This document shows, piece by piece, positions 1-64,000 of a stretch of 64,000 nucleotides of DNA. Below the pieces are notes generated by a model. That model was not told the origin of the DNA. It did not search any database and was given only the letters and a program-made list of their open reading frames with translations. This DNA comes from Bacteroidia bacterium (lineage in GTDB: Bacteria > Bacteroidota > Bacteroidia > Bacteroidales > VadinHA17), in contig JAPLED010000065.1 of assembly GCA_026391475.1 (NCBI GenBank), forward strand, positions 38,702 to 102,701. The letters are read 5' to 3'. Every line of letters starts with the position of its first letter. The first letter of the stretch is position 1. The translations under genes were made by a program, and so were the position numbers.

Positions 1-187
1 GAGCGATATTGATGTGATGATAGAAGTGCCACAGGATTCGAAATTTTCTTTATTTGACCTTGCCGATATTCAATACTATCTGGAAAAGCTTATTGCTAAA
101 AAAGTTGACTTAGTAATGAGTAAAGGAGTAAAGCCACATGTGATGGACAGGATCCGACCTGATTTAAAAATAGTATATGAGAGATAA
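1..187 (+). CDS. Nucleotidyltransferase (MNT-type antitoxin), C-terminal part; 5' end lies outside the window
   Basis: Frame 2 reads SDIDVMIEVPQDSKFSLFDLADIQYYLEKLIAKKVDLVMSKGVKPHVMDRIRPDLKIVYER, with a stop at 185-187. The SDIDV block resembles the pol-beta nucleotidyltransferase Asp motif. The gene overlaps the downstream HEPN gene by 11 nt. Confidence 0.65.
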   Translation, partial: SDIDVMIEVPQDSKFSLFDLADIQYYLEKLIAKKVDLVMSKGVKPHVMDRIRPDLKIVYER

Positions 188-551
188 AGAAACTGACAGC
201 AAAGAAAGGATAGAGCATATTTTGAAAGCAATTTCGGATATTGAAAGCTTTATTGAAAATCAAACAAAGGAATCATTTTTGGAAAGTTATGTGGTTATAA
301 ATGCGACCTTATTTCAATTTGCCGTAATTGGCGAAGCGATTGTTCATATTGATAATGATATCCTTAACCGATATTCTTATCCATGGCACAAGGTGAGGGG
401 CTTTAGAAATTTTATTTTGCATGAATATCATGCTATTGAATACAGAATTGTATGGGATGCCGCAAAAAATGATTTGTTTGAATTAAAAAAAGTATTGAAA
501 AAAATCTTAGAAAATGAATGGCAAAACAAGATAAACAAACTAATGCAATAA
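177..551 (+). CDS. HEPN-domain (DUF86) toxin-like protein
   Basis: 124 aa. It contains RGFRNFILHEYH, which fits the HEPN R-x4-H motif. The ATG at 177 overlaps the end of the upstream nucleotidyltransferase ORF, the usual MNT-HEPN pair layout. Confidence 0.75.
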   Translation: MRDKETDSKERIEHILKAISDIESFIENQTKESFLESYVVINATLFQFAVIGEAIVHIDNDILNRYSYPWHKVRGFRNFILHEYHAIEYRIVWDAAKNDLFELKKVLKKILENEWQNKINKLMQ

Positions 552-593
552 TAAAGTTGCATTTACTAATTGAATTTACATTATTTTAAGAAA

Positions 594-1655
594 TCAAATT
601 CTTTCAGCAACCAGATCTCCAACTTCGGTAGTTGAATATCCCATCCGGCCGGCTCCCATATCTTTTAATTTGTTAGCTGTTACATCCATAATTGCGTTTT
701 CGATAGCATGGGCAGCTTTTTCTTCGCCCAGGTGATCAAGCATCATACCGCCGCATGAAATAGAAGCCAGCGGATTAATAACATTTTTACCTGTATATTT
801 TGGAGCAGAACCACCAATAGGCTCAAACATCGAAACACCTTCAGGATTTATATTTCCACCTGCCGCAATACCCATTCCTCCCTGAGTAATGGCTCCGAGG
901 TCGGTTATTATATCCCCAAACATGTTGGTTGTAACAATTACATCGAACCATTCGGGATTTTTAACCATCCACATACAGGTTGCATCTACATGATAGTACT
1001 CGCGAATGATATCGGGATAATCGGCTTTACCAATTTCATGAAATGCCCTTTCCCAAAGATCAAATACATAAGTTAATACATTGGTTTTTCCGCAAAGGGC
1101 CAGAGTATTTTTCTTTTTTCTTTTCCTTGTGTATTCAAAAGCATACCGCAAACAACGTTCAACCTGCATGCGGGTATAAACCATATTTTGAATTGCAACT
1201 TCATGTGGAGTGCCTTTCATGGTAACTCCGCCAATCCCTGTATATACATCACCTGTATTCTCCCTGATAACTACATAATCTATATGCTCCGGCCCTTTAT
1301 CTTTGAGGGGTGTGGCTACGCCCGGGTAAAGCTTAATCGGACGAAGATTAATATATTGATCCAATTCAAAACGTAGTCTCAGGAGAATTCCTTTTTCAAG
1401 AATACCTGGTTTTACATCCGGATGTCCGATAGCTCCCAAAAATATAGAATCAAACTTTTTTAGTTGCTCTGGTGCAGAATCCGGAAGTACTTCACCTGTT
1501 CTCAAATAACGATCTCCTCCAAAATCGAACTCTTCGAAATTAAGGTTAAATCCAAACTTTGCAGCAACGGCACTAAGTACTTTTTTCCCTTCCCTGACAA
1601 CTTCAGGACCGGTCCCATCTCCAGGTATAACTGCAATATTGTATGATTTGCTCAT
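594..1655 (-). CDS. leuB: 3-isopropylmalate dehydrogenase
   Basis: 353 aa. It has [13 protein letters not shown] near the N-terminus and [13 protein letters not shown], both typical of the isocitrate/isopropylmalate dehydrogenase family. It is the last gene of the leu block. Confidence 0.88.
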
Positions 1656-1711
1656 AAGTTTGTTTCTATTTATGGTTATTTATTTGAAGCGTAATATATA
1701 GTATATTCGAT

Positions 1712-3262
1712 TTACATTTTAACAAAAGAATGCTTATATTCTTTCTCTTTCAGTCCTTCAATAATATTCAACATTTTCTCAGTGGCTTTTATGGCTGATT
1801 CAGTCTGGTCAGCATCCAACCCTCTTGTCTTGAATTCCTTTCCATTGAAATCCCATGTAATTATTGTCTCAACCAGTGCATCAGTTGCTCCCCCTGGAGG
1901 TATTGATACCTGGTAATCAGTAAGTACCGGATACTGTTTTCCAAGTTTGTCATAGATTACCCGTAATGCCTTCATAAAAGCATCATACTGGCCATCGCCT
2001 GATGAGGTTTCCTGGTATAAATTACCATCGATTTCGATCTGGATATTTGCAGAAGGTTTTAATCCGTATGAGAGGGAGAGAGAATAGTTTTTAATAAAGA
2101 TCTTATAATTGATCTGTTCGTTACCAAGCACATCTGCAATAATAAATGGCAGATCTTCCGTGGTTACATTCTCTTTTTTGTCACCCAGTTCAATTACTTT
2201 CTGTGTAACTTTGGAGAGCGATTCCGGGTTAAGAAACAGTCCGAATTCCTCAAGATTTTTTCTGATTGTTGCTTTGCCGGACTGTTTGCCAAGGGCATAT
2301 TTTCTTTTTCTTCCGAACCGTTCAGGAAGGAGGTTATTATAATAGAGGTTGTCTTTACTATCACCATCAGCATGGACACCTGATGTCTGTGTAAAAACAT
2401 TCTCACCGATAACAGGCTTATTCACCGGGATACGTATTCCGCTGAATGTCTCGACTATTTTACTTGCTTTGGTTATCTCAAATTCATTTATACCTGTTTC
2501 TGTATCAAGCTGATCGCGAAGAACACCAATCACACTAGAAAGAGGAGCATTACCGGCCCTTTCTCCGAGCCCGTTAATAGTTGTATGAATTCCTTTTATA
2601 CCTGCTTTAACCGCTGAAAATACATTGGCAACGGCCAGATCATAATCGTTATGTGCATGAAAATCAAAATGAAGCGAAGGATATCTGTCAATAATCTTTT
2701 TACAGAAAGTGAAGGTCTGTTCGGGGTTAAGAATACCGAGGGTATCAGGAAGCATGAACCTTTCTATATTTTCATTCATTAACGAATCCAGCATATAGAT
2801 AACGTACTCTTCCGAATGAATCATTCCGTTCGACCAATCCTCGAGATAGATATTTACCTGCATATCAAATGCTTCAGCCTTCTTTATAATTTCTTTAATA
2901 TCACTAACATGCTTTTCGGGCGTTTTTCTCAATTGTTTCTCGAGATGTCGCAGCGACCCCTTGCAAAGAAGGTTGATAACATTTCCTCCTGCATCCTTTA
3001 TCCAGTTAAGCGAAATCTCTCCGTCAACAAAACCAAGTACCTCGACTTTCCTGTGGAGGTTGTTGTGACGGGCCCAGTCTGTTATCTGCCTGATAGCTTC
3101 AAATTCACCTGATGATACGCGTGCTGATGCCACTTCAATACGGTCAACTTTTAAATCCTTCAGAAGAAGTTTGGCAATATGGAGCTTTTCGAGTGGTGAG
3201 TATGACACTCCTTGGGTCTGTTCTCCATCCCTGAGGGTAGTATCCATTATTTCGACTCTCAT
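1712..3262 (-). CDS. LeuA-family (HMGL-like) synthase paralog, probably (R)-citramalate synthase
   Basis: 516 aa. Motifs [10 protein letters not shown] and HAHNDYDLAVAN, plus a C-terminal LeuA-dimer-like domain. It is a second, divergent copy alongside leuA at 5330-6823. Its start forms an ATGA overlap with the leuD stop (3259-3262). Confidence 0.7.
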   Translation of the reverse strand: MRVEIMDTTLRDGEQTQGVSYSPLEKLHIAKLLLKDLKVDRIEVASARVSSGEFEAIRQITDWARHNNLHRKVEVLGFVDGEISLNWIKDAGGNVINLLCKGSLRHLEKQLRKTPEKHVSDIKEIIKKAEAFDMQVNIYLEDWSNGMIHSEEYVIYMLDSLMNENIERFMLPDTLGILNPEQTFTFCKKIIDRYPSLHFDFHAHNDYDLAVANVFSAVKAGIKGIHTTINGLGERAGNAPLSSVIGVLRDQLDTETGINEFEITKASKIVETFSGIRIPVNKPVIGENVFTQTSGVHADGDSKDNLYYNNLLPERFGRKRKYALGKQSGKATIRKNLEEFGLFLNPESLSKVTQKVIELGDKKENVTTEDLPFIIADVLGNEQINYKIFIKNYSLSLSYGLKPSANIQIEIDGNLYQETSSGDGQYDAFMKALRVIYDKLGKQYPVLTDYQVSIPPGGATDALVETIITWDFNGKEFKTRGLDADQTESAIKATEKMLNIIEGLKEKEYKHSFVKM

Positions 3263-3861
3263 TTTACCAGGTTTTTATTGTTCTCATAACCGGTTATTAA
3301 ACTTTTCATATTCAAAAGGAAATCGATATCATCGAGTCCTTTGAGAAGACATTCTTTCTTATAAGGATTGATACCGAATCTGACGGAATCTCCGGTAGGG
3401 ATTATTGTAAACATCTGTTTTTCAAGATCTATTTTGACTTTTGTGGCGGGGTTCTTTTGTATCAGGTCCTGAAGTTTTATAAGAAGTTCTTCTGATATTA
3501 CAACAGGCAGAAGTCCATTATTAAGTGAATTATTCATGAAAATATCGGCGAAAAAGCTCGATACCACTGCCCTGAATCCATAGTCAAAGATAGCCCAGAC
3601 GGCATGTTCACGGCTAGATCCGCTCCCGAAATTTTTTCCGGCAACCAGGACCTTACCGCTGAATTTTGGATTATTCATAATAAAATCACTGTTTTTCTCA
3701 CCTGTTTTCAAATATCTCCAGTCGCGGAAAAGATTGTCTCCGAAGTCTTCCCTTGAAGTGGCACTTAAAAACCTTGCCGGTATAATCTGATCGGTATCCA
3801 CATTTTCAAATGGTAGCGGAACACAGGTTGACTCGAGTAAATCAAATTTAACTTTTGACAT
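3259..3861 (-). CDS. leuD: 3-isopropylmalate dehydratase small subunit
   Basis: 200 aa. GKNFGSGSSREHAVWA is the aconitase-family swivel-domain motif. The gene sits next to leuC. Confidence 0.9.
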   Translation of the reverse strand: MSKVKFDLLESTCVPLPFENVDTDQIIPARFLSATSREDFGDNLFRDWRYLKTGEKNSDFIMNNPKFSGKVLVAGKNFGSGSSREHAVWAIFDYGFRAVVSSFFADIFMNNSLNNGLLPVVISEELLIKLQDLIQKNPATKVKIDLEKQMFTIIPTGDSVRFGINPYKKECLLKGLDDIDFLLNMKSLITGYENNKNLVK

Positions 3862-3867
3862 ATCAGA

Positions 3868-5292
3868 TTATATTTTGACGTTTTTTTCTTCGGTAATAAA
3901 TTCACGGGGATCGGATATCTTTCCGGTTATTGCTGCCGCAGCTGCTGTAAAAGGACTTGCAAGCATGGTCCTTGCACCCGGGCCCTGTCTTCCTTCGAAG
4001 TTTCTGTTTGAAGTTGAAACTGAATATTTCCCTGCAGGGATTTTATCTTCGTTCATCGCGAGACAGGAGGAACAACCAGGTTGTCTCACTTCGAAGCCTG
4101 CATTTTTAAATACTTCTATCAAGCCTTCAGAAGCCATTTGTTCTTCGACCTTTTTTGAGCCTGGTACGATCAATGCAGTGACACTCGCGGCTTTTTTTCT
4201 TCCCCTTATGATTTGTGCAAATGCCCGGAAGTCTTCGATCCTTCCATTTGTGCAACTACCTATAAATACATAATCTATGGGGTGGCCAAGAAGCTTTATT
4301 CCGGGTTTAAAACCCATATAATCAAGTGATTTTAGATACGATGAGGAGGCTTCATTATTTTTATTATCTGCCATTGGAATTGAGCCGTCGATTGCCATTC
4401 CCATACCGGGGTTAGTTCCATAAGTGATCATAGGTTTGATTAAACCGGCATCAAATTCCAATTCACGGTCGAAGGAGGCATCAGGATCACTTTTAAGTTT
4501 TGTCCACTGATTAACAGATGATTCCAGGTCGTTTATTCCGGGTATTGAAGGAAGTTTTCTCAGGTAATCGAAAGTAGTTTCATCCGGAGCTATTAATCCA
4601 CCACGTGCTCCCATTTCAATACTCATATTGCAAATTGTCATTCTGGCTTCCATGCTCAGACTTGTTATTGCAGAACCGCTATACTCTACAAAATAGCCGG
4701 TTGCCCCGCCTGTTGAAATCTCTGAGATGATATACATTATAATATCTTTAGAAGTCACGCCTTTATGAAGGTTACCATTAACGGTAATTCTCATCTTTTT
4801 GGGTTTAGGTTGAAGTATGCACTGGGTTGCCAGAACCATCTCAACTTCACTTGTTCCGATACCGAAAGCTATCGTCCCAAATGCACCATGTGTTGAGGTA
4901 TGACTGTCACCGCATACTATTGTCATTCCCGGGAGGGTGTAACCCAGCTCGGGACCAATAACATGGACAATACCGCTTTTTGGATGGTTCAGACCGAACA
5001 ACTCTATTCCATATTTCCTGCAATTTTCGCTTAGTCTTTCAACCTGGTTACGGGATAATTCGTCCCTGATCTGAAGATGCTGGTCTTTAGTCGGTATGTT
5101 ATGATCGGCTGTTGCGATTGTCTTGCCGGGCCTGAAAACAGAAATACCTCGTTCTCTCAGACCATTAAATGCCTGAGGACTTGTAACTTCGTGTATGTAA
5201 TGCCTGTCGATGTAGAGAACATCCGGACCATCTTCAATGGAATTTACTATATGTCCATCCCAGATTTTATCAAAAAGTGTTTTTGCTTTCAA
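3868..5292 (-). CDS. leuC: 3-isopropylmalate dehydratase large subunit
   Basis: 474 aa. [14 protein letters not shown] and [10 protein letters not shown] are the Fe-S ligand motifs of aconitase-family large subunits. Confidence 0.9.
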
Positions 5293-5329
5293 TTTGAAAA
5301 TTTAAAAATTCTGTCAATGCTGATTATGA

Positions 5330-6823
5330 TTATGCGATTTTGGCTATGGCATCGATGAAGGCTTCAACCGAAGCAGTAATAATATCGGTATTAGCAGAGA
5401 AACCGTAATACATCTTTCCCTGGTGTTCTACCTGGATATGGACCTTTCCGAGGTCGTCGCTGCCTTTAGTAATAGCCTGAATCAGGAATTCTTCGAGATG
5501 CACTGTTTTGCTGATCAGATGTTTGACAGCAGTAAAAGCTGCGTCGATTGGTCCGTTACCTGATGCAGTTGAGTAATGGACTTCTCCATTAATTTTCATA
5601 CCGACAGTTGCTACAGGAATTAATGATTTCCCACAAGAGACCTGCAGGAGATCGAGCTTAAGTGATTTTTCTCCCTGGAAAACGACACCGGCAAGTATTC
5701 TGATATCTTCATCGTTGATCTCTTTCTTTTTATCTGCCAGAGTAAGAAAGCGATGGTAAATATCGTCAATTTCCTCTTTCCCAAATTTGAATCCGAGCAG
5801 TTCAAGGCGATGATTCAGAGCAGCCCTGCCACTACGGGCGGTAAGGATTATTGAAGACTCCCGTATTCCGACTTCAACAGGATCAATGATCTCATAGTTT
5901 TCCCTGTTTTTCAGAACGCCATCCTGGTGAATACCAGAGGAGTGTGAAAAGGCGTTTCTTCCTACGATAGCTTTGTTAGCCTGGACGGGCATGCTCATGA
6001 GATTTGAAACCAGCCGGCTTGTACTGAAGATCAGTTTTGTGTTGATGTCGGTTTTTAAGTTAAGGTTATGGTGACTTTTAAGGATCATAGCTATCTCTTC
6101 GAGAGCTGTGTTACCGGCTCTCTCACCGATACCGTTAATTGTAACCTCAACCTGTCTTGCTCCGTTTATAATACCCATCATGGTATTGGCTGTTGCCATT
6201 CCAAGATCGTTATGACAATGGGTTGATATGATTGCTTTGTCGATATTAGGAACATTCTCTTTAAGGTACCTGATCTTCGCACCGTATTCTTCGGGAAGGC
6301 AGTAACCGGTTGTGTCGGGGATATTTACAACAGTAGCACCTGCCTTTATTACAGCTTCGATAACCTTTGCAAGGTATTCGTTCTCACTTCGTCCTGCATC
6401 CTCGGCATAGAATTCCACATCATCCACAAATTTTCTGGCGTATTTAACTGCATCCGCAGCCCTTTTCAGGATTTCTTCGGGAGTTGTTTTGATCTTGTAT
6501 TTTATATGAAAAGGGGAGGTGCCGATTCCTGTATGTATCCTTTTCCTTTTTGCATATTGAAGAGCTTCAGCTGCCACTTCAATATCTTTTTTGACGGCCC
6601 GGGTAAGTGCGCAGATCACAGGGTTTGAAATAGCCTTCGATATTTCGACCACTGATTTAAAGTCTCCGGGGCTTGAAATGGGAAAGCCGGCTTCAATAAC
6701 ATCGACACCAAGAGCTTCAAGTGCCTGGGCCACCTCAATCTTTTCAATTGTATTTAACTGGCAACCGGGTACTTGTTCTCCATCCCTGAGGGTGGTATCA
6801 AAAATAATTACCTTATCGTCCAT
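5330..6823 (-). CDS. leuA: 2-isopropylmalate synthase
   Basis: 497 aa. Motifs [10 protein letters not shown] and [12 protein letters not shown], plus a C-terminal regulatory (LeuA dimer) domain. Confidence 0.88.
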
Positions 6824-6845
6824 ATTATAAGTTGTTTGTAAAAGA

Positions 6846-7895
6846 TTATTTTTTCAATGGTCTGAGTTTTCTCACCGCAGCACCTGCTCTCCACATTTCA
6901 GAATCACCAAGTTCTTTCAGTTCAGCATCGAGTACTGATTTATAATTGGTTGCACCTGTTGATTGAAGAACTCTTACACATTCTTCGCCTGATTTGACTT
7001 TCTTATACAGGTCAATGAAAACAGGAAGAGTCGCTGCTTTGAATTTCGGACGCCAGTCGAGTGCTCCACGTTGAGCCGTTGCACTGCAATTTGCATACAT
7101 CCAGTCCATTCCCTTTTCGTCAACCAGTCGGATTAAACTTTGGGTCAACTCCTCCACAGTTTCGTTAAAAGCTTCAGACGGACTGTGACCATTCTCACGA
7201 AGTACCTGATACTGAGCATCCATGATACCAGCAAGCGCTCCCATTAATACTCCACGTTCACCGGTCAGATCACTGTAAACTTCCTGTTCAAAAGTTGTCG
7301 GGAAGAGATATCCTGAACCGATAGCAATACCCAGAGCAATTGTACGTTCTTCAGCTCTTCCTGTAAAATCCTGAAAAACTGAATAGCTTGAATTGATTCC
7401 GGCACCTGCAAGAAAATTCCGCCTTACACTTGTACCTGAACCTTTTGGGGCACAGAGGATTACATCAATATCGGCAGGTGGTATTACACCGGTATGTTCT
7501 TTATATGTGATTGAAAATCCATGCGAGAAATAGAGTGCATCTCCTTTCTTAAGGCATAATTTAAGTTTTGGCCAAATTATACGTTGTGCTGCATCCGATA
7601 CCAGGTATTGGATGATTGTACCTTTTTTTGCAGCTTCCTCAATAGGGAACAATGTTTTCCCCGGCACAAAACCATCAGCAACGGCTTTGTCCCAATCGGC
7701 TTTAAACTCAGGAGCCTGTCCGATTATTACATTGATGCCGTTATCCTTCATGTTCAACGCCTGGGCAGGTCCCTGAACACCATAACCGATTACTGCTACG
7801 ACCTCATTTTTAAGAATTTCGCGGGCTTTTGAAAGTGGAAACTCTTCTCTCGTTACAACATTTTCGACGACACCGCCAAAATCAATTTTTGCCAT
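6846..7895 (-). CDS. ilvC: Ketol-acid reductoisomerase
   Basis: I take the start at the internal ATG (MAKIDFGG, cat at 7893-7895). The track ORF runs on to 7964 and would overlap ilv[20 protein letters not shown] is the NADP-binding motif. Confidence 0.88.
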
Positions 7896-7917
7896 GATCT
7901 TAAATTTTAAATATGTA

Positions 7918-8478
7918 TTAATTAAGTACTTCCATTGTTTCAGGTTTGTAGCGATTCGCTTCATCCATCTCCTTCAGATATGAATTCAACTCTTTAACCT
8001 GTTTTGTTATAGCTACCCTTCCTGACCTTACAAACTGTAACACACCGTAAGGCTCAAGCTGAGTAAGTAATTCAGTTATCTCTGTCTTGTGACCTGTTTT
8101 TTCAATCACTATGTATTCTGGTGAAACCTCGAGAATACGGGCATGATGAGCATGGACAACATGATCAATAATATTCCCTGACATCAGCCCCTTTGTTGTA
8201 ACTTTAAACAGGGCAATCTCCTGGTAAATAATCTGGTCGGAGGTATGTACAAAAACTTTTAAGACATCAACCAGCTTTTCCATTTGTCTGGCCACTTTCT
8301 GTATCATCTCACTTGTTGTTTTTACAACGATCGTGAGAAGCTGTACCCCTTTTACTGCTGATTCCGAGGCAGTAATGCTATCAATATTTATCTGCCTTCG
8401 GGTTAATATTATTGTTATCTGGCCAAGTATCCCTATGTGGTCCTCGGTAAAAAGCGATATTGTAAATTCCTGTTTCAT
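7918..8478 (-). CDS. ilvN: Acetolactate synthase small (regulatory) subunit
   Basis: 186 aa. It has an N-terminal ACT-domain pattern (ISLFTEDHIGILGQITIILTRRQINIDSIT) and lies immediately downstream of the large subunit. Confidence 0.82.
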   Translation of the reverse strand: MKQEFTISLFTEDHIGILGQITIILTRRQINIDSITASESAVKGVQLLTIVVKTTSEMIQKVARQMEKLVDVLKVFVHTSDQIIYQEIALFKVTTKGLMSGNIIDHVVHAHHARILEVSPEYIVIEKTGHKTEITELLTQLEPYGVLQFVRSGRVAITKQVKELNSYLKEMDEANRYKPETMEVLN

Positions 8479-8488
8479 ATTTCTATTA

Positions 8489-10228
8489 TTAATATGTTAG
8501 TCTTATTTCGGAAACGGATGACCCGGGTTCTATCATAGGGAAGACATTTCCTTCTTTCTCGACTGTAATATCAAGCAGGTATGGCCCCTTTGCAGCAAGC
8601 ATTTCGACCAGAGAATCTTTCAGTTCTTCTCTTTTCGAAACCCTTTTTGCCGGAATGCTGAATCCTTTTGCAATAATTACGAAATCGGGATTTATCAATT
8701 CAGTTGAGGCATATCTTTTTTTGAAAAACATATCCTGCCATTGACGCACCATTCCAAGATAACTATTATTAAGGATAATAATTTTAACAGGTATATTATA
8801 GTGTAATATAGTTCCAAGTTCCTGTATTGTCATCTGGAAACCTCCATCTCCAAGGAATGCAACAACCGGTTTACCGGGGCTCCCGATTTTAGCTCCTACA
8901 GCTGCAGGAAGGCCGAATCCCATTGTTCCCATTCCACCTGAAGTGACAAAGCTGTTTGGGTGAGTAAATTTATAATAACGGGCAGCATACATCTGGTTCT
9001 GTCCTACGTCTGTAACAACTATTGCCTCACCCTTGGTCAGATCAGATACCAGTTGGACAACCTCACCCATTCTTATTTCACCTGTTTCAGGTTTCGTCTC
9101 TGGTTTAATAACTTTCTCATATTCAGTCTTATCACAAATCCGGAATTCCCTGATCCATTTTTCAAAAGAGTTCTCTTTAACCAACGGGATGAGATACATA
9201 AGTACCTCCTTTGCATCATTATTTATTTCGACATCAACCAGGACATTTTTATTTATCTCAGCCTCATCGATCTCAATATGTATTATGGTTGCTTTTTTTG
9301 CATATTTCTTAAGATTCCCGGTAACACGGTCATCGAAACGCATTCCGATTGCTATAATGAGATCAGCTTCATTTGTGAGAAGATTCGATCCATAGTTACC
9401 ATGCATGCCAAGCATTCCGGCGAACAAACGGTGATCAGAGGGGAATGCTGAGAGACCCAGTAAAGTTAATGCAACAGGGATTCCTGTTTTTTCTGCAAAT
9501 GCCTTCAGTTCGTTTTCTGCTCTTGACAGAAGCACTCCATGTCCGGCAAGAATCAGAGGCCTTTCGGCATGGTTGATCATGATCGCAGCTGATTCGATTG
9601 CCTTGGTATGCAAAGGAATACTCGGATTATAACTCCTGATATAGTCACATTTTTTGTACTTGAAATTAAGTTTTTCAAGCTGGGCATCTTTTGTTATATC
9701 AATCAGAACCGGTCCGGGGCGACCTGATTTTGCGATATAAAACGCTTTTGCAATTGTATCAGGTATATCCTGCGATTTTTTTACCTGGCAGTTCCATTTA
9801 GTTACCGGCATAGAAACTCCTATTATATCAGTCTCCTGGAATGCATCTGTACCGATAAGATTAGATACTACCTGGGCTGTGATAAACACAACCGGGACAG
9901 AATCAAGAAAGGCATTGGCAATTCCGGTTACAAGGTTAGTAGCACCCGGACCTGACGTAGCAAAGCAAATACCCGGTTTGCCGGTAACCATTGAATAAGC
10001 CTGAGCTGCATGAGCTGCTCCCTGTTCATGACGGGTAAGAATGTGCCGGAGCTTTCCTTCGTAATCGAGAAGCGCGTCATAGACAGGCATTATAGCCCCG
10101 CCGGGATAACCAAAAATAGTATCAACCCCCTCCTCAATCAGGCATTGTAAAAGAGCATCTGCTCCTGTAATGTGTTCCTGTCCATTGACTTGTATGGTTG
10201 CGTGTTCTGTTTCCTTTTCAGTCTTCAT
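8489..10228 (-). CDS. ilvB: Acetolactate synthase large (catalytic) subunit
   Basis: 579 aa. [15 protein letters not shown] is the ThDP-binding motif, and the N-terminal ThDP pyrimidine domain includes [14 protein letters not shown]. Confidence 0.9.
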
Positions 10229-10235
10229 ATAAATT

Positions 10236-10313
10236 ATTGTCTTTATGTCTTATAGTCTTATCGTCTTGCAGTCCTGCGGTCAACCTGTTGCCTGTTGCCT
10301 GTCGCCTACTGCC
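10236..10313. repeat. Two short tandem-repeat arrays in the ilvD-ilvB spacer: 4 x 7 nt (GGCRNYA) and 4 x 8 nt (AAGACNNN) in mRNA sense
   Basis: The plus strand reads attgtctt tatgtctt atagtctt atcgtctt (10236-10267) and tgttgcc tgttgcc tgtcgcc tactgcc (10286-10313). In mRNA sense this is GGCAGUA GGCGACA GGCAACA GGCAACA ... AAGACGAU AAGACUAU AAGACAUA AAGACAAU, ending 7 nt before the ilvB ATG. Confidence 0.7.
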
Positions 10314-10315
10314 TC

Positions 10316-12142
10316 TTATATCAACCTTATTGCTCCAAGATCTGCTGAACTTACATTTACTGCATATGCTTTCAACGAAGAAGGGATTTCCCGGTTACGT
10401 GTTTCTGGTTTATAAGCCCGGTCGCCTTTTAATTTCTCCTCTTTCTCTCTTTTTTTAAGTTCATTCTCAGTTAATACAACATTTATTTTTCTGCCGGGAA
10501 TATCTATTTTAATTTGATCTCCTGTTCTGACTAATGCCAGTTCCCCTCCTGCTGCAGCTTCAGGAGAGACATGCCCGATCGACAAGCCTGAAGTACCTCC
10601 GGAAAACCGGCCATCAGTTATAAGCGCACATTTTTTACCGAGCCCCTTAGATTTCAGATATGAAGTAGGGTAAAGCATCTCCTGCATGCCCGGGCCACCT
10701 TTAGGACCTTCGTATCTTATAACAACTACATCACCGGCATTAACGTCCCCTTTCAGGATTCCGTCAACCGCATCTTCCTGCGATTCGAATATCACCGTGT
10801 TACCGGTGAATGAAAACAGCGATGCATCAATACCTGCGGTTTTAACTATACACCCTTTTCGTGCAATATTCCCATAAAGTACAGCCAGACCGCCATCTTT
10901 GCTGTAGGGATGATCTACAGACCGGATGCATCCATTCTCCCTGTCGGTGTCAAGGTCTTTGTAGCTGGTATTATGAGAACCCATAACAAGGCTTTTTTCC
11001 ATTGAAGGGGCGCTACTGAAAAAATCAAAAGCAATAGGTTGCGCCTTTCCACCCTGTATATCCCAGTCGGAAATAGCATCATGAAGAGTTGGATAGTCTA
11101 CCCGTTTTACAGAACTGTTTATCAGGTTACTGCGTTCCAGTTCTCCCATTATTGATAAAATTCCTCCTGCACGGTTAACATCCTGCACATGATATTGTGA
11201 ACTTGGTGCCACTTTGCAGATATTGGGAATTTTGCGGGAAAGTTCATCGATATCTTTCATTGTAAAATCAACTTCCGCCTCATGAGCTATAGCAAGAAGA
11301 TGTAACACTGTGTTAGTAGATCCACCCATTGCTATATCGAGCGACATTGCATTCATAAATGCCTCTCTGGTTGCTATAGAGCGTGGCAGAACCGACTCAT
11401 CACCTTCATTGTAATATCTGTTTGCCAGATCTGCTATTAATCCTGCAGCCCTTTCAAACAGCTTCACCCGGTTCCGGTGGGTGGCAACAATTGTTCCATT
11501 TCCGGGAAGTGCAAGCCCCAGGGCTTCATTAAGACAATTCATTGAGTTCGCGGTGAACATGCCTGAACAAGATCCACAGGTAGGACAGGCAGATTTCTCA
11601 ATATCATTAAGATCTTTATCACTTATATTATTGTCGGCAGCTGCAACCATAGTATCTACAAGATCAAGATATTTGTTTTTATGAAGGCCGGCTTCCATTG
11701 GTCCTCCTGATACAAAAACAGCAGGTATGTTAAGTCTCATAGCTGCCATAAGCATCCCCGGGGTGATTTTATCGCAATTGCTTATACAGATCATTGCATC
11801 GGCGAGATGTGCATTACAAACATATTCAACACTATCAGCAATCAGTTCTCTTGAAGGCAGGGAATAGAGCATACCAGCATGCCCCATCGCAATGCCGTCA
11901 TCAATTGCTATTGTGTTGAATTCTGCGGCAAAAAGGCCCCTCTTTTCAATCTCTTTTTTAACGATCTGGCCAATTTCATGCAGGTGAACATGTCCGGGGA
12001 CAAATTGTGAAAATGAGTTGACAATAGCGATAACCGGTTTTCCAAATTGCTCCTCCTTCATTCCGTTGGCGCGCCAGAGGCTTCTGGCTCCTGCCATATT
12101 TCTGCCGGTTGTTGTCTTTGAGCTCCTGAGTGGGTTCTTCAT
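10316..12142 (-). CDS. ilvD: Dihydroxy-acid dehydratase
   Basis: I take the start at the ATG at 12142 ([11 protein letters not shown]). The track ORF starts at a TTG at 12244 and reads through the attenuator. Motifs: [14 protein letters not shown] and [12 protein letters not shown]. Confidence 0.9.
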
Positions 12143-12164
12143 AGTATAAAAATCATATTTAATG

Positions 12165-12191
12165 AAAAAGCCTCCCGGTTCCCCGGAAAGC
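12165..12191 (-). terminator. Intrinsic terminator (attenuator) between the leader ORF and ilvD
   Basis: The mRNA reads GCUUUCCGG-GGAA-CCGGGAGGC, a 9-bp stem including 2 G-U pairs, followed by UUUUU. It lies 22 nt upstream of the ilvD ATG. Its left arm can instead pair with UCCGGGAA (12220-12227), which sits directly after the leader stop codon. Confidence 0.6.
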
Positions 12192-12227
12192 TTCTGTATG
12201 TTTATAGTAATACATATTATTCCCGGA

Positions 12228-12287
12228 TCATGTGCGCTTTGCAATAATGAGGATGAGGGTAATAATATGGATTAAAGATATTCTCAT
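12228..12287 (-). CDS. Ile/Leu-rich leader peptide of the ilv-leu operon (19 aa, [19 protein letters not shown])
   Basis: I translated this by hand from the minus strand: atg aga ata tct tta atc cat att att acc ctc atc ctc att att gca aag cgc aca tga. Ten of 19 residues are Ile or Leu. It is not on the ORF track because it is too short. Confidence 0.55.
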
Positions 12288-12309
12288 TGTTTTATTATAA
12301 ATTGACGTA

Positions 12310-12317
12310 CAAATGTA
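12310..12317 (-). promoter_or_regulatory. Candidate Bacteroidota -7 box (TACATTTG, fits TAnnTTTG) for the leader/ilv-leu transcript
   Basis: The minus strand reads TTTG-18 nt-TACATTTG, with the box ending 22 nt upstream of the leader ATG. This matches the Bacteroides sigma-A -33/-7 consensus. Confidence 0.4.
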
Positions 12318-12517
12318 TTTAATATTTTAATATATCAAACAAAAAGTGCTTTTTATTGTAATTTATGTTACAGATTGCCAGGGATGATCTGAATCTTTTC
12401 ATTTGTTTTAGTATTGAATATTAACATATTACCCGATTTGCTCTCTGTTTTTTTCCCGTTTCGGTAAATTGTGACTTTATTACCCGGCCGTGGTTCAAAT
12501 CTGCATGTTTTTCATTA

Positions 12518-13936
12518 TCAATGGACGGTAGCATAGGGACCTACATCTGTGATTGTCAATGGTCTGTTGATTATTGGGATTGTGGTGTATTGGTCAGCGC
12601 CGGTATCGGGTGATGATCCACGCGGATTCCCGTCAATATCGATTGTGACGAAAGGATAATTCCCTATACCAGCGCTAATGGCAGGGCTCCTTTTAGTCAA
12701 ATGATATACTCCGTTATTGTCCGGGACAAGCCTGGGGTTAACATTTGTATAGCTATCAAAAGGCATTGAACCTCCTGTTGTATTCCAGAGAATATTTCCT
12801 TTCCAGACAGGATAGGGATAGCTGCCCTGAACAGATACCGGCTCACCTCCCTGAATAATATTATTTGCGAAAGTGATATTTACGGCCCCCAGTCCGTTAT
12901 TTCTAACCGGCATCTGATAGCTTGATTCACAATTAATTATGGTGTTATATACTACCTTAACCCTGTCGGGTCGGTCGTGACATGTAAGTTTTGAACCCTC
13001 TTTCACTTCTCCGTCACCATTTGTACAAACGATGGCTTTTGAACAGCCCTGGAAGTAATTGTTGTAGATCAGATGATCATCACCGCTGAAACGTAATCCT
13101 GTTGTATTGAGAAAGAAATTCCCGTAAACCTGGCTTTTGTTGCCATGACGAAGCGACATCTCCTCGCTTCGTTCTCCGAAAGTATTGAACCTGATGATGT
13201 TATTACACGACTTATGGCAGATTGCTCCTTCGTTCTCACCTTCAGTCTTTATAAATAAATTATATTCAACAACGCAAAAAGCTGAGTCCATGCTTCTTCC
13301 GCTTAGGCCTATCTGAATGGCTGAACAATTATTAGCAGTAGGAGGGAAGTTGTAAAAATAGTTATGATGTATCCAGGTTCTTTTTGCCATTTTATCGCTT
13401 CCCGGTCCCTGGACGGATATCATCTGACCTTCATCCTTTTTATTCTGGAAGATGTTATAACTTATCTCATTGTCATCCCCGGATATATTAAGGTATGGTT
13501 TGCTTCCAGGAGAACCTGCCGATGCACATTCAAAAACATTACGTGTTATAATACAATGTGTAGCACCTGTTTCTATACGGTTAGTCCCTGTTTTATTGGT
13601 GAACTTAAAGCCTTTTATTATTATGTAAGAAGAAGGAGAGGAGAGCATAAAACCGTTTGCTCCGTTGATCTCAACTCCACCGATAGTCTCAGCTTCAATG
13701 GTAATCGGTTGACTGGCGTTTCCCTGTTTTGAAATCAGGATACTTTCATTGGTGGTATAGACGCCATTGGCAACAATGATCCGATCGCCTGGACTGGCAT
13801 TGTTAATAGCTTGCTTCAGGGAAGAAACGGAATTTACTTTTATTATACCTGCAAAAGCAAAATACGAATTCAATATGAAAATGAAAAGAAATAATGAACA
13901 TTGAAAAAATCTTTTGTTCTTCATTCGTTTGTTCAT
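12518..13936 (-). CDS. Polysaccharide lyase family 6-like (chondroitinase B / alginate lyase fold), secreted
   Basis: 472 aa with a signal peptide. The N-terminal SLKQAINNASPGDRIIVANGVY is typical of PL6, the sequence shows parallel beta-helix repeat character, and the EGAICHKS and SLRHGN blocks resemble the PL6 catalytic Lys/Arg regions. Confidence 0.75.
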   Translation of the reverse strand: MNKRMKNKRFFQCSLFLFIFILNSYFAFAGIIKVNSVSSLKQAINNASPGDRIIVANGVYTTNESILISKQGNASQPITIEAETIGGVEINGANGFMLSSPSSYIIIKGFKFTNKTGTNRIETGATHCIITRNVFECASAGSPGSKPYLNISGDDNEISYNIFQNKKDEGQMISVQGPGSDKMAKRTWIHHNYFYNFPPTANNCSAIQIGLSGRSMDSAFCVVEYNLFIKTEGENEGAICHKSCNNIIRFNTFGERSEEMSLRHGNKSQVYGNFFLNTTGLRFSGDDHLIYNNYFQGCSKAIVCTNGDGEVKEGSKLTCHDRPDRVKVVYNTIINCESSYQMPVRNNGLGAVNITFANNIIQGGEPVSVQGSYPYPVWKGNILWNTTGGSMPFDSYTNVNPRLVPDNNGVYHLTKRSPAISAGIGNYPFVTIDIDGNPRGSSPDTGADQYTTIPIINRPLTITDVGPYATVH

Positions 13937-13943
13937 TCTTGTT

Positions 13944-15353
13944 TTATTTTTTAGTTTCGGTTGCCAGTTTGCTATTAACCATTCCTTTCACTTCAACTTT
14001 CACAACTGAAGCAATTGGATCAGGAGCTTTAGAAGGAAGTGAAACAGTCAAAACGCCATTTTTTGAAGCTGATGCTTTAAGTTTAGTTCCGTTAGCCAGG
14101 AGCTTTGCGGAGATCACTTTGTTAGTGAAACCGGGTATTATCAGTTTCCCGTCTGCCGGCCATTCAAATACCGAGAAGTAGAGAGTTGTCCCCACTTTTG
14201 TCTCTTTTTTTGTACAGCGGCCCCATGGGAAAAGGCCCCAGGGACTTGCTTTTGTATCATAGACAGCTTCACCGTTTACCTTCATCCACTGACCCATTTT
14301 TGCCAGAATATCAACACTTTCCTGAGGAAATTCCCCAAGGTCTGTCGGGCCAACATTTAATAAAAAGTTGCCGCCTTTTGAAGCAATATCGAGAAGGTTG
14401 CGGATAAGTGTTTCAGGAGTTTTATAATTATGATCGTAACTTTTGTAACCCCAGGTTCCGTTCATCGTCATGCATGTCTCCCAGTCTGTACCGTCAAGAT
14501 CTTTAAGGTTGGGTATTCTTTGTTCAGGTGTTTTATGATCACCGGGGAAATTAGGACGTTTAAGGCGATCGTTTGTGACTATTGCAGGCTGAAGAGCTAG
14601 CAGTGACTGGAGTTTAGTAGCAGCATCATCGGTCATATCGGTTGGTGTATCCCACCAGAGAACCGCCAGATCTCCATAATTAGTAAGCAACTCTCTCACC
14701 TGGGGAACGGCAACATCATCGATATATTGAGAAAATGTTTTTTTCTCCTGTGCCGGATCCCAGTGTCCCCTATGGTCTTTTGTGTAGGCATCAATTATTA
14801 CAGAATCAGGATTTGCCCATCCTTCTTTTGTTATCTTACGGGCTGCTGATCCTCCCGGATTGTTCCAGTCTTGTGCCTGAGAATAATAAAATCCAAGTTT
14901 TATACCATATTTTTTACAAGCTTCAGCAAGTGGTTTAAGGAGATCTTTACCATAAACTGTGGCATCCACAACATTCCACTTGCTGGCTTTTGTCCCGAAC
15001 AGGGCAAATCCGTCGTGATGCTTTGAGGTAATAACAATGTATTTCATCCCGGCATCCTTTGCCATTCGTACCCAGGCATCGGGGTCGTATTTAACCGGAT
15101 TGAACTGTCTGGCCATCTGCTGGTAATCAGCTACAGGAATTTTACCGCGATTCATTATCCATTCTCCGATCCCGCCTATCTGATGACCGTTCCATGTACC
15201 GGCAGGCAACGCATAAACACCCCAGTGAATGAACATTCCGAACCGTGCTTCGCGCCACCATTCCATGCGTTCATCATTTGTGAGGGTCTTCTGGGCAAAA
15301 ACACCATTGCCTGATAACAATAATAGTGTAAGTGCAATAATTGTTTTTTTCAT
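13944..15353 (-). CDS. Alpha-L-fucosidase, GH29, secreted
   Basis: 469 aa with a signal peptide. ARFGMFIHWGVYALPAG is the GH29 signature, followed by a C-terminal beta-sandwich domain. Confidence 0.88.
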   Translation of the reverse strand: MKKTIIALTLLLLSGNGVFAQKTLTNDERMEWWREARFGMFIHWGVYALPAGTWNGHQIGGIGEWIMNRGKIPVADYQQMARQFNPVKYDPDAWVRMAKDAGMKYIVITSKHHDGFALFGTKASKWNVVDATVYGKDLLKPLAEACKKYGIKLGFYYSQAQDWNNPGGSAARKITKEGWANPDSVIIDAYTKDHRGHWDPAQEKKTFSQYIDDVAVPQVRELLTNYGDLAVLWWDTPTDMTDDAATKLQSLLALQPAIVTNDRLKRPNFPGDHKTPEQRIPNLKDLDGTDWETCMTMNGTWGYKSYDHNYKTPETLIRNLLDIASKGGNFLLNVGPTDLGEFPQESVDILAKMGQWMKVNGEAVYDTKASPWGLFPWGRCTKKETKVGTTLYFSVFEWPADGKLIIPGFTNKVISAKLLANGTKLKASASKNGVLTVSLPSKAPDPIASVVKVEVKGMVNSKLATETKK

Positions 15354-15426
15354 TTGGTTTATTATTAGGTTATTAAGTTAGATTTATATGTTTGGTTTTC
15401 TATGCTCTGAGCCCTGCACCCAGCAC

Positions 15427-16419
15427 CTACCTGAACTGTTTCACGTATTCCAGAAACGTCTTTGCGCTTTTATCAAGATTTTCAATTGAGCCACCGCCCT
15501 CCAGTACCTCACACATCTCGTAAGCTATATAGCCCTGGTAACCGATCTCTTTCAGTGTATTTATGAAAGTTTTATAATCGAGAAAACCTTCACCAATCGG
15601 AACGGCCCTCATTTGTGACTCCAACCTGAGGTAATTTGTCTGAAGGTGCTCATATTTAAATCTTGGAAGTTCTTTATAATCGGCAGTGGTTGTGTGTACT
15701 AGATATGGCTTCATTGAGTAAATGGCCTTTTTTATTTCTTCTGAGGATAGTCCTTCAAGAGTAGGGGACCAGCAATCGAACGCAGCTTTTACATTTGGCA
15801 GGTTTACCTCATCGAGCAGCCATTTCATTGCGTCGTGGTGGATAGCAATATCATGATGGTTCTGTACTGCAAGTGTAATACCATATTTTGCAGCAATTTT
15901 ACCTGCCAACCGGAGTCCCTCAACAACCATTGCATATTGTTTGTCGTATGGAAGATCGGGTCGTTCATACCCAGTGTATATCCTCACCATATTGGTACCG
16001 AGATCGCGTGCCAGACGTGCCAGTTCACCAACATAAATTGCCTGTATTTCGACATTAGGTATGCCGGCTTTATCGACTCCTGCTGTGAAATCGGTGTAAC
16101 CTGCCAGGCAAACAAGTTCGAGACCCAGCTCTTTGAGTCTTGCACGAAGTTTCTGCCGGGCGGCATCATCATAATCAATAAGTGAAACATGAGGTCGTTT
16201 TGCTGCGAGCATAACACCGTCAAAACCAAGCTCTTTGGCTTTAACAAGAAACTCATCAACAGTGAGTGTTGCCTGTCCGCGCCATATTCCCATATAGCTT
16301 ACAGAGTGCAGGCAGGTCTTAACCTTAAAATCTTTTGGATCACCGGTAGGTACCTTTTGTCCGTTAACGACAACGGTCAGAATACCAAGTATTGTCAGAA
16401 TACTGCATGTTTTTCTCAT
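15427..16419 (-). CDS. Xylose-isomerase-like TIM-barrel protein (sugar phosphate isomerase/epimerase family), with signal peptide
   Basis: 330 aa. N-terminal MRKTCSILTILGILTVVVNGQ. The GFDGVML, VRIYTGY and LAVQNHHD blocks are typical of the AP_endonuc_2 / xylose-isomerase-like fold. Confidence 0.78.
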   Translation of the reverse strand: MRKTCSILTILGILTVVVNGQKVPTGDPKDFKVKTCLHSVSYMGIWRGQATLTVDEFLVKAKELGFDGVMLAAKRPHVSLIDYDDAARQKLRARLKELGLELVCLAGYTDFTAGVDKAGIPNVEIQAIYVGELARLARDLGTNMVRIYTGYERPDLPYDKQYAMVVEGLRLAGKIAAKYGITLAVQNHHDIAIHHDAMKWLLDEVNLPNVKAAFDCWSPTLEGLSSEEIKKAIYSMKPYLVHTTTADYKELPRFKYEHLQTNYLRLESQMRAVPIGEGFLDYKTFINTLKEIGYQGYIAYEMCEVLEGGGSIENLDKSAKTFLEYVKQFR

Positions 16420-16487
16420 AAATAGTAAGGTTAAATTATTGAGAGTATAAATATATGTTAAAGCAGGAAGAAGTGCAAATAGAAAAA

Positions 16488-16595
16488 GGCATAAAAGGCG
16501 TTATGGCGTTGAGGCGCGCCCCAATGCCGTAACGCCGTAAAGCCGCTATGCCGTTTTGCTGTCACGCCTCTATGCTTTTACGCCGTAAAACCGTT
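16488..16595. repeat. GC-rich degenerate repeat island: an imperfect palindrome around GGCGCGCC followed by 3 contiguous 24-nt direct repeats
   Basis: Units: ATGCCGTAACGCCGTAAAGCCGCT (16524-16547), ATGCCGTTTTGCTGTCACGCCTCT (16548-16571), ATGCTTTTACGCCGTAAAACCGTT (16572-16595). Hand-counted identity is 17-19 of 24. Upstream, gcgttatggcgttgagg / ccccaatgccgtaacgc form an imperfect inverted repeat. Confidence 0.65.
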
Positions 16596-17091
16596 ACAAA
16601 TCTATACCTTATTATATATATACCACATTTTTTCTTCCCGGTTCAAAAAAAAACAAAAAAAGTTTTCAAAGTTGGTGGTTTGTAATTTATTTTCTAATAT
16701 TGCTTTTGGGAATTAATGTAACATTCACCTTAAAAATACTTCTAACCTGGTATTTTAAGGTACATTTCTCCTCTTTTTTGATAGACCCTGATCAGCTCGG
16801 AAAAGTGATTTATTGCTTATCAGGGAGTTTTTCATTTTGATTGCTTAAATTGCAAGATGAATAAAGACCGAAGGCTAACCATTTCCGTACAATCAATGAA
16901 CAGTGCATTCATCGTTGTTCCAAACGGTGAATTATACCTAATAATATGTAACCAAATTATAAACTAACCAACCTTCTTACCATGAAAAACAGATCAAAAC
17001 AAAAAAAACCGGATAATTTCAAAATCCGTTAACCTACACGAATCAACCACTAACCTGGCTAAAGTATTAATGTTTAAATTATTTTAAATGC

Positions 17092-20000
17092 ATGAAAAAA
17101 ATTAATGAAAAGCGATTGCATTTTGTCAGTAGTCTCTGGCTTAAGCCGTTGATTACGACAAAATTGTGCATTTTGTTTCTGATATGCTCAATGACATCTG
17201 TTTCGGCAAGAACAGTATTTGCCGATGATCTGGGTACTTTTCAGCAGAATGCCGTTAAGGGAACGGTTAAAGATGCTGCCACAGGCGAAGCTCTCATTGG
17301 AGTCACCGTTGTGGTTAAAGGTACCACTACCGGTCAGCTGACTGACATTAACGGTAAATTTACAATCCCTGTATCTGCAGGACAAGCGAGACTTATTTTT
17401 TCTTTTATCGGTTACACAACCCAGGAGGTTGATGCAACTCCGGGCACTGATCTTAACATTTCTATGGCGCTCGCGATGACCCAGATCTCCGAAGTAGTTG
17501 TTGTAGGATATGGTGTCCAGAAAAAAGAGAGTGTTGTTGGTGCTATTACACAGGTAAATAGCGCCACTCTTATGCAGGCTGGAGCTACAACCATTACAAA
17601 CGCTATTGCCGGTAAACTTTCAGGGGTATTGACAATACAGACCCAGGGAGAACCTGGCGCTAACGGTGCCAATATCTATATTCGCGGTTTGTCGAGCTGG
17701 AACGGTAGTAGTCCTCTTGTACTGGTCGACGGAGTTGAACGTGATTTCTCCATGCTCAACCCGAATGAGATTAATACAATATCAGTACTGAAAGATGCCT
17801 CAGCTACGGCTGTTTTCGGTGCAAAAGGCGCTAACGGGGTTATTGTAGTAACAACAAAGCGCGGTTCCTTGGGTAAGCCAAAAATGGATTTTTCAGCTTC
17901 TTATGGTTATGAGAAAGCAACAAGAATACCTGATCATATCAGCTCATACACAACAATGTCGATGCTGAATGTGGCAAGGATGAATGGCCAGCAGTTCACA
18001 GACATGACGCCTGCCAATATTCTTGAGGAATACAGGAATCCTTCGACTCCCCTTAACGCACTTCGGTACCCGAATGTCAACTGGTTTGATGTTTGTACAT
18101 ATCCTTTAGCTCCTACTTCCACTGCAAACCTGAATATTTCGGGAGGTACTGAATTTGCGAAATACTTCCTTGCATTCGGGTATGAGCATGAGGCTAGTTT
18201 CTTTAAAGGAACCAATGACAATTTCTACGATATGAGGTATAAGAACGACAAGTTTAATTACAGGATCAACCTCGATTTCAGCATTACAAAATCTACACTA
18301 TTATCATTAAACGTCGGCGGTACTCTCAACTGGAAGAACAACCCTAACAGTAACTCATGGAGGAACTTATATTCCACAGGCCCGGCAAGATTCCCGGCAT
18401 ATTTCCCCGCCTGGGTCCTTGAAATGGTGCCTGATCTTGATTATCCCACCGATACAGGTGACAGGTTAGCTGCTCCGTTTGGAGAATATACAGCAAACCC
18501 CTACACTACTTTAAATTCAGGCCAGTTCAATAAAGACCTCGGATCAACGCTGTATACTGACCTTATACTGAAACAGGATCTCAACTTTATTGCAAAAGGT
18601 TTATCACTTAACGGTAAAGTCTCACTCAGCAGTTATTACAACAACAGGCAATTGACCGGCTCTCTGACGTACCCTGAGTATCTATTGACTTATGCAAATA
18701 TTGGAACGGCCACTAACCCATGGTACAGATATAATCCCGTTCAGGGGAATGATTACTGGAAAATGCCTCCTCTTGATATAAATGTCGGCGGATTAAACGG
18801 TGGTTATTACAATGACCTTTATTATGAAGCGTCATTGAATTATGTCAATACATTTGGCAAACACAATGTCAGCGCCCTGGGTCTTTTTAACCGGCAACAG
18901 AAAAATACCGGTACACAATTCCCTTATTATAATGAAGGCCTTGTAGGAAGAGCAACCTATGATTATGATCATAAGTACCTACTTGAGTTCAATGTAGGTT
19001 ATACAGGTTCTGAAAGGTTTGCACCCAGCAACAGGTTCGGATTTTTCCCTTCAGCTGCTTTAGGATGGGTGATTTCGGAGGAGCAGTTTTTTAAGAATGC
19101 AGTTCCGTGGATAAACAAATTAAAAGTACGGTATTCCGATGGCATGGTTGGAAGCGATTATGCAAAAAGCCGCTGGCTGTATACAAGCTCCTATTTTAAA
19201 GATGGCAGAGGGAACATCCGTGAAGACCTTATGGCAAATCCGGTGGCACAATGGGAAAGAGCTCATAAGAGAGATATCGGATTCGAATTAGGGCTATTTA
19301 AAAATGTCTTTACCCTTAATGTTGACTTATTCGATGAGTATCGTGATAAAATGCTGTTAGCACCAAAGAGTGTAACTTTCCTGATTGGTCAAAACATCAA
19401 GGAACTTAACCTTGGTAAAGTGAAAAAACATGGAATTGAAGTGGAAGCAGAATTCAGGAAAAGCCCGACTCCTAATTTCGAGTATTTTGTAAGAGGTATT
19501 TTCGGATTCAACGAGAACAGGGTTATATTTAAAGATGACCCTCCCGGATTTCCTGAATATATGAAGCTTGCAGGCAAACCATTGACTGAGATGCTGAGTT
19601 CGGAATATGGTATGGAGGGGCTGGAAATAAACGGAGTTCAGCTTACAGGTAGCGGATATTATACAACTATTGATGATATTCACAACAATGTTGCACCAAT
19701 TGCCTTAACAAGCTTATACGTAGGTGACTATAAATTCCTTGATTTTAATTCTGACGGAACTGTAAACGCCTATGATAAATACCCCATCAAAGGTTTAACA
19801 TATCCTCCATTCACATATTCATTATCAAGTGGATTTACATGGAAAGGATTTGATTTCAACTTCCTGTTCGCTGGCAACATTGGCAAGTATGTTCAGTATA
19901 ACCAGGCATTTGAGGTTGAGTTCATCAAGGGTGACTGGCGTGTTCACGGCTCACAACTTGATTACTGGACGCCAACCAATCCGAATGCAAATCACTCAAC

Positions 20001-20325
20001 ACTTCATTACAGTGGTAGTTCCAGTGCCGATATTCTTGTATGGGGTGGAGGTGAAGCTGACAGAGGTTATCAGACCATTATTGAAAACCGTTTTTTCAGA
20101 AAAGCTGATTATATCCGTTTAAAGGATCTCTATCTTGGATATACCTTTAAAACAGAGTCTTTAAGCAAGGTAGTTGGCATTTCCAACCTTCTTGTGTATG
20201 CCACCGGAAGTAACCTCTTTACTATTACGCCTCTTATTGAAGGTGACCCTGAAGCCACTAACTTTTACCAGGGATACTATCCTCAGATGGCTGCCGTCAG
20301 ATTGGGTATTAAGGCAATATTTTAA
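17092..20325 (+). CDS. SusC-like TonB-dependent outer-membrane transporter (pair 1)
   Basis: 1077 aa. It has a carboxypeptidase-regulatory-like domain (VKGTVKDAATGEALIGVTVVVKGTTTGQLTDINGKFTI), a plug (VVVGYGVQKKESVVGAI, VVTTKRG) and a C-terminal aromatic residue (KAIF). Confidence 0.9.
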   Translation: MKKINEKRLHFVSSLWLKPLITTKLCILFLICSMTSVSARTVFADDLGTFQQNAVKGTVKDAATGEALIGVTVVVKGTTTGQLTDINGKFTIPVSAGQARLIFSFIGYTTQEVDATPGTDLNISMALAMTQISEVVVVGYGVQKKESVVGAITQVNSATLMQAGATTITNAIAGKLSGVLTIQTQGEPGANGANIYIRGLSSWNGSSPLVLVDGVERDFSMLNPNEINTISVLKDASATAVFGAKGANGVIVVTTKRGSLGKPKMDFSASYGYEKATRIPDHISSYTTMSMLNVARMNGQQFTDMTPANILEEYRNPSTPLNALRYPNVNWFDVCTYPLAPTSTANLNISGGTEFAKYFLAFGYEHEASFFKGTNDNFYDMRYKNDKFNYRINLDFSITKSTLLSLNVGGTLNWKNNPNSNSWRNLYSTGPARFPAYFPAWVLEMVPDLDYPTDTGDRLAAPFGEYTANPYTTLNSGQFNKDLGSTLYTDLILKQDLNFIAKGLSLNGKVSLSSYYNNRQLTGSLTYPEYLLTYANIGTATNPWYRYNPVQGNDYWKMPPLDINVGGLNGGYYNDLYYEASLNYVNTFGKHNVSALGLFNRQQKNTGTQFPYYNEGLVGRATYDYDHKYLLEFNVGYTGSERFAPSNRFGFFPSAALGWVISEEQFFKNAVPWINKLKVRYSDGMVGSDYAKSRWLYTSSYFKDGRGNIREDLMANPVAQWERAHKRDIGFELGLFKNVFTLNVDLFDEYRDKMLLAPKSVTFLIGQNIKELNLGKVKKHGIEVEAEFRKSPTPNFEYFVRGIFGFNENRVIFKDDPPGFPEYMKLAGKPLTEMLSSEYGMEGLEINGVQLTGSGYYTTIDDIHNNVAPIALTSLYVGDYKFLDFNSDGTVNAYDKYPIKGLTYPPFTYSLSSGFTWKGFDFNFLFAGNIGKYVQYNQAFEVEFIKGDWRVHGSQLDYWTPTNPNANHSTLHYSGSSSADILVWGGGEADRGYQTIIENRFFRKADYIRLKDLYLGYTFKTESLSKVVGISNLLVYATGSNLFTITPLIEGDPEATNFYQGYYPQMAAVRLGIKAIF

Positions 20326-20342
20326 TCTCAAAGAAAGTTGTT

Positions 20343-22229
20343 ATGAAAAAAATTATAATTCTATTAATATTTGCGGGTATGAGTCTGGTATTACCAACTT
20401 CATGCCTTAAGGAATATCTCGACAAAGCTCCCCAACAGGGACTTACTGAAGACCAGATTTTCACTAAACTGGACAACTTTAAGCTGTTCTTCGATGCCGT
20501 TTATGCAGGGACGAAGTATGTTGGCACTGCATGGGACGATTATAACATCAAGAATGCATTCCCTCTTTATTTCGGACTCTGGGACCAGAAATATACTTTC
20601 GAATCTGTTACAGATGCTTCAGATCAGGGTCGTTATATGGAAGGACAGGCTTGGAAAAGCGGGAATATGTCAGAAACTATTGTAAATAAAATGACCTATG
20701 ATGCTGTCAGACGCCCCATCCTGGAGTCGATGTTTACCATTATAAGAATAAGCAATCAGGCTCTGAAAAACGTTAGCAGGATTGATGATGCTGATGATAA
20801 TGCAAAGAATGACCTGAGAGGTCAGGCTTACTTTGTAAGAGCTTTAGGCCATTTTACGCTTATGAATTTGTGGGGCCCCATGCCTTATCTTGATAAAGCT
20901 CTCGGACCGGATGACGAATGGGACATCCCCAGGTTGTCGAAGCATGAGTGTTTAACCAGGATCGCCCAGGATTTCGATTCATCTTATTACTTCTTTAACC
21001 TTGCAGGTAAAATCCGCAGAGATCCGCCTATAGGCGTGCCCGGACATCTTGATTATACTGCATACCAGATGTACCGTCCTAACGGTATGGCAGCATTAGC
21101 TTACAAAGCGAGGGCATTACTTTACAGGGCAAGTCCGCTCAACAATGAAAAAGGAGTAACCGACTGGCAGGAAGCTGCAGCTGCATCATGGCAGGCTTTG
21201 CAGGTTGCACTTAACCAGGGTGGCGCTTCTCTGTTAACAATTGCAAACCGCAAGCAAAATTATTTTGGTGCAACGAATACTGATGAAAGTCTTTGGACAT
21301 TTACTTATGGAACACTCACCTGGAACAATGGTGGTTTCACAAACGTAACCAATTGTGGCTTTGCATCCTTGTTCAATGGAGTTTTCGGAGCCAGTACAGG
21401 ATCATGGTCAGGAGTATGCCCAACCCAGAACTTCGTTGATAAATATGAGACCAGCTTTGGAGAACCGCTTAATACCGCGGCTGATCAGGCTGCGGCTACA
21501 GCAGCAGGACATTACAATGAGCAGGACCCATACGCAAACAGGGACCCGCGTCTTGCCACAGATATTATAACTAACCAATCTCCATGTCAGGGATGGACAA
21601 GTAATAAAGCTCAGATTTATTACTCGGTTGCAGCAGGAGCAGTAACTTATTCAGAACTGCTCCAACAGAATTACCTGGGTATTACCAAGACAGGTTATTA
21701 TTTAAGAAAATTCTGGTTTGATAACAGTACGAAAAACCAGGTATCCAGTATTTTTAGTGACCCGTTATTCCGTCTGGCAGAATTATACCTTGATTATGCA
21801 GAAGCCGCTAACGAAGCTTATGGTCCAAATACACCTGCTCCGGGTGCGACACTTACTGCAGTTCAGGCAATTAATGCGGTCAGGACAAGGGCCGGAATGC
21901 CCAATGTTCTTGCTGCTTATACAGGAAGTACAGCTGCCTTCAGACCCAGGATCAAAAATGAACGAAATGTCGAATTATCATGGGAGGGACATTATTACTA
22001 TGACATACACCGGTGGATGGATCTTCAGACAATAATGTCAAGTACCCTAATCGGTATGGATATAGAAAAAGTAACTGCAACACCTGCTTATCCGATTGGC
22101 TTCAGGCATACCCGTAAACCATTGTCGCAGGACCGACAGGTAGTATGGAAACCTCAGATGTATTATCTGCCTTTCAATAATGCAGATAATTTAAAAATGA
22201 CAAAATTTGTCCCAAACCCTGTTTGGTAA
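20343..22229 (+). CDS. SusD/RagB-family lipoprotein (pair 1)
   Basis: 628 aa. Lipobox LPTSC. The RNVELSWEGHYYYDIHRW block matches the conserved SusD C-terminal motif. It starts 17 nt after the SusC gene. Confidence 0.9.
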   Translation: MKKIIILLIFAGMSLVLPTSCLKEYLDKAPQQGLTEDQIFTKLDNFKLFFDAVYAGTKYVGTAWDDYNIKNAFPLYFGLWDQKYTFESVTDASDQGRYMEGQAWKSGNMSETIVNKMTYDAVRRPILESMFTIIRISNQALKNVSRIDDADDNAKNDLRGQAYFVRALGHFTLMNLWGPMPYLDKALGPDDEWDIPRLSKHECLTRIAQDFDSSYYFFNLAGKIRRDPPIGVPGHLDYTAYQMYRPNGMAALAYKARALLYRASPLNNEKGVTDWQEAAAASWQALQVALNQGGASLLTIANRKQNYFGATNTDESLWTFTYGTLTWNNGGFTNVTNCGFASLFNGVFGASTGSWSGVCPTQNFVDKYETSFGEPLNTAADQAAATAAGHYNEQDPYANRDPRLATDIITNQSPCQGWTSNKAQIYYSVAAGAVTYSELLQQNYLGITKTGYYLRKFWFDNSTKNQVSSIFSDPLFRLAELYLDYAEAANEAYGPNTPAPGATLTAVQAINAVRTRAGMPNVLAAYTGSTAAFRPRIKNERNVELSWEGHYYYDIHRWMDLQTIMSSTLIGMDIEKVTATPAYPIGFRHTRKPLSQDRQVVWKPQMYYLPFNNADNLKMTKFVPNPVW

Positions 22230-22253
22230 CATAAACCATTAAAACCAAAGTTT

Positions 22254-25200
22254 ATGAGATTTAAATATATATTATACCAAAAAATCATATTTGCCTGCCT
22301 GCTGGCTTTTTGCATTCTTCTTTCAGTACCGGTTAATGCACAGGCTCAGAAAGAGAAAAAGGTCAGGCAGCTGATAGACGTTACTCTGAAAGTTGTTGAT
22401 GAGAACGGAACACCAATCCCTAACGCAAGTGTGATAATCGGCGAAGGGATAACCCATACCGAAACTGATCAGAATGGTTCGGTGGCATTTAAAGGGTATG
22501 CTGTGGATATTGTGACAATATCTGCTCTTGCTTTTGAGAAAAATGTGTCTGTTGTTTCAGACCTGCTCCAGAAGAATACCATAACACTTTTAAAAGCGAA
22601 GATTCACATGACAGCCAATGATGCGGTGCGACTACCTTATTCAACGCTGAAAAGACGTAATCTTACAGGACCTGAAGTGGTAATGCAGGGTAAGTATTTT
22701 GAAAAGTACCCTTCGACAGATATTCGTAATACCCTGACAGGTATGACCTCAGGTTGGGATATCAGGGAAATTGACGGTTCTCCCGGTTTAAGTTCACAGG
22801 AAGGGCTTCAGCAATATACCGGCCTTTCAAATGCATTTGGTACTTCTGATAAATTCAGCGGTGTTCCATTAGTAATGATCGACGGTATGATCACAGAGCT
22901 TAACGAAGCTCCCCTCGATCCTTCAGATATTGAATCAGCCACATTATTAAAAGGTATTCTTGGAACTACAATGTACGGACCGGCAGGGGCAGGAGGAATT
23001 CTAATGATAACGACCAAGCGCGGTGTTAAAAACGAACGCCTTCTGAATCTTGATGTTGAAACCGGTGTTAGTGTGGTTGACAGAATGCCGGGTTATGCAT
23101 CAGGAGCAGAATATGCTACATTAAATAACCAGGCAAGAGTAAATGATGGGCTGGCTGAAAAATACACACCGACTGCAATCAGTGAATATGCTAAGAATGA
23201 TCCTAACAGCCTTCGTTATCCCAGTGTTAATTTCAGGGACATGATGCTGAAGAACTCGAAGTCATTCAAAAGAGTTAATCTGTCATCTTCAGGAGGTAAT
23301 GACATGGTCCAATACTTTTCGGCTATCGGATACAACGGGGAAGGAGATATTTATAATATTGGCAGTACGGCCGATTATAACAGGATCAATACAAGGCAGA
23401 ATGTCAATGTAAAAGTCAACGACCAGATTAATGTGCAATTCAGCTTTTATGGCAACATCACTTACCGTCGTTCTCCAAACTATGGATATAACTCTAACTT
23501 TACATCAGAGGATGCATCTTCGAACCCTGTTCTTACTCTTATTGAATTACCAAGTATTCTTAATGATATAAATACAATACCACCGGTTGCATTCCCGGTA
23601 AATGTTTATACCGATCTTACAAGTAACACTCCATGGTATGGTGTCAGTTCAAGTTATTCCCAGAATCCGGTCGGTGCCCTTGTAAGCCAGGGTTACTATT
23701 CTGACAAGGGACGTACAGGCGTTTCCAATATTACTTTTAATTATGATGCGGGGAATATTATTAAAGGGCTTAAGTCGAGTACATATTTTGGATTTAATAT
23801 TCACGATATGACCCGTATCGGGAAAGCCAATGATTATCTGGCTTATACCAGCTCCATATCGTCAAAAACAGGGAATGACACTATAATAAAGTCTTCTTCG
23901 CATGGCTTGGTTACACAATCGGATATGGCCAAACTGCTGGACTATTATTTTCAGCGGTATACTTTATATGAGAACATCAGTTATGACAGAACATTTGGGG
24001 ATAACACCATTCAGTCTACGCTGACATATAATCAGGTAAAGGCATTCTTTAACGGTATTGAAGAGCCTCAGCGTAATAACAATCTTGTCTGGTCAGCTAT
24101 GTACTCCTTTAAGGACAAATACTCTTTGCAGGCAGTTATGAATTATGCCGGTACATATAGTTTTGACAAAAATCTGAGATACAAATTGTTCCCGGCTGTC
24201 GGTGCAAGCTGGGTTGTTTCAGATGAAAGCTTTTTGTCGAACTCGAAGCTTATAAACTATTTTAAACTACGTGCCCAGTATGGAGTAGTCGGGAATGAAA
24301 CATATATGCCTCCATTCTATTACGTTGACAGGTGGAGTCAGAACAGTTCAGGAAGTGCTTTTGGCCCTTATTCTTCCCTGCAATGGTTTGGTAGTACAAC
24401 GGAATCAACTGTCTATAGAAATTCTCCGCAGAGGGTAGGCAATCCTGATCTCACATGGGAACTTAGGAAAGAATTTACGGCTGGTTTCGATGCTTTGTTA
24501 TTAAACCAGAAGTTATCGCTTGATATGACCTACTGGAATATTCTTACGGATGGTGCAATTGTACAGATCAACAATACATTACCCTATACAGCAGGATTAC
24601 AGGGTGCAAGGCCATGGTACAATTTCACCAAGACCAGGTATAACATGGTAACAGTCGATGTTAAGTTTTCTGACAATGCAGGTGATTTTTCATATACCCT
24701 TGGAGCAAATGCAACAACTTCTATAGGAACGAGAGTGAAATATGATGAACCAAATTACAGGTTTGATTATCAGAAGCGTACAGGAAAAGTATCAGATGCT
24801 ATATTTGGTATGGTTTACCAGGGGAAATTTGCAACCGATGCAGAAACAACGGTTATTCCCCAGTTGTATGATGCGGTTCTTAAGGCCGGTGACCTGAAAT
24901 ACCAGGATATGAACAATGACGGATTTATTGATGATAACGATCAGGCTATGATAGGCCATTCATCACCTCGTCTCTATTATGCTCTGAATGCAACTTTAAA
25001 GTATAAAAATTTTGAATTGTACGTTCTGGGTGCCGGAAGAGCATTTTACGACATAGCTTTGACTAATTCATACTACTGGAACGGCTGGGGTGATAATAAC
25101 TATTCCAATTTTGTTAAAGACAACGTTGATGGTGCTTATCCAAGGCTGACTTATTATAAAGTAAATAATAACTTTGTAACATCAGATTTCTGGCTTACAA

Positions 25201-25421
25201 ACGGAAGTTACTTTAAGATCCAGAATGTTGAATTATCCTATACAATTCCGGCAAAAATGCTTCAGTTTGTGGGCGGCCGTGGAATTAAGATCTATGCAAG
25301 AGGTGCCAATTTATTGACAATCTCAAAAGTAAAAGATATAGATCCTGAGTCAATTAATTCCGGAGTTTCGGTTTATCCACTGTTCAAGACTTTCTCCGGT
25401 GGTGTTAAATTTAACTTTTAA
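22254..25421 (+). CDS. SusC-like TonB-dependent outer-membrane transporter (pair 2)
   Basis: 1055 aa. It has a signal peptide, a carboxypeptidase-regulatory-like domain (LKVVDENGTPIPNASVIIGEG), a plug (MITTKRG) and the C-terminal GGVKFNF. Confidence 0.88.
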   Translation: MRFKYILYQKIIFACLLAFCILLSVPVNAQAQKEKKVRQLIDVTLKVVDENGTPIPNASVIIGEGITHTETDQNGSVAFKGYAVDIVTISALAFEKNVSVVSDLLQKNTITLLKAKIHMTANDAVRLPYSTLKRRNLTGPEVVMQGKYFEKYPSTDIRNTLTGMTSGWDIREIDGSPGLSSQEGLQQYTGLSNAFGTSDKFSGVPLVMIDGMITELNEAPLDPSDIESATLLKGILGTTMYGPAGAGGILMITTKRGVKNERLLNLDVETGVSVVDRMPGYASGAEYATLNNQARVNDGLAEKYTPTAISEYAKNDPNSLRYPSVNFRDMMLKNSKSFKRVNLSSSGGNDMVQYFSAIGYNGEGDIYNIGSTADYNRINTRQNVNVKVNDQINVQFSFYGNITYRRSPNYGYNSNFTSEDASSNPVLTLIELPSILNDINTIPPVAFPVNVYTDLTSNTPWYGVSSSYSQNPVGALVSQGYYSDKGRTGVSNITFNYDAGNIIKGLKSSTYFGFNIHDMTRIGKANDYLAYTSSISSKTGNDTIIKSSSHGLVTQSDMAKLLDYYFQRYTLYENISYDRTFGDNTIQSTLTYNQVKAFFNGIEEPQRNNNLVWSAMYSFKDKYSLQAVMNYAGTYSFDKNLRYKLFPAVGASWVVSDESFLSNSKLINYFKLRAQYGVVGNETYMPPFYYVDRWSQNSSGSAFGPYSSLQWFGSTTESTVYRNSPQRVGNPDLTWELRKEFTAGFDALLLNQKLSLDMTYWNILTDGAIVQINNTLPYTAGLQGARPWYNFTKTRYNMVTVDVKFSDNAGDFSYTLGANATTSIGTRVKYDEPNYRFDYQKRTGKVSDAIFGMVYQGKFATDAETTVIPQLYDAVLKAGDLKYQDMNNDGFIDDNDQAMIGHSSPRLYYALNATLKYKNFELYVLGAGRAFYDIALTNSYYWNGWGDNNYSNFVKDNVDGAYPRLTYYKVNNNFVTSDFWLTNGSYFKIQNVELSYTIPAKMLQFVGGRGIKIYARGANLLTISKVKDIDPESINSGVSVYPLFKTFSGGVKFNF

Positions 25422-25432
25422 TATAAGTAATT

Positions 25433-27262
25433 ATGAAGACGAAGAAAATTATATTATTAGGATTCATTATAGCTCTTTTAGGTTCATGCGTCAAATATCT
25501 GGAACCATATCCAAATGGTAACTACGATAGTGAGACGCTCTGGCAATACCAGAACCTGGTTCAGGGACTTATTGGATACTGCTATGATAATGTGAACTCT
25601 AATAACAGAAATTATGCTGATAATGAGGGAGTCTACCTGGATGGAGCTACCGATGATGCAGTAGTAACCAGTTCGACCAATGTAATGCGTCGTTATGCAG
25701 TTAATACAATGACTACCAGTCAGGATCCTTTTGCTACCTACTGGGATCGCGATTACAGGTCAATCAGGAACTGCAATCTCTTTTTAAAAGACAGGCGTGG
25801 TTATAATACTAAGTTTATTCTTAACAGCCATTGGAACGATCTGGTAAAAAACAGGCTCCAGGGCGAGGCTTTTGCACTCCGTGCCTTTTTTGAATGGGAT
25901 CTTCTGCAGAAATTCGGAGGAAAAGGAACAGATGGTACAATGCTCGGGTTCCCGATAGTTACTGATGTATTCAATGCTACTGACGATATCAATCTTGCAC
26001 GTAATACGTATGATGATTGCGTTAAGCAGATAATTGCAGATTGCGATTCAGCATGGAAATACCTGCCGATAGCACACCGTGACTACCTTGTTGCTGCCGC
26101 CGATTTGGGTTATGCCGGTGGGAAATACTGGAACCGGTTCGACGGAATTACAATGAGAGCTATCAAAGCACAGGTATATCTTACATGGGCAAGCCCGAGG
26201 TTCAATCCGGCAAATAATGTTTCCCGCTGGGACAGTGCTGCATATAATGCCAAAAAAGTTATGGATTTCAAAATGACAAAGGATGTTGTTGTAGGCAATA
26301 CTAATAGTTTCAATCCAACTAATGGAGTTGTATGGACAAACCCCAACTCACCTGAAATAGTATTTGGAACTCGTTGGAATACAAGTAATTTGACTATGGA
26401 GAGGTTGTTTTATCCGGGTGGTTTCCAGGGAACAGCATCGGTTGGAGCAACACAGGAACTGGTAGATGCATTCCCGATGGCAAACGGGCGTCCCATAACT
26501 GATCCGCTCAGCTTATATAACCCTGCAAATCCATATACAGGCCGTGATCCGAGATTCTATAGCTCTATTTTTTATAACACTGCACCGGCTAAGCTGAATA
26601 ACACGGGTGCCACAATGTATACCTTTGAAAACTGGAACGCAGGTCCGACAGTTGGTAAAGATGCTGCCGGTACAAAATCAGACAATACCCGTACTAATTA
26701 TTACATTAAGAAGTATATTTTTATGGGCTATAACCCAACTGCTGCATCACCTTCATCAGTGACACATTCCAAGTTCATCGTTCGCTGGGCACATATGGTA
26801 CTTACATTTGCTGAAGCAGCCAACCATGTTACGCACAACCCCAATACAGCATTGTATGGCATGACACCAAAAGCTGCTATCAAATTACTTCGTGTAAGAA
26901 AAACATACGATAACGCTACCGGACTGTCAGCTACTGATCCGTATCTTGATGAACAAACAACCGAAGCCGCATTTGATGCGTTGGTTAAAAATGAGCGCAG
27001 GATTGAAACCTGTTTCGAAGGAATGAGATTTTATGACCTTCGCCGCTGGACAACCGATGCCACCTGGGGAACTGTAATAAATTCACCGGTTCATGGTGCT
27101 TATATAACCCAGGTTCCAGGAACTCCTGTAACATATACATATAACCTGAATTATGTGGTTGAGGTACGTAATTTTCCTTCACCTTACAATCCAATACCTT
27201 ACAGCGAGATGTTGAGGATGAGTAAACTTATTCAGAATGAGGGATGGCCTTCATGGAACTAA
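25433..27262 (+). CDS. SusD/RagB-family lipoprotein (pair 2)
   Basis: 609 aa. Lipobox LLGSC. Contains the ERRIETCFEGMRFYDLRRW motif. Confidence 0.9.
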   Translation: MKTKKIILLGFIIALLGSCVKYLEPYPNGNYDSETLWQYQNLVQGLIGYCYDNVNSNNRNYADNEGVYLDGATDDAVVTSSTNVMRRYAVNTMTTSQDPFATYWDRDYRSIRNCNLFLKDRRGYNTKFILNSHWNDLVKNRLQGEAFALRAFFEWDLLQKFGGKGTDGTMLGFPIVTDVFNATDDINLARNTYDDCVKQIIADCDSAWKYLPIAHRDYLVAAADLGYAGGKYWNRFDGITMRAIKAQVYLTWASPRFNPANNVSRWDSAAYNAKKVMDFKMTKDVVVGNTNSFNPTNGVVWTNPNSPEIVFGTRWNTSNLTMERLFYPGGFQGTASVGATQELVDAFPMANGRPITDPLSLYNPANPYTGRDPRFYSSIFYNTAPAKLNNTGATMYTFENWNAGPTVGKDAAGTKSDNTRTNYYIKKYIFMGYNPTAASPSSVTHSKFIVRWAHMVLTFAEAANHVTHNPNTALYGMTPKAAIKLLRVRKTYDNATGLSATDPYLDEQTTEAAFDALVKNERRIETCFEGMRFYDLRRWTTDATWGTVINSPVHGAYITQVPGTPVTYTYNLNYVVEVRNFPSPYNPIPYSEMLRMSKLIQNEGWPSWN

Positions 27263-27281
27263 AACTTAAAAAGAAACAGAT

Positions 27282-28265
27282 ATGAAAAAGTTATTAGCTT
27301 TTATAATTCTTTCAATAGCAATGGTTTCATGCTATGATAATTATATTTACGATTTTACCTATACCGGCATATATTTCCCTTACCAGATGGATGTCCGTAC
27401 TTTTGTGGTAGGTGAGGGGATGAAATTTGAGGTTGGTGCTGCGTTAGGCGGAGTCAGAGAGAACACTATTAACCGCAATGTGAGCTTTATTCTTGATAAT
27501 GCGCTGATTACACCAGCAAGACTTGCACTAATGAAAGCGGCTTCTCAGCCTTATATAAAGAATCCTGCAACCCCTGTTGTAACATTGCTGCAATTACCTG
27601 CAAACTATTATACAATCAGCAATCCAACTACGATGGTAATTAAGACAGGTCAGCATTCGGGAACAGTGACCATAAAACCGGACTCTGTTGCTTTCCTGAA
27701 CGATTCTTTAAAAACAATGTATTCCACCTATGCCCTGCCATTTCGTATTACTGCAGCAGATGCCGATTCTATGCCTTACCTTAAAAGAACCAATATTGTT
27801 GGTGTAAGGTTTGAGAACATGCTTTTCGGAAACTACTGGCATGGTGGAGCAGCATTGGTCAATCGTCCGGGTAAAGTGGATACAACAATGATTTACAGGT
27901 GGGCTGTTAATGATATTGCATCAAAAATATGGACACTTACCACGTTCGGACCAAACACCCTGGTTACCAATGGGTACTTTAGTCAGACAACTACCAAGAC
28001 TGAGTTAAAACTCGTTCTTAAAGGAAACAAGGTTTATGTGAGTACTGCTGCCGGTTCAACCTATACTTATGTGCCGGATGCAGTGGGTACTTTTAACCGA
28101 GCAAAACTGATTCAGGACAGGAAGATCTTCCTGAAGTATACTTATACAGTCCCCGGTGTCGGTGGTTTTACGTATCACTGCACTGATACACTGATTTTCC
28201 GTAACAGGCTCCGTGATGGTATAAATGAGTGGCAGGATGAGAATCCTTCGCACTATACGAAGTAG
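27282..28265 (+). CDS. Surface lipoprotein, DUF1735/BT_3987-like (candidate surface glycan-binding protein)
   Basis: 327 aa. Lipobox AMVSC. It sits directly after a SusD gene. I recognise the N-terminal pattern (YDFTYTGIYFPYQ..RTFVVGEG) as DUF1735-like, but that is from memory only. Confidence 0.55.
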   Translation: MKKLLAFIILSIAMVSCYDNYIYDFTYTGIYFPYQMDVRTFVVGEGMKFEVGAALGGVRENTINRNVSFILDNALITPARLALMKAASQPYIKNPATPVVTLLQLPANYYTISNPTTMVIKTGQHSGTVTIKPDSVAFLNDSLKTMYSTYALPFRITAADADSMPYLKRTNIVGVRFENMLFGNYWHGGAALVNRPGKVDTTMIYRWAVNDIASKIWTLTTFGPNTLVTNGYFSQTTTKTELKLVLKGNKVYVSTAAGSTYTYVPDAVGTFNRAKLIQDRKIFLKYTYTVPGVGGFTYHCTDTLIFRNRLRDGINEWQDENPSHYTK

Positions 28266-28306
28266 TCTAATGTCCCTGATTTATTAATCAGCGACCGTAT
28301 ATAATT

Positions 28307-28342
28307 AGCACTGTCTTCCGGGAGGAAGACAGTGCTTTTTTA
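28307..28342 (+). terminator. Rho-independent terminator closing the SusC/D operon
   Basis: AGCACTGTCTTCC-GGGA-GGAAGACAGTGCT forms a perfect 13-bp stem and is followed by TTTTTT. Confidence 0.85.
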
Positions 28343-28364
28343 TAACATGAACTCAGGTACAAAA

Positions 28365-28372
28365 TAATTTTG
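28365..28372 (+). promoter_or_regulatory. Candidate -7 box TAATTTTG
   Basis: The sequence fits TAnnTTTG and lies 40 nt upstream of the ATG at 28413, directly after the terminator. Confidence 0.4.
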
Positions 28373-28412
28373 TATCTTGTACATAATATATAAATATTCC
28401 TCACACCCGACT

Positions 28413-29819
28413 ATGAAAATAAAGCTATTAGTTCTGTTTTTTTTAATTGTAGTTTTTGGAAAGATTTCCGCACAGTTACCACAGGATGTTTATAAAAAAC
28501 CTCTTAAAGAGGTGCTTGTCGATTTAGAGAAGAAGTACAATATTAAACTTGAGTATAGTGAAAACTTAGTGAAGGGTATCAACGTTTTATACCCGACATG
28601 GCGCTACAGGATTGATACTGAAACGACGCTGACCAATATCCTGATGCCTCTCGATATGGTCTTTCAGAAAAAAAGCGATAATGTTTACCAGATTGCAAAA
28701 TTCGAATATTATCGTAAAACATTCGAAGAGGGGAAGAGGCACCTCGATCAGCTCCTTGCAAGCTATCCAACAGTTCAGGATTGGGAGCAGCGAAAAAAAG
28801 AGCTTCGTAGTTGTTTCCTTCAACAGTTGAGGCTTTCACCACTTCCGAAAAAGACTCCTCTTAATCCGATTTATACTCAAAAACGGGTGATGGATGGCTA
28901 TACTATTGAGAATGTTGCTATTGAGACATTACCCGGAGTTTATCTTTGTGGTTCTCTTTACCGTCCTTCGAAAGGAAAAGGCCCTTTTGCGGCAGTACTC
29001 AGCCCCCACGGTCATTTCCCAAGTGCAGACCTGAATGAATATGGTCGTTACCGTCCGGACCAGCAATATCGTTGTGCAACATTGGCAAGGATGGGAGCAG
29101 TTGTTTTCAGCTATGAAATGTTTGCCTGGGGTGAATCGCTGCTTCAGGTTGAAAAAGAGGTACATAAAACCGGATTGGCTCTTACAATGCAAACATTGAA
29201 TAGTATCAGGGTACTCGATTTCCTTACTTCACTACCTTATGTCGATCCAAAAAGGATTGGTGTTACTGCTGCTTCCGGAGGTGGTACTCAATCTTTTCTT
29301 ATAACAGCTCTCGATGACAGGATAGCGGTAAGCGTTCCGGTTGTTATGGTGTCGGCATCTTTCTTTGGCGGATGTCCATGCGAAAGCGGTTTGCCAATTC
29401 ATTCATGTACCAATCTTGGAACTAATAATGCCGAGATTGCAGCAATGGCTTCACCTCGTCCGATGTTGGTTGTTTCTGAAACAAGCGACTGGACACAGAC
29501 CGTTCCGACCATAGAATTTCCTTACCTGAAAAAAGTATATAGCCTGTACGGAAAACCTGAAAACATTGAGAATGTGCATATTGAAAACGAAGAACATAAT
29601 TATGGTATTACAAAACGTCTGGCCATGTACGATTTTATGGCACGTCAACTGGGACTGAATATTAACGCTATTAAAGATAAAGCAGGTAAAATTGATGAAT
29701 CGAAATGCACCATTGAGAAATATGATGCAATGCTGGTATTCGGAAAAGAGGGGAGCCTTCCTGCAAATGCAGTTAAAGGTCCGGATGCTATCTGGGAGGT
29801 ATTGAAGTCGCTGCAATAA
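28413..29819 (+). CDS. Secreted alpha/beta-hydrolase (acetyl-xylan-esterase/dienelactone-hydrolase-like) with an N-terminal STN/FecR-C-like domain
   Basis: I take the start at MKIKLLVLFFLIVVFGKISAQ; the track ORF begins at an upstream TTG. The first ~100 aa after the signal peptide (PLKEVLVDLEKKYNIKLEY...TTLTNILMPLDMVFQKKSDNVYQI) follow the STN short-domain pattern. The C-terminal part has GVTAASGGGTQS (a nucleophile-elbow-like block) and a HNYG block. Confidence 0.65.
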   Translation: MKIKLLVLFFLIVVFGKISAQLPQDVYKKPLKEVLVDLEKKYNIKLEYSENLVKGINVLYPTWRYRIDTETTLTNILMPLDMVFQKKSDNVYQIAKFEYYRKTFEEGKRHLDQLLASYPTVQDWEQRKKELRSCFLQQLRLSPLPKKTPLNPIYTQKRVMDGYTIENVAIETLPGVYLCGSLYRPSKGKGPFAAVLSPHGHFPSADLNEYGRYRPDQQYRCATLARMGAVVFSYEMFAWGESLLQVEKEVHKTGLALTMQTLNSIRVLDFLTSLPYVDPKRIGVTAASGGGTQSFLITALDDRIAVSVPVVMVSASFFGGCPCESGLPIHSCTNLGTNNAEIAAMASPRPMLVVSETSDWTQTVPTIEFPYLKKVYSLYGKPENIENVHIENEEHNYGITKRLAMYDFMARQLGLNINAIKDKAGKIDESKCTIEKYDAMLVFGKEGSLPANAVKGPDAIWEVLKSLQ

Positions 29820-29824
29820 TACAT

Positions 29825-29938
29825 GAACTCACCCCCCGTCCCCCTCTCTGCTTCGCAAAGAGGGGGTGTAACACATTGTATATTAGTAAATTCTCCCTCT
29901 TTGCGAAGCAGAGAGGGGGAAAAGAAGGGGGTGAGTTC
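29825..29938. repeat. Large imperfect inverted repeat filling a convergent intergenic gap
   Basis: The arms are GAACTCACCCCC-(cgt)-CCCCCTCTCTGCTTCGCAAAGAGGGGG (29825-29866) and its reverse complement CCCTCTTTGCGAAGCAGAGAGGGGG-(aaaagaa)-GGGGGTGAGTTC (29895-29938). Each arm also contains an internal hairpin, CCCTCT..AGAGGG. Confidence 0.8.
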
Positions 29939-29954
29939 GTGTGGCAAGGATTCT

Positions 29955-31211
29955 TCACCCTCTAACCACCTGGTGTTTCGCAATATATTCTGGATCAATA
30001 TCAATCCCTGAACCTGCTCCTGATGGTACTGTTACCACTCCGTCATCACTCGATAGGGTAGATGTTTTGCATTCAAAAGGGAGTTCGTTGTTGAAGCCTT
30101 TAAACTCATGATAGGGGCCGGCATTAGGTATCGCCGAGACGAAATGCATCATATAAAGGTACCCTAATCCGGATCCTGAAATATGAGGTGTGCATTGCTT
30201 GCCGAAAGAATTTGCCATTCTTGCAACTTTCATCGACCTGATCATTCCTCCGAAATAGAACATGTCGGGCTGAACAATCTGAAGTGCATCGCTGCCAATA
30301 AGCCAGCGGAACATGTGAATGCTTGGTTCCTGCTCCCCACCTGCTATAGGTATCGATAAAGCATCAGCTACATCTTTTGTCTCTTCATACCAATCGAATG
30401 GAACGGGTTCTTCATAAAAGTCTATTTTATATTCTTCCATTATCCTGCCTATTCTTATCGCTTCATCTGCTGTATATGAACCGTTAGAATCAGCATAAAT
30501 AACCATTTTATCTCCGAAAGTTTTTCTTACAAGAGGGATAAGTTTTTCTGTTCTTCCTTTTGGCTCCTCAAAATTATTGCTCATCCTTCCGCCTGCTTTA
30601 AACTTCAACGCTTTAGCTTTGGATTCCCCAACCTCCTTCTTAAGATGTTCTATTGTCAACTCAGGACTGATACCACGTTCTCCATTAGCCTGATAAACAG
30701 CAATCCGGGGATTATGAATTTCTCCGATAAGTTGTCCTATCGATTTATTTACTATATGGCCAAGCATATCGAGTATTGCAAATTCGATAGTTGCTAAAGG
30801 AACCCACAAAGCCAGATTCTGCATCTTATAATTGCTCTGGTAAACATAAACCTCTTCAAAGAGAGCTTCAAGATCACGGGCATCTTTACCAATGAAGAAT
30901 GGTTGAAGACGGTTAACAAAAACAGGGTAGAGCGACTTCATCTGGTCGTTATTGGCAACAGATATACCGACAGCGCCATCTTTGGATCTGACTCTGCAGA
31001 GAAAATTGTTATTAAACTTTAAAAGTTCGAGAGTTTCTATAATTATGGGTGATTGAAACTGTTCTTTCTTCAGAACAGGCCTTCTGATAATTTCATCCAG
31101 CGTTTTATATTTCTCATTTATTTTAGCTGATTGAAAGGAAAGACCAGGCAGGGCGACAGCCACACTTCCTGCAAGAGTTGTTTCAATGAACTGACGTCTT
31201 GTATGTTTCAT
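29955..31211 (-). CDS. Enolase-superfamily enzyme (mandelate racemase subgroup, acid-sugar-dehydratase-like) with a twin-arginine signal
   Basis: 418 aa. The N-terminus MKHTRRQFIETTLAGSVAVALPG is a TAT motif (RRxFI). KFKAGG (KxK), the metal-ligand-like blocks YADSNG, YEEP and AGGEQ, and VQPD plus TPHI (an Asp-His dyad) fit the MR subgroup. Confidence 0.78.
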   Translation of the reverse strand: MKHTRRQFIETTLAGSVAVALPGLSFQSAKINEKYKTLDEIIRRPVLKKEQFQSPIIIETLELLKFNNNFLCRVRSKDGAVGISVANNDQMKSLYPVFVNRLQPFFIGKDARDLEALFEEVYVYQSNYKMQNLALWVPLATIEFAILDMLGHIVNKSIGQLIGEIHNPRIAVYQANGERGISPELTIEHLKKEVGESKAKALKFKAGGRMSNNFEEPKGRTEKLIPLVRKTFGDKMVIYADSNGSYTADEAIRIGRIMEEYKIDFYEEPVPFDWYEETKDVADALSIPIAGGEQEPSIHMFRWLIGSDALQIVQPDMFYFGGMIRSMKVARMANSFGKQCTPHISGSGLGYLYMMHFVSAIPNAGPYHEFKGFNNELPFECKTSTLSSDDGVVTVPSGAGSGIDIDPEYIAKHQVVRG

Positions 31212-31251
31212 GATTACATGAGTTTTTTAGCAATAACATATTTTATAAAAC

Positions 31252-32340
31252 CTACTTCTCCCATTTCGCTTTCCATGCAGGATATTTATCAAAAACCTCT
31301 TGTGGTGCAGTTGTGTACCAACTATAGCCATTACGTCTTTCATATCCAATCTCTTCCAGTGCCTTCTTCTTGATCCCGTCACGATCGCAAACGTAGGGCA
31401 ATTCAGTTTCCAGATCATAAAACCTTGCCCACATGTCTCCGGCTTTTGGATCGGAAATTATCCTTCTGTCTTTCAATCCATCCTTGTTTGTGAAACTCTC
31501 CCACCTTGTATTTTTTATTCTGTGCGAATCGAGCCATTCAATTGCCCCGTGAACCGATTTAATTATTACAGGAGAAGGATCAGGAATTTCCATCAGCAGA
31601 TTTATTATCCCAACCGATTCGGCTCCACTGAACGATGGCAATTCATATGAACGGGCTTTGGCAGGCAGGAATGTGTTTTCATCATGCTGGGCACACCAGA
31701 CTGTCGGTTTACTCTTAACTATTATCTGTGTCTTAAGTATGCAATCAATTCCCTTACCGAATGCAGTTTTTGTTTTTGCAACGACATCATCGGTGGCCAC
31801 AAATGAGTATAATGGATTTTTATTGAAAATATCTTTAAGCATTTCCATTATATTAACAACACAATTATCATTGTATGTAATATGAGTATAGTATCCTTGG
31901 CGAAGAGGGTAGAACATAGGCCATCCGCCATTATCATATTGTGCTTCAAGGATATAATCAAGGCCTTTCTTAAATACCTGACTGTATTTTTCAACTTTGG
32001 TATTGTTATACATCCTGGCCAGGAACTTCATTTCGGTAGTAGTTGCATCATTATCCAGAATGGCATCAAGGGTGTCTTTTTTTCTCAGCAGATTAGTTTT
32101 TTCTGCGTCTGTTAACGGCTTATGCATGGGAAAGTTTTTTGGCCAGCCTCCTGAGCTCCTCTGGTAAAGAAGAACATTTTCTGCCACTGCTTTAGATTCT
32201 TCCGAACCATACCATGAATCTGGCATCTGTGTGGCTACATATTTCCACGAACGCTGACTGATAGAAGTTTGTGCATTGACAATGTGTGCCCCAAATGAAA
32301 GCGCAAGAATGGCTAAAATAGTTTTTAAAAATTTTCTCAT
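31252..32340 (-). CDS. Pectate lyase, PelA/Pel-15E family (PL10-like), secreted
   Basis: 362 aa with a signal peptide. AENVLLYQRSSGGWPKNF and YDNGGWPMFYP are blocks I recognise from the PL10 (alpha/alpha)3-barrel pectate lyases. Confidence 0.68.
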   Translation of the reverse strand: MRKFLKTILAILALSFGAHIVNAQTSISQRSWKYVATQMPDSWYGSEESKAVAENVLLYQRSSGGWPKNFPMHKPLTDAEKTNLLRKKDTLDAILDNDATTTEMKFLARMYNNTKVEKYSQVFKKGLDYILEAQYDNGGWPMFYPLRQGYYTHITYNDNCVVNIMEMLKDIFNKNPLYSFVATDDVVAKTKTAFGKGIDCILKTQIIVKSKPTVWCAQHDENTFLPAKARSYELPSFSGAESVGIINLLMEIPDPSPVIIKSVHGAIEWLDSHRIKNTRWESFTNKDGLKDRRIISDPKAGDMWARFYDLETELPYVCDRDGIKKKALEEIGYERRNGYSWYTTAPQEVFDKYPAWKAKWEK

Positions 32341-32391
32341 AGGATCTTGATAAAAGTTAAAGTATTTTTTAATAGTCTGAAAAATAATTTT

Positions 32392-33384
32392 TTACCGGAT
32401 AAACTTCGGAGCAGGTGCGCCTGATGAAGGAACCGGTAATCCATCAATGGTCTTTGGCTCCATTATTTCGACACGCGTTCCATCTCCGTCATAATAATTA
32501 ATCTGCCTTTTCCTGTTAATACCTGTTTTCATTTCGGTTGGAATCCTGGAACCTTCGGGGAGTTTCCGGCTTTGTAATATTTTACCGGAGGTTGCTACGT
32601 CATCGACTACAAGACAAATATGATTCATGGTACCCTTACGATCTGTTGATGGCTCTTTTTCAAACAACATGAACTCGATATAGTCATCTCCTTCAGGGAC
32701 TTTCATATTTACCCAGCTTAGCATTGTCCCGTTGGAACTCCCGCGCCAGATCTCTTTAAATCCGAGAATATCGCGATAGAATTTCATAGCAGAATCGATA
32801 TTTGCAACCATTATACCAACATGGCTCATGTGGTCAGAGATTCGGGTATCGGGCATATCTTTTCCAAAATTCTGCATGGTCCAGCCATTGGGTGTATATT
32901 GAACAATCTCACATATTATGCCATTCGGGTCAGTAACAAAATAGTTTAAATTACCGGTTCGTCCTGCCGGAGTTTTTTCAGGTACTTTAATACCTTTTGA
33001 TGCCATGTATTGACGCATTCCTTCAGCATCATCCGTCTCAATGGCAAAATGATAAAGCCGGTCGCTGCCTGAAGCTCTTTCAGGGAAAATTTCAATTACC
33101 TGGCGATCGTTTATCTTGATATATGTCAGAGTCAGTTCATCGCTGTTATTCTTTTTCAGGGAATATGGTTCAGCATAACCAAGAAGGTCTTTGTAGAAAG
33201 CACGTGCCTGATCAATATTTTTTACAAAAAATGCAGCATGAGCCACACCTGTAATTTTTGGGCGTTTTACATTCCTGGTCATCTGTGAGTGAAGTGGTAA
33301 TAGCCCTGCAACCAGTACCAGAACAGTTATTAAAAAACATCTTTTCAAATGATGATTATTTTTCCTTGTAACTGAAATCTTCAT
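32392..33384 (-). CDS. Two-domain VOC (glyoxalase/bleomycin-resistance/dioxygenase) family protein with signal peptide
   Basis: 330 aa. It has two repeats of the VOC beta-alpha-beta-beta-beta start pattern (ITGVAHAAFFVKNIDQARAFYKDLLGY and MSHVGIMVANIDSAMKFYRDILGF) and a hydrophobic N-terminal signal ending LPLHSQ. Confidence 0.75.
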   Translation of the reverse strand: MKISVTRKNNHHLKRCFLITVLVLVAGLLPLHSQMTRNVKRPKITGVAHAAFFVKNIDQARAFYKDLLGYAEPYSLKKNNSDELTLTYIKINDRQVIEIFPERASGSDRLYHFAIETDDAEGMRQYMASKGIKVPEKTPAGRTGNLNYFVTDPNGIICEIVQYTPNGWTMQNFGKDMPDTRISDHMSHVGIMVANIDSAMKFYRDILGFKEIWRGSSNGTMLSWVNMKVPEGDDYIEFMLFEKEPSTDRKGTMNHICLVVDDVATSGKILQSRKLPEGSRIPTEMKTGINRKRQINYYDGDGTRVEIMEPKTIDGLPVPSSGAPAPKFIR

Positions 33385-33655
33385 ATTCTTATTTCCTCCG
33401 GTTCGAAATATATAAAAATTTGTCCGGGTATCGGCATTTCCTATTAATATTCTGCTTAAAGGAGATCATGGATTTTACCTGGTAGAAATACCTGTTAAAA
33501 AATGCTACGCTGAAAGTATAGGAGCCATTATTTTGGAAGAAATGAAATAATTTCTACATTTACCTCAATTGTTTTTCGATTTGAAATTATTAGAAATTAA
33601 GTACTTAGAATTCAGGAACTCCAAACTCTATACTTATTAATTAAATCCTTATCAA

Positions 33656-34534
33656 ATGAAAAAAAGAAGTTTTATTACGATTGTTCTGTTAATGGCTGTT
33701 ACCGGCATGATCTTTTCAACTTTCTATTCATGTATGCCGGTAAAGAAAAACATAGGATTGCAGTTGTACTCTCTACGCGATTCTATTACAAAAAATGTGC
33801 CTGGAGCTATTGCTAAAGTGAGTAAAATGGGTTATAAATTTGTTGAGCCGGCAAGTTATGCCAACGGAAAGTTTTACGGTTTAGATCCTGTAGCTTTTAA
33901 AGATCTTTGTAAGGCTAATAAAATGACTGTATTGAGCTCACATACCGGCAGAAATGCACCAGATGCAACAAATAAGGCAGAAACTATGGCCTGGTGGGAT
34001 GCTTGTATTGATGCCCATGTTGCTGCCGGTGCAAAATATATTGTACAGCCATCAATGGGACAGACTGCATATAAAAGTATTGAAGGACTGAAAGCATATT
34101 GCGATTATTTTAATGAAGTAGGTGCAAAATGTAATGCAAAAGGTATCCGTTTTGGTTATCATAATCATGATAAGGAATTCTCTACCAAGCTGGAAGGACA
34201 AACAATCTACGACTACATGCTCGCGAATACCGATCCGAAAAAAGTCATGTTCGAGATGGATCTTTACTGGGCTGTTGTCGGAGGAGCAAATCCTGTCGAT
34301 TATTTCAATAAATATCCCGGACGTTTTGAACTATGGCACATAAAAGATAAAGAAGAGATTGGCGCAAGCGGAATGATGGATTTTGCTGCCATCTGGAAAG
34401 GTGTTGCTAAATCCGGAATGAAGTATGGCGTCGTAGAGGTGGAAAGGTACAACTTCGACGAGTTTACAAGCTGCCAGAAGAGCATTGATTTCCTGAATGC
34501 TGCTGACTATGTTGTAATGCCTAAAAAGAAATAG
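33656..34534 (+). CDS. Xylose-isomerase-like TIM-barrel protein (sugar phosphate isomerase/epimerase family), lipoprotein-type signal
   Basis: 292 aa. The N-terminus MKKRSFITIVLLMAVTGMIFSTFYSC ends in a Cys. The GYKFVE, FGYHNHDKEF, EMDLYW and WHIKD blocks are typical of this fold. Confidence 0.78.
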   Translation: MKKRSFITIVLLMAVTGMIFSTFYSCMPVKKNIGLQLYSLRDSITKNVPGAIAKVSKMGYKFVEPASYANGKFYGLDPVAFKDLCKANKMTVLSSHTGRNAPDATNKAETMAWWDACIDAHVAAGAKYIVQPSMGQTAYKSIEGLKAYCDYFNEVGAKCNAKGIRFGYHNHDKEFSTKLEGQTIYDYMLANTDPKKVMFEMDLYWAVVGGANPVDYFNKYPGRFELWHIKDKEEIGASGMMDFAAIWKGVAKSGMKYGVVEVERYNFDEFTSCQKSIDFLNAADYVVMPKKK

Positions 34535-34560
34535 CTGATTATTAATTAGTTTTCTTATTT

Positions 34561-34608
34561 AAGGGAAGATCATAGAAATAGTTTTTTATGTGATCTTCCC
34601 TTTTTTTT
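34561..34608 (+). terminator. Rho-independent terminator
   Basis: AAGGGAAGATCA and TGATCTTCCCTT form the stem around a 21-nt loop, followed by a TTTTTTT tract, 27 nt after the stop codon. Confidence 0.72.
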
Positions 34609-34642
34609 CTTATATTTATTTCTTACCAATCAATCAAAAAAG

Positions 34643-35728
34643 ATGAAGATCAGGATTACTTTTTTCATTTTTATGACATTGTCATTTGCAGGATGTCAGA
34701 ACAATTATTTTACAGCAGAAGATTATCAGTCAGTTCTGAAAATCGATTCTCATGTTCACCTGAACAGCGATAAGGGCTACTTTGAAGATCAGGCCATGAA
34801 AGATAATTTTATGCTGATCACTCTGGGAGTCGATCATTCAGATTCTGCTTCGGTAAAACAGCAACTTGATTATGCACTTTTATCAACAAAAAAGTATCCC
34901 GGAAAGGTTTTCTACGGGGCAACCTTTTATTTTGATACGGCAGGATGGGGAACAGATAATTGGAGTAAAAAAGTGATCTCTCACCTGAATACCAATATTT
35001 CGGGAGGGGCAATTTCTGTCAAGATCTGGAAAAACATCGGAATGACTGTTACCGACAGAAACGGTAAGTTTATTATGGTTGATGACCCTGCGATTAAACC
35101 TGTGATAGATTTCATAATCAGTAAGAATCTACCTATCACAGGCCACCTTGGTGAACCGCGTAACTGCTGGCTTCCTCTGAACGAAATGACGGTAAGCAGC
35201 GACAGTAGTTATTTTGCCCGTAACCCGCAGTACCATATGTTCCTCCATCCGGAATATCCTTCTTATGAAGATCAGATAAATGCACGGGATCACCTTCTTG
35301 AGATGCATCCAGACCTGAAATTTATCGGGTGCCACCTTGGCAGTCTCGAATGGAACGTAGACGAACTCGCCAAAAGGCTCGATAAGTTCCCGAATTTGGC
35401 GGTTGACATGTCTGCCCGCATCTGCCATCTTCAATACCAGTCAGCCAAAGACCGCGAAAGAGTTCGTAATTTTTGCATAAAGTATCAGGACAGGCTGTTG
35501 TACGGTACCGACCTTGCAGATAGTGGGACCAATAACGGTGAAGGGCTTGCAAAACGGATACATGAAACCTGGCTTGATGACTGGAAATATTTCACTTCAA
35601 AAGATGAGATGACTTCAGATTTGTTCAAAGGGAAATTTGTAGGGCTTCAGCTTCCAAAAGAGGTGGTCAAAAAAATATTTAGTGAAAATGCGATCAAATG
35701 GTATAAGCTGAATAAATTGGCTCAATAA
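34643..35728 (+). CDS. Amidohydrolase-superfamily (amidohydrolase_2-like) metal hydrolase, lipoprotein
   Basis: 361 aa. Lipobox LSFAGC. IDSHVHL (HxH), GHLGEP, GCHLGS and YGTDL (strand-8 Asp) match the TIM-barrel amidohydrolase metal-ligand pattern. Confidence 0.68.
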   Translation: MKIRITFFIFMTLSFAGCQNNYFTAEDYQSVLKIDSHVHLNSDKGYFEDQAMKDNFMLITLGVDHSDSASVKQQLDYALLSTKKYPGKVFYGATFYFDTAGWGTDNWSKKVISHLNTNISGGAISVKIWKNIGMTVTDRNGKFIMVDDPAIKPVIDFIISKNLPITGHLGEPRNCWLPLNEMTVSSDSSYFARNPQYHMFLHPEYPSYEDQINARDHLLEMHPDLKFIGCHLGSLEWNVDELAKRLDKFPNLAVDMSARICHLQYQSAKDRERVRNFCIKYQDRLLYGTDLADSGTNNGEGLAKRIHETWLDDWKYFTSKDEMTSDLFKGKFVGLQLPKEVVKKIFSENAIKWYKLNKLAQ

Positions 35729-35839
35729 AAAGTTTCTTTTCAAAAAATATTTGCTTATATTTACACGTGAAAGTACACGAGTAAGTAATTGTAATGATTA
35801 AATTAAAATACAGATAACTAATCACTTATCCTAATCACG

Positions 35840-37303
35840 ATGAAGACAAGACCACATCACTTAAATCAGAATTTCACTCAGCCCTTCCTCAATTATTTTT
35901 TGAGGACGATTCTGATATTTTGTATTGCTGTACCACTACTGTTTTTGACCCGGTGCAAAACAGATATAACTGCCATTTATGAAACCGGAGTACCGGCATT
36001 TCATAGATGGGCGCCAACTCCGCCAATGGGATGGAACAGCTGGGATTGTTACGGTCCTACAGTTGTTGAAAATGAAGTTAAGGCAAATGCCGATTATATG
36101 GCAAAAAATCTTAAGAAATTTGGTTGGGAATATGTTGTTATAGATATACGCTGGTATATCGAAAACGATAAAGCCGGTGGTTATAACGAAGATAATCCGA
36201 TATACATCCTTGATGAATATGGCCGTTTAACTCCGGCTCTGAACCGCTTCCCTTCAGCGGCAAATGGTAAAGGATTTAAACCAATTGCTGATTATATCCA
36301 TAGTAAGGGCCTCAAATTCGGAATCCATATAATGCGGGGTATCCCTGTTATTGCTGTAAAGAAGAATACACCTATTCTAGGCAGCAGCGCTAAGGCCCAG
36401 GACATCTATACAACTGAGGGACAGTGCATGTGGCTCAGGGATATGTACACAATTGTTGCAGGTAAACCGGGGGCACAGGAGTACTATAATTCCCTGTTTC
36501 AGCTATATGCCTCATGGGGACTTGATTTTGTAAAGGTTGATGATCTTTCAGGACGCACCAAAGAAATTGAAATGGTGAGAAAAGCCATTGATAATTGTGG
36601 AAGGCCGATAGTAATTAGCATTTCTCCTGGCGGAGACAGGCCTGAAACGGCTGATTTTCTGAAGAATAATGTAAATATGTGGCGCACTTCGAATGATTTC
36701 TGGGATAACTGGCCGCAGCTTAAGAATCAGTTTTCAATTCTTCCCCGGTGGGTTTCACTTGGCGTTAAAGGTTGTTACCCTGACGGTGATATGCTTCCTC
36801 TTGGTAAAATAGGATTAAGGGCCGAACGCGGACAGTCACGTATGAGCGGATTCACGAAAGATGAACAATATACTTTAATGTCACTTTTTGCCATTTTCCG
36901 TTCACCATTAATGTTTGGCGGTGATCTGCCAGGCAACGATGAGTTTACACTATCATTGATCACAAACAAGGATGTTCTGGAAGTTAACCAGCACAGTATA
37001 AATGGTAAGCAACTTTTCAGGGAAAATGATATGATTGCATGGACATCTGACGATCCGAAAACAGGCGATAAATATCTGGCCCTTTTTAATGCCTCCGATC
37101 AACTACCGATTTTAAAAGGTCAGGATACACTTGGTATTGCGGTACCTGATGCAACTCCAATAACTGTTAAATTTGAACAGCTCGGCTTAACAGGAACTCA
37201 TACTGTTAAAGATTTATGGAGCAGGGAAAAACTTGGAAAATTTACAAATGAATTCACCCGGACCATTAACCGTCATGGTGCCGGACTTTATAGAATACAT
37301 TAA
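35840..37303 (+). CDS. GH27-like alpha-galactosidase family glycosidase
   Basis: 487 aa. PPMGWNSWDCYG and GLDFVKVDD correspond to the GH27 melibiase-fold N-terminal and nucleophile regions. Confidence 0.78.
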   Translation: MKTRPHHLNQNFTQPFLNYFLRTILIFCIAVPLLFLTRCKTDITAIYETGVPAFHRWAPTPPMGWNSWDCYGPTVVENEVKANADYMAKNLKKFGWEYVVIDIRWYIENDKAGGYNEDNPIYILDEYGRLTPALNRFPSAANGKGFKPIADYIHSKGLKFGIHIMRGIPVIAVKKNTPILGSSAKAQDIYTTEGQCMWLRDMYTIVAGKPGAQEYYNSLFQLYASWGLDFVKVDDLSGRTKEIEMVRKAIDNCGRPIVISISPGGDRPETADFLKNNVNMWRTSNDFWDNWPQLKNQFSILPRWVSLGVKGCYPDGDMLPLGKIGLRAERGQSRMSGFTKDEQYTLMSLFAIFRSPLMFGGDLPGNDEFTLSLITNKDVLEVNQHSINGKQLFRENDMIAWTSDDPKTGDKYLALFNASDQLPILKGQDTLGIAVPDATPITVKFEQLGLTGTHTVKDLWSREKLGKFTNEFTRTINRHGAGLYRIH

Positions 37304-37325
37304 AAACGAATTAAAACCTTTCACA

Positions 37326-38285
37326 ATGAAACGATTGAAAATCTTAATTCTTTTTGTGGCATTTATTGCATTCACTGTTTCTTCATCTTCCCAGATTCCT
37401 CAGCTTAAAAACAATGGAAAGACAACTCAGCTGATTGTGCATGGAAAACCTTTCTTAATGTTAGCTGGTGAGGCAAACAATTCATCCGGATCGAATATTG
37501 CACACATGGAAAAAACCACGAAAGATTTGAGAGAATCCAATCTGAATTCGTTGCTGGTTTCTGTTTCCTGGGAAATTGTTGAACCACAGGAAGGCATTTT
37601 TGATTTTAGCTCTGTGGATGAGCTAATCAGGGTTGCCAGAGAGAACGATATGAAATTATGCCTCTTGTGGTTTGCTTCATGGAAAAATGGTTCGAAAACA
37701 AAGGGAACCTGGAGTGAGGTGTTTGGGCAGGGAGATGATGCGGATCTGTTCTTCATGGCATGGCAATACTCACGTTACGTTAACACTATTGCAGAAGCAG
37801 GGAAGAAAGCGTATAACCTCCCCATGTTTGTTAACTGCTGGATGCCTCAGCCACGACCAAAGCCCGGCAAACCGGGAAATTACCCGAGTGGTGGCCCTAT
37901 CGTTTCTGTTCTGGATGTATGGAAAGCAGGAGCCCCTTCGGTTGACATTCTGGCACCCGATATTTATGGCGCTGATTTCAAGGATCAGGTCAATAACTTT
38001 CACAGGGCCGATAATCCCTTGTTTATACCGGAAACCAGCACAACAGAAGGACCGGCAAGCTGGGCATTTGCAGAACACGATGCTATCTGTTTTTCACCAT
38101 TCGGAATTGATAACAGAGGAAGCGTCATGGCAAGAGAGTATGCGCTTTTAAACCAATTAATGCCGGTTATTTACGGAGTGATAATCCCTCTTATGGCATC
38201 AGGGCATACCGTTCGAACCCATCAGAACCTGCAATATTTCATTTTAAAGTGTTGGTTTATGACAGATAGTTTCATCAGTATTTAA
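37326..38285 (+). pseudogene. Degenerate GH35-like (DUF5597-type beta-galactosidase-like) remnant: apparent in-frame internal deletion and C-terminal truncation
   Basis: Start at MKRLKILILFVAF. The N-terminal part (GKPFLMLAGEANNSS...VSWEIVEPQEGIFDF...LLWFASWKNG) and the later part (GTWSEVFGQGDDADLFFMAWQY...NYPSGGP...LFIPE) are family-like. No NE-type acid/base block lies between them, and the ORF stops after ~319 aa with a non-family-like tail. Confidence 0.5.
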
Positions 38286-38322
38286 CCAGAAACAGAAATC
38301 TGCAGAACTGACATATATTGTT

Positions 38323-38330
38323 TAGTTTTG
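38323..38330 (+). promoter_or_regulatory. Candidate -7 box TAGTTTTG upstream of the LacI regulator
   Basis: The sequence fits TAnnTTTG and lies 25 nt upstream of the ATG at 38355. It shares the extended string TTTTGCAGG with the box at 39386-39393. Confidence 0.4.
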
Positions 38331-38354
38331 CAGGTATCTTTAATCATAATTATT

Positions 38355-39377
38355 ATGATCAACATCAGGCAATCTGATATTGCAAAAGAGTTAAATATAT
38401 CGCGTGTTACCGTTTCTAAAGCCTTAAGAAACCATCCTGACATTTCTATAGAGATGAAAAAGAAGGTGAATGAAGCAGTAAAGAGAATGGGATATGTTCC
38501 AAACCTGATTGCAAAACAGCTTAACTCAAGGAAGACTTTTACCATAGGAATAGTGGTCCCTGATCTTGAGAACAACTTCTTTTCTTATGTCGTTGACAGC
38601 ATGATCGACTATGCAACCGAAAAAGATTATCGTGTAATTCTGACTGTCTCACGCGAAAAAGAAAGTGTCGAGAAACGTAATATTGAAAACCTGATAGGTA
38701 TGAGAGTAGATGGATTACTTGTATGTAACTCACAGGAAACTAAAGATACATTGATATACTCTCAAATAAAAAGGATGAAGATCCCCTTGGTTTTTTTCGA
38801 TAGGGTGGTTGCCGATGCCGGTTTTTCAAGTGTGGTTTTTGACGATAGAGCGGGTGCTATATCATCTCTTGATAAGGTAATCGGGGCAGGTTTTACCATG
38901 ATTGCTCATTTTGCCGGGTTTTCAGGGATTAACATTGGTAAAGAGAGGTGTGAAGGGTATCGTGCATCACTTGAAAAACATGGAATTCCTGTGAGAAAAG
39001 ATTGGATCATTGAGGGCGGTTATGAGCTAAAAGATGGCCAGAGTTCCTTTATGAAACTTTTAGCTCAGGGTGACATGCCGGAGGTAATTTTTACAGTTAA
39101 CGACAGGGTTGCTCTGGGTGCTTATAAAGCTGCAAAGGAAGCCGGTCTCAGGATCCCCGAAGATATAGGGATATTTGGTTATGGGTTCAGTGAAATTACC
39201 GACTTCTTTGATCCTCAACTGACTGTAATTAATCAGGATCCCAGGAAAATGGGACTGGAGGCTATCAGACTCCTACTAAATGAGATTGAGAAAAAAACTA
39301 AAACCGGCCAGAATAAAATCTACATCGAAGAAGAATTCCTTTGGAGAAAATCTGTTAAGCGTAAAGTGAAAAAGTAA
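38355..39377 (+). CDS. LacI-family transcriptional regulator
   Basis: I take the start at MINIRQSDIAKELNISRVTVSKALR (the HTH). The track ORF starts at a TTG inside the putative -7 box. The C-terminal part is a periplasmic-binding-protein-like sugar-binding domain. Confidence 0.88.
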   Translation: MINIRQSDIAKELNISRVTVSKALRNHPDISIEMKKKVNEAVKRMGYVPNLIAKQLNSRKTFTIGIVVPDLENNFFSYVVDSMIDYATEKDYRVILTVSREKESVEKRNIENLIGMRVDGLLVCNSQETKDTLIYSQIKRMKIPLVFFDRVVADAGFSSVVFDDRAGAISSLDKVIGAGFTMIAHFAGFSGINIGKERCEGYRASLEKHGIPVRKDWIIEGGYELKDGQSSFMKLLAQGDMPEVIFTVNDRVALGAYKAAKEAGLRIPEDIGIFGYGFSEITDFFDPQLTVINQDPRKMGLEAIRLLLNEIEKKTKTGQNKIYIEEEFLWRKSVKRKVKK

Positions 39378-39385
39378 ATATTGCT

Positions 39386-39393
39386 TATTTTTG
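39386..39393 (+). promoter_or_regulatory. Candidate -7 box TATTTTTG upstream of the ABC-F gene
   Basis: The sequence fits TAnnTTTG and lies 56 nt upstream of the ATG at 39449. Confidence 0.35.
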
Positions 39394-39436
39394 CAGGCTT
39401 TTAACAGCAGTACCGGTTAATTTCAATTTTCTTTAG

Positions 39437-41059
<1,623 letters not shown>

Positions 41060-41182
41060 AGTTTTTTATTAAATGACTATCGGTATTGATTAATAAAACC
41101 AGAAAATTTTTGAGTAAGGTTGGTTTTGAGATGGTTTAAAAATAACATGTTTTGGACTAAAGTCCACAATCAACTCATTATC

Positions 41183-41273
41183 AATAATCCCGGACTTAAG
41201 TCAGGGATTATTCAGCAACCTTAAAAATCGGGCTTTCCGCGTGCCGCTGAAGCTTCAGCGGAGGCGCAAGCCC
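41183..41273. repeat. Two strong palindromic hairpins in the ABC-F / epimerase intergenic region
   Basis: AATAATCCCgGACTT|AAGTCaGGGATTATT (41183-41212) is a 30-nt near-perfect palindrome. GGGCTT..GCG..CCGCTGAAGCTTCAGCGG..CGC.AAGCCC (41230-41273) is a nested palindrome followed by T-rich sequence. Confidence 0.65.
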
Positions 41274-41526
41274 TTAATTCTTCTTTATTCTTGATTCCTG
41301 ACACTCATATTTTATTATTCTATAAATCCTTCCAAAGGGTTGTCTTAAAAACCCCTTTTTAACCACAGTAAAACCATTGCGATCTTTGCAGTTAATGTTT
41401 TTTCTTTTCCTTCTCTGATAAAAATTTATTTCTGAAAATTAGTTGCATGGCAAAAAAATTATTACCTTTATTTATTAAAGTAATCGCGAAAGTTACCGTG
41501 TAAGTAAATATTTAATTTTTTGTTTT

Positions 41527-42528
41527 ATGAAGAAGATCGTAGTTGCCGGAGCAGGAGGTTTTATTGGCGGGCACCTTGTTAAAGAGTTGGTTAAAGCAGG
41601 ACAGCAGGTTAGAGCTGTTGATCTTAAACCCCTGAATGAATGGTACCAGGTTTCACCTGATGCTGATAATCTTGTCCTTGACCTCAGGCTCAGAGATAAC
41701 TGCTATCAGGCAGTGAACGGGTGTCATGAAGTCTTTAATCTTGCTGCCGATATGGGTGGCATGGGCTTCATAGAAAATAATAAAGCCGCCTGCATGATCA
41801 GCGTTTTGATCAATACCCACCTTCTTATTGCGTCAAAAGATTGCGGTATCGAGAGATTTTTCTATGCATCTTCTGCCTGCGTCTATAACGGTGAAAAACA
41901 GACCGATCCTGATAACCCCGGACTAAAAGAATCTGATGCTTATCCTGCATTGGCAGAAGATGGTTACGGGTGGGAAAAACTGTTCAGCGAACGCATGTGC
42001 CGTCATTTTTCAGAAGATTTCGGGCTGACAACCAGGATAGCAAGGTTTCACAATGTTTATGGACCTTCTGGTACTTTTGACGGTGGCCGGGAAAAAGCAC
42101 CTGCAGCAATCTGCCGTAAAGTGATTGAAGCAGGTATTACCGGGAATAAAGAGATCGTGATCTGGGGCGATGGTCTTCAGACTAGAAGTTTTATGTATAT
42201 TGACGATTGCATAAAGGGAATACAAGATATTATGTACAGTAATATCGAAGAACCTATCAACCTGGGAAGCAGTGAGATGGTATCGATAAACGTACTTGTC
42301 GATATTGTTGAAGATATTGCAGGGTATAAGCTTAAAAGGATATATGATCTGAAAGCTCCGAAAGGAGTAAGGGGGCGTAACTCTGAAAATACTCTTATAA
42401 AGAAATACCTTGGATGGGAGCCCTCAATACACCTCAGAAATGGGATGAAAAAAACATACGATTGGATAAGCGTGCAGGTTGTTAACGAGAACAGGAGTAA
42501 AAAAGGGGTTAATCGCTTCAATAAATAA
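41527..42528 (+). CDS. Extended-SDR NDP-sugar epimerase, GDP-mannose 3,5-epimerase-like
   Basis: 333 aa. It has GAGGFIGGH (Rossmann motif), YASSACVY and YGWEK (YxxxK). The long block RFHNVYGPSGTFDGGREKAPAAICRK, together with AADMGGMGFI, is what I recognise from GDP-mannose 3,5-epimerases. Confidence 0.72.
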   Translation: MKKIVVAGAGGFIGGHLVKELVKAGQQVRAVDLKPLNEWYQVSPDADNLVLDLRLRDNCYQAVNGCHEVFNLAADMGGMGFIENNKAACMISVLINTHLLIASKDCGIERFFYASSACVYNGEKQTDPDNPGLKESDAYPALAEDGYGWEKLFSERMCRHFSEDFGLTTRIARFHNVYGPSGTFDGGREKAPAAICRKVIEAGITGNKEIVIWGDGLQTRSFMYIDDCIKGIQDIMYSNIEEPINLGSSEMVSINVLVDIVEDIAGYKLKRIYDLKAPKGVRGRNSENTLIKKYLGWEPSIHLRNGMKKTYDWISVQVVNENRSKKGVNRFNK

Positions 42529-42541
42529 GTCACATCTGTTG

Positions 42542-43678
42542 ATGAAAAACAAAAAGGTCCTGGTCAGCGGCTGTTATGACCTGCTTCATGGCGGGCATAT
42601 AGCTTTTTTCAAAACAGCTTCATCTTATGGGGATTTATACGTCAGTATCGGCAGAGATGAAAATCTTCTCTTTCTGAAAGGAAAGAAACCGGTTTTTTCT
42701 GAGGATGAACGGTTATATATCGTAAAGTCGATTAAATATGTTTATAATACTTTCCTTGCCTCAGGAACAGGAATGCTCGATTTTGAACCGGACATGAAGA
42801 AGATAAAGCCAGATATATTTGTTGTTAACCACGATGGCCATACTCCTGAGAAAGAGAATCTTTGTAAAAAACTGGGAGTAGAATATATTATACTGGAGCG
42901 TATTCCGGAACCGGGATTGCCGGCACAATCGAGTTCCGGAACAAAAAGGGATATGAAGTTCCCTTACAGGTTATGCCTTGCAGGTGGCTGGATTGATCAG
43001 CCATGGGTATCAAAGATGCATCCGGGATCGGTAGTCGTTGCGCAGATCTGGCCAACTATGGATTTTAACGACAGGTCGGGTCTGGCTACGAGTTCAAGGA
43101 AAGTCGGGATACAGATCTGGGGCGACAGATACCCCGACGGTGACCATGAACAAAATGCAAGGTTGTTGTTCGGAGCCGAAAATCCTCCCGGTAAAGTGTA
43201 TGTCTCCGGGTCGCAGGATCAGATCGGACTATTATACCCCGGTATAAACAGGCTATATTATAACGGCGGATATTGGCCTGAGAGAATCGAATCAACAACT
43301 GAAAAAGATATCTGCGACTGGCTTTCAGATATTCTTCACCTTGTTCCGCTTGAACCTCGTCCTGAAGGGTATGATCCGCTGAAAGTTATGCACTTGGAAA
43401 AACCTTTGATCAGAGAACTGGGTGAGGCAGGTGATCTGTGTTGGGAGGCTATCCTTAAAAAAGATGTTAACGGCCTGGGAAAAGCATTGACCAATACTCT
43501 TCTTTCATGGAAAAAAATATTGCCTCTCACAGTACCTGACTGGGTGATGAAAGAGATGGAGTCAAAATATTTTCCGAATTATCCGGGTGCAATTACCTCC
43601 GGAAGCGGAGGAGGTTATGTTATTGTCGTTTCGGAAACGAAAATCGAAGGATCTATTAAAATAAAAATCAGATACTAA
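42542..43678 (+). CDS. Fusion protein: N-terminal cytidylyltransferase-fold nucleotidyltransferase + C-terminal GHMP-kinase-like domain
   Basis: 378 aa from the ATG at 42542; the track ORF starts at an upstream TTG overlapping the epimerase. VLVSGCYDLLHGGHIAFF carries the HxGH nucleotidyltransferase signature. DRSGLATSS resembles GHMP motif II, and TSGSGGGYVIVV resembles GHMP motif III. Confidence 0.6.
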   Translation: MKNKKVLVSGCYDLLHGGHIAFFKTASSYGDLYVSIGRDENLLFLKGKKPVFSEDERLYIVKSIKYVYNTFLASGTGMLDFEPDMKKIKPDIFVVNHDGHTPEKENLCKKLGVEYIILERIPEPGLPAQSSSGTKRDMKFPYRLCLAGGWIDQPWVSKMHPGSVVVAQIWPTMDFNDRSGLATSSRKVGIQIWGDRYPDGDHEQNARLLFGAENPPGKVYVSGSQDQIGLLYPGINRLYYNGGYWPERIESTTEKDICDWLSDILHLVPLEPRPEGYDPLKVMHLEKPLIRELGEAGDLCWEAILKKDVNGLGKALTNTLLSWKKILPLTVPDWVMKEMESKYFPNYPGAITSGSGGGYVIVVSETKIEGSIKIKIRY

Positions 43679-43697
43679 TATTTTAAATCTAACAACC

Positions 43698-45215
43698 ATG
43701 AAATTAAATCTCTTTAGAAAATGTAGTTTGCTGATTCTGTTAGTTGCAGGAATAGCTTTTTCTATTTCAGCTCAGCAGCCAAAACCTCCGGTTGCAGAAA
43801 GACCTTACAAACCTACTGACGAGTCACTCAGGCAATATCAATATCCTGAGTGGTTCCGTGATGCCAAATTTGGTATATGGTCGCACTGGGGACCTCAGGC
43901 AGTACCACGTCAGGGCGACTGGTATGCCAAAAGGCTTTATCAGGAAGGAAGTCCGGGTTATAAATACCATGTCGAGCATTACGGACATCCCTCCGAATTC
44001 GGTTACAAGGATATTATTCCACTCTGGAAAGCAGAGAGATGGGATCCTGAAAAACTGATGGAACTCTATAAAAAAACAGGTGCAAAATACTTTGTCAGCA
44101 TGGGCACTCATCACGATAATTTTTTTCTGTGGAACTCAAAGCTCAATAACTGGAATTCTGTTAATATGGGCCCGAAGAAAGATGTTGTCGCACTCTGGCA
44201 GCAGGCAGCAAAAAAGCAGGGTCTCAAATTCGGAGTTTCAGAGCACCTGGGTGCCAGTTACACATGGTTCCAGACTTCCCATGGCGCTGATAAGCAAGGA
44301 CCTAAGGCCGGTGTTCCATACGATGGTGCAAACCTCGATTATCAGGATCTGTATCACGCAAATGCTACACCGGATGATAAGGATTGGCTGACTAAGAACC
44401 CGGCATTTCAACTGGAATGGTATAGAAGCATTAAAGAGCTGGTAGATAACTATCAACCTGATCTTCTTTATTCAGACAGCAAGATGCCATTCGAAGATGT
44501 GGGACGCACACTTATATCGCTTTTTTATAATCAGGATATTACAAAAAATAATGGAAAACTCGAAGCTGTCTATACCTGCAAACAACCATCCGGTGGCTTG
44601 TGGGTTGAGGATGTTGAACGTGGTGTAAAAGACACAATCATCCAGTACCCTTGGCAGACAGACACATCTATCGGCGACTGGTATTACCGGACCGGTCAGA
44701 AATATAAAACCGGTACCGAAGTGATACAGATGCTGGTAGATATTGTGAGCAAGAATGGCAACCTGCTGATCAATGTTGTACAGACACCTGAAGGCGACCT
44801 CGAACCCGACATGCTTGCTATCCTTGAAGAGATTGGCGTCTGGACAAACGCAAACGGTGAAGGAATTTATGGTTCACGTCCCTGGAAAATCTATGGGGAG
44901 AAACCATCAAACACACCGGTTGCTAAGCGCGGAAGATTCGATGAGAACTATAAATTTACTTCAAAAGATATCCGCTTTACAACAAAAGGCAACACTCTTT
45001 ATGCATTTTGTCTGGGAAAACCTGAAACCGACGTGATGATTAAATCTCTCGCAAAATCCTCAAAATTAGCCGATAAGGCCATAGCTTCCGTTACCATGGT
45101 TGGCAGTAAGGAGAAAATCAGCTGGAAACAGTCAGCTGATGCTCTCACGATTAAAAAACCGGCAAATATGCCAACATGGCAAGTTATTGCTTTTAAAATC
45201 GAGTTCAAAAAATAA
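43698..45215 (+). CDS. Alpha-L-fucosidase family GH29, secreted
   Basis: 505 aa with a signal peptide. The signature is AKFGIWSHWGPQAVP, followed by a C-terminal beta-sandwich. It starts 19 nt after the preceding gene. Confidence 0.85.
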   Translation: MKLNLFRKCSLLILLVAGIAFSISAQQPKPPVAERPYKPTDESLRQYQYPEWFRDAKFGIWSHWGPQAVPRQGDWYAKRLYQEGSPGYKYHVEHYGHPSEFGYKDIIPLWKAERWDPEKLMELYKKTGAKYFVSMGTHHDNFFLWNSKLNNWNSVNMGPKKDVVALWQQAAKKQGLKFGVSEHLGASYTWFQTSHGADKQGPKAGVPYDGANLDYQDLYHANATPDDKDWLTKNPAFQLEWYRSIKELVDNYQPDLLYSDSKMPFEDVGRTLISLFYNQDITKNNGKLEAVYTCKQPSGGLWVEDVERGVKDTIIQYPWQTDTSIGDWYYRTGQKYKTGTEVIQMLVDIVSKNGNLLINVVQTPEGDLEPDMLAILEEIGVWTNANGEGIYGSRPWKIYGEKPSNTPVAKRGRFDENYKFTSKDIRFTTKGNTLYAFCLGKPETDVMIKSLAKSSKLADKAIASVTMVGSKEKISWKQSADALTIKKPANMPTWQVIAFKIEFKK

Positions 45216-45484
45216 ACTTCTTAGGGTAATCCACGGGTGTCGCAATTCTTTGCGGCACCTATTACTGTAACAGTACCTGCTGACTGTCCATGACCATTCT
45301 ACATCTCACACATTCACCCCTTCACCTAATTCTTTTCCTTTCATCACTTCAGTATACTTATAAGATAAATCCTAACCTCTTTTCAACTTTGTATTATAAA
45401 AAAATGTAAATTTAAATATTGAAATTGAGCTTAATTTACTTTAAAACCTTTATAACCTTAACTAATATTTAATTCTGAAACAAA

Positions 45485-46846
45485 ATGACAAAGAGAAGAG
45501 AATTTATCAAAAAAAGCATTTTAGGAACTGCCGGAATAGCCATTGGCGGTATGGGCTTAAGTTCCAGATCATATGCTTCAATCATCGGTGCCAATGACAG
45601 GCTTAACCTGGCAGTAATTGGTATCCGCGGCCAGGGGGGTACACACATCAACAGCTGGTGCAGCCTTAAAGAGAGCAAGAATATTCGCCTGAAAACCCTC
45701 TGCGATGCTGATGAACAGTATTTTGCAGCAAAGGTAAAAACAGTTGTTGACAAAACAGGAGAGACCCCAACAACTACATGGGATATGCGTAAAGTGTTTG
45801 AAGACAAAGAAATAGACGCAGTATCGATGGCTATCCCAAATCACTGGCATGCACTTGGTACAATTTGGGCCTGTCAGGCCGGTAAACATGTTTATGTTGA
45901 AAAGCCCGCTACTTATGGTGTTTTTGAAGGCCGGAAAATGGTCCAGGCAGCCCGGAAATACAATGTCCGGGTACAGGCCGGTACACAAAACCGATCGATC
46001 CCCGGTGTTATGCAGGCTATGAAGTTCCTGCATGATGGAGGTATCGGTGAGGTGTTTATGTCAAAAGGTCAATGCTATAAACCACGTGATTCTTTCGGAA
46101 TTGCAAAAGATAGTACACCTCCTGAAACACTTCATTATGAATATTGGTTAGGTCCGGCTCCATACAGACCATATAACGAAAAACATGTACATTATAACTG
46201 GCACTGGTTCTGGGCTACAGGAGGTGGTGACACTGCTAATCAGGGTCCTCACCAGTTTGATATTGCCCGCTGGGGACTCAATAAGAACGAACACCCGGTT
46301 TCAATATTCTCAATGGGTGGTCTTTACGGAATAAATCCGGCTGAATGCGAACAGGAGACACCCAATACACAAACATCATTGTTTAGGTACAAGGATGGAA
46401 AAATGCTGGAATTTGAAACGCGTGGGCGTTATACAAATGGTGAATCAAGTATGGATATCCGGATTGGAAACACTTTTTATGGTACTGAAGGGTACCTCGA
46501 ACTTGATGGCGGCCAGTGGAAAGCTTTTCGCAAGCGCGAAAACAAACCTTTTGCAGGTTCCGATGTTGGTGAAAGACCTACCGATGTTATGGCAGCCCCC
46601 GGTGGATCAAGTCATTATGGTAATTTTATTGATGCAATACGTTCGGGTAAGAATGATGACTTGCATTGCGATATACTTGAAGGATTTATGTCTGCTGCGC
46701 TTCCTGCACTTGCCAATATTTCATACCGTCTGGGTCGTGAGTTAATATTTGACGGTACGAAAGAAAAGTTTGTTGAAGACCCCCAGGCAGATAAAATGCT
46801 GACAAGAGAGTACCGTAAACCTTATGTTGTTAATGATGAGGTTTAA
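45485..46846 (+). CDS. Gfo/Idh/MocA-family NAD(P) oxidoreductase with a twin-arginine signal
   Basis: 453 aa. MTKRREFIKKSILGTAGIAIGG is the TAT motif. LNLAVIGIRGQGGTH is the Rossmann start, and the EKP motif appears in VYVEKPAT. Confidence 0.85.
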   Translation: MTKRREFIKKSILGTAGIAIGGMGLSSRSYASIIGANDRLNLAVIGIRGQGGTHINSWCSLKESKNIRLKTLCDADEQYFAAKVKTVVDKTGETPTTTWDMRKVFEDKEIDAVSMAIPNHWHALGTIWACQAGKHVYVEKPATYGVFEGRKMVQAARKYNVRVQAGTQNRSIPGVMQAMKFLHDGGIGEVFMSKGQCYKPRDSFGIAKDSTPPETLHYEYWLGPAPYRPYNEKHVHYNWHWFWATGGGDTANQGPHQFDIARWGLNKNEHPVSIFSMGGLYGINPAECEQETPNTQTSLFRYKDGKMLEFETRGRYTNGESSMDIRIGNTFYGTEGYLELDGGQWKAFRKRENKPFAGSDVGERPTDVMAAPGGSSHYGNFIDAIRSGKNDDLHCDILEGFMSAALPALANISYRLGRELIFDGTKEKFVEDPQADKMLTREYRKPYVVNDEV

Positions 46847-47032
46847 GTTGATCTTGTACTTGTTTTGATAAATTAATTTGCAGGTTATGAAAGTACAATC
46901 ATTATCTATTGTACTGTGTGTTCTTGTTTTATCCATTTAATCGTCGATTCTAGTACTCATTTAACTGATTCTGAGGTTAATGCTTATGCAGATGATTTCA
47001 TTAAAAGGTATTAATAAAAAACAATATAGAAA

Positions 47033-47794
47033 ATGGAAAATCAAAACAATAACAGACGCAGTTTTATTAAAAAAGCCGCTTTGGGCGGATTAATGGCAGT
47101 CAGTATTCCCGAAATACTGTCAGCTGCAATGGTTTCCGAAGGAGGAAAGAAAAATACTTTAATGAAAGATAACGTCATCCTTTTCCAAGGTGACTCAATA
47201 ACAGATTCCGGCAGAAACAAAGAGGATAATTCTTACAACAATGCAAGAGCTCTTGGCTCGGGTTACCCTATGCTGGCAGGTGCTACACTTCTGGAAAAAT
47301 ATGCATCGCTGAATCTTAAAGTATATAATAAAGGTATTTCAGGGAATAAAGTATATCAGTTGGCTGAACGATGGGATAAAGATTGTCTCGATCTTAAACC
47401 TGATGTTCTAAGTATCCTGATCGGGGTTAATGATATCTGGCATAAACTGAACGGACAATACAATGGTACTGTTGAGATCTATAAAAAAGACTATATCGCT
47501 CTCCTTGAAAGAACAAAAAAGGCGCTGCCCAATGTGAAACTTATTATCTGTGAGCCATTTGCAGTGCGGGGAGTAAAAGCAGTTGATGATAAATGGTACC
47601 CTGAATTCTATGACTATCAGAAAGCTGCTAAAGATATTGCCACACAATTCGGAGCAACCTTCGTTCCCTATCAGAAAATATATGATGAGGCACAGAAACA
47701 GGCACCGGGTGCTTATTGGACAGGTGATGGTGTTCACCCTTCCCTGGCTGGAGCCCAACTGATGGCACAGGCATGGCTTACAGCTATAAAGTGA
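47033..47794 (+). CDS. SGNH/GDSL hydrolase (carbohydrate esterase-like) with a TAT-like signal
   Basis: 253 aa. NNRRSFIKKAALGG is the TAT-like motif. The four SGNH blocks are present: block I LFQGDSITDSG, block II GISGN, block III IGVNDI and block V DGVHPS. Confidence 0.82.
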   Translation: MENQNNNRRSFIKKAALGGLMAVSIPEILSAAMVSEGGKKNTLMKDNVILFQGDSITDSGRNKEDNSYNNARALGSGYPMLAGATLLEKYASLNLKVYNKGISGNKVYQLAERWDKDCLDLKPDVLSILIGVNDIWHKLNGQYNGTVEIYKKDYIALLERTKKALPNVKLIICEPFAVRGVKAVDDKWYPEFYDYQKAAKDIATQFGATFVPYQKIYDEAQKQAPGAYWTGDGVHPSLAGAQLMAQAWLTAIK

Positions 47795-47876
47795 TTTCTT
47801 TGTGTAAGGCACTAAGTTTAACTTCGTTGAGGGCTTCGCCGTTCACAAAGCTGGATTTTAATCTAATTCTTATTAC

Positions 47877-48668
47877 ATGAGACAAAATTGGTTGTTCTTT
47901 GGGCTGTTTACTCTTGCTATTTTATCTGTGGCCGCTAAGAAAGGTCTTAATTCTTCAGTATTCGATTGGGAAAATGTTAAGGCTAAAAAGGAAAGCTCTG
48001 GTGAAGTCAGGAGTTTCTTAAAAAGTCCTACCCGAAGCCTGAAAATGTTTGAAATAAAAGCTATTACATTATATCCAAGTAAGGATGCTCAGGGATATAG
48101 TGTTGAGAAAGGGTTAAATGAATTGATTATCATAAAAGAAGGCGTTGCTGAAATCAGTATAAATGATGAGCGAAGAGTTCTCGGTGAAGGAAGTGTAGTT
48201 GTCGTGTCAGAAGGCGATAACGTGGAAATAACGAATACACAAAATACAAATGCAGTGTATTACTCATTCCGTTTTAAACCTTATCAAAAGGAAGGTCAGA
48301 ATAAGACGATAAAAATGATTTCTCCTGTATTCATTGACTGGAATAAAATTGAATTTGTAACATCTGCTAATGGCGGAAGACGCAATATTATGCAGCAACA
48401 AACTGCTATGCTGAAGGAACTTGAGATTCATGTTACAACTCTTAAAGAAGGATTACCAAGCCATAATGCACATGTTCATCCGGATGAGGAAATTATTCTG
48501 GTACGAAAGGGATTTGTTGAAGAGACCATTAAAGGAAAACCATACAGGCTGGGACCAGGATCTGTAATCTTCTTAACCAATGATGATCTTCATGGTATAA
48601 GCAATGCCGGAACAGGTCAGTGTGAATATTATGCAATCAGGTGGCTGACAGAAATGCCGGCAAAATAG
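47877..48668 (+). CDS. Secreted bicupin protein
   Basis: 263 aa with a signal peptide. The C-terminal cupin has intact motifs (HNAHVHPDEEIILVRKG and GPGSVIFLTNDDLHGISN). The N-terminal cupin lacks the His ligands. Confidence 0.68.
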   Translation: MRQNWLFFGLFTLAILSVAAKKGLNSSVFDWENVKAKKESSGEVRSFLKSPTRSLKMFEIKAITLYPSKDAQGYSVEKGLNELIIIKEGVAEISINDERRVLGEGSVVVVSEGDNVEITNTQNTNAVYYSFRFKPYQKEGQNKTIKMISPVFIDWNKIEFVTSANGGRRNIMQQQTAMLKELEIHVTTLKEGLPSHNAHVHPDEEIILVRKGFVEETIKGKPYRLGPGSVIFLTNDDLHGISNAGTGQCEYYAIRWLTEMPAK

Positions 48669-48681
48669 TAACTGAAGTACT

Positions 48682-48701
48682 ACTGTTAATTAATTAACAG
48701 T
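48682..48701. repeat. Perfect 20-nt AT-rich palindrome ACTGTTAATTAATTAACAGT
   Basis: I read this directly from the sequence. It lies 14 nt after the cupin stop codon and 50 nt before the next ATG. Confidence 0.7.
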
Positions 48702-48751
48702 TAATTTTGATTTAATTCAATTCGCATTTAATCAATTAATTATATAAAAGC

Positions 48752-50167
48752 ATGAAACAACTTTTTTCTTCTTTAATGACATTATTGATTGCACTTGTCA
48801 TTTCTTCCGGCGCCCTTTATGGTGAAGTAAAATTGCCGGCGATATTTGGCGATAATATGGTATTGCAGCAACAGACTGATGCAGCTATATGGGGAACAGC
48901 TGCAAAAAATGCTACAATTAAAGTTACAACATCATGGAATAATAAAAATTATTCTGCCAGGGCTGGTAATGACGGAAAATGGAAACTTAAGGTTGCTACA
49001 CCATCAGCAGGCGGACCTTATGAAGTTACTATCAGCGATGGTACAACATTGAGACTGAAAAATGTAATGATAGGGGAGGTTTGGGTCTGTTCAGGGCAGT
49101 CGAATATGGAAATGCCTATGAAGGGCTATATGAATCAACCCATAGCAGGATCGATTGAAGCTATTGCAACTTCTTCAAATCCTGCAATCCGTTTATTTAC
49201 AGTGAAAAAGGCCATAAGCTTGCAACCATTAGATGATTTTTCAGGAAGCTGGAAGAATTGTGAACCTGAAAATGTCAGCGAATTCAGTGCAACTGCTTAC
49301 TATTTTGGTTTAATGCTGTATGAGACGTTGAAAGTTCCGATAGGACTGATCAATACCAGCTGGGGAGGTACCCGTATCGAACCCTGGATCAGCGAAAATG
49401 GATTTCAAAAATTTGATTTTATTAAACTTCCGGATAAAAACCAGCAAGGGACTCTTTCGCAGCAGACACCTACTGTTTTATTTAATGCAATGATAAACCC
49501 TATGGTTGGCTATGGTATCAAAGGCGCAATCTGGTATCAGGGTGAATCAAACCGCAATGAAGCGAACCAATATGTCCAGTTGTTGCCAGGGATGGTCGAA
49601 AACTGGCGTTCTGTATGGGGTGTTGGCGATTTCCCATTCTACTATGTTCAGATAGCTCCTTACGATTATGGACCAACCGGTTTGAGCTCTGCATATCTGC
49701 GCGAAGCTCAACTTAAAGCATCAACTGCAATTCCTGATATTGGTATGGCCTCTATCATGGATATTGGTGAAAAAGATTGTATTCATCCAGCCAATAAAAA
49801 GGCCGGGTCTGACCGTCTTGCATTTCTTGCCCTTGCAAAAACCTATGGAAAAGCCGGATTTGCCAGCTCAGGACCTGTCTTCAAGGAAATGATAGTTACA
49901 GGTTCGGTAGTAAAGCTGACTTTCAATAACGCAGTCAATGGTCTTACTTCATATGGAAAAGATCTGTCGTGTTTCGAGATTGCGGGTGCAAATAAACGAT
50001 TCTTCCCGGCCAAAGCATTTATAATTGGTAGTGGGATTACCCTGTTTTGCCCGTCTGTTGCAGAACCTGTTGCTGTAAGGTATGCTTTCAAAGACTTTAT
50101 TATAGGAGACCTGTTCAATACTGAAGGTTTACCGGCATCATCGTTCCGTACTGATAATTGGGAATAG
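48752..50167 (+). CDS. Sialate O-acetylesterase-like (SASA/DUF303) carbohydrate esterase, secreted
   Basis: 471 aa with a signal peptide. GEVWVCSGQSNME carries the catalytic-Ser block typical of the SASA family, and GAIWYQGESN is also present. Confidence 0.82.
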   Translation: MKQLFSSLMTLLIALVISSGALYGEVKLPAIFGDNMVLQQQTDAAIWGTAAKNATIKVTTSWNNKNYSARAGNDGKWKLKVATPSAGGPYEVTISDGTTLRLKNVMIGEVWVCSGQSNMEMPMKGYMNQPIAGSIEAIATSSNPAIRLFTVKKAISLQPLDDFSGSWKNCEPENVSEFSATAYYFGLMLYETLKVPIGLINTSWGGTRIEPWISENGFQKFDFIKLPDKNQQGTLSQQTPTVLFNAMINPMVGYGIKGAIWYQGESNRNEANQYVQLLPGMVENWRSVWGVGDFPFYYVQIAPYDYGPTGLSSAYLREAQLKASTAIPDIGMASIMDIGEKDCIHPANKKAGSDRLAFLALAKTYGKAGFASSGPVFKEMIVTGSVVKLTFNNAVNGLTSYGKDLSCFEIAGANKRFFPAKAFIIGSGITLFCPSVAEPVAVRYAFKDFIIGDLFNTEGLPASSFRTDNWE

Positions 50168-50200
50168 AAATTTTTTGTTTACTTAAATAATTCTATAGTT

Positions 50201-52588
50201 ATGAAAAAAAATATCTTCTTATTCTTCCTGGTTGTGGCATTTAGTCTGCCAGTCAAATCACAAACAGAAATTACACCTAAACTGGGCAAGGATCCTGTTA
50301 AAAAGGTCATTGCAGCAATGACCCTTGAAGAAAAAGCCGGTCTGGTTGTCGGCACAGGAATGAGGATGCCAGGTGCCCCGCCTGCTGCATCTGCTGCAAA
50401 TACTCCGGCAGCTCCGGTTATCGGGCAAACCCAAAGTCTGGTTGCCGGTGCAGCCGGTACATCTTTTGCAATTCAGTGTCTGGGTATAACACCCATGGTA
50501 CTGGCTGATGGTCCTGCCGGGTTAAGAATCAGCCCGACCAGGGAGAATGATAAGAATACCTATTATTGTACAGCTTTTCCGGTCGCTACCTTACTCGCCT
50601 CGACCTGGGATACTGAGCTGGTAAACAAAGTAGGGCAGTCGATAGGTAATGAAGTTCTTGAATACGGAGCAGACGTTTTGTTGGGCCCCGGAATGAATAT
50701 TCATCGTAACCCGTTGTGCGGAAGGAACTTCGAATACTATTCTGAAGATCCTTATGTTACAGGTAAAATTGCAGCTGCCATGGTTAATGGTGTTGAGTCG
50801 CAGGGCGTAGGCACCTCTGTGAAGCACTTTGCTGCCAACAACGCTGAAACAAACAGGAATTCACTGAATACAAACATCAGCGAACGGGCATTGCGTGAGA
50901 TTTATCTTGAGGGATTCAGGATTGTCGTGCAGGAAGGTCAGCCATGGACTATAATGTCTTCCTATAACCTCATTAACGGTATTTATACATCTGAAAATCC
51001 TGAGCTTCTGACAAACATTTTAAGAAAGGACTGGGGTTTCAAAGGGTATGTAATGACCGACTGGTTTGGGGGTAAGGATCCGGTAGCTCAGATGATTGCC
51101 GGAAATGATTTACTTATGCCGGGAAACCCGGGCCAGGTTCAGACAATAATCAAAGCTGTTCAGGATGGTAAACTTGATGTCAAAATATTAGATAAAAACG
51201 TTGAAAGAATTCTGAATATAATACTGCAGAGTCCACGATTCAAAGGCTATAAATTTTCCAATAAACCTGATCTTAAAGCTCATGCACAGATAACACGTCA
51301 GGCTGCTGCTGAAGGAATGGTATTGTTGAAAAATGTAAATGGTGCATTACCGTTTGGAACTGCAATCAAAAATATTGCTGCCTTCGGTAATACTTCTTAT
51401 GAAATAATTACCGGTGGAACGGGTAGCGGTGATGTAAATGAGGCTTATAGTATTTCGCTTATAGATGGATTGCAGAATGCCGGTTTCAAAGCTAATGAAG
51501 ACCTTCATGCACTTTATGCCAACTACCTGAAACTTACAAAAGCAGGCCGCCCGCAAAACAGGGGATTTATGATGGGATCAAAACCCATTGAAGAACTGAA
51601 TCTCAACCAGGATATAATCAATGGGATGGCAAATTTATCCGATGCAGCGATTATTACGATAGGAAGAAACTCAGGTGAGGGAAGCGATCGTGCCAATGCA
51701 AAAGGTGATTTTCAGCTAAGCGATTATGAACAGCAACTCATTAAAAATGTGTCAACTGCATTTAAAGCAAAAGGGAAAAAGGTGGTAGTTATACTGAATG
51801 TGGGTGGTGTAATTGAAACTGCGAGCTGGCGAGTTTTGCCAGACGCAATACTTATTGCCTGGCAGGCCGGTCAGGAAACCGGAAATTCAATTGCTGATAT
51901 CGTAAGCGGTAAGGTCAACCCCTCAGGTAAAATTGCAACCACATTCCCTGTAACTTATGAAGATGTTCCGTCAGCAAAAACTTTTCCCGGAAAAGAATTG
52001 CCGGCAGAACAGTCTGCCGATCAGAGCCCTTTGAGTTCGTTCATGAGAATCAGGCCCGCAGTTGTTACTTATGAGGATGGTATTTATGTAGGTTATCGTT
52101 ACTACGAGACATTTAAGGTGAAACCTGCCTATGAATTTGGGTACGGATTGTCCTACACAAACTTTGCATATAGTAACATTAAACTGAATTCTCCAAAATT
52201 TACCGGCAGCATTACCGTTACAATTGATATAAAAAATAGTGGAACAGTCGCTGGTAAAGAGGTCGTAGAACTTTATCTCACTGCGCCAGCAGTAAAACTC
52301 GATAAACCGGCTTTGGAACTGAAAGGCTTTGCAAAAACAAGACTCCTCCAACCAGGGGAATCACAAACATTGACTTTTAAAATTGACAGCCGCAACCTTT
52401 CATCATTCTACCCTGTCAGTTCATCGTGGATTGCAGAAGCAGGGAAATATGAGGTAAAGATTGGAGCATCATCAAAAGATATAAGGCAAAGTGCTTCCTT
52501 CACACTGGCTAAAGATCTTACGGTTAAAAAAGAAAGCGTTTCACTTTTGCCAAAAGAAAAGATAAATGAGCTGAAACCCGGAATATAA
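50201..52588 (+). CDS. GH3 beta-glycosidase (beta-glucosidase/xylosidase type), secreted
   Basis: 795 aa. It contains KHFAANNAETNR and GYVMTDW (the nucleophile Asp region), plus a C-terminal fibronectin-III-like domain. Confidence 0.88.
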   Translation: MKKNIFLFFLVVAFSLPVKSQTEITPKLGKDPVKKVIAAMTLEEKAGLVVGTGMRMPGAPPAASAANTPAAPVIGQTQSLVAGAAGTSFAIQCLGITPMVLADGPAGLRISPTRENDKNTYYCTAFPVATLLASTWDTELVNKVGQSIGNEVLEYGADVLLGPGMNIHRNPLCGRNFEYYSEDPYVTGKIAAAMVNGVESQGVGTSVKHFAANNAETNRNSLNTNISERALREIYLEGFRIVVQEGQPWTIMSSYNLINGIYTSENPELLTNILRKDWGFKGYVMTDWFGGKDPVAQMIAGNDLLMPGNPGQVQTIIKAVQDGKLDVKILDKNVERILNIILQSPRFKGYKFSNKPDLKAHAQITRQAAAEGMVLLKNVNGALPFGTAIKNIAAFGNTSYEIITGGTGSGDVNEAYSISLIDGLQNAGFKANEDLHALYANYLKLTKAGRPQNRGFMMGSKPIEELNLNQDIINGMANLSDAAIITIGRNSGEGSDRANAKGDFQLSDYEQQLIKNVSTAFKAKGKKVVVILNVGGVIETASWRVLPDAILIAWQAGQETGNSIADIVSGKVNPSGKIATTFPVTYEDVPSAKTFPGKELPAEQSADQSPLSSFMRIRPAVVTYEDGIYVGYRYYETFKVKPAYEFGYGLSYTNFAYSNIKLNSPKFTGSITVTIDIKNSGTVAGKEVVELYLTAPAVKLDKPALELKGFAKTRLLQPGESQTLTFKIDSRNLSSFYPVSSSWIAEAGKYEVKIGASSKDIRQSASFTLAKDLTVKKESVSLLPKEKINELKPGI

Positions 52589-52605
52589 ATAACATGTTAA
52601 GTAAA

Positions 52606-54975
52606 TTATTCGGTTTTCAGGGAATTTGCCGGATTCATAATTGCAGCCTGGTAAGCCTTGTAACTAATGGTAATAAATGTTATTAAAAGGGTCAATATTG
52701 CTGCAATAATAAACAGTGGCAGGCCAATTTTAGTCCGGTAAACATAATTTTCTAACCAGTTACTCATAAAAAGATATGCAACAGGGACAGCAATTACTAT
52801 TCCGATTGTAACAAGTATGAGAAAATCCTTTGATATTAATCTCAGAATTATACTCTCGTTTGCTCCAAACACTTTTCTGATTCCAATCTCTTTTGTACGC
52901 TGTTCCACCATATATGACGCTAATCCAAACAGACCAAGGCAGGCAATAAGTATTGCAAGGATCGTAAACAGTGTAAAGATTAATCCGCGTTTTTCATCGG
53001 CTTCAAATTGCCTGTTAAACCTTTCAGCCAGATATGTATATGTGAAAGGCTGGTCGGGGAAAACTTCTTTCCATTTTGTTTCGATATAACTCAGGGTCGG
53101 TTGGGTATCATTACCGGTGAGTTTTATATATACAACATTATTCCGGGTACGGTAAGCCAGTAAAAGTGATTCGATTTCGTTATACATTCCGGTTTGATGA
53201 TAGTCCTGCATTACACCGATAACCCTTGCACGAAGTGTGTTCGCATCACCTAACTCAATTTTCTTTCCGATTGGTTCAGACCAGTTCATACGTTTTACGA
53301 ATGTCTCATTCACAACAATCCCGGTCAGAGTATCAGAAGGCATATCCTGCTGAAAATCACGTCCGTTGATAATTTTGATTCCAAGTGTTTCAACGAAATC
53401 ATGGTCAACAACAGCAAAATTAACGCCTCTTTGAGACATACCCTGGTCAGTTTCTACATTGAAAAGAAGTTTTCCTGAACCTTCACCAACAGGGGTATCT
53501 GTTGCGCTAACATATTTTATATTTGGATTTTCAAGGAGAATTTGTTTCAGAACAGGATACTTTTGAACCATAGCCTGATTCAGCTGAAGGCTGATAACAT
53601 TTTTCTGATCAAATCCCTGATCCATTGTTTTTAGATAGTTTAACTGCCTGAATACGACCAGTGTACAAATTATCATTATTACTGAAACAGTAAACTGGAT
53701 CACAACAAGTATTTTACGGAACAGGCTTCCGGCTGATCCCTGCGTTATTTCACCCTTAAGAACAGTTACAGGGCTGAACCGTGAAAGGAAAAAAGCCGGA
53801 TAACTTCCCCCGAAGATGCCAACTACCAGTATTACACCAAATAAGGTAAATAATACAACAGGACTATAAATAACATGGAGATCGAATGACTTACCGGCAA
53901 GGAGGTTAAACTTTGGTAATAGTACTATAAGAAAAATAACACTAAATATAAGAGAGATGATTGTAAAGACGGTTGATTCGGCAAGGAACTGAAGTACCAG
54001 AGGTCCGCGGCGCGACCCGACAACTTTCCGCAGACCAACCTCACGTGCCCGCCTTGTTGAGCGTGCCGTAGCCAGATTCATATAATTCATAGCTGCGATA
54101 AGGACAAGGAATAGTGCGACTATAGCGAAAATATAAACATAGGTAATACTTCCTGTTGGTTCAGGTTCTCCAGCTTTTGTTGAATAAAGATGGATCCGGG
54201 TAATTGGTTCAAGGATATATTCCACTGTTATATTTACCGGTCCGAATATTGGTTTCATATATGCAGTATACATCTCCTGCATTTTTGTTTCAAATGCCTT
54301 AATATCAAAGTTTTCGGGAAACAGAAGGTATGTGAATACCCCAAAATTGCCCCAGGTTCCCAGTTGCTTCGGCAAATTATTCCTTGAAGCCAGGGCATCA
54401 AAACGAAAATGAGAATTGGAAGGAACATCTTTTATAACCCCGGTAACTTCATAGGTATTGGTACCTGCCGTAAGAGTTTTTCTAATAGGATCAGTATTAC
54501 CAAAGTATTTGGCAGCAATTTTTTCAGTAAGTATAATTTTATTCGGTTCCAGAAGAGCTGTTTTAACTTCCCCTTTTATAACTTTATAAGTAAATATGTC
54601 AAACAGGGTAGAATCAACATAAAAGAAATTCTCCTCATTGAATTCCTTGTCTTCATATTTATAAAGCGAGCGGGGCATATTTATAAACCGTACAAAAGCC
54701 TGAACCTCAGGATAGTCCTGTACTACCTGTGGCCCAAACGGTATCTGGGCAACGGTCCATATAAACTGGTCATCAGGCTCGGTGATTTTAGATGAAACAC
54801 GATAAATCCTGTCAGCTTTCTCGTGATAACGGTCATAGCTCACTTCATCAGCTACATAAATAATAAGGAACAGAGCACTGGTAATACCTAAAGTAAGTCC
54901 CAGAATATTCAGAATGCTATAACCAAAATGTTTCAGTATATGTCTGATAGCTGTTTTAATAAGATTTTTTAACAT
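52606..54975 (-). CDS. MacB-type ABC permease with two FtsX domains, no ATPase domain (paralog 1)
   Basis: 789 aa. It has an N-terminal TM helix followed by a MacB periplasmic-domain-like region, then FtsX TM bundles with the EIGIRKVFGA motif. The C-terminal NPANSLKTE is like that of the other paralogs. Confidence 0.85.
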   Translation of the reverse strand: MLKNLIKTAIRHILKHFGYSILNILGLTLGITSALFLIIYVADEVSYDRYHEKADRIYRVSSKITEPDDQFIWTVAQIPFGPQVVQDYPEVQAFVRFINMPRSLYKYEDKEFNEENFFYVDSTLFDIFTYKVIKGEVKTALLEPNKIILTEKIAAKYFGNTDPIRKTLTAGTNTYEVTGVIKDVPSNSHFRFDALASRNNLPKQLGTWGNFGVFTYLLFPENFDIKAFETKMQEMYTAYMKPIFGPVNITVEYILEPITRIHLYSTKAGEPEPTGSITYVYIFAIVALFLVLIAAMNYMNLATARSTRRAREVGLRKVVGSRRGPLVLQFLAESTVFTIISLIFSVIFLIVLLPKFNLLAGKSFDLHVIYSPVVLFTLFGVILVVGIFGGSYPAFFLSRFSPVTVLKGEITQGSAGSLFRKILVVIQFTVSVIMIICTLVVFRQLNYLKTMDQGFDQKNVISLQLNQAMVQKYPVLKQILLENPNIKYVSATDTPVGEGSGKLLFNVETDQGMSQRGVNFAVVDHDFVETLGIKIINGRDFQQDMPSDTLTGIVVNETFVKRMNWSEPIGKKIELGDANTLRARVIGVMQDYHQTGMYNEIESLLLAYRTRNNVVYIKLTGNDTQPTLSYIETKWKEVFPDQPFTYTYLAERFNRQFEADEKRGLIFTLFTILAILIACLGLFGLASYMVEQRTKEIGIRKVFGANESIILRLISKDFLILVTIGIVIAVPVAYLFMSNWLENYVYRTKIGLPLFIIAAILTLLITFITISYKAYQAAIMNPANSLKTE

Positions 54976-55216
54976 AAGGAATATAATTTGAGATAAGTAT
55001 ATGATGCAATAAAATTAAATTTAATTTTTCGTTGTTCAAAAAATGATTTAAACATTAACAGGACATTAACTATCCAAACGCTCTTAAAGTATAAAATACC
55101 TTTTTTGCAACATAATTGTTTTTTTTTCGTCTATTGAACGGAAAACAGCTATTAAAAAAACAGCAGAATTTTTTTAAAAATTAACGTACATATATAATCC
55201 TTTATTCCAGATTAAA

Positions 55217-57637
55217 ATGTTCAATAACCTGATCAAATACAGTTTAAGGTCTTTTAAAAGACAACGTGCATACATTATTATTAATATTCTGGGCCTTTCG
55301 ATTGGAATCGCATGCAGCCTTTTAATTGCACTTTTTGTGATCAATGAAGCAAGTTATGATAAGTATAATACTAAGAAAGACAGGATTTTCAGGGCTATCC
55401 TAAACGGTAAAATAAGTGGTCAGGAAGTAACCATTGCTACATCTCCTGCTGTTATGGGACCCACTATGATAAAGGAATTCCCCGAAATAGAAGATTTTCT
55501 AAGGATGACTTCAAGAGGTCCTACAGTAATTGAATATAATAAACAGACATTTACAGAAGATCACATGATTGAAGCCGATTCGTCTTTTTTTAATTTCTTT
55601 TCAATTCCTGTTATTAAGGGTGATCCTAAAAATCTTTTAAATGCTCCTCATAAAGCAGTGTTATCTGAAACCACTGCAAAGAAAATATTCGGTAATGAAA
55701 ACCCAATTGACAAAACGATCAAGATAGGATCAGATACTGTGCGATATATTGTTTCAGGAGTAATGGCTGACATTCCTGGAAATTCACATTTTGAAGCCAA
55801 TATTCTTGGATCATTTATGACTAATCCAAGATCAAAAAGCCCCGTTTGGCTGAGCAATAGCTTTTCCACCTATTTGCTTTTGAAGCCAAATACAAGTCAT
55901 GAAACGGTTGATGAAAAAATTCCTGAATTGATTATTAAATACGTAGGACCTGAAGTCCAGCAATATCTTGGAGTAACAGTAGCTGATTTTGAAAAGCAGG
56001 GTAATAAATACAGGTTTTATCTTCAGAATCTGAAAGATATACACCTTGATCCGTCAATTCAAACTGAGTTCAAAGCTTCAAGCGATCCCAAGTTCCTAAT
56101 AATATTTGGCAGTATTGCTATACTTATTGTTTTGATAGCAGCAATTAATTTTATGAACCTTTCCACTGCACAGGCATCTAAACGGGCTAAGGAAGTAGGA
56201 ATAAAAAAAATAGGCGGATCGTCAAGAGGGATGCTTATTTCTCAATTTCTATCCGAATCGTTCATAATTGCCTTCATATCGATGATTTTTGCTCTGGTTT
56301 TTGTTAAGGCAACTCTACCGTATTTAAATAATCTTCTTGGATCGAACTTGGATTTCAGACTTTTTGCCAGCTGGTATGTTATCCCACTGCTTTTTGTTTT
56401 TACAATTTTTGTAGGTTTTCTTGCAGGTAGTTATCCGGCCCTTTTTCTCTCTTCATTCAATCCTTATGAAGTACTTAAAGGAAGTTTTAAGAACAGTAAG
56501 ACTAATGGTCGGTTAAGAAGAGTTTTGGTAGTCTTTCAGTTTGCTGTCTCAATCCTTCTCATTGTTGGTACTCTGATCATGTACCGGCAGATAAAATTTA
56601 TGCTTAACAAGGATGTCGGGTTCAATAAGGAGCAATTGATTGTAATAAACAGGGCCGAAACTCTTGGAACAAAAATGAAATCGTTTAAGGAAGCTGTTAA
56701 AGGAATTCCTGGCGTTGTTAACATTGCCAGTTCCACTGCCGTTCCGGGCCGGACTAACAATACCAACGGTTACCGGATTGAAGGGAGGAAAGATGAGAGT
56801 TTTCTCATGGTAACTAACTGGGTCGACTATAATTATCTCGATACATATGGCATGTCGCTTGTTTCCGGAAGATTCTTTGATGAGTCTTATACCTCCGATC
56901 AGAGTGCTTGTCTTGTTAATGAGGCCACTATAAAGAATTTCGGAATAGCAGATTTTCAGAAAACAAGATTTATGGAACCTCGCGACTCAGGAAAAATGGA
57001 CTATCTGCCGATTTTGGGAGTCGTAAAAAATTTCAATTTCGAGTCGCTTCGTAATCCTATTACTCCATATATATTCAAATTTCAGAATGAAGGTATGCTA
57101 TGGGGTTATTTAACAGTAAGATTAACAGCTTCGAGTTATCAGAAAACGATAGGTGAGATTGAAGCAAAATGGAAAGAGTTTACAGCAAATGATCCATTGC
57201 AATACTATTTCCTGGATGCAGATTTTGAGAAAATGTATATCCAGGAAAAGCAGAATGCCCATATGGCTGTCATTTTTTCAATCCTGGCTATATTTATTGC
57301 ATCACTCGGACTTTTCGGACTGACCTCATTTACGGTTGAACAGCGTACAAAGGAGATTGGAGTCAGAAAAGCTATGGGCTCTTCTATAGCAGGTATATAT
57401 TATGAGATATCTAAAGAGATCATAATCCTTATTACAATCTCGTCTCTGTTTGCCTGGCCGATAATTTATTATATTGCAGGTAAATGGCTGGAGAATTTCT
57501 ATTACAGAATTAACCTCGGAGCTTTCAGTTTTATCGCCGGTCTTACTATTGCACTTGGAATTGCAATAGCAACAATCAGCTACAGGATACTTAGGGCAGC
57601 AAGAGTGAATCCGGCACAATCACTTAAATATGAATAG
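55217..57637 (+). CDS. MacB-type ABC permease with two FtsX domains (paralog 2)
   Basis: 806 aa. It has the same architecture as paralog 1, with KEVGIKKIGGS and KEIGVRKAMGS motifs and the C-terminal NPAQSLKYE. Confidence 0.85.
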   Translation: MFNNLIKYSLRSFKRQRAYIIINILGLSIGIACSLLIALFVINEASYDKYNTKKDRIFRAILNGKISGQEVTIATSPAVMGPTMIKEFPEIEDFLRMTSRGPTVIEYNKQTFTEDHMIEADSSFFNFFSIPVIKGDPKNLLNAPHKAVLSETTAKKIFGNENPIDKTIKIGSDTVRYIVSGVMADIPGNSHFEANILGSFMTNPRSKSPVWLSNSFSTYLLLKPNTSHETVDEKIPELIIKYVGPEVQQYLGVTVADFEKQGNKYRFYLQNLKDIHLDPSIQTEFKASSDPKFLIIFGSIAILIVLIAAINFMNLSTAQASKRAKEVGIKKIGGSSRGMLISQFLSESFIIAFISMIFALVFVKATLPYLNNLLGSNLDFRLFASWYVIPLLFVFTIFVGFLAGSYPALFLSSFNPYEVLKGSFKNSKTNGRLRRVLVVFQFAVSILLIVGTLIMYRQIKFMLNKDVGFNKEQLIVINRAETLGTKMKSFKEAVKGIPGVVNIASSTAVPGRTNNTNGYRIEGRKDESFLMVTNWVDYNYLDTYGMSLVSGRFFDESYTSDQSACLVNEATIKNFGIADFQKTRFMEPRDSGKMDYLPILGVVKNFNFESLRNPITPYIFKFQNEGMLWGYLTVRLTASSYQKTIGEIEAKWKEFTANDPLQYYFLDADFEKMYIQEKQNAHMAVIFSILAIFIASLGLFGLTSFTVEQRTKEIGVRKAMGSSIAGIYYEISKEIIILITISSLFAWPIIYYIAGKWLENFYYRINLGAFSFIAGLTIALGIAIATISYRILRAARVNPAQSLKYE

Positions 57638-57651
57638 AAAATCCTGAAAAA

Positions 57652-60027
57652 ATGTTTAGAAATTATCTGCTTGTCACCTTCAGAAATTTATTGAAATACA
57701 AAGTTTTTACAATAATAAATATTCTTGGTCTCGGAATTGCATTGTCAGTTTGTATAGTTGCATTTTTTAACCATATGTTCAATTATGAATTTGACAGGAC
57801 ACATGAAAATTTCAACAAAATTTACCGGGTAACCAGTTTCAGGGATATGCAGGGCAGGGAACAGGAATACGGGATTGTTCCTGCTACCATGGGCCTTGAG
57901 GTAAAAAAAGATATTCCCGGGATTGAAAAATCAGCAAGATTAATGAGAACAGGTTCACCTGTTAAGGAAGGTGATGATATCTTTCCTGCTCAGATCTCAT
58001 ATGTTGATCCTGAATTTCTGGAAATATTCACCTTTCCAATAGTCCTTGGCGATCAGAAATCAATTGAAAAACAGGGGAATGTACTTATAAGCAGAAAGAT
58101 GGCATCGACTCTTTTCGGAGAGGAATATCCTATTGGAAAAACTATTTCAATTGTGAATGATAGGAATAAAGAGTTTACCTACTCTGTCAGTGCTGTTTTT
58201 GAAGATTTGCCTGAAAATTCCAGTTTCAGGATTGATATTCTTTCGCATTTTGATAATTTTCTATTAATGTGGGAAGTTAAAGATGCTGATTGGAAATTCA
58301 TGACTACTGTTCTTTTTATACAGGTTCCGGACAAATCACTACTTTCTTCAGTCACACAATCGCTGAAAAATTACATTCCTGTTCAGAACAGGGCAAGGGA
58401 GGATTTCAGAATTAACAGGTTTACTCTTGTTCCCTTAAAAGATGTCGGTGAAAATTCAAGGAATATCTGGTCATCGGGGCTTTTTCCTTCTCTTCATCCG
58501 GCTGCGCTTATTGCTCCCCCCATAATGGCACTCTTTATTCTGTTAATTGCATGTTTCAATTTTGCAAATACATCTATAGCAACTTTCAGTAAACGACTAA
58601 AAGAGATAGGATTAAGGAAAACATTTGGTGGGCAGCGTAAACAACTTGTAGCTCAGTTTATGTTCGAAACCCTCATCATTTGTTTGCTGGCACTTTTTGT
58701 TGGCATTGCTTTTGCAGAATTCCTGGTTCCTGCCTACAGCAACCTGTGGGCTTACATGTCAATAGAAATGACTTTTACAGGGCATGCATTTTTTTGGGTC
58801 TTTCTCCTTTTGCTTCTTCTGCTTACAGGCTTTATTGCAGGTGTATATCCTGCAATTTACGTAAGTTCATTCAGTCCGGTAAATGTTCTGAAAGGTGCCT
58901 CACCTTTCAGAGGATCAGGAAAGTTATCTTCAGTTCTTCTGAGGCTGCAATTTACCATTTCTGTTATGGCCCTGGTAATGGGTATCGTTTTTGCAAAGAA
59001 TGCAGCGTATCAGAAAACACTTGATCTTGGATATGACAGAGATAAATTGATAGTTGTACCGATTGCTCCGGATTTATTCACCTCTTTCAGAAACGAAATT
59101 ATCACCAATCCAAAAATTATTTCTGCTGAAGGCACCCAGAATCATATTGGATATGGAAGTTATCGGCGACCAATTAAGGATAATGAAAAACAATTAGAGG
59201 TAGATGTTATGGATATCGGACCGGAATATGCCCAGACAATGGGTCTCAGGCTTGCTGATGGCCGTTTTTTTGATGAGTTGAGGGTAGCAGCCGACCGTGC
59301 AAATGCCTCAATTATTGTAAATCAGAAACTGGTTAATGATTTTGGCTGGAAAGAGGCAATCGGAAAGACAGTTACACTCTATGATACAACAAAACTGACA
59401 GTAATAGGAGTTGTTAAGGATTTCTATCTGGGCGGAGTCTGGCAAGAGATTGAACCTGCAATGCTAAGATTATCACGAACTGATCAATATGGTATTCTGG
59501 CAGTAAGGGCAAACCCTGAAGATTTGCCGGGCGTTCTGGAATATATTAATCTGAAATGGAAAAGCATGACAACAAAATCTATTTTCGGAGGAAGGCTTCA
59601 GGAGGACCTCATGCAGGAAGAAAAGGATATTAACGGGAGCATTATGAAAGTTAATATATTCCTGGCTATCATAGCCACATTGTTATCCCTTATTGGAATG
59701 TATAACCTTGTATCACTGGATATAATAAGACGTACCAAGGAGATGGGTATAAGAAAGATACAGGGAGCCCCTGTCCCTCTTTTAATGTTTCTGGTGAGTA
59801 AGAAATTCCTTATTGTGCTTGTTGTTGCTTCAGTTCTGGGAGGCGCAGGGGGATATTATATGTCTGTACAGCTTATGGACAGTATCTGGGATTACTTTGT
59901 TTCTATTAATGCAGGTACTCTGCTGCTTGCAGCTTCAATAATGTTTGTTGCAACAACTTTTACTATTATCTTCAAGATTGCAAGGGCAGCTATGAAAAAT
60001 CCGGTTGTTTCACTGAGGTATGAGTGA
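57652..60027 (+). CDS. MacB-type ABC permease with two FtsX domains (paralog 3)
   Basis: 791 aa. It has the same architecture as paralog 1, with KEIGLRKTFGG and KEMGIRKIQGA motifs and the C-terminal NPVVSLRYE. It starts 14 nt after paralog 2. Confidence 0.85.
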   Translation: MFRNYLLVTFRNLLKYKVFTIINILGLGIALSVCIVAFFNHMFNYEFDRTHENFNKIYRVTSFRDMQGREQEYGIVPATMGLEVKKDIPGIEKSARLMRTGSPVKEGDDIFPAQISYVDPEFLEIFTFPIVLGDQKSIEKQGNVLISRKMASTLFGEEYPIGKTISIVNDRNKEFTYSVSAVFEDLPENSSFRIDILSHFDNFLLMWEVKDADWKFMTTVLFIQVPDKSLLSSVTQSLKNYIPVQNRAREDFRINRFTLVPLKDVGENSRNIWSSGLFPSLHPAALIAPPIMALFILLIACFNFANTSIATFSKRLKEIGLRKTFGGQRKQLVAQFMFETLIICLLALFVGIAFAEFLVPAYSNLWAYMSIEMTFTGHAFFWVFLLLLLLLTGFIAGVYPAIYVSSFSPVNVLKGASPFRGSGKLSSVLLRLQFTISVMALVMGIVFAKNAAYQKTLDLGYDRDKLIVVPIAPDLFTSFRNEIITNPKIISAEGTQNHIGYGSYRRPIKDNEKQLEVDVMDIGPEYAQTMGLRLADGRFFDELRVAADRANASIIVNQKLVNDFGWKEAIGKTVTLYDTTKLTVIGVVKDFYLGGVWQEIEPAMLRLSRTDQYGILAVRANPEDLPGVLEYINLKWKSMTTKSIFGGRLQEDLMQEEKDINGSIMKVNIFLAIIATLLSLIGMYNLVSLDIIRRTKEMGIRKIQGAPVPLLMFLVSKKFLIVLVVASVLGGAGGYYMSVQLMDSIWDYFVSINAGTLLLAASIMFVATTFTIIFKIARAAMKNPVVSLRYE

Positions 60028-60036
60028 TAATAAATA

Positions 60037-60216
60037 GGGGTTGTCTAAAAAATAGCATTAACCACCCCGTCATGACCCTTCGGGCATGACACCCCTCCTT
60101 TAAAAAGGAGGGGAAAATTAAGATAATCAATGCTTTAACTTTCTCCTCCTCTTCAGAGGAGGAGTACCCCTGATGGTACCATCAGGGGGGAGGTGGTGGG
60201 CTTTTGAGACAACCTC
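60037..60216. other. Structured GC-rich element: four consecutive 9-10 bp hairpins enclosed by an outer inverted repeat
   Basis: - Hairpins: GTCATGaCCC-ttc-GGGCATGAC (60069-60090); CCCCTCCTT-taaa-AAGGAGGGG (60092-60113); CTCCTCCTC-ttca-GAGGAGGAG (60143-60164); CCCCTGATGGTACCATCAGGGG (60167-60188).
- Outer pairs: GGTTGTCT (60039-60046) with AGACAACC (60207-60214), and ACCACC (60061-60066) with GGTGGT (60192-60197). Confidence 0.75.
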
Positions 60217-60310
60217 AAGAAATTGATAATCAATAAATTACGCTTAATATCTGGATTCAAACATTGATTTATTCTTAGTCCCCCATTTGGGGGGTTGGGG
60301 GGTAAATTGT

Positions 60311-60619
60311 TTAATACATTCTATTGATAAGTTGCCCTATCTCATCACGTTTTTTAAGAGGAAAACTATGACACTTTCCGTCCCTTAGGACAACATTTAA
60401 TCCCTTTACAGAGAATAGTCCTTTGCTGAAATAGATGACCTCCAGTATATTTTCGAATAGAATTTCCAGATTAAATTTTTCTGTCGCTTCATTCAAAGTC
60501 TTAAAATATATTCTCTGGTTTGTGACTATCAGTTTACCTTCTATGGTATTATTGTCAATAACCTGGTTTGTGTCACCGGCCTTAAGAACGACTTCGTTAG
60601 CATTTAATTTTACTGTCAT
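60311..60619 (-). CDS. Small PH/GRAM-like domain protein (hypothetical)
   Basis: 102 aa from the ATG at 60619 (MTVKLNANE). IEGKLIVTNQRIYFKT fits the GRAM/bacterial-PH pattern G.L.lTn.rl.F. The upstream extension on the track looks non-coding. Confidence 0.5.
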   Translation of the reverse strand: MTVKLNANEVVLKAGDTNQVIDNNTIEGKLIVTNQRIYFKTLNEATEKFNLEILFENILEVIYFSKGLFSVKGLNVVLRDGKCHSFPLKKRDEIGQLINRMY

Positions 60620-60828
60620 GGCTCTGGTTATTTTTACGACCTTTAAAAACTTATAATTCTGTTTTCTGTTTGTATTATCTGTTATAAAGACGCACATCTC
60701 AAATAAATGTTGCAAAGAAGAGAGGATTTTACTTCTTTCCGGTTTTTATAAATATTTTTATTGAATAAAATGTCTATTTATTTGACACATTTTGCTTTAT
60801 ATTACGTCTTTTAATAAAATCTTCCAAA

Positions 60829-62193
60829 ATGATCAAAGGCACCCTTCTGATAGTTGATGAAAATAAGGGCATTCTGAATGCACTTGAACTAATAATGCAA
60901 AATGAATTTGAAAAGGTTATTACCCTTACCAATCCAAACAGGATAAATGAAATATTGAGAAAGAATGATGTTGATGTTGTAATGCTTGATATGAACTTTA
61001 AGTCGGGGGTTCATAATGGTAACGAGGGACTTTTCTGGATGAGAGAGGTTTTTAACTACGACAGCAATATCAGTGTCGTTATTGTTACAGCCTTCGGCGA
61101 TATTGAACTGGCAGTAAAGGCAATAAAGGAGGGGGCTGTAGATTATATTCTTAAACCATGGGACAATTCCAAACTTCTCGCAACTATTAATGTGGCCTGG
61201 AAACTCAGACTTTCAAGGCTTGAAGCATCAACCCTTAAGAAAGATAATCAACTATTGAAAAATGAGATTAACAAGAGTGGCGAAAAAATTGTTCTGGGCG
61301 CTTCTCCGACAATGATTAATGTAATGAATATTGTCAGGAAGGTTGCAGGTACGGATGCCAATGTATTGATAACAGGTGAGAATGGGACTGGCAAAGAGCT
61401 GGTTGCCAGGGAAATTCATAACCTCTCAAAAAGGGCAGGGGAGCTGATGGTTAGTGTCGACATGGGTTCAATTACCGAAACACTTTTTGAAAGCGAATTA
61501 TTTGGTCATGTGAAAGGAGCCTTCACTGATGCCAGGGAGGATCGTAAAGGCAAGTTTGAAATAGCCCATAGCGGAACACTTTTTCTTGATGAAATCGGAA
61601 ACCTTTCTCTGCAATCGCAGGCAAAACTACTTAGCGTTCTTCAAAACAGGTATGTTGTAAGGGTTGGTTCAAATAAGCAGATACCTATTGATATACGGCT
61701 GGTCTGTGCCACAAACTGCGATCTTATGCAGATGGTTAGTGAGGGAAAATTCCGTGAAGACCTCCTTTACCGGATAAACACAATTATGATAGAGGTTCCA
61801 CCATTGCGCGACAGGGTCGATGATATTCCTATCCTTGCAAATTATTTTCTCAGAGTGAATGGAGAGAGATATGGTAAGGGTGGACTGAAGATCAGCACCC
61901 ATGCTCTCGAAAAACTGGCCAATCATAACTGGCCGGGAAATGTCAGGGAGCTTCAGCATTCAATTGAAAAAGCGGTCATAATGAGTGATTCTCCCATTCT
62001 TAAACCTTCGGACTTCGTTTTCAGTTCAACACCCAGAAGTGTAATTCATAATGAAATCTCACTTGAGGAGATGGAGAAAAAAATGATCCATGAAAGTTTG
62101 AAAAGATACAGCAATAATATGAGTATTGTTGCAGGCAAACTTGGGATTACACGGCAGACTCTTTATAATAAGATGAAGAAATTCGGTTTGTAG
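60829..62193 (+). CDS. Sigma-54-dependent response regulator (NtrC family: REC + AAA+ + Fis-type HTH)
   Basis: 454 aa. It has a REC domain with VVMLDMNF (phospho-acceptor Asp region), Walker A GENGTGKE, ESELFGHVKGAFTDA (a GAFTGA-type loop reading GAFTDA here) and a C-terminal HTH (AGKLGITRQTLYNKMKKF). Confidence 0.9.
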   Translation: MIKGTLLIVDENKGILNALELIMQNEFEKVITLTNPNRINEILRKNDVDVVMLDMNFKSGVHNGNEGLFWMREVFNYDSNISVVIVTAFGDIELAVKAIKEGAVDYILKPWDNSKLLATINVAWKLRLSRLEASTLKKDNQLLKNEINKSGEKIVLGASPTMINVMNIVRKVAGTDANVLITGENGTGKELVAREIHNLSKRAGELMVSVDMGSITETLFESELFGHVKGAFTDAREDRKGKFEIAHSGTLFLDEIGNLSLQSQAKLLSVLQNRYVVRVGSNKQIPIDIRLVCATNCDLMQMVSEGKFREDLLYRINTIMIEVPPLRDRVDDIPILANYFLRVNGERYGKGGLKISTHALEKLANHNWPGNVRELQHSIEKAVIMSDSPILKPSDFVFSSTPRSVIHNEISLEEMEKKMIHESLKRYSNNMSIVAGKLGITRQTLYNKMKKFGL

Positions 62194-62859
62194 TTATCCG
62201 TTTACCACCTGACCATCGAACAGATTTACTATCCTATGGGCATATCCTGCATCCCTGTCGGAGTGAGTTACCATTATGATAGTTGTTCCCTCTTTGTTAA
62301 GTTCAATAAGAAGATTAATAACCTCAATACCATTCTTTGAGTCAAGGTTACCTGTCGGTTCGTCAGCAAGAATAAGTTTAGGATTTGCAACAACGGCACG
62401 CGCTATGGCTACTCTCTGCTGTTGTCCTCCTGATAGTTGCTGTGGAAAATGTTTTGCACGATGTCCGATCTTCATTCTTTCCAAAACATCTTCCACTCTT
62501 TTCTTTCTTTCACTGGTCTTCATTTTCAGATAAATAAGTGGCAGTTCAACATTTTCATAAACAGTGAGTTCGTCAATCAGGTTAAAACTCTGGAAAACGA
62601 AACCAATATTTCCCTTACGGAAAATAGTCCTGTCACGTTCCTTCAGATTTGCAACCTCGGTTCCATTGAAAATATAGCTTCCTGATGTAGGATTATCAAG
62701 TAAACCCAGGATGTTCAGGAGAGTTGATTTTCCGCATCCCGAAGGACCCATAACTGCCACATATTCTCCCTCTTTTACATTGAGAGTCACTTTATTGAGA
62801 GCAGTTGTCTCGACTTCTTCAGTTCTGAAGACTTTTGTTAAATCATTAGTTTTAATCAT
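62194..62859 (-). CDS. ABC transporter ATP-binding protein (MacB/LolD-type, standalone)
   Basis: 221 aa. It has Walker [10 protein letters not shown], signature [14 protein letters not shown] and Walker [13 protein letters not shown]. Confidence 0.9.
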
Positions 62860-62877
62860 GACTTTAAGTATTAATAG

Positions 62878-64000
62878 TTATTTAGTTTTTTTAAGAATGA
62901 GTTTTTCATTTTTGCCGAAGGTTTCATAACCTGATACTATCACCTTTTCACCAGGCTGAAGACCTTCAAGCACTTCATAATATCTTGGATTTTTTCTTCC
63001 TATTGAAATAGTGCGTTTAAATGCGAATGATTCGGTTGGATCAAGAACAAATATCCACTGTCCACCGGTTTCCTGGAAGAATCCGCCTATTGGTACAAGA
63101 ACCGAAACTTTTGGTTGCCCTAATTGAAGACTGGTATAATATGTCTGTCCGGTTCTGATATTATCCGGCATAGTGTCCCTGAAGATCATATCGATCTCAA
63201 ATGTACCGTTCCTTACTTCAGGATATACCCTTTTCACTACAAGATCATATTCTTTACCCTGTCTGTCGAGCGTAGCTGTAAGCTGTGTCCTCACCCTGTC
63301 GATGTAATGCTCATCGATCTGGGCTGTTACTTTATACGATGTCAATACGTTTATCTGTCCCATATTTGCTCCACGCGAAATTGACTGCCCTATTTCGGGG
63401 ACTAAAAGGCCCAGTTGGCCATCAACAGGAGCCCTGACATTCAGGTTTTCAGCTCTATCCCTCACAAGCTGGAGGTTTTTGCGCATGTTGTCGAGATTGG
63501 CTATCATAGTGTTAATATTAGCTGCGTAGAAAACAGAATCCTGTTTCTGACGTTCCAAAGCGAGCTCTCTTGATTGAAGAGCCATATCTACATCTTCTTT
63601 TGAGCGGATGAATTCTTCTCTTGAAATAAGGTTATCTTTCATGAGAATGACATTCTGCTGATAGTTACGCTCCTTCCTTTCAATGTCATATTTGAGAGTG
63701 ACAAGGTCTCTTTTTATCTGGAGTCTTTGCTGCTCCATGTTAATCTGGGTATTTCTCAGAAAATTCTCTTTTTCAGCAAGCTGTGCCTCACTGTCAAGAA
63801 TATTAAGATGAAGGTCGGGGTTTGTAAGTCTTAAGATAATATCTCCTTTTTTTACCATCGATCCTTCTTCAATAAGTTTCTCTTCAACCCGTCCGCCTTC
63901 CTGGGCATCCAGAAAGATAATGGTGATTGGTTCAACAGTTCCCGGAACCGTTATGTAATCATTGAATTGATCCTCAATAACGGTTTCAATAATAAGTTTC
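62878..64000 (-). CDS. HlyD-family periplasmic adaptor (membrane fusion protein); N-terminus lies outside the window
   Basis: The reading frame stays open to the window edge, upstream of the track's Met: ...VEPITIIFLDAQEGGRVEEKLIEEGSMVKKGDIILRL (lipoyl-like hairpin). This is followed by a long coiled-coil region and a beta-barrel. The gene lies 18 nt upstream of the ATPase gene. Confidence 0.82.
   Translation of the reverse strand, partial: KLIIETVIEDQFNDYITVPGTVEPITIIFLDAQEGGRVEEKLIEEGSMVKKGDIILRLTNPDLHLNILDSEAQLAEKENFLRNTQINMEQQRLQIKRDLVTLKYDIERKERNYQQNVILMKDNLISREEFIRSKEDVDMALQSRELALERQKQDSVFYAANINTMIANLDNMRKNLQLVRDRAENLNVRAPVDGQLGLLVPEIGQSISRGANMGQINVLTSYKVTAQIDEHYIDRVRTQLTATLDRQGKEYDLVVKRVYPEVRNGTFEIDMIFRDTMPDNIRTGQTYYTSLQLGQPKVSVLVPIGGFFQETGGQWIFVLDPTESFAFKRTISIGRKNPRYYEVLEGLQPGEKVIVSGYETFGKNEKLILKKTK

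What the first reader, a model, noticed from the sequence alone, without database searches (positions are those of the whole stretch)
28413..35728. Six consecutive exported enzymes, most of types that are normally cytoplasmic: a candidate periplasmic sugar-acid/lactone processing module
**Seen.** Every product from 28413 to 35728 starts with an export signal.
- The STN-esterase starts MKIKLLVLFFLIVVFGKISAQ.
- The enolase-superfamily protein has a TAT signal (TRRQFIETTLAGSVAVALPG).
- The PL10 protein has a signal peptide.
- The two-domain VOC protein has a signal ending LPLHSQ.
- The TIM-barrel isomerase-like protein has a signal ending in Cys (FSTFYSC).
- The amidohydrolase has the lipobox LSFAGC.

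**Established.** Non-phosphorylative L-fucose/L-galactose and uronate routes use a dehydrogenase, then a lactonase, then an acid-sugar dehydratase. The lactonases include the amidohydrolase-superfamily cog3618 enzymes L-fucono-1,5-lactonase and L-galactono-1,5-lactonase. The dehydratases include enolase-superfamily MR-subgroup enzymes such as L-fuconate dehydratase FucD. These enzymes act in the cytoplasm.

**Inference.** The same enzyme superfamilies appear here with export signals, next to two GH29 genes, two polysaccharide lyases and a TAT-signal Gfo/Idh/MocA oxidoreductase (45485-46846). This suggests the chemistry takes place in the periplasm or at the cell surface, possibly on oligosaccharide-bound residues rather than free sugars.
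Basis: partly seen in the sequence, partly recalled or inferred. Interest (0 to 1): 0.6.

Follow-up and report, generated by a model that had tools for sequence, protein, structure and literature searches.

The report
Exported non-glycosidase enzymes in a pectin locus
Six neighbouring genes in a freshwater Bacteroidales sugar-harvesting locus really do all encode exported enzymes; two are ordinary pectin enzymes, one belongs to a recently described periplasmic glycoside-cleaving family, and three belong to large, unstudied exported families, including a twin-arginine-exported enolase-superfamily enzyme found in several phyla.

Summary
All six products have export signals, and the signals are conserved in their relatives: the RR motif in 114/116 and 75/80 enolase homologues, a lipobox-like Cys in 104/117 amidohydrolase homologues, and a Sec-type leader in 110/115 VOC homologues. 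The run is ordinary for a polysaccharide utilisation locus: 16 consecutive products (12518-38285) carry signals.

The six genes form three or four transcription units, not one module.
- The esterase is a BT1017-type RG-II/pectin methylesterase with its catalytic triad kept.
- PL10 is a standard pectate lyase.
- The TIM barrel is about 50% identical to AL1/BT1, the periplasmic 3-keto-beta-glycoside 1,2-lyases of the Withers oxidation-elimination pathway. It is not a sugar-acid enzyme.
- The TAT enolase is an MR-subgroup protein most like acid-sugar dehydratases. At least 561 loci were found, in Bacteroidota, Acidobacteriota, Verrucomicrobiota, Calditrichia and KSB1, with no universal partner. 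Recurrent neighbours are PL10, exported amidohydrolases, an exported SMP-30 lactonase, sulfatases and GFO oxidoreductases.
- The amidohydrolase cannot be placed in a subfamily. Its relatives sit with GH109-like oxidoreductases and aga-type operons.
- The VOC gene lies within 10 kb of the enolase gene in none of 80 loci examined.

It is not supported as an L-fucose/L-galactose pathway or as a six-gene unit. The scan had already noted TAT enolases on other DNA; those notes are unchecked.

The parts
28413..29819 (+). Exported BT1017-type (RG-II/pectin) methylesterase, catalytic module only, Sec signal MKIKLLVLFFLIVVFGKISAQ
   Evidence: PDB 6GOC at E 3.6e-110 over residues 24-460. In the alignment (about 50% identical by eye) the Ser (SGGG), Asp (DW) and His (EEHNYG) of the BT1017 triad are kept. 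There is no DUF3826 domain. The 'STN-like' N-terminus aligns to BT1017 residues 29-115, so it is part of the family's architecture.
28307..28336 (+). Terminator-like hairpin (13-bp stem, T-run) separating the SusCD/BT_3987-like genes from the esterase gene
29955..31211 (-). Twin-arginine-exported enolase-superfamily (mandelate racemase subgroup) enzyme; last gene of the VOC-PL10-enolase unit
   Evidence: MR_MLE_C 2e-47. Best NCBIfam models are acid-sugar dehydratases, all far below cut-off. Best PDB hits are unassigned structures 3u4f/3tcs/3t8q (E about 1e-53). K203/K205, D241, E267, E293, D316 and H343 are conserved (>=97%) in 78 sequences. RR motif conserved.
31252..32340 (-). Exported PL10 pectate lyase
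   Evidence: Pec_lyase 1.1e-109; TIGR02474 at 328 bits against a cut-off of 190. Directly upstream of the enolase gene in 11 of the 15 closest loci.
32392..33384 (-). Exported two-domain VOC (glyoxalase-fold) metalloprotein, first gene of the minus-strand unit
   Evidence: Two Glyoxalase domains. H49/E98/H112/E159 and H188/E237/H255/E306 are invariant in 32 sequences. The fold is closest to two-domain extradiol dioxygenases and a Mn 'glyoxalase' (Z 20-23). Not within 10 kb of the enolase gene in any of the 80 loci examined.
33656..34534 (+). Exported (lipoprotein-type) AL1/BT1-family TIM barrel: predicted 3-keto-glycoside 1,2-lyase
   Evidence: PDB 8TCD/8TCS/8TCT at E 1e-72 to 7e-67, aligned end to end. 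Motifs SSH, GYHNH, DxYW, HIKD and VEVE are kept. Function of AL1/BT1 from bioRxiv 10.1101/2024.03.25.586180.
34643..35728 (+). Lipoprotein of the amidohydrolase superfamily (Amidohydro_2), substrate unknown
   Evidence: Pfam 4.3e-14. No PDB sequence hit. D35/H37/H39/K127/H168/H231/D290 invariant in 55 sequences. AF2 pLDDT 93.8. The fold sits inside the Amidohydro_2 clade without resolution.
45485..46846 (+). TAT-exported Gfo/Idh/MocA oxidoreductase, candidate oxidising partner, 10 kb away in the same locus
   Evidence: Pfam. KRREFI motif. N-terminal half matches 8TDF/8TDH at E about 1e-30.
15427..16419 (-). Second exported xylose-isomerase-like TIM barrel in the locus
   Evidence: AP_endonuc_2 2.2e-33. 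Signal. No PDB sequence hit.

Best explanation
The six genes are the exported accessory-enzyme part of a pectin/RG-II-type polysaccharide utilisation locus of a freshwater Bacteroidales bacterium. They are not one pathway cassette. They form three or four transcription units that carry out different extracytoplasmic chemistry on carbonyl- and carboxyl-bearing sugars.

1. The BT1017-type methylesterase and the PL10 lyase de-esterify and cut galacturonan. This is shown by homology.
2. The TIM barrel is an AL1/BT1-type metal-dependent lyase. It removes the aglycone from 3-keto-glycosides made by tightly NAD-bound TAT-exported Gfo/Idh/MocA oxidoreductases; the genome also holds seven DUF1080 hydratase/lyase domains. 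Family membership is shown; the substrate is inferred.
3. The TAT-exported enolase-superfamily enzyme is co-transcribed with PL10. It folds and loads its metal in the cytoplasm and is exported folded. In the periplasm it abstracts the proton alpha to a sugar carboxylate. The most likely reaction is dehydration of an aldonate, uronate or aldarate (or of the acid released from a lactone) derived from the acidic glycan. This is inferred.
4. The amidohydrolase lipoprotein, co-transcribed with the TIM barrel and a GH27, is a metal-dependent hydrolase or hydratase acting on a product of periplasmic sugar oxidoreductases or glycosidases. It could be a lactonase, a glycal hydratase or a sugar de-N-acetylase. 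This is inferred and unresolved.
5. The VOC protein is a lineage-variable add-on with two glyoxalase-I-type metal sites. It is plausibly an isomerase or epimerase of an alpha-hydroxy-carbonyl sugar. This is speculative.
For: Locus type:
- Two SusC/SusD pairs, PL6-like, PL10, two GH29, GH27-like, GH3, SASA and GDSL esterases.
- Close relatives add GH28, GH2, GH92 and BNR_4.

Identities:
- Esterase = 6GOC/BT1017, triad kept.
- TIM = 8TCD/8TCS/8TCT, active-site motifs kept.
- The own genome holds 7 DUF1080 domains and 3 AL1-like barrels.

Export: signals conserved.

Enolase:
- Catalytic set conserved; closest models are acid-sugar dehydratases.
- PL10-enolase adjacency in 11/15 close loci.
- Exported SMP-30 lactonase -> enolase -> two sulfatases as one same-strand block in 4 Cyclobacteriaceae loci.
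- A second exported Amidohydro_2 directly downstream in 6 loci.
- GFO genes within two genes in 6 of 105 neighbours, and directly adjacent to a paralogue.

Amidohydrolase:
- Full HxH/K/H/H/D set.
- GH27-amidohydrolase-TIM order kept in L029 and L032.
- 40-49% identical relatives alternate with TAT GH109-like oxidoreductases, GMC oxidoreductases and DUF1080. Alternatively they sit in SIS-KbaZ/PfkB-aldolase-SSF-DeoR operons where no NagA/AgaA-type deacetylase gene was seen.

Transcription units.
Against: - No activity was measured for any of the six proteins.
- The enolase family has no universal neighbour. In many genomes it sits beside housekeeping genes such as SufE and Fe-S assembly genes, so guilt by association is weak.
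- Its best solved relatives have no assigned function, and it reaches no equivalog cut-off.
- The candidate oxidoreductase is 10 kb away, behind cytoplasmic genes, and matches the solved dehydrogenases 8TDF/8TDH only over its N-terminal half.
- A periplasmic dehydrogenase-lactonase-dehydratase chain needs an electron acceptor that I did not identify.
- The glycan target (pectin/RG-II-like) rests on three enzyme families. GH29, GH27, GH42-like and SASA would also fit other fucosylated or galactosylated glycans.
Confidence: 0.6

Rival explanations
1. One reading: one periplasmic, non-phosphorylative L-fucose/L-galactose route. A TAT Gfo/Idh/MocA dehydrogenase oxidises C1 of the sugar freed by GH29, the amidohydrolase lipoprotein opens the lactone, and the TAT enolase dehydrates the aldonate, possibly on glycan-bound residues.
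For: - Two GH29 genes in the locus.
- The enolase has an MR-subgroup catalytic set (KxK, D/E/E, Asp-His), which to my recollection is the pattern of L-fuconate dehydratase (FucD); closest models are aldonate dehydratases.
- The third-best fold match of the amidohydrolase is the cog3618 L-fucono-1,5-lactonase 4dlf (Z 19.0, rmsd 3.2, 236 aligned).
- Lactonase-enolase and amidohydrolase-enolase pairs occur in other genomes.
Against: - The enolase is transcribed with PL10, not with a GH29. The amidohydrolase is transcribed with the AL1-type lyase and a GH27.
- The oxidoreductase is 10 kb away.
- The 4dlf fold match does not stand apart from the uncharacterised proteins, decarboxylases and hydratases ranked around it, and the amidohydrolase has no sequence-level PDB hit.
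- GH29 genes appear among only 2 of the 217 flanking genes scanned in the 65 distant loci, and by tblastn within 10 kb in 4 of them.
- Another note of this scan (e1-4989770, unchecked by me) reads a cytoplasmic L-galactose/L-fucose route at 41527-45215 in the same locus.
Confidence: 0.12
2. A periplasmic version of the oxidative D-galacturonate route (uronate dehydrogenase, then an Amidohydro_2 galactarolactone isomerase Gli, then the enolase-superfamily galactarolactone cycloisomerase Gci). It would process GalA freed from pectin by PL10, the methylesterase and GH28.
For: - Pectin context, and PL10-enolase co-transcription conserved in 11/15 close loci.
- The A. tumefaciens entries 4ggb/4hpn are among the enolase's PDB hits (E 9e-25). 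That these are Gci is my recollection.
- Atu3138, entry 4mup, is among the amidohydrolase's fold matches (Z 16.6). That this is Gli is my recollection.
- Both superfamilies of that pathway are present, exported and close together.
Against: - Both matches are mid-list, well below unassigned structures.
- No uronate dehydrogenase-type gene was seen in the locus.
- The enolase and amidohydrolase genes are in different transcription units.
- The enolase also occurs with sulfatases and away from any pectin gene.
Confidence: 0.12
3. The exported enolase acts on glycan-bound uronic acids rather than on free sugars. Abstraction of H5, alpha to the carboxylate, would give C5 epimerisation or beta-elimination (a non-canonical lyase), or the enzyme would hydrate the unsaturated end left by PL10.
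For: - Enolase-superfamily chemistry (proton abstraction alpha to a carboxylate, stabilised by a metal) parallels the first step of polysaccharide lyases and uronate C5 epimerases (established knowledge, used here by analogy).
- The enzyme is co-transcribed with a lyase, is exported, and elsewhere sits among sulfatases, BNR_4, GH28 and GH2 exo-enzymes.
Against: - To my knowledge no enolase-superfamily member is known to act on a polymer.
- The genome already has four GH88/GH105 genes, so there is no gap for an unsaturated-uronate hydratase.
- No direct evidence.
Confidence: 0.1
4. The signals are annotation artefacts and the enolase, VOC and amidohydrolase are ordinary cytoplasmic enzymes.
For: No dedicated signal-peptide predictor could be run. 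Only 49 of 83 distant amidohydrolase-family representatives have a hydrophobic N-terminus.
Against: - Motifs are conserved across hundreds of homologues and several phyla, with alignments covering residue 1 onward.
- No alternative downstream start would leave the conserved catalytic domain with a better start context.
Confidence: 0.03

Closest known systems
AL/BT oxidation-elimination-hydration glycoside cleavage system (Alistipes AL1-AL3; B. thetaiotaomicron BT2156-2160; Nasseri et al., bioRxiv 10.1101/2024.03.25.586180, published in Nature 2024)
   Same: - Exported xylose-isomerase-like TIM barrel about 50% identical (by eye) to AL1/BT1, with the metal and catalytic motifs kept.
- A TAT-exported Gfo/Idh/MocA oxidoreductase in the same locus.
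- DUF1080 genes elsewhere in the genome.
- The same periplasmic, cofactor-retaining logic.
   Different: - No compact three-gene operon; no DUF1080 in the locus.
- The oxidoreductase is only distantly related to the solved dehydrogenases 8TDF/8TDH.
- The lyase gene is paired instead with an Amidohydro_2 lipoprotein and a GH27, inside a pectin-type PUL.
B. thetaiotaomicron RG-II PUL enzyme BT1017 (pectin methylesterase; PMC7939467, PDB 6GOC)
   Same: Same catalytic module including the N-terminal beta-rich part, Ser-Asp-His triad, Sec signal, PUL context with pectin enzymes.
   Different: Lacks the C-terminal DUF3826 domain. Substrate not tested. The surrounding locus lacks most of the RG-II glycosidase set of B. 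thetaiotaomicron (comparison from my knowledge of that PUL).
Cytoplasmic non-phosphorylative acid-sugar routes (L-fucose: dehydrogenase, cog3618 L-fucono-1,5-lactonase, FucD; D-galacturonate: Udh, Gli, Gci)
   Same: Same two superfamilies (enolase MR subgroup, Amidohydro_2). Lactonase-type and enolase genes are adjacent in some genomes.
   Different: - Here both proteins are exported (TAT and lipoprotein).
- Neither reaches any equivalog threshold.
- They lie in different transcription units.
- No matching dehydrogenase is adjacent.
Zymomonas mobilis periplasmic glucose-fructose oxidoreductase plus gluconolactonase
   Same: Precedent (established knowledge) for a TAT-exported Gfo-family enzyme with tightly bound cofactor making a lactone in the periplasm, followed by a periplasmic lactonase. 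GFOR entries are among the PDB hits of the window's oxidoreductase.
   Different: No periplasmic dehydratase is known in that system, and its role is sorbitol/gluconate formation, not glycan foraging.

Membership tests
AL1/BT1 3-keto-beta-glycoside 1,2-lyases (xylose-isomerase-like TIM barrel) | Full-length sequence similarity to the solved AL1/BT1 proteins | tested here: met
   8TCD E 1.5e-72, 8TCS 3.3e-72, 8TCT 6.6e-67, residues 29-286 of 292 aligned. That these entries are AL1/BT1 rests on their molecule names, the preprint's description and my recollection; the preprint text read here gives no PDB codes.
AL1/BT1 3-keto-beta-glycoside 1,2-lyases (xylose-isomerase-like TIM barrel) | Metal ligands (His, Asp, His), substrate His/Trp and catalytic Glu named in the preprint | tested here: met
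   SSH, GYHNH, D-L-Y-W, HIKD and VEVE are identical in query and in all three chains. Residue numbering could not be mapped exactly because of construct offsets.
AL1/BT1 3-keto-beta-glycoside 1,2-lyases (xylose-isomerase-like TIM barrel) | Extracytoplasmic location | tested here: met
   Signal with lipobox-like ..YSC, kept in 7/9 orthologues. AL1 has a secretion signal. Prediction only.
AL1/BT1 3-keto-beta-glycoside 1,2-lyases (xylose-isomerase-like TIM barrel) | Adjacent AL3-type TAT oxidoreductase and DUF1080 partner | tested here: not met
   The nearest TAT GFO gene is at 45485-46846 and there is no DUF1080 in the window. Seven DUF1080 domains lie on other contigs.
AL1/BT1 3-keto-beta-glycoside 1,2-lyases (xylose-isomerase-like TIM barrel) | Elimination activity on 3-keto-glycosides | not testable with these tools
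   Needs an enzyme assay.
BT1017-type pectin methylesterase | Homology to the BT1017 catalytic module, and the Ser282/Asp352/His388 triad | tested here: met
   E 3.6e-110. Ser in AASGGG, Asp in SDW and His in EEHNYG align with the triad after a 6-residue construct offset.
BT1017-type pectin methylesterase | C-terminal DUF3826 domain | tested here: not met
   The protein ends at residue 468 and the match stops at chain residue 453 of 658. The domain is not needed for catalysis in BT1017.
PL10 pectate lyase | Pfam Pec_lyase / TIGR02474 above curated cut-offs | tested here: met
   366.7 bits (cut-off 22) and 328.4 bits (cut-off 189.8).
Enolase superfamily, mandelate racemase subgroup | Barrel domain with KxK, three carboxylate metal ligands, and an Asp-His pair | tested here: met
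   MR_MLE_C 2e-47. K203, K205, D241, E267, E293, D316 and H343 conserved (>=97%) in 78 sequences.
Any characterised acid-sugar dehydratase equivalog (GalD, gluconate/galactonate, AraD, ManD, RhamD, TalrD/GalrD, GlucD) | Score above the NCBIfam equivalog cut-off | tested here: not met
   The best is 122.8 bits against a cut-off of 750; all 13 listed models are far below theirs. No L-fuconate dehydratase model appeared among the hits.
cog3618 lactonases / LigI group of Amidohydro_2 | Sequence or fold closer to these than to other Amidohydro_2 subgroups | tested here: inconclusive
   No PDB sequence hit. VIA Z: 3irs 21.0, 3cjp 20.8 (both uncharacterised), 4dlf 19.0, decarboxylases and LigJ 18-18.6, LigI 17.9, 4mup 16.6.
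Amidohydrolase superfamily | (beta/alpha)8 barrel with HxH on strand 1, His on strands 5 and 6, Asp on strand 8 | tested here: met
   H37/H39, H168, H231 and D290 are invariant, plus K127 and D35. Strand assignment is read from the DSSP strand positions of the model, pLDDT 93.8.
VOC superfamily, glyoxalase-I-like metal sites | Paired beta-alpha-beta-beta-beta modules with H/E/H/E ligands | tested here: met
   Two Glyoxalase domains. H49/E98/H112/E159 and H188/E237/H255/E306 invariant. Two-domain VOC fold, Z 20-23. The spacing compared with E. coli GlxI is from memory.

The most novel reading that the evidence does not exclude
The TAT-exported enolase-superfamily protein represents a large, cross-phylum family of periplasmic carboxylate-sugar enzymes (at least 561 loci among species-representative genomes). 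Together with exported lactonase-type proteins (SMP-30 or Amidohydro_2) and cofactor-retaining Gfo-type oxidoreductases, it would carry out an extracytoplasmic oxidise, open, dehydrate (or epimerise) conversion of sugars from acidic glycans before uptake. That would be a second 'non-Koshland' periplasmic sugar-processing toolkit beside the AL/BT system. The exported VOC and Amidohydro_2 lipoprotein families would be further unassigned members of it.
Probability: 0.3. Interest if true: 0.75.

Novelty: new variant of a known kind. Interest (0 to 1): 0.5.

Why it matters
Polysaccharide utilisation loci are usually read as sets of glycoside hydrolases, lyases and esterases. The 2024 AL/BT work showed that periplasmic redox and elimination enzymes, annotated as 'isomerases' and 'dehydrogenases', can cleave glycosides.

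This locus adds three more superfamilies that are normally thought of as cytoplasmic: enolase, Amidohydro_2 and VOC. Their export signals are conserved in hundreds of relatives. I found no paper on exported enolase-superfamily enzymes in two literature searches.

If the TAT enolase works on sugar acids in the periplasm, it changes two things. It changes how uptake and catabolism of acidic plant and algal glycans are modelled. It also gives function-discovery projects a defined, abundant target family that has cultured carriers.

Tried and rejected
I took neighbourhoods from the search for related loci, the genome search and the fetch from genomes instead.
- No SignalP/TatP/LipoP was available, so signals rest on a heuristic script and on conservation.
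- Literature: PDB codes 8TCD/8TCS and 3U4F/3TCS/3T8Q/3T9P gave no relevant paper. The Nature paper is not held, so I read its preprint. Searches for exported or TAT enolase-superfamily enzymes and for mandelate racemase/amidohydrolase in PULs gave nothing relevant.
- The ESM Atlas search of the amidohydrolase returned only its own family.
- Foldseek and VIA-align place the amidohydrolase in Amidohydro_2 but do not separate lactonase, decarboxylase and hydratase subgroups.
- 'The enolase replaces a missing GH88/GH105': rejected, because the genome has four such genes.
- 'The amidohydrolase always travels with the AL1-type barrel': not seen outside the close clade.
- The second amidohydrolase type (c9) was not found in the window's genome with this query.
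- The sigma-70 promoter scan found 44 sites against 34.7 expected, and this consensus is not the Bacteroidota one, so I did not use it.
- Expression: no RNA holder was listed. Metatranscriptome-library contigs touch only 27211-28053, 33687-33946 and 34992-35156, and could be DNA carry-over.

Full report
**What is there.**
The window is a Bacteroidota-type polysaccharide utilisation locus (PUL) with G+C about 0.40. It lies next to an ilv/leu operon. Its genes, in order, are:
- a PL6-like lyase, a GH29 and an exported xylose-isomerase-like TIM barrel (12518-16419, minus strand);
- two SusC/SusD pairs and a BT_3987-like lipoprotein (17092-28265);
- the six genes of the finding;
- a GH27-like protein, a GH42-like protein and LacI;
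- four cytoplasmic genes;
- a second GH29, a TAT Gfo/Idh/MocA oxidoreductase, a TAT GDSL esterase, an exported bicupin, a SASA esterase and a GH3.

The genome is a 2.8-Mb, 133-contig assembly. The stretch is held almost word for word by freshwater and lake metagenomes from three studies. The closest relatives are Bacteroidales and Rikenellaceae MAGs from permafrost, fen, lake-sediment and soil samples.

**The observation.**
All six ORFs and their family assignments are confirmed. I had no signal-peptide predictor, so I relied on conservation:
- A twin-arginine motif is present in 114 of 116 close enolase homologues. It is also present in 75 of 80 orthologues at 64-88% identity. These come from Bacteroidales, Cytophagales, Chitinophagales, Saprospiraceae, Acidobacteriota, Opitutaceae, Calditrichia and KSB1.
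- A lipobox-like Cys is present in 104 of 117 amidohydrolase homologues.
- A Sec-type leader is present in 110 of 115 VOC homologues.
- Leaders are present on all full-length TIM, PL10 and esterase orthologues.

Export is therefore a family property, not a start-codon artefact. The run of six is nevertheless not remarkable. Sixteen consecutive products (12518-38285) have signals, as expected in a PUL.

The six genes also belong to three or four transcription units:
- the esterase gene, behind a strong hairpin at 28307-28336;
- VOC->PL10->enolase on the minus strand;
- TIM->amidohydrolase->GH27 on the plus strand, divergent from the VOC unit.

**The two ordinary members.**
The esterase matches PDB 6GOC at E 3.6e-110. 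6GOC is BT1017, the RG-II/pectin methylesterase of B. thetaiotaomicron (PMC7939467). The C-terminal DUF3826 domain is missing. PL10 scores far above the curated cut-offs.

**The TIM barrel has a known, periplasmic explanation.**
It aligns end to end, at about 50% identity by eye, with 8TCD/8TCS/8TCT (E 1e-72 to 7e-67). The preprint of Nasseri et al. makes three relevant points:
- They act after TAT-exported Gfo/Idh/MocA oxidoreductases with tightly bound NAD (AL3/BT3).
- They act before DUF1080 hydratase/lyases (AL2/BT2).

The motifs holding the His/Asp/His metal ligands, the substrate His and Trp and the catalytic Glu are identical in the window's protein. The genome has two more AL1-like barrels and seven DUF1080 domains elsewhere. 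The locus has a TAT GFO gene whose N-terminal half matches the solved dehydrogenases 8TDF/8TDH at about 1e-30. This gene therefore belongs to oxidative glycoside cleavage, not to sugar-acid metabolism.

**The TAT enolase.**
It is an MR-subgroup protein. K203-x-K205, D241, E267, E293, D316 and H343 are conserved (>=97%) in 78 sequences. Its best profile matches are gluconate/galactonate, arabinonate and galactonate dehydratases (104-123 bits). The dipeptide-epimerase and OSBS models score 22-35 bits, and every match is far below its equivalog cut-off. Its best solved relatives (3u4f, 3tcs, 3t8q, 3t9p) carry no assigned function.

The family is large. More than 7,900 proteins score E <= 1e-20 in the metagenome collection. 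At least 561 loci occur among species-representative genomes. Within its own order it is patchy, found in 11 of 301 genomes.

The window's gene order is kept only in the 15 closest loci: PL10 in 11, TIM in 10, esterase in 9, amidohydrolase in 6 and VOC in 0. In the other 65 loci there is no universal partner. Among 217 flanking genes:
- sulfatases are the commonest (9 and 4-5);
- next come Gfo/Idh/MocA (6), SMP-30/gluconolactonase (4), GH28, GH29 and melibiase (2 each);
- one clade shows housekeeping synteny with Fe-S assembly genes and SufE.

Three recurrent pairings fit lactone or sugar-acid chemistry:
- Exported SMP-30 lactonase -> TAT enolase -> two sulfatases, as a tight same-strand block in four Cyclobacteriaceae genomes. 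A DASS-type anion transporter, identified by my reading of the family tallies rather than a direct scan, lies beside it in three of them.
- A second, unrelated exported Amidohydro_2 protein directly downstream of the enolase gene in six close loci.
- A TAT GFO gene directly beside an enolase paralogue in the sister genome.

I therefore read the protein as a periplasmic acid-sugar enzyme, most likely a dehydratase. Its strongest local tie is to the pectate lyase. The substrate is open.

**The amidohydrolase.**
It is an Amidohydro_2 lipoprotein with invariant D35, H37, H39, K127, H168, H231 and D290. It has no sequence hit in the PDB. A confident model (pLDDT 93.8) falls inside the Amidohydro_2 group. 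The best matches are two uncharacterised proteins (Z 21.0, 20.8). The cog3618 L-fucono-lactonase 4dlf follows at Z 19.0. Decarboxylases, LigJ hydratase and LigI sit at Z 18-18.6, and Atu3138 at 16.6. The fold therefore does not decide the chemistry.

Context elsewhere points to periplasmic sugar oxidoreductases and to aminosugars. Relatives at 40-49% identity occur in 17 of 401 genomes of the phylum sample, often in several copies per region. They occur in two settings:
- alternating with TAT GH109-like oxidoreductases, GMC oxidoreductases, DUF1080 and sulfatases;
- inside operons of the form SIS(AgaS-like) - GatZ/KbaZ or PfkB - PfkB - class II aldolase - EamA - amidohydrolase - SSF transporter, with a DeoR regulator.

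I saw no NagA/AgaA-type deacetylase gene in those operons. By the usual rule, agaS without agaA marks galactosamine-only use (PMC5583593). An exported de-N-acetylase is therefore as good a guess as a lactonase or a glycal hydratase. In the window and in two relatives the gene lies between the AL1-type lyase and a GH27.

**The VOC protein.**
It has two glyoxalase-fold halves, each with an invariant H/E/H/E set. Its fold is closest to two-domain extradiol dioxygenases and to a Mn-bound 'glyoxalase' (Z 20-23). It also matches a natural TIM-barrel/HPPD fusion (Z 19.5). Its family is widespread and exported. It lies within 10 kb of the enolase gene in none of the 80 loci examined. Two metagenome contigs appear to hold both genes, judged from equal contig lengths. 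It is not a core member of any module.

**Verdict.**
- There is good comparative support for one exported acid-sugar-type enolase that sometimes pairs with exported lactonase-type proteins.
- The 'six-gene periplasmic L-fucose/L-galactose acid-sugar module' is not supported. One member has a different, published function, two are standard pectin enzymes, one is not co-conserved, and the amidohydrolase is unresolved.
- The part worth following is the trio of large, uncharacterised exported families, above all the TAT enolase.
- First-stage readers of this scan had already flagged TAT enolases in six other genomes. Those notes are unchecked.

Noticed in passing
L067:7926-13267, L077:9060-11990, L102:8994-14309, L105:9044-14621: In four Cyclobacteriaceae genomes an exported SMP-30/gluconolactonase-like gene, the TAT enolase gene and two sulfatase genes form one tight same-strand block. 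In three of the four (L067, L077, L102) an apparent DASS-type anion transporter gene lies next to it (identified from family tallies, not scanned directly). In L077 the sulfatase genes look fragmented.
   Followed up: partly
L152:~5000-15000, L154:~5000-13600, L149:1814-12577, L163:~4000-13800: Flavobacteriia-type genomes hold an aga-like operon: SIS/AgaS-like, GatZ/KbaZ or PfkB, PfkB, class II aldolase, EamA, an Amidohydro_2 relative (40-45% identical to the window's) with a hydrophobic N-terminus, an SSF transporter and DeoR. It is flanked by TAT GH109-like genes and has no AgaA-type deacetylase gene that I saw. The amidohydrolase may be an extracytoplasmic GalNAc deacetylase.
   Followed up: partly
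L035:11441-12784 and five other close loci: A second, unrelated exported Amidohydro_2/Amidohydro_1-like protein (about 447 aa) lies directly downstream of the TAT enolase gene in six close relatives. It is followed by a BNR_4 protein. It was not found in the window's own genome with this query.
   Followed up: partly
window 47877-48668: A bicupin (two Cupin_2/AraC_binding-like halves) with a Sec-type signal sits between a TAT GDSL esterase and a SASA esterase. It is another 'cytoplasmic-looking' fold exported in this locus.
   Followed up: no
window 47033-47794: The GDSL esterase carries a twin-arginine motif (NRRSFI), which is unusual for a cofactor-less esterase.
   Followed up: no
window 28307-28336: A perfect 13-bp stem with a T-run lies between the BT_3987-like gene and the esterase gene. 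It is likely a terminator that splits the SusCD operon from the esterase gene.
   Followed up: no
window 37233-38285: The listed TTG start of the GH42-like ORF overlaps the GH27 gene by 70 nt. An internal Met followed by KRLKILILFVAFIAFT looks like the real start and is followed by a signal peptide.
   Followed up: no
G072:C5:6257-7510 and 17265-18509; G055 (three copies): Some genomes of the order carry two or three TAT-enolase paralogues, two of them 10 kb apart on one contig. This suggests diversification of substrate specificity within the family.
   Followed up: no
L042:6392-7273: A TAT-signal xylose-isomerase-like TIM barrel (MNTSRRSFIKSS...) replaces the VOC gene between the AL1-type barrel and PL10 in two close relatives.
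   Followed up: no

Follow-up and report, generated by a model that had tools for sequence, protein, structure and literature searches.

A conserved gene trio proposed to feed L-galactose into nucleotide-sugar metabolism in a Bacteroidales bacterium

Three closely spaced plus-strand genes were found in the window (the whole 64-kb stretch of Bacteroidia bacterium DNA that was analysed), which we interpret as a regulated operon that channels L-galactose, and perhaps L-fucose as well, into nucleotide-sugar metabolism for catabolic use; the probability of this reading is put at roughly 0.5. Gene 1 (41527..42528; 333 aa) encodes a GDP-mannose 3,5-epimerase (GME/GM35E) homologue, gene 2 (42542..43678; 378 aa) a two-domain nucleotidyltransferase/GHMP kinase, and gene 3 (43698..45215; 505 aa) a secreted GH29, with gaps of 13 nt and 19 nt, respectively. 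The gene 2 reading frame is open upstream to a TTG at 42479, and the protein starting from the ATG at 42542 matched all homologues end to end. An earlier sequence-only reading had described this layout, quoted peptides from genes 1 and 2 and proposed activation of L-galactose or L-fucose: the layout held, all of the peptides were present and the activation reading was supported, with the substrate sugar, the nucleotide used and a catabolic rather than a salvage role remaining inference.

The trio order was kept in all five long contigs examined from the clade with at least 81% identity (L001, L002, L091, L092, and L093), L094 being a partial case. A LacI gene accompanied it in L001, L002, L091, and L092; the 17 kb read from L093 contained the trio without any called LacI gene. 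Thirty gene 2 homologues at 81–97% identity had more than 150 invariant columns in common, and this strong conservation, together with the recurrence of the trio, is more than chance. In the close relative L091 the operon reads LacI-GME-fusion-GH29-FucP-RhaM, its FucP scoring 404.9 bits against TIGR00885 (cut-off 280.4) and matching 3O7Q with an E-value of 2e-101. No permease, mutarotase or GDP-Man-consuming enzyme is present in the window, so that the permease gap noted in the sequence-only reading held for the window and was filled in L091. The gene order, domain folds, conserved catalytic and sugar-binding residues and conserved neighbourhood are shown, all in silico.

Gene 1 was compared with the PDB by phmmer and matched plant GME (8sg0, 2c59) with an E-value of 3.2e-96, against 8.7e-29 for the next family, supporting the earlier assignment as a GME rather than an ordinary 4-epimerase. 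Identity to plant GME was 48% over 314 aligned residues, the same level of similarity as that of MfGM35E, the sole validated bacterial GME, which is 50.5% identical to AtGME. The motifs GAGGFIGG (aa 8), SSAC (aa 115–118), YGWEK (aa 147–151), and GGREK (aa 186–190) were identified, the catalytic Ser/Cys/Tyr/Lys are retained, and both RFHNVYGPSGTFDGGREKAPAAICRK and AADMGGMGFI occur in the protein. From sequence alone, gene 1 is inferred to be a cytoplasmic extended SDR and GME homologue. Because the GME equilibrium favours GDP-Man (GDP-Man:GDP-L-Gal:GDP-L-Gul of 80:15:5), flux from L-galactose to mannose would run downhill.

The N-terminal domain of gene 2 with its linker (42542..42958, plus strand; aa 1–139) has the HxGH cytidylyltransferase fold, as indicated by a Pfam PF01467 match of 44.8 bits (cut-off 21) and by H16-G-G-H19 within VLVSGCYDLLHGGHIAFF. 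PDB matches were 3glv (1.2e-11) and TagD 2b7l (6.5e-11), for which Foldseek gave TM scores on the target of 0.79–0.85; HldC (5xf2) was also found. Domain II of HldE and HldC are HxGH-fold sugar-1-phosphate adenylyltransferases and thus provide a precedent for this fold acting on sugar 1-phosphates. Those HxGH-family transferases that are both characterised and closely related to gene 2 all use ATP or CTP and none GTP, and the GDP assignment for the product is an inference whose sole basis is the partnership with GME and the links to GMD. The GMD links are a GDP-Man 4,6-dehydratase fused to the kinase domain (P0190) and, in L089, a gene 2 relative with Gmd-like, Fcl-like, and Bac_transf neighbours; both connect the family with GDP-sugars. 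At residue 129 a Gln is encoded (CAA, 42926–42928), whereas Arg occupies this position in 100 of the 100 other family members compared; this substitution, unique to the window copy, could conceivably weaken the transferase.

The C-terminal domain (42959..43678, plus strand; aa 140–378) is a shortened GHMP-superfamily sugar 1-kinase of ~239 aa, a correction of the ~230 aa estimated previously. Since the domain alone had no Pfam match, its GHMP nature is visible only by profile or structure. A profile built from 25 stand-alone homologues found the fucokinase domain of FKP at E 4e-16, the heptose kinases HddA and WcbL at 7e-12 to 2e-8 (7e-12 for HddA), and mevalonate kinase at 1e-6, and Foldseek searches with the AlphaFold model of gene 2 (pLDDT 86.6) retrieved WcbL, HddA (3k85), FKP (9iip), and galactokinase (1s4e). 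GHMP homology of the C-terminal half, set beforehand as a test, therefore held. Motif I is YRLCLAGGWIDQP (aa 142), motif II DRSGLATSS (aa 177–185), the catalytic loop SGSQD (aa 222–226), and motif III SGSGGGY (aa 353) within TSGSGGGYVIVV (aa 352–363); D152, G180, G223, and D226 are invariant among the stand-alone homologues. In FKP, R592, W599, D601, Q761, and D762 (the general base) contact fucose or fucose-1-P or take part in catalysis, and their counterparts in gene 2 are the invariant R143, W150, D152, Q225, and D226. By profile and predicted structure the domain is a GHMP kinase of the fucokinase/HddA branch; kinase activity itself is inferred.

FKP of Bacteroides fragilis (5YYS, 9IIP, 9IIT), which takes L-galactose to GDP-L-galactose, likewise joins a GHMP sugar-1-kinase and a nucleotidyltransferase in one polypeptide. 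The kinase domains are homologous, but the transferases are not: FKP carries an N-terminal pyrophosphorylase region of ~500 aa, in contrast to the ~135-aa HxGH fold of gene 2. The kinase of gene 2 is also smaller than the FKP fragment 9IIP (~360 aa), as is the whole protein (378 vs. 949 aa), and no match of gene 2 to the FKP NCBIfam model was obtained.

A heptose or other non-fucose-type sugar-phosphate kinase/adenylyltransferase, in which an HddA-like kinase and an HldC-like transferase would make an ADP- or CDP-sugar for LPS and the GME/GH29 adjacency would be meaningless, is considered very unlikely. In its favour, rfaE_dom_II was the top NCBIfam match of the N-terminal domain, HddA, WcbL, and HldC appeared in the profile and fold searches (HddA and WcbL being the next-closest GHMP kinases after FKP), and P0122 adjoins a Glyco_transf_9 heptosyltransferase-family gene. 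However, all heptose-family scores were far under the curated cut-offs, including the HldE/HldC equivalogs (45 vs. 181.5 bits), the best kinase match was FKP, and GmhA or GmhB neighbours are absent. HldE differs further in its ribokinase-fold (not GHMP) kinase, heptose phosphate substrates and genomic partners, and the associations with FucP, mutarotase, GH29, and GME indicate a free L-hexose rather than a heptose 7-phosphate.

Gene 3 matched Pfam Alpha_L_fucos (310.8 bits) and Fucosidase_C, and the predicted signal peptide held, MKLNLFRKCSLLILLVAGIAFSISA being read directly at its N-terminus. Its best solved relative was BpGH29 (7SNK, 7LJJ; E 1.4e-96, 327 bits, residues 42–504; next 1.8e-60), a characterised exo-alpha-L-galactosidase, which lends support to the L-galactose reading; within GH29, reports of L-galactosidase activity are confined to a narrow clade. 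BpGH29 (Bacple_01702), from the porphyran PUL of Bacteroides plebeius, has the GH29 catalytic and C-terminal domains in common with gene 3 over ~460 aligned residues, but is longer (~600 aa) owing to an extra C-terminal region, and acts with a 6-O-sulfatase on porphyran. No sulfatase, agarase or porphyranase was identified among the window ORFs of at least 200 aa that were scanned. From sequence alone, gene 3 is inferred to be an exo-alpha-L-galactosidase/fucosidase; identity to BpGH29 is moderate and fucosidase specificity is not excluded.

Gene 2 could act on L-fucose only, as a compact FKP analogue, with the GME-like enzyme working on a 6-deoxy product (e.g., GDP-L-fucose <-> GDP-D-rhamnose) or being functionally unrelated and L-galactose uninvolved. 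Supporting this are the repeated pairing of the family with FucP equivalogs, the FKP-type fucose-binding residues kept in gene 2, the mainly fucosidase character of GH29, and a second GH29 in the window at 13944–15353. We regard it as unlikely: gene 1 resembles authentic GMEs as closely as the validated bacterial one does, gene 3 is nearest to an L-galactosidase, and GDP-D-rhamnose is not known to have a use that would explain a catabolic-style operon. Furthermore, the window clade departs from the FucP-associated general clade at ~40 positions specific to the clade, with many of these in the kinase domain (e.g., D145C, Q323W, M330T, and motif III), differences which, judged by alignment, may reflect shifted specificity.

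In the preferred L-galactose reading, the periplasmic GH29 would cut terminal alpha-L-galactose (or L-fucose) off oligosaccharides imported by the surrounding PUL, and the free sugar would enter across the inner membrane via a FucP-type symporter and be anomerised by a RhaM-family mutarotase, the genes for both of which lie in the L091 operon and not in the window. The GHMP domain of gene 2 would then phosphorylate O1 of the beta-L-sugar, its HxGH domain would join the sugar 1-phosphate and an NTP into NDP-beta-L-galactose (GDP inferred), and the GME homologue would 3,5-epimerise GDP-L-galactose to GDP-D-mannose, the thermodynamically favoured partner (overall, L-Gal -> L-Gal-1-P -> GDP-L-Gal -> GDP-Man). 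Housekeeping GDP-Man pyrophosphorylase, phosphomannomutase, and phosphomannose isomerase would lead on to fructose-6-P, with part of the GDP-Man possibly diverted to glycans. The sugar, nucleotide, flux direction and regulation are all inferred, without enzyme activity, expression or growth data.

If true, this would constitute a Leloir/Isselbacher-type pathway for an L-sugar with a compact fused kinase/nucleotidyltransferase; no earlier description of a Leloir-like route for an L-sugar was found in the literature searched. The L091 parts list (glycosidase, permease, mutarotase, GHMP 1-kinase, nucleotide activation, SDR epimerase, and LacI/GalR-type regulator) parallels the D-galactose operon with GalM, GalK, GalT or UDP-sugar pyrophosphorylase, GalE, GalP, and GalR. 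The two differ in nucleotide (UDP vs. GDP, the latter inferred), sugar (D vs. L), and epimerisation (4- vs. 3,5-double), and the kinase and transferase of the trio are fused, unlike the Gal enzymes; what they have in common is limited to the GHMP and SDR superfamilies, without orthologues. The known L-galactose catabolic routes, those of Bacteroides vulgatus BVU_0219-0222 and Luteolibacter LguA-H, have the substrate in common and are likewise connected with glycan foraging (Bacteroidota, Verrucomicrobiota), but are oxidative, proceeding by L-galactose dehydrogenase to L-galactonate and D-tagaturonate without C1 phosphorylation or a nucleotide sugar. The Amidohydro_2 and MR_MLE genes of the window gave no match to characterised lactonases or fuconate dehydratase.

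A LacI-family transcriptional regulator (38328..39377, plus strand; Pfam LacI plus Peripla_BP_1/3/4) is separated from the trio by an ABC-F ATPase gene (39449–41059). It is 72–73% identical to the LacI encoded directly after GH29 in L001/L002 and directly before GME in L091, and likely regulates the trio, although regulation is inferred. A conserved 29-bp element, AAGTAATCGCGAAAGTTACCGTGTAAGTA (41478..41506, plus strand), precedes the ATG of gene 1 by 21 nt; it is also found upstream of GME in L001 and L092, and in L091 upstream of the operon-heading LacI gene, with 28 invariant columns in the four-way alignment and TACACG-N10-CGTGTA in the L001 and L092 copies. On conservation alone, it may represent an operator or promoter. 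Elsewhere the window contains SusC/D pairs, lyases, esterases, and GHs.

The main rival, which remains possible, is that the operon supplies activated L-sugar for the cell's own surface glycans, by FKP-like salvage and de novo synthesis. In that case GH29 would yield free L-fucose or L-galactose, gene 2 would make GDP-L-fucose or GDP-L-galactose, GME would make GDP-L-galactose from GDP-Man without external sugar, and the fucosyl- or L-galactosyl-transferases would be encoded elsewhere. Bacterial GMEs have so far been tied to LPS or antibiotic biosynthesis, and diverged family members occur in an LPS-core cluster (L085/L086), in the Gmd-like/Fcl-like/Bac_transf setting of L089, and beside GT2 or GT4 genes (L003, L004). 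Amuc_1591 of Akkermansia muciniphila, the one family member with a genetic study, proposed in 2026 from genetics and modelling only as a fucose-nucleotidyltransferase feeding outer-membrane glycans (PMC13313206), has the domain order of gene 2 (N-terminal adenylyl/cytidylyltransferase, C-terminal fucokinase-like), so that the earlier claim of an uncharacterised domain combination held only in part. Akkermansia ORFs in L015, L017, and L018, with GHMP motifs and 34–35% identity to gene 2 over the first ~180–190 residues, have V176 and G326, the positions altered in the suppressor alleles of PMC13313206, and are inferred from this residue numbering to be orthologous to Amuc_1591. Amuc_1591 is, however, a distant relative in a murJ transcription unit, read as envelope biosynthesis (PMC13313206), without a GME, GH29 or LacI partner and without an in vitro assay. 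Against the rival, GDP-L-galactose is disfavoured by the GME equilibrium, and the window clade was never beside glycosyltransferases in the contigs read, with none in the 64-kb window. Moreover, the secreted GH29 accompanies this clade in every case, LacI in almost every case, and FucP plus a mutarotase once, a catabolic-operon layout, and the position of the trio is therefore not incidental; placement in LPS or capsule loci, named in the sequence-only reading as part of a refuting condition, is true of some wider-family members and not of this clade.

The conserved-trio contigs all come from one fairly narrow clade, and part of the synteny is inheritance. The wider gene 2 family has thousands of members: in L006, L009, L021, and L087 a diverged fusion is followed by a homologous FucP gene, and L004 (a Verrucomicrobiae MAG) and L020 (a Rectinemataceae MAG) each have GME next to the kinase and NTase genes, in L020 with L-fucose isomerase and sugar regulators alongside. 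Mutarotase-NTase-kinase triple fusions also exist in the family.

The three genes of the operon lie on the plus strand and comprise a GDP-mannose 3,5-epimerase (GME) homologue of 333 aa (gene 1, 41527-42528), a fusion protein of 378 aa (gene 2, 42542-43678) and a GH29 glycosidase of 505 aa (gene 3, 43698-45215), separated by 13 nt (genes 1-2) and 19 nt (genes 2-3). The mechanically delimited ORF of gene 2 opens at a TTG codon (42479), and the ATG at 42542 yields the length common to all homologues. The gene positions, gap lengths and all peptide blocks quoted in the sequence-only reading held, as did its call of gene 1 as a GME, at the level of homology. Pfam placed gene 1 only in the generic NAD-dependent epimerase/dehydratase family and no NCBIfam equivalog model matched it. 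Against solved structures, plant GMEs gave E values of 3.2e-96 to 5e-96, followed by GDP-fucose synthase as the next-best family (E 8.7e-29) and by 4-epimerases (E 2e-25 or weaker). Identity to the plant GME 8sg0 was 48% over 314 aligned positions; because this compares with the 50.5% identity to the Arabidopsis enzyme of MfGM35E, the only characterised bacterial GME (PMC6678494), gene 1 is on a par with the latter. The NAD motif GxxGxxG is present as GAGGFIGG at aa 8, and the blocks SSAC (aa 115-118), YGWEK (147-151) and GGREK (186-190) align with the GME blocks SSAC, YGLEK and GGREK, which hold the catalytic Ser and Cys, the Tyr and Lys, and the second acid/base Lys, respectively (PMC6678494). 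We take gene 1 to be a GME homologue, with its epimerase activity inferred.

The first half of gene 2 (residues 5-136) is an HxGH cytidylyltransferase-like domain (PF01467, 44.8 bits, cut-off 21; TIGR00125, 42.8 bits, cut-off 27.7) with the motif H16-G-G-H19. Its best solved relatives were 3glv, TagD and ECT, and its top NCBIfam match, HldE domain II, remained far under that model's cut-off. Pfam was silent on the C-terminal domain alone (residues 140-378, no match even at E 10), so a profile search was needed for the kinase half. An exhaustive search with this domain against 1.84 billion representatives returned 572 relatives (E <= 1e-3) in three architectures: stand-alone proteins of ~240 aa, ~380-aa fusions like gene 2, and longer proteins in which the fusion partner is a RhaM mutarotase, GT2, PNP_UDP_1 or GDP-mannose 4,6-dehydratase domain. 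Some relatives pass the Pfam threshold for GHMP_kinases_C (PF08544). A kinase profile built from 25 of the stand-alone homologues matched the fucokinase domain of FKP, the bifunctional L-fucokinase/GDP-L-fucose pyrophosphorylase of Bacteroides fragilis (E 4e-16), HddA (6.7e-12), WcbL (7e-9) and mevalonate kinase (1e-6). That gene 2 is a heptose-type enzyme is very unlikely; the HldE match was sub-threshold, and the heptose kinases HddA and WcbL ranged from 7e-12 to 2e-8 in the profile search, behind FKP.

Structure prediction depended on the alignment supplied. With 31 near-identical sequences the AlphaFold model was unusable (pLDDT 46.6), and an alignment of 101 diverse sequences was used instead, giving a pLDDT of 86.6 and two domains joined by a disordered linker (129-136). 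Foldseek searches against the PDB retrieved 3glv (E 1e-9, TM on target 0.79), TagD (2b7l, TM 0.84-0.85), HldC (5xf2, TM 0.67-0.72) and Fom1 for the first domain; the predicted fold is very likely the Rossmann-like one of TagD, HldC and CCT. For the second domain, WcbL, HddA, FKP (9IIP) and galactokinase were retrieved with a probability of 1.00 but with TM of only 0.45-0.50 and rmsd of 7-9 Å. The domain measures ~239 aa, against ~300-360 residues for canonical two-lobed GHMP kinases; it is ~100 residues short because motif II comes almost directly after motif I, at ~30 residues compared with ~90-120 in HddA and FKP. The profile and model together make membership of the GHMP kinase superfamily, in the fucokinase/HddA branch, very likely, with kinase activity itself inferred. 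The earlier proposal that gene 2 joins an HxGH transferase to a GHMP-like kinase was therefore upheld by profile search and by AlphaFold/Foldseek, since Foldseek returned transferases for the first domain and GHMP kinases for the second.

The GHMP motifs of gene 2 read YRLCLAGGWIDQP, DRSGLATSS and SGSGGGY, and D226 within SGSQD aligns with the FKP motif GGWQD (D762). In FKP, fucose-1-P is held and transfer catalysed by Arg592, Trp599, Asp601, Gln761 and the general base Asp762 (PMC11982464). The profile alignment maps these residues to R143, W150, D152, Q225 and D226 of gene 2, all invariant in the 101-sequence alignment; the one FKP residue not kept is Thr602, for which the gene 2 family has an invariant Gln. 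The resemblance does not extend to the other half of FKP, as its transferase domain has a different fold and the FKP-type N-terminal pyrophosphorylase domain is missing in gene 2. The FKP model PRK13412 gave no match to the gene 2 protein, and for a triple-fusion relative it gave only 52 bits (cut-off 721), confined to the kinase C-terminus. The gene 2 family is likely a compact, non-orthologous analogue of FKP, its activity being inferred.

For the domain combination there is a single recent precedent: Amuc_1591, from Akkermansia muciniphila, with the same two-domain order. Amuc_1591 was found through D-arabinose-resistant suppressors (V176G, G326E and a frameshift) and proposed, from modelling against FKP 9IIP and with no enzyme assay reported, to act as a fucose nucleotidyltransferase that serves envelope glycans (PMC13313206). 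ORFs of 384-388 aa in Akkermansia MAGs align with residues 4-177 of gene 2 (blastp, contig L015: E 1.9e-22) and carry the motifs PLRVDFAGGWLD, GWQD and GGGHGGY, as well as Val176 and Gly326 at the positions of the published alleles, Gly326 lying inside GHMP motif III. In the Akkermansia MAG contigs L015-L019 (e.g. L015:9998-11589), a separate stand-alone HxGH transferase gene of 139 aa (145 aa in L016) directly follows the Amuc_1591-like ORF. Its identity to the gene 2 N-terminal domain is 42-45%, compared with 31-35% for the fused transferase.

Gene 3 carries an N-terminal signal peptide, read directly from the sequence, a PF01120 catalytic domain (310.8 bits, cut-off 25.2) and a Fucosidase_C domain. 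Its nearest solved relative is BpGH29 of Bacteroides plebeius (E 1.4e-96; next solved GH29, 1.8e-60), characterised in the literature as an exo-alpha-L-galactosidase of a porphyran polysaccharide utilisation locus (PUL), and a 2026 screen reports L-galactosidase activity from gut and marine bacteria within one narrow clade of GH29. Both points favour L-galactose as a possible substrate without proving it, specificity being inferred from sequence alone. L-galactose occurs in red-algal galactans, rhamnogalacturonan II, some xyloglucans, and invertebrate and microbial glycans.

The best 120 database matches to gene 2 were 81-97% identical and nearly all 378 aa long, from Bacteroidales/Bacteroidota MAGs. 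The GME-fusion-GH29 order was kept in every long contig read (L001, L002, L091, L092 and L093; partial in L094), and in L001, L002 and L092 GH29 is followed immediately by an orthologous LacI gene, which in L091 comes immediately before GME. The operon of L091 reads LacI-GME-fusion-GH29-MFS-RhaM, in which the last two genes (L091:10929-12653) encode an L-fucose:H+ symporter and a 130-aa RhaM-family mutarotase; the symporter is a FucP equivalog (TIGR00885, 404.9 bits, cut-off 280.4) with E 2e-101 to E. coli FucP (3O7Q). The sequence-only reading had seen no sugar permease nearby. This holds for the window, where neither an inner-membrane sugar permease nor a mutarotase was found; the gap is filled in L091, which adds the mutarotase too. 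Measured against a Leloir-type operon, the window encodes kinase, transferase, epimerase and glycosidase, with a LacI regulator nearby (38328-39377), but lacks permease and mutarotase, whereas L091 has the full set.

Taken together, we read the operon as an FKP-like activation step built on a different transferase fold within a Leloir-like operon for an L-sugar, the identity of the sugar and nucleotide and the direction of flux being inferred. In the L-galactose version of this reading, GH29 would release alpha-L-Gal, FucP and the mutarotase would supply beta-L-Gal, gene 2 would convert it to L-Gal-1-P and then GDP-L-Gal, and GME would convert GDP-L-Gal to GDP-Man, the side favoured at equilibrium (80:15 GDP-Man vs GDP-L-Gal; PMC6678494), from which housekeeping enzymes would lead to fructose-6-P. 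We give this Leloir-like utilisation route a probability of roughly 0.5. Its weak points are threefold. To our knowledge, no HxGH transferase close to gene 2 uses GTP. No GDP-Man-consuming step is encoded near the trio. The third concerns the window's own copy of gene 2, in which codon 129 (42926-42928) is CAA, Gln, in place of the Arg (CGN-type) found in 100/100 other aligned members, including the 97%-identical protein P0001. HxGH transferases carry a C-terminal phosphate-binding motif of the R-(S/T)-x-x-x-S-T type. Residue 129 sits in the family motif R129-S/T-S/T-S/T at the end of the transferase domain, so that the window reads Q129-S-S-S (the sole non-Arg, 1/101); the homologue 3glv has Asn at this position. 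The single-base difference could reflect natural variation or an assembly error, or point to a weakened transferase.

The proposal that the trio activates L-galactose or L-fucose would have been refuted by a lack of GHMP homology in gene 2, by grouping of gene 1 with ordinary 4-epimerases or dehydratases, or by a usual location of the pair in capsule/LPS loci with glycosyltransferases; all three were checked and the proposal survived. It was strengthened by the relative found for GH29, by the FucP and mutarotase genes that extend the operon in L091, and by the FKP-type residues of the active site. A fucose-only gene 2, with a GME-like partner acting on a 6-deoxy sugar, could share the FucP and FKP likenesses; we consider it unlikely, and against it stand the closeness of gene 1 to authentic GMEs, on a par with the validated bacterial enzyme, and the proximity of gene 3 to BpGH29.

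The main rival, which remains possible, is that the trio provides GDP-L-Gal or GDP-L-Fuc for glycans of the cell itself, by FKP-like salvage as well as de novo. It is supported by the interpretation of Amuc_1591 as serving envelope glycans (PMC13313206) and by the biosynthetic contexts of distant gene 2 members. The family comprises at least 6,790 proteins (profile search, E <= 1e-30), and its members at 41-55% identity to gene 2 are spread over phyla that include Bacteroidota, Chloroflexota, Verrucomicrobiota and Planctomycetota. A GTDB scan with the peptide pattern G[CF]FDx[LF]HxGH returned only 42-46% homologues, missing the close relatives because the window's clade (>=81% identical) reads GCYD. 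Among the distant loci, two lie in an LPS-core cluster (L085, L086), one has Gmd-like, Fcl-like, Bac_transf and CapD-like genes (L089), two have GT4 or GT2 neighbours (L003, L004) and one has MurB, MurA and Fe-ADH (L083). Elsewhere a homologous FucP gene directly follows the fusion (L006, L009, L021) or a mutarotase-NTase-kinase triple fusion (L087, L088). Clustering of neighbours in the distant loci revealed no universal partner; an MFS/FucP gene recurred in 3 loci, as did an SDR cluster with just two GME-like members. Two further phyla have GMEs, 59-60% identical to gene 1, close to kinase and NTase genes: ~2 kb away in L004, a Verrucomicrobiae MAG, and in L020, a Rectinemataceae MAG in which kinase and transferase are separate genes and sugar regulators, a PfkB kinase and an L-fucose isomerase are encoded nearby. 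These contexts are mixed. The gene 2 family is likely a general kinase/nucleotidyltransferase for free sugars of L-fucose configuration, inferred from sequence and context. By the same contextual inference, some lineages likely use it for salvage; the link to GME, GH29 and LacI belongs to the window's clade. About 40 positions set that clade apart from the general clade, among them Q323W, M330T, D145C (beside motif I) and the greater part of motif III, and would fit a possible change in sugar preference.

Several variants of the architecture were seen along the way. In L020 (5053-11842), the L-fucose isomerase gene is accompanied by an XylR-like regulator, the GME (59% to gene 1) and a short GHMP kinase that stands alone; a protein of 341 aa in the same cluster combines an N-terminal ~200 aa of unknown type with a C-terminal HxGH transferase domain. 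Six proteins (P0135, P0286, P0302, P0339, P0348, P0355) are triple fusions of ~580-590 aa joining RhaM mutarotase, HxGH transferase and GHMP kinase; in L087 (4224-7306) and L088 the FucP gene directly follows such a fusion, and the two genes together would form a complete unit for free-sugar activation. In P0190 (601 aa) the short GHMP kinase domain is joined directly to a GDP-mannose 4,6-dehydratase and the transferase domain is absent; this fusion ties the kinase family to GDP-sugar metabolism.

The Leloir-like reading can be extended to a bolder one, which we think rather more apt to fail than to hold: an undescribed catabolism running L-Gal -> beta-L-Gal-1-P -> GDP-L-Gal -> GDP-D-Man -> Man-1-P -> Fru-6-P in some members of the Bacteroidota and probably also of the Spirochaetota and Verrucomicrobiota. 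Its driver would be a new, compact kinase/guanylyltransferase whose HxGH fold had gained GTP and L-hexose-1-P specificity. By analogy, the route would in effect be the plant ascorbate (Smirnoff-Wheeler) steps reversed and arranged like a Leloir operon. The only bacterial L-galactose catabolism that we found described (B. vulgatus, Luteolibacter) follows oxidative routes, and the literature searched yielded nothing on an L-galactokinase or on L-galactose in connection with PUL, GDP-mannose and epimerase. If true, the GME-dependent route would be a third entry of an L-sugar into central metabolism and would give a catabolic role to bacterial GMEs, which reviews tie only to LPS or antibiotic synthesis (PMC6678494 among sources); PUL annotation would be corrected and carbon-flow models for environmental Bacteroidales improved. 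Gene 2 also represents a large, almost unannotated family, with source labels such as 'cytidyltransferase-like' and even 'FAD synthase'. The latter name, carried by P0070 and P0106 of the gene 2 clade, presumably arises from the N-terminal HxGH domain; with a GHMP kinase as the other half, and in this genomic setting, it is likely a misannotation. For the chemo-enzymatic synthesis of GDP-fucose analogues, the standard enzyme is FKP; an enzyme of 378 aa that possibly prefers L-galactose would, together with GME, offer a useful alternative for GDP-L-sugar production.

Upstream of gene 1 lies a non-coding leader of 467 bp (41060-41526), preceded by an ABC-F ATPase gene (39449-41059). A 29-bp element (41478-41506), 21 nt upstream of gene 1, has counterparts preceding the operon in L001, L092 and L091, and the copies in L001 and L092 contain TACACG-N10-CGTGTA; it is a possible LacI-family operator, inferred from sequence alone and without binding data. 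No promoter was called, as sigma-70 promoter-like sites were not in excess (12 observed vs 11.6 expected in shuffles) and TAnnTTTG, the Bacteroidetes -7 motif, showed no enrichment (51 observed vs 67.6 expected). An Rfam scan of the whole window returned 0 families at gathering score, leaving the leader without a known RNA. Downstream of the ABC-F gene, the leader holds a perfect 18-bp palindrome, CCGCTGAAGCTTCAGCGG (~41244-41261), and there are two more near-palindromes, TTTGGACTAAAGTCCACA and CCCGGACTTAAGTCAGGG, without Rfam match; these may be terminator-like or REP-like.

The wider window opens with leu/ilv biosynthesis genes (594-12244, minus strand), followed by a PL6-like lyase (12518-13936, minus), a second GH29 (13944-15353, minus), two SusC/SusD pairs (17092-27262), a CE15-like esterase (28377-29819), an MR_MLE enzyme (29955-31211, minus), a PL10 pectate lyase (31252-32340, minus), an Amidohydro_2 protein (34643-35728) and a GH27 (35840-37303). 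Downstream of the trio lie a TAT-signal GFO/IDH/MocA oxidoreductase (45485-46846), a GDSL esterase, a cupin protein and a SASA esterase (47033-50167), and a GH3 (50201-52588). No glycosyltransferase was found in the window. Two candidates for an oxidative L-fucose/L-galactose route were rejected. Amidohydro_2 as its lactonase had no solved homologue at E < 1e-3. MR_MLE, considered as a fuconate dehydratase, best matched a galactonate dehydratase and uncharacterised members of the racemase family; no hit at E <= 1e-20 bore the name fuconate dehydratase. Amidohydro_2, which has no NCBIfam match, immediately precedes GME in L093 and L094 and is also found with the trio in L001, L002, L091 and the window, making it a consistent neighbour of unassigned function.

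The ORF at 37233-38285, with a weak 50-residue GH42 match and an odd C-terminus, overlaps the end of the GH27 gene and is likely a truncated or frameshifted glycosidase gene. The oxidoreductase at 45485-46846 matches the BT_2158 glycoside 3-dehydrogenase model under its cut-off. It and two xylose-isomerase-like TIM-barrel genes (AP_endonuc_2; 15427-16419, minus, and 33656-34534) also go with the trio in relatives, and they may constitute an oxidative glycoside-cleavage system inside the PUL. After the PUL, three consecutive MacB/FtsX-type permease genes of ~790-800 aa (52606-60027), one on the minus strand, are followed by a sigma-54 response regulator (60829-62193).
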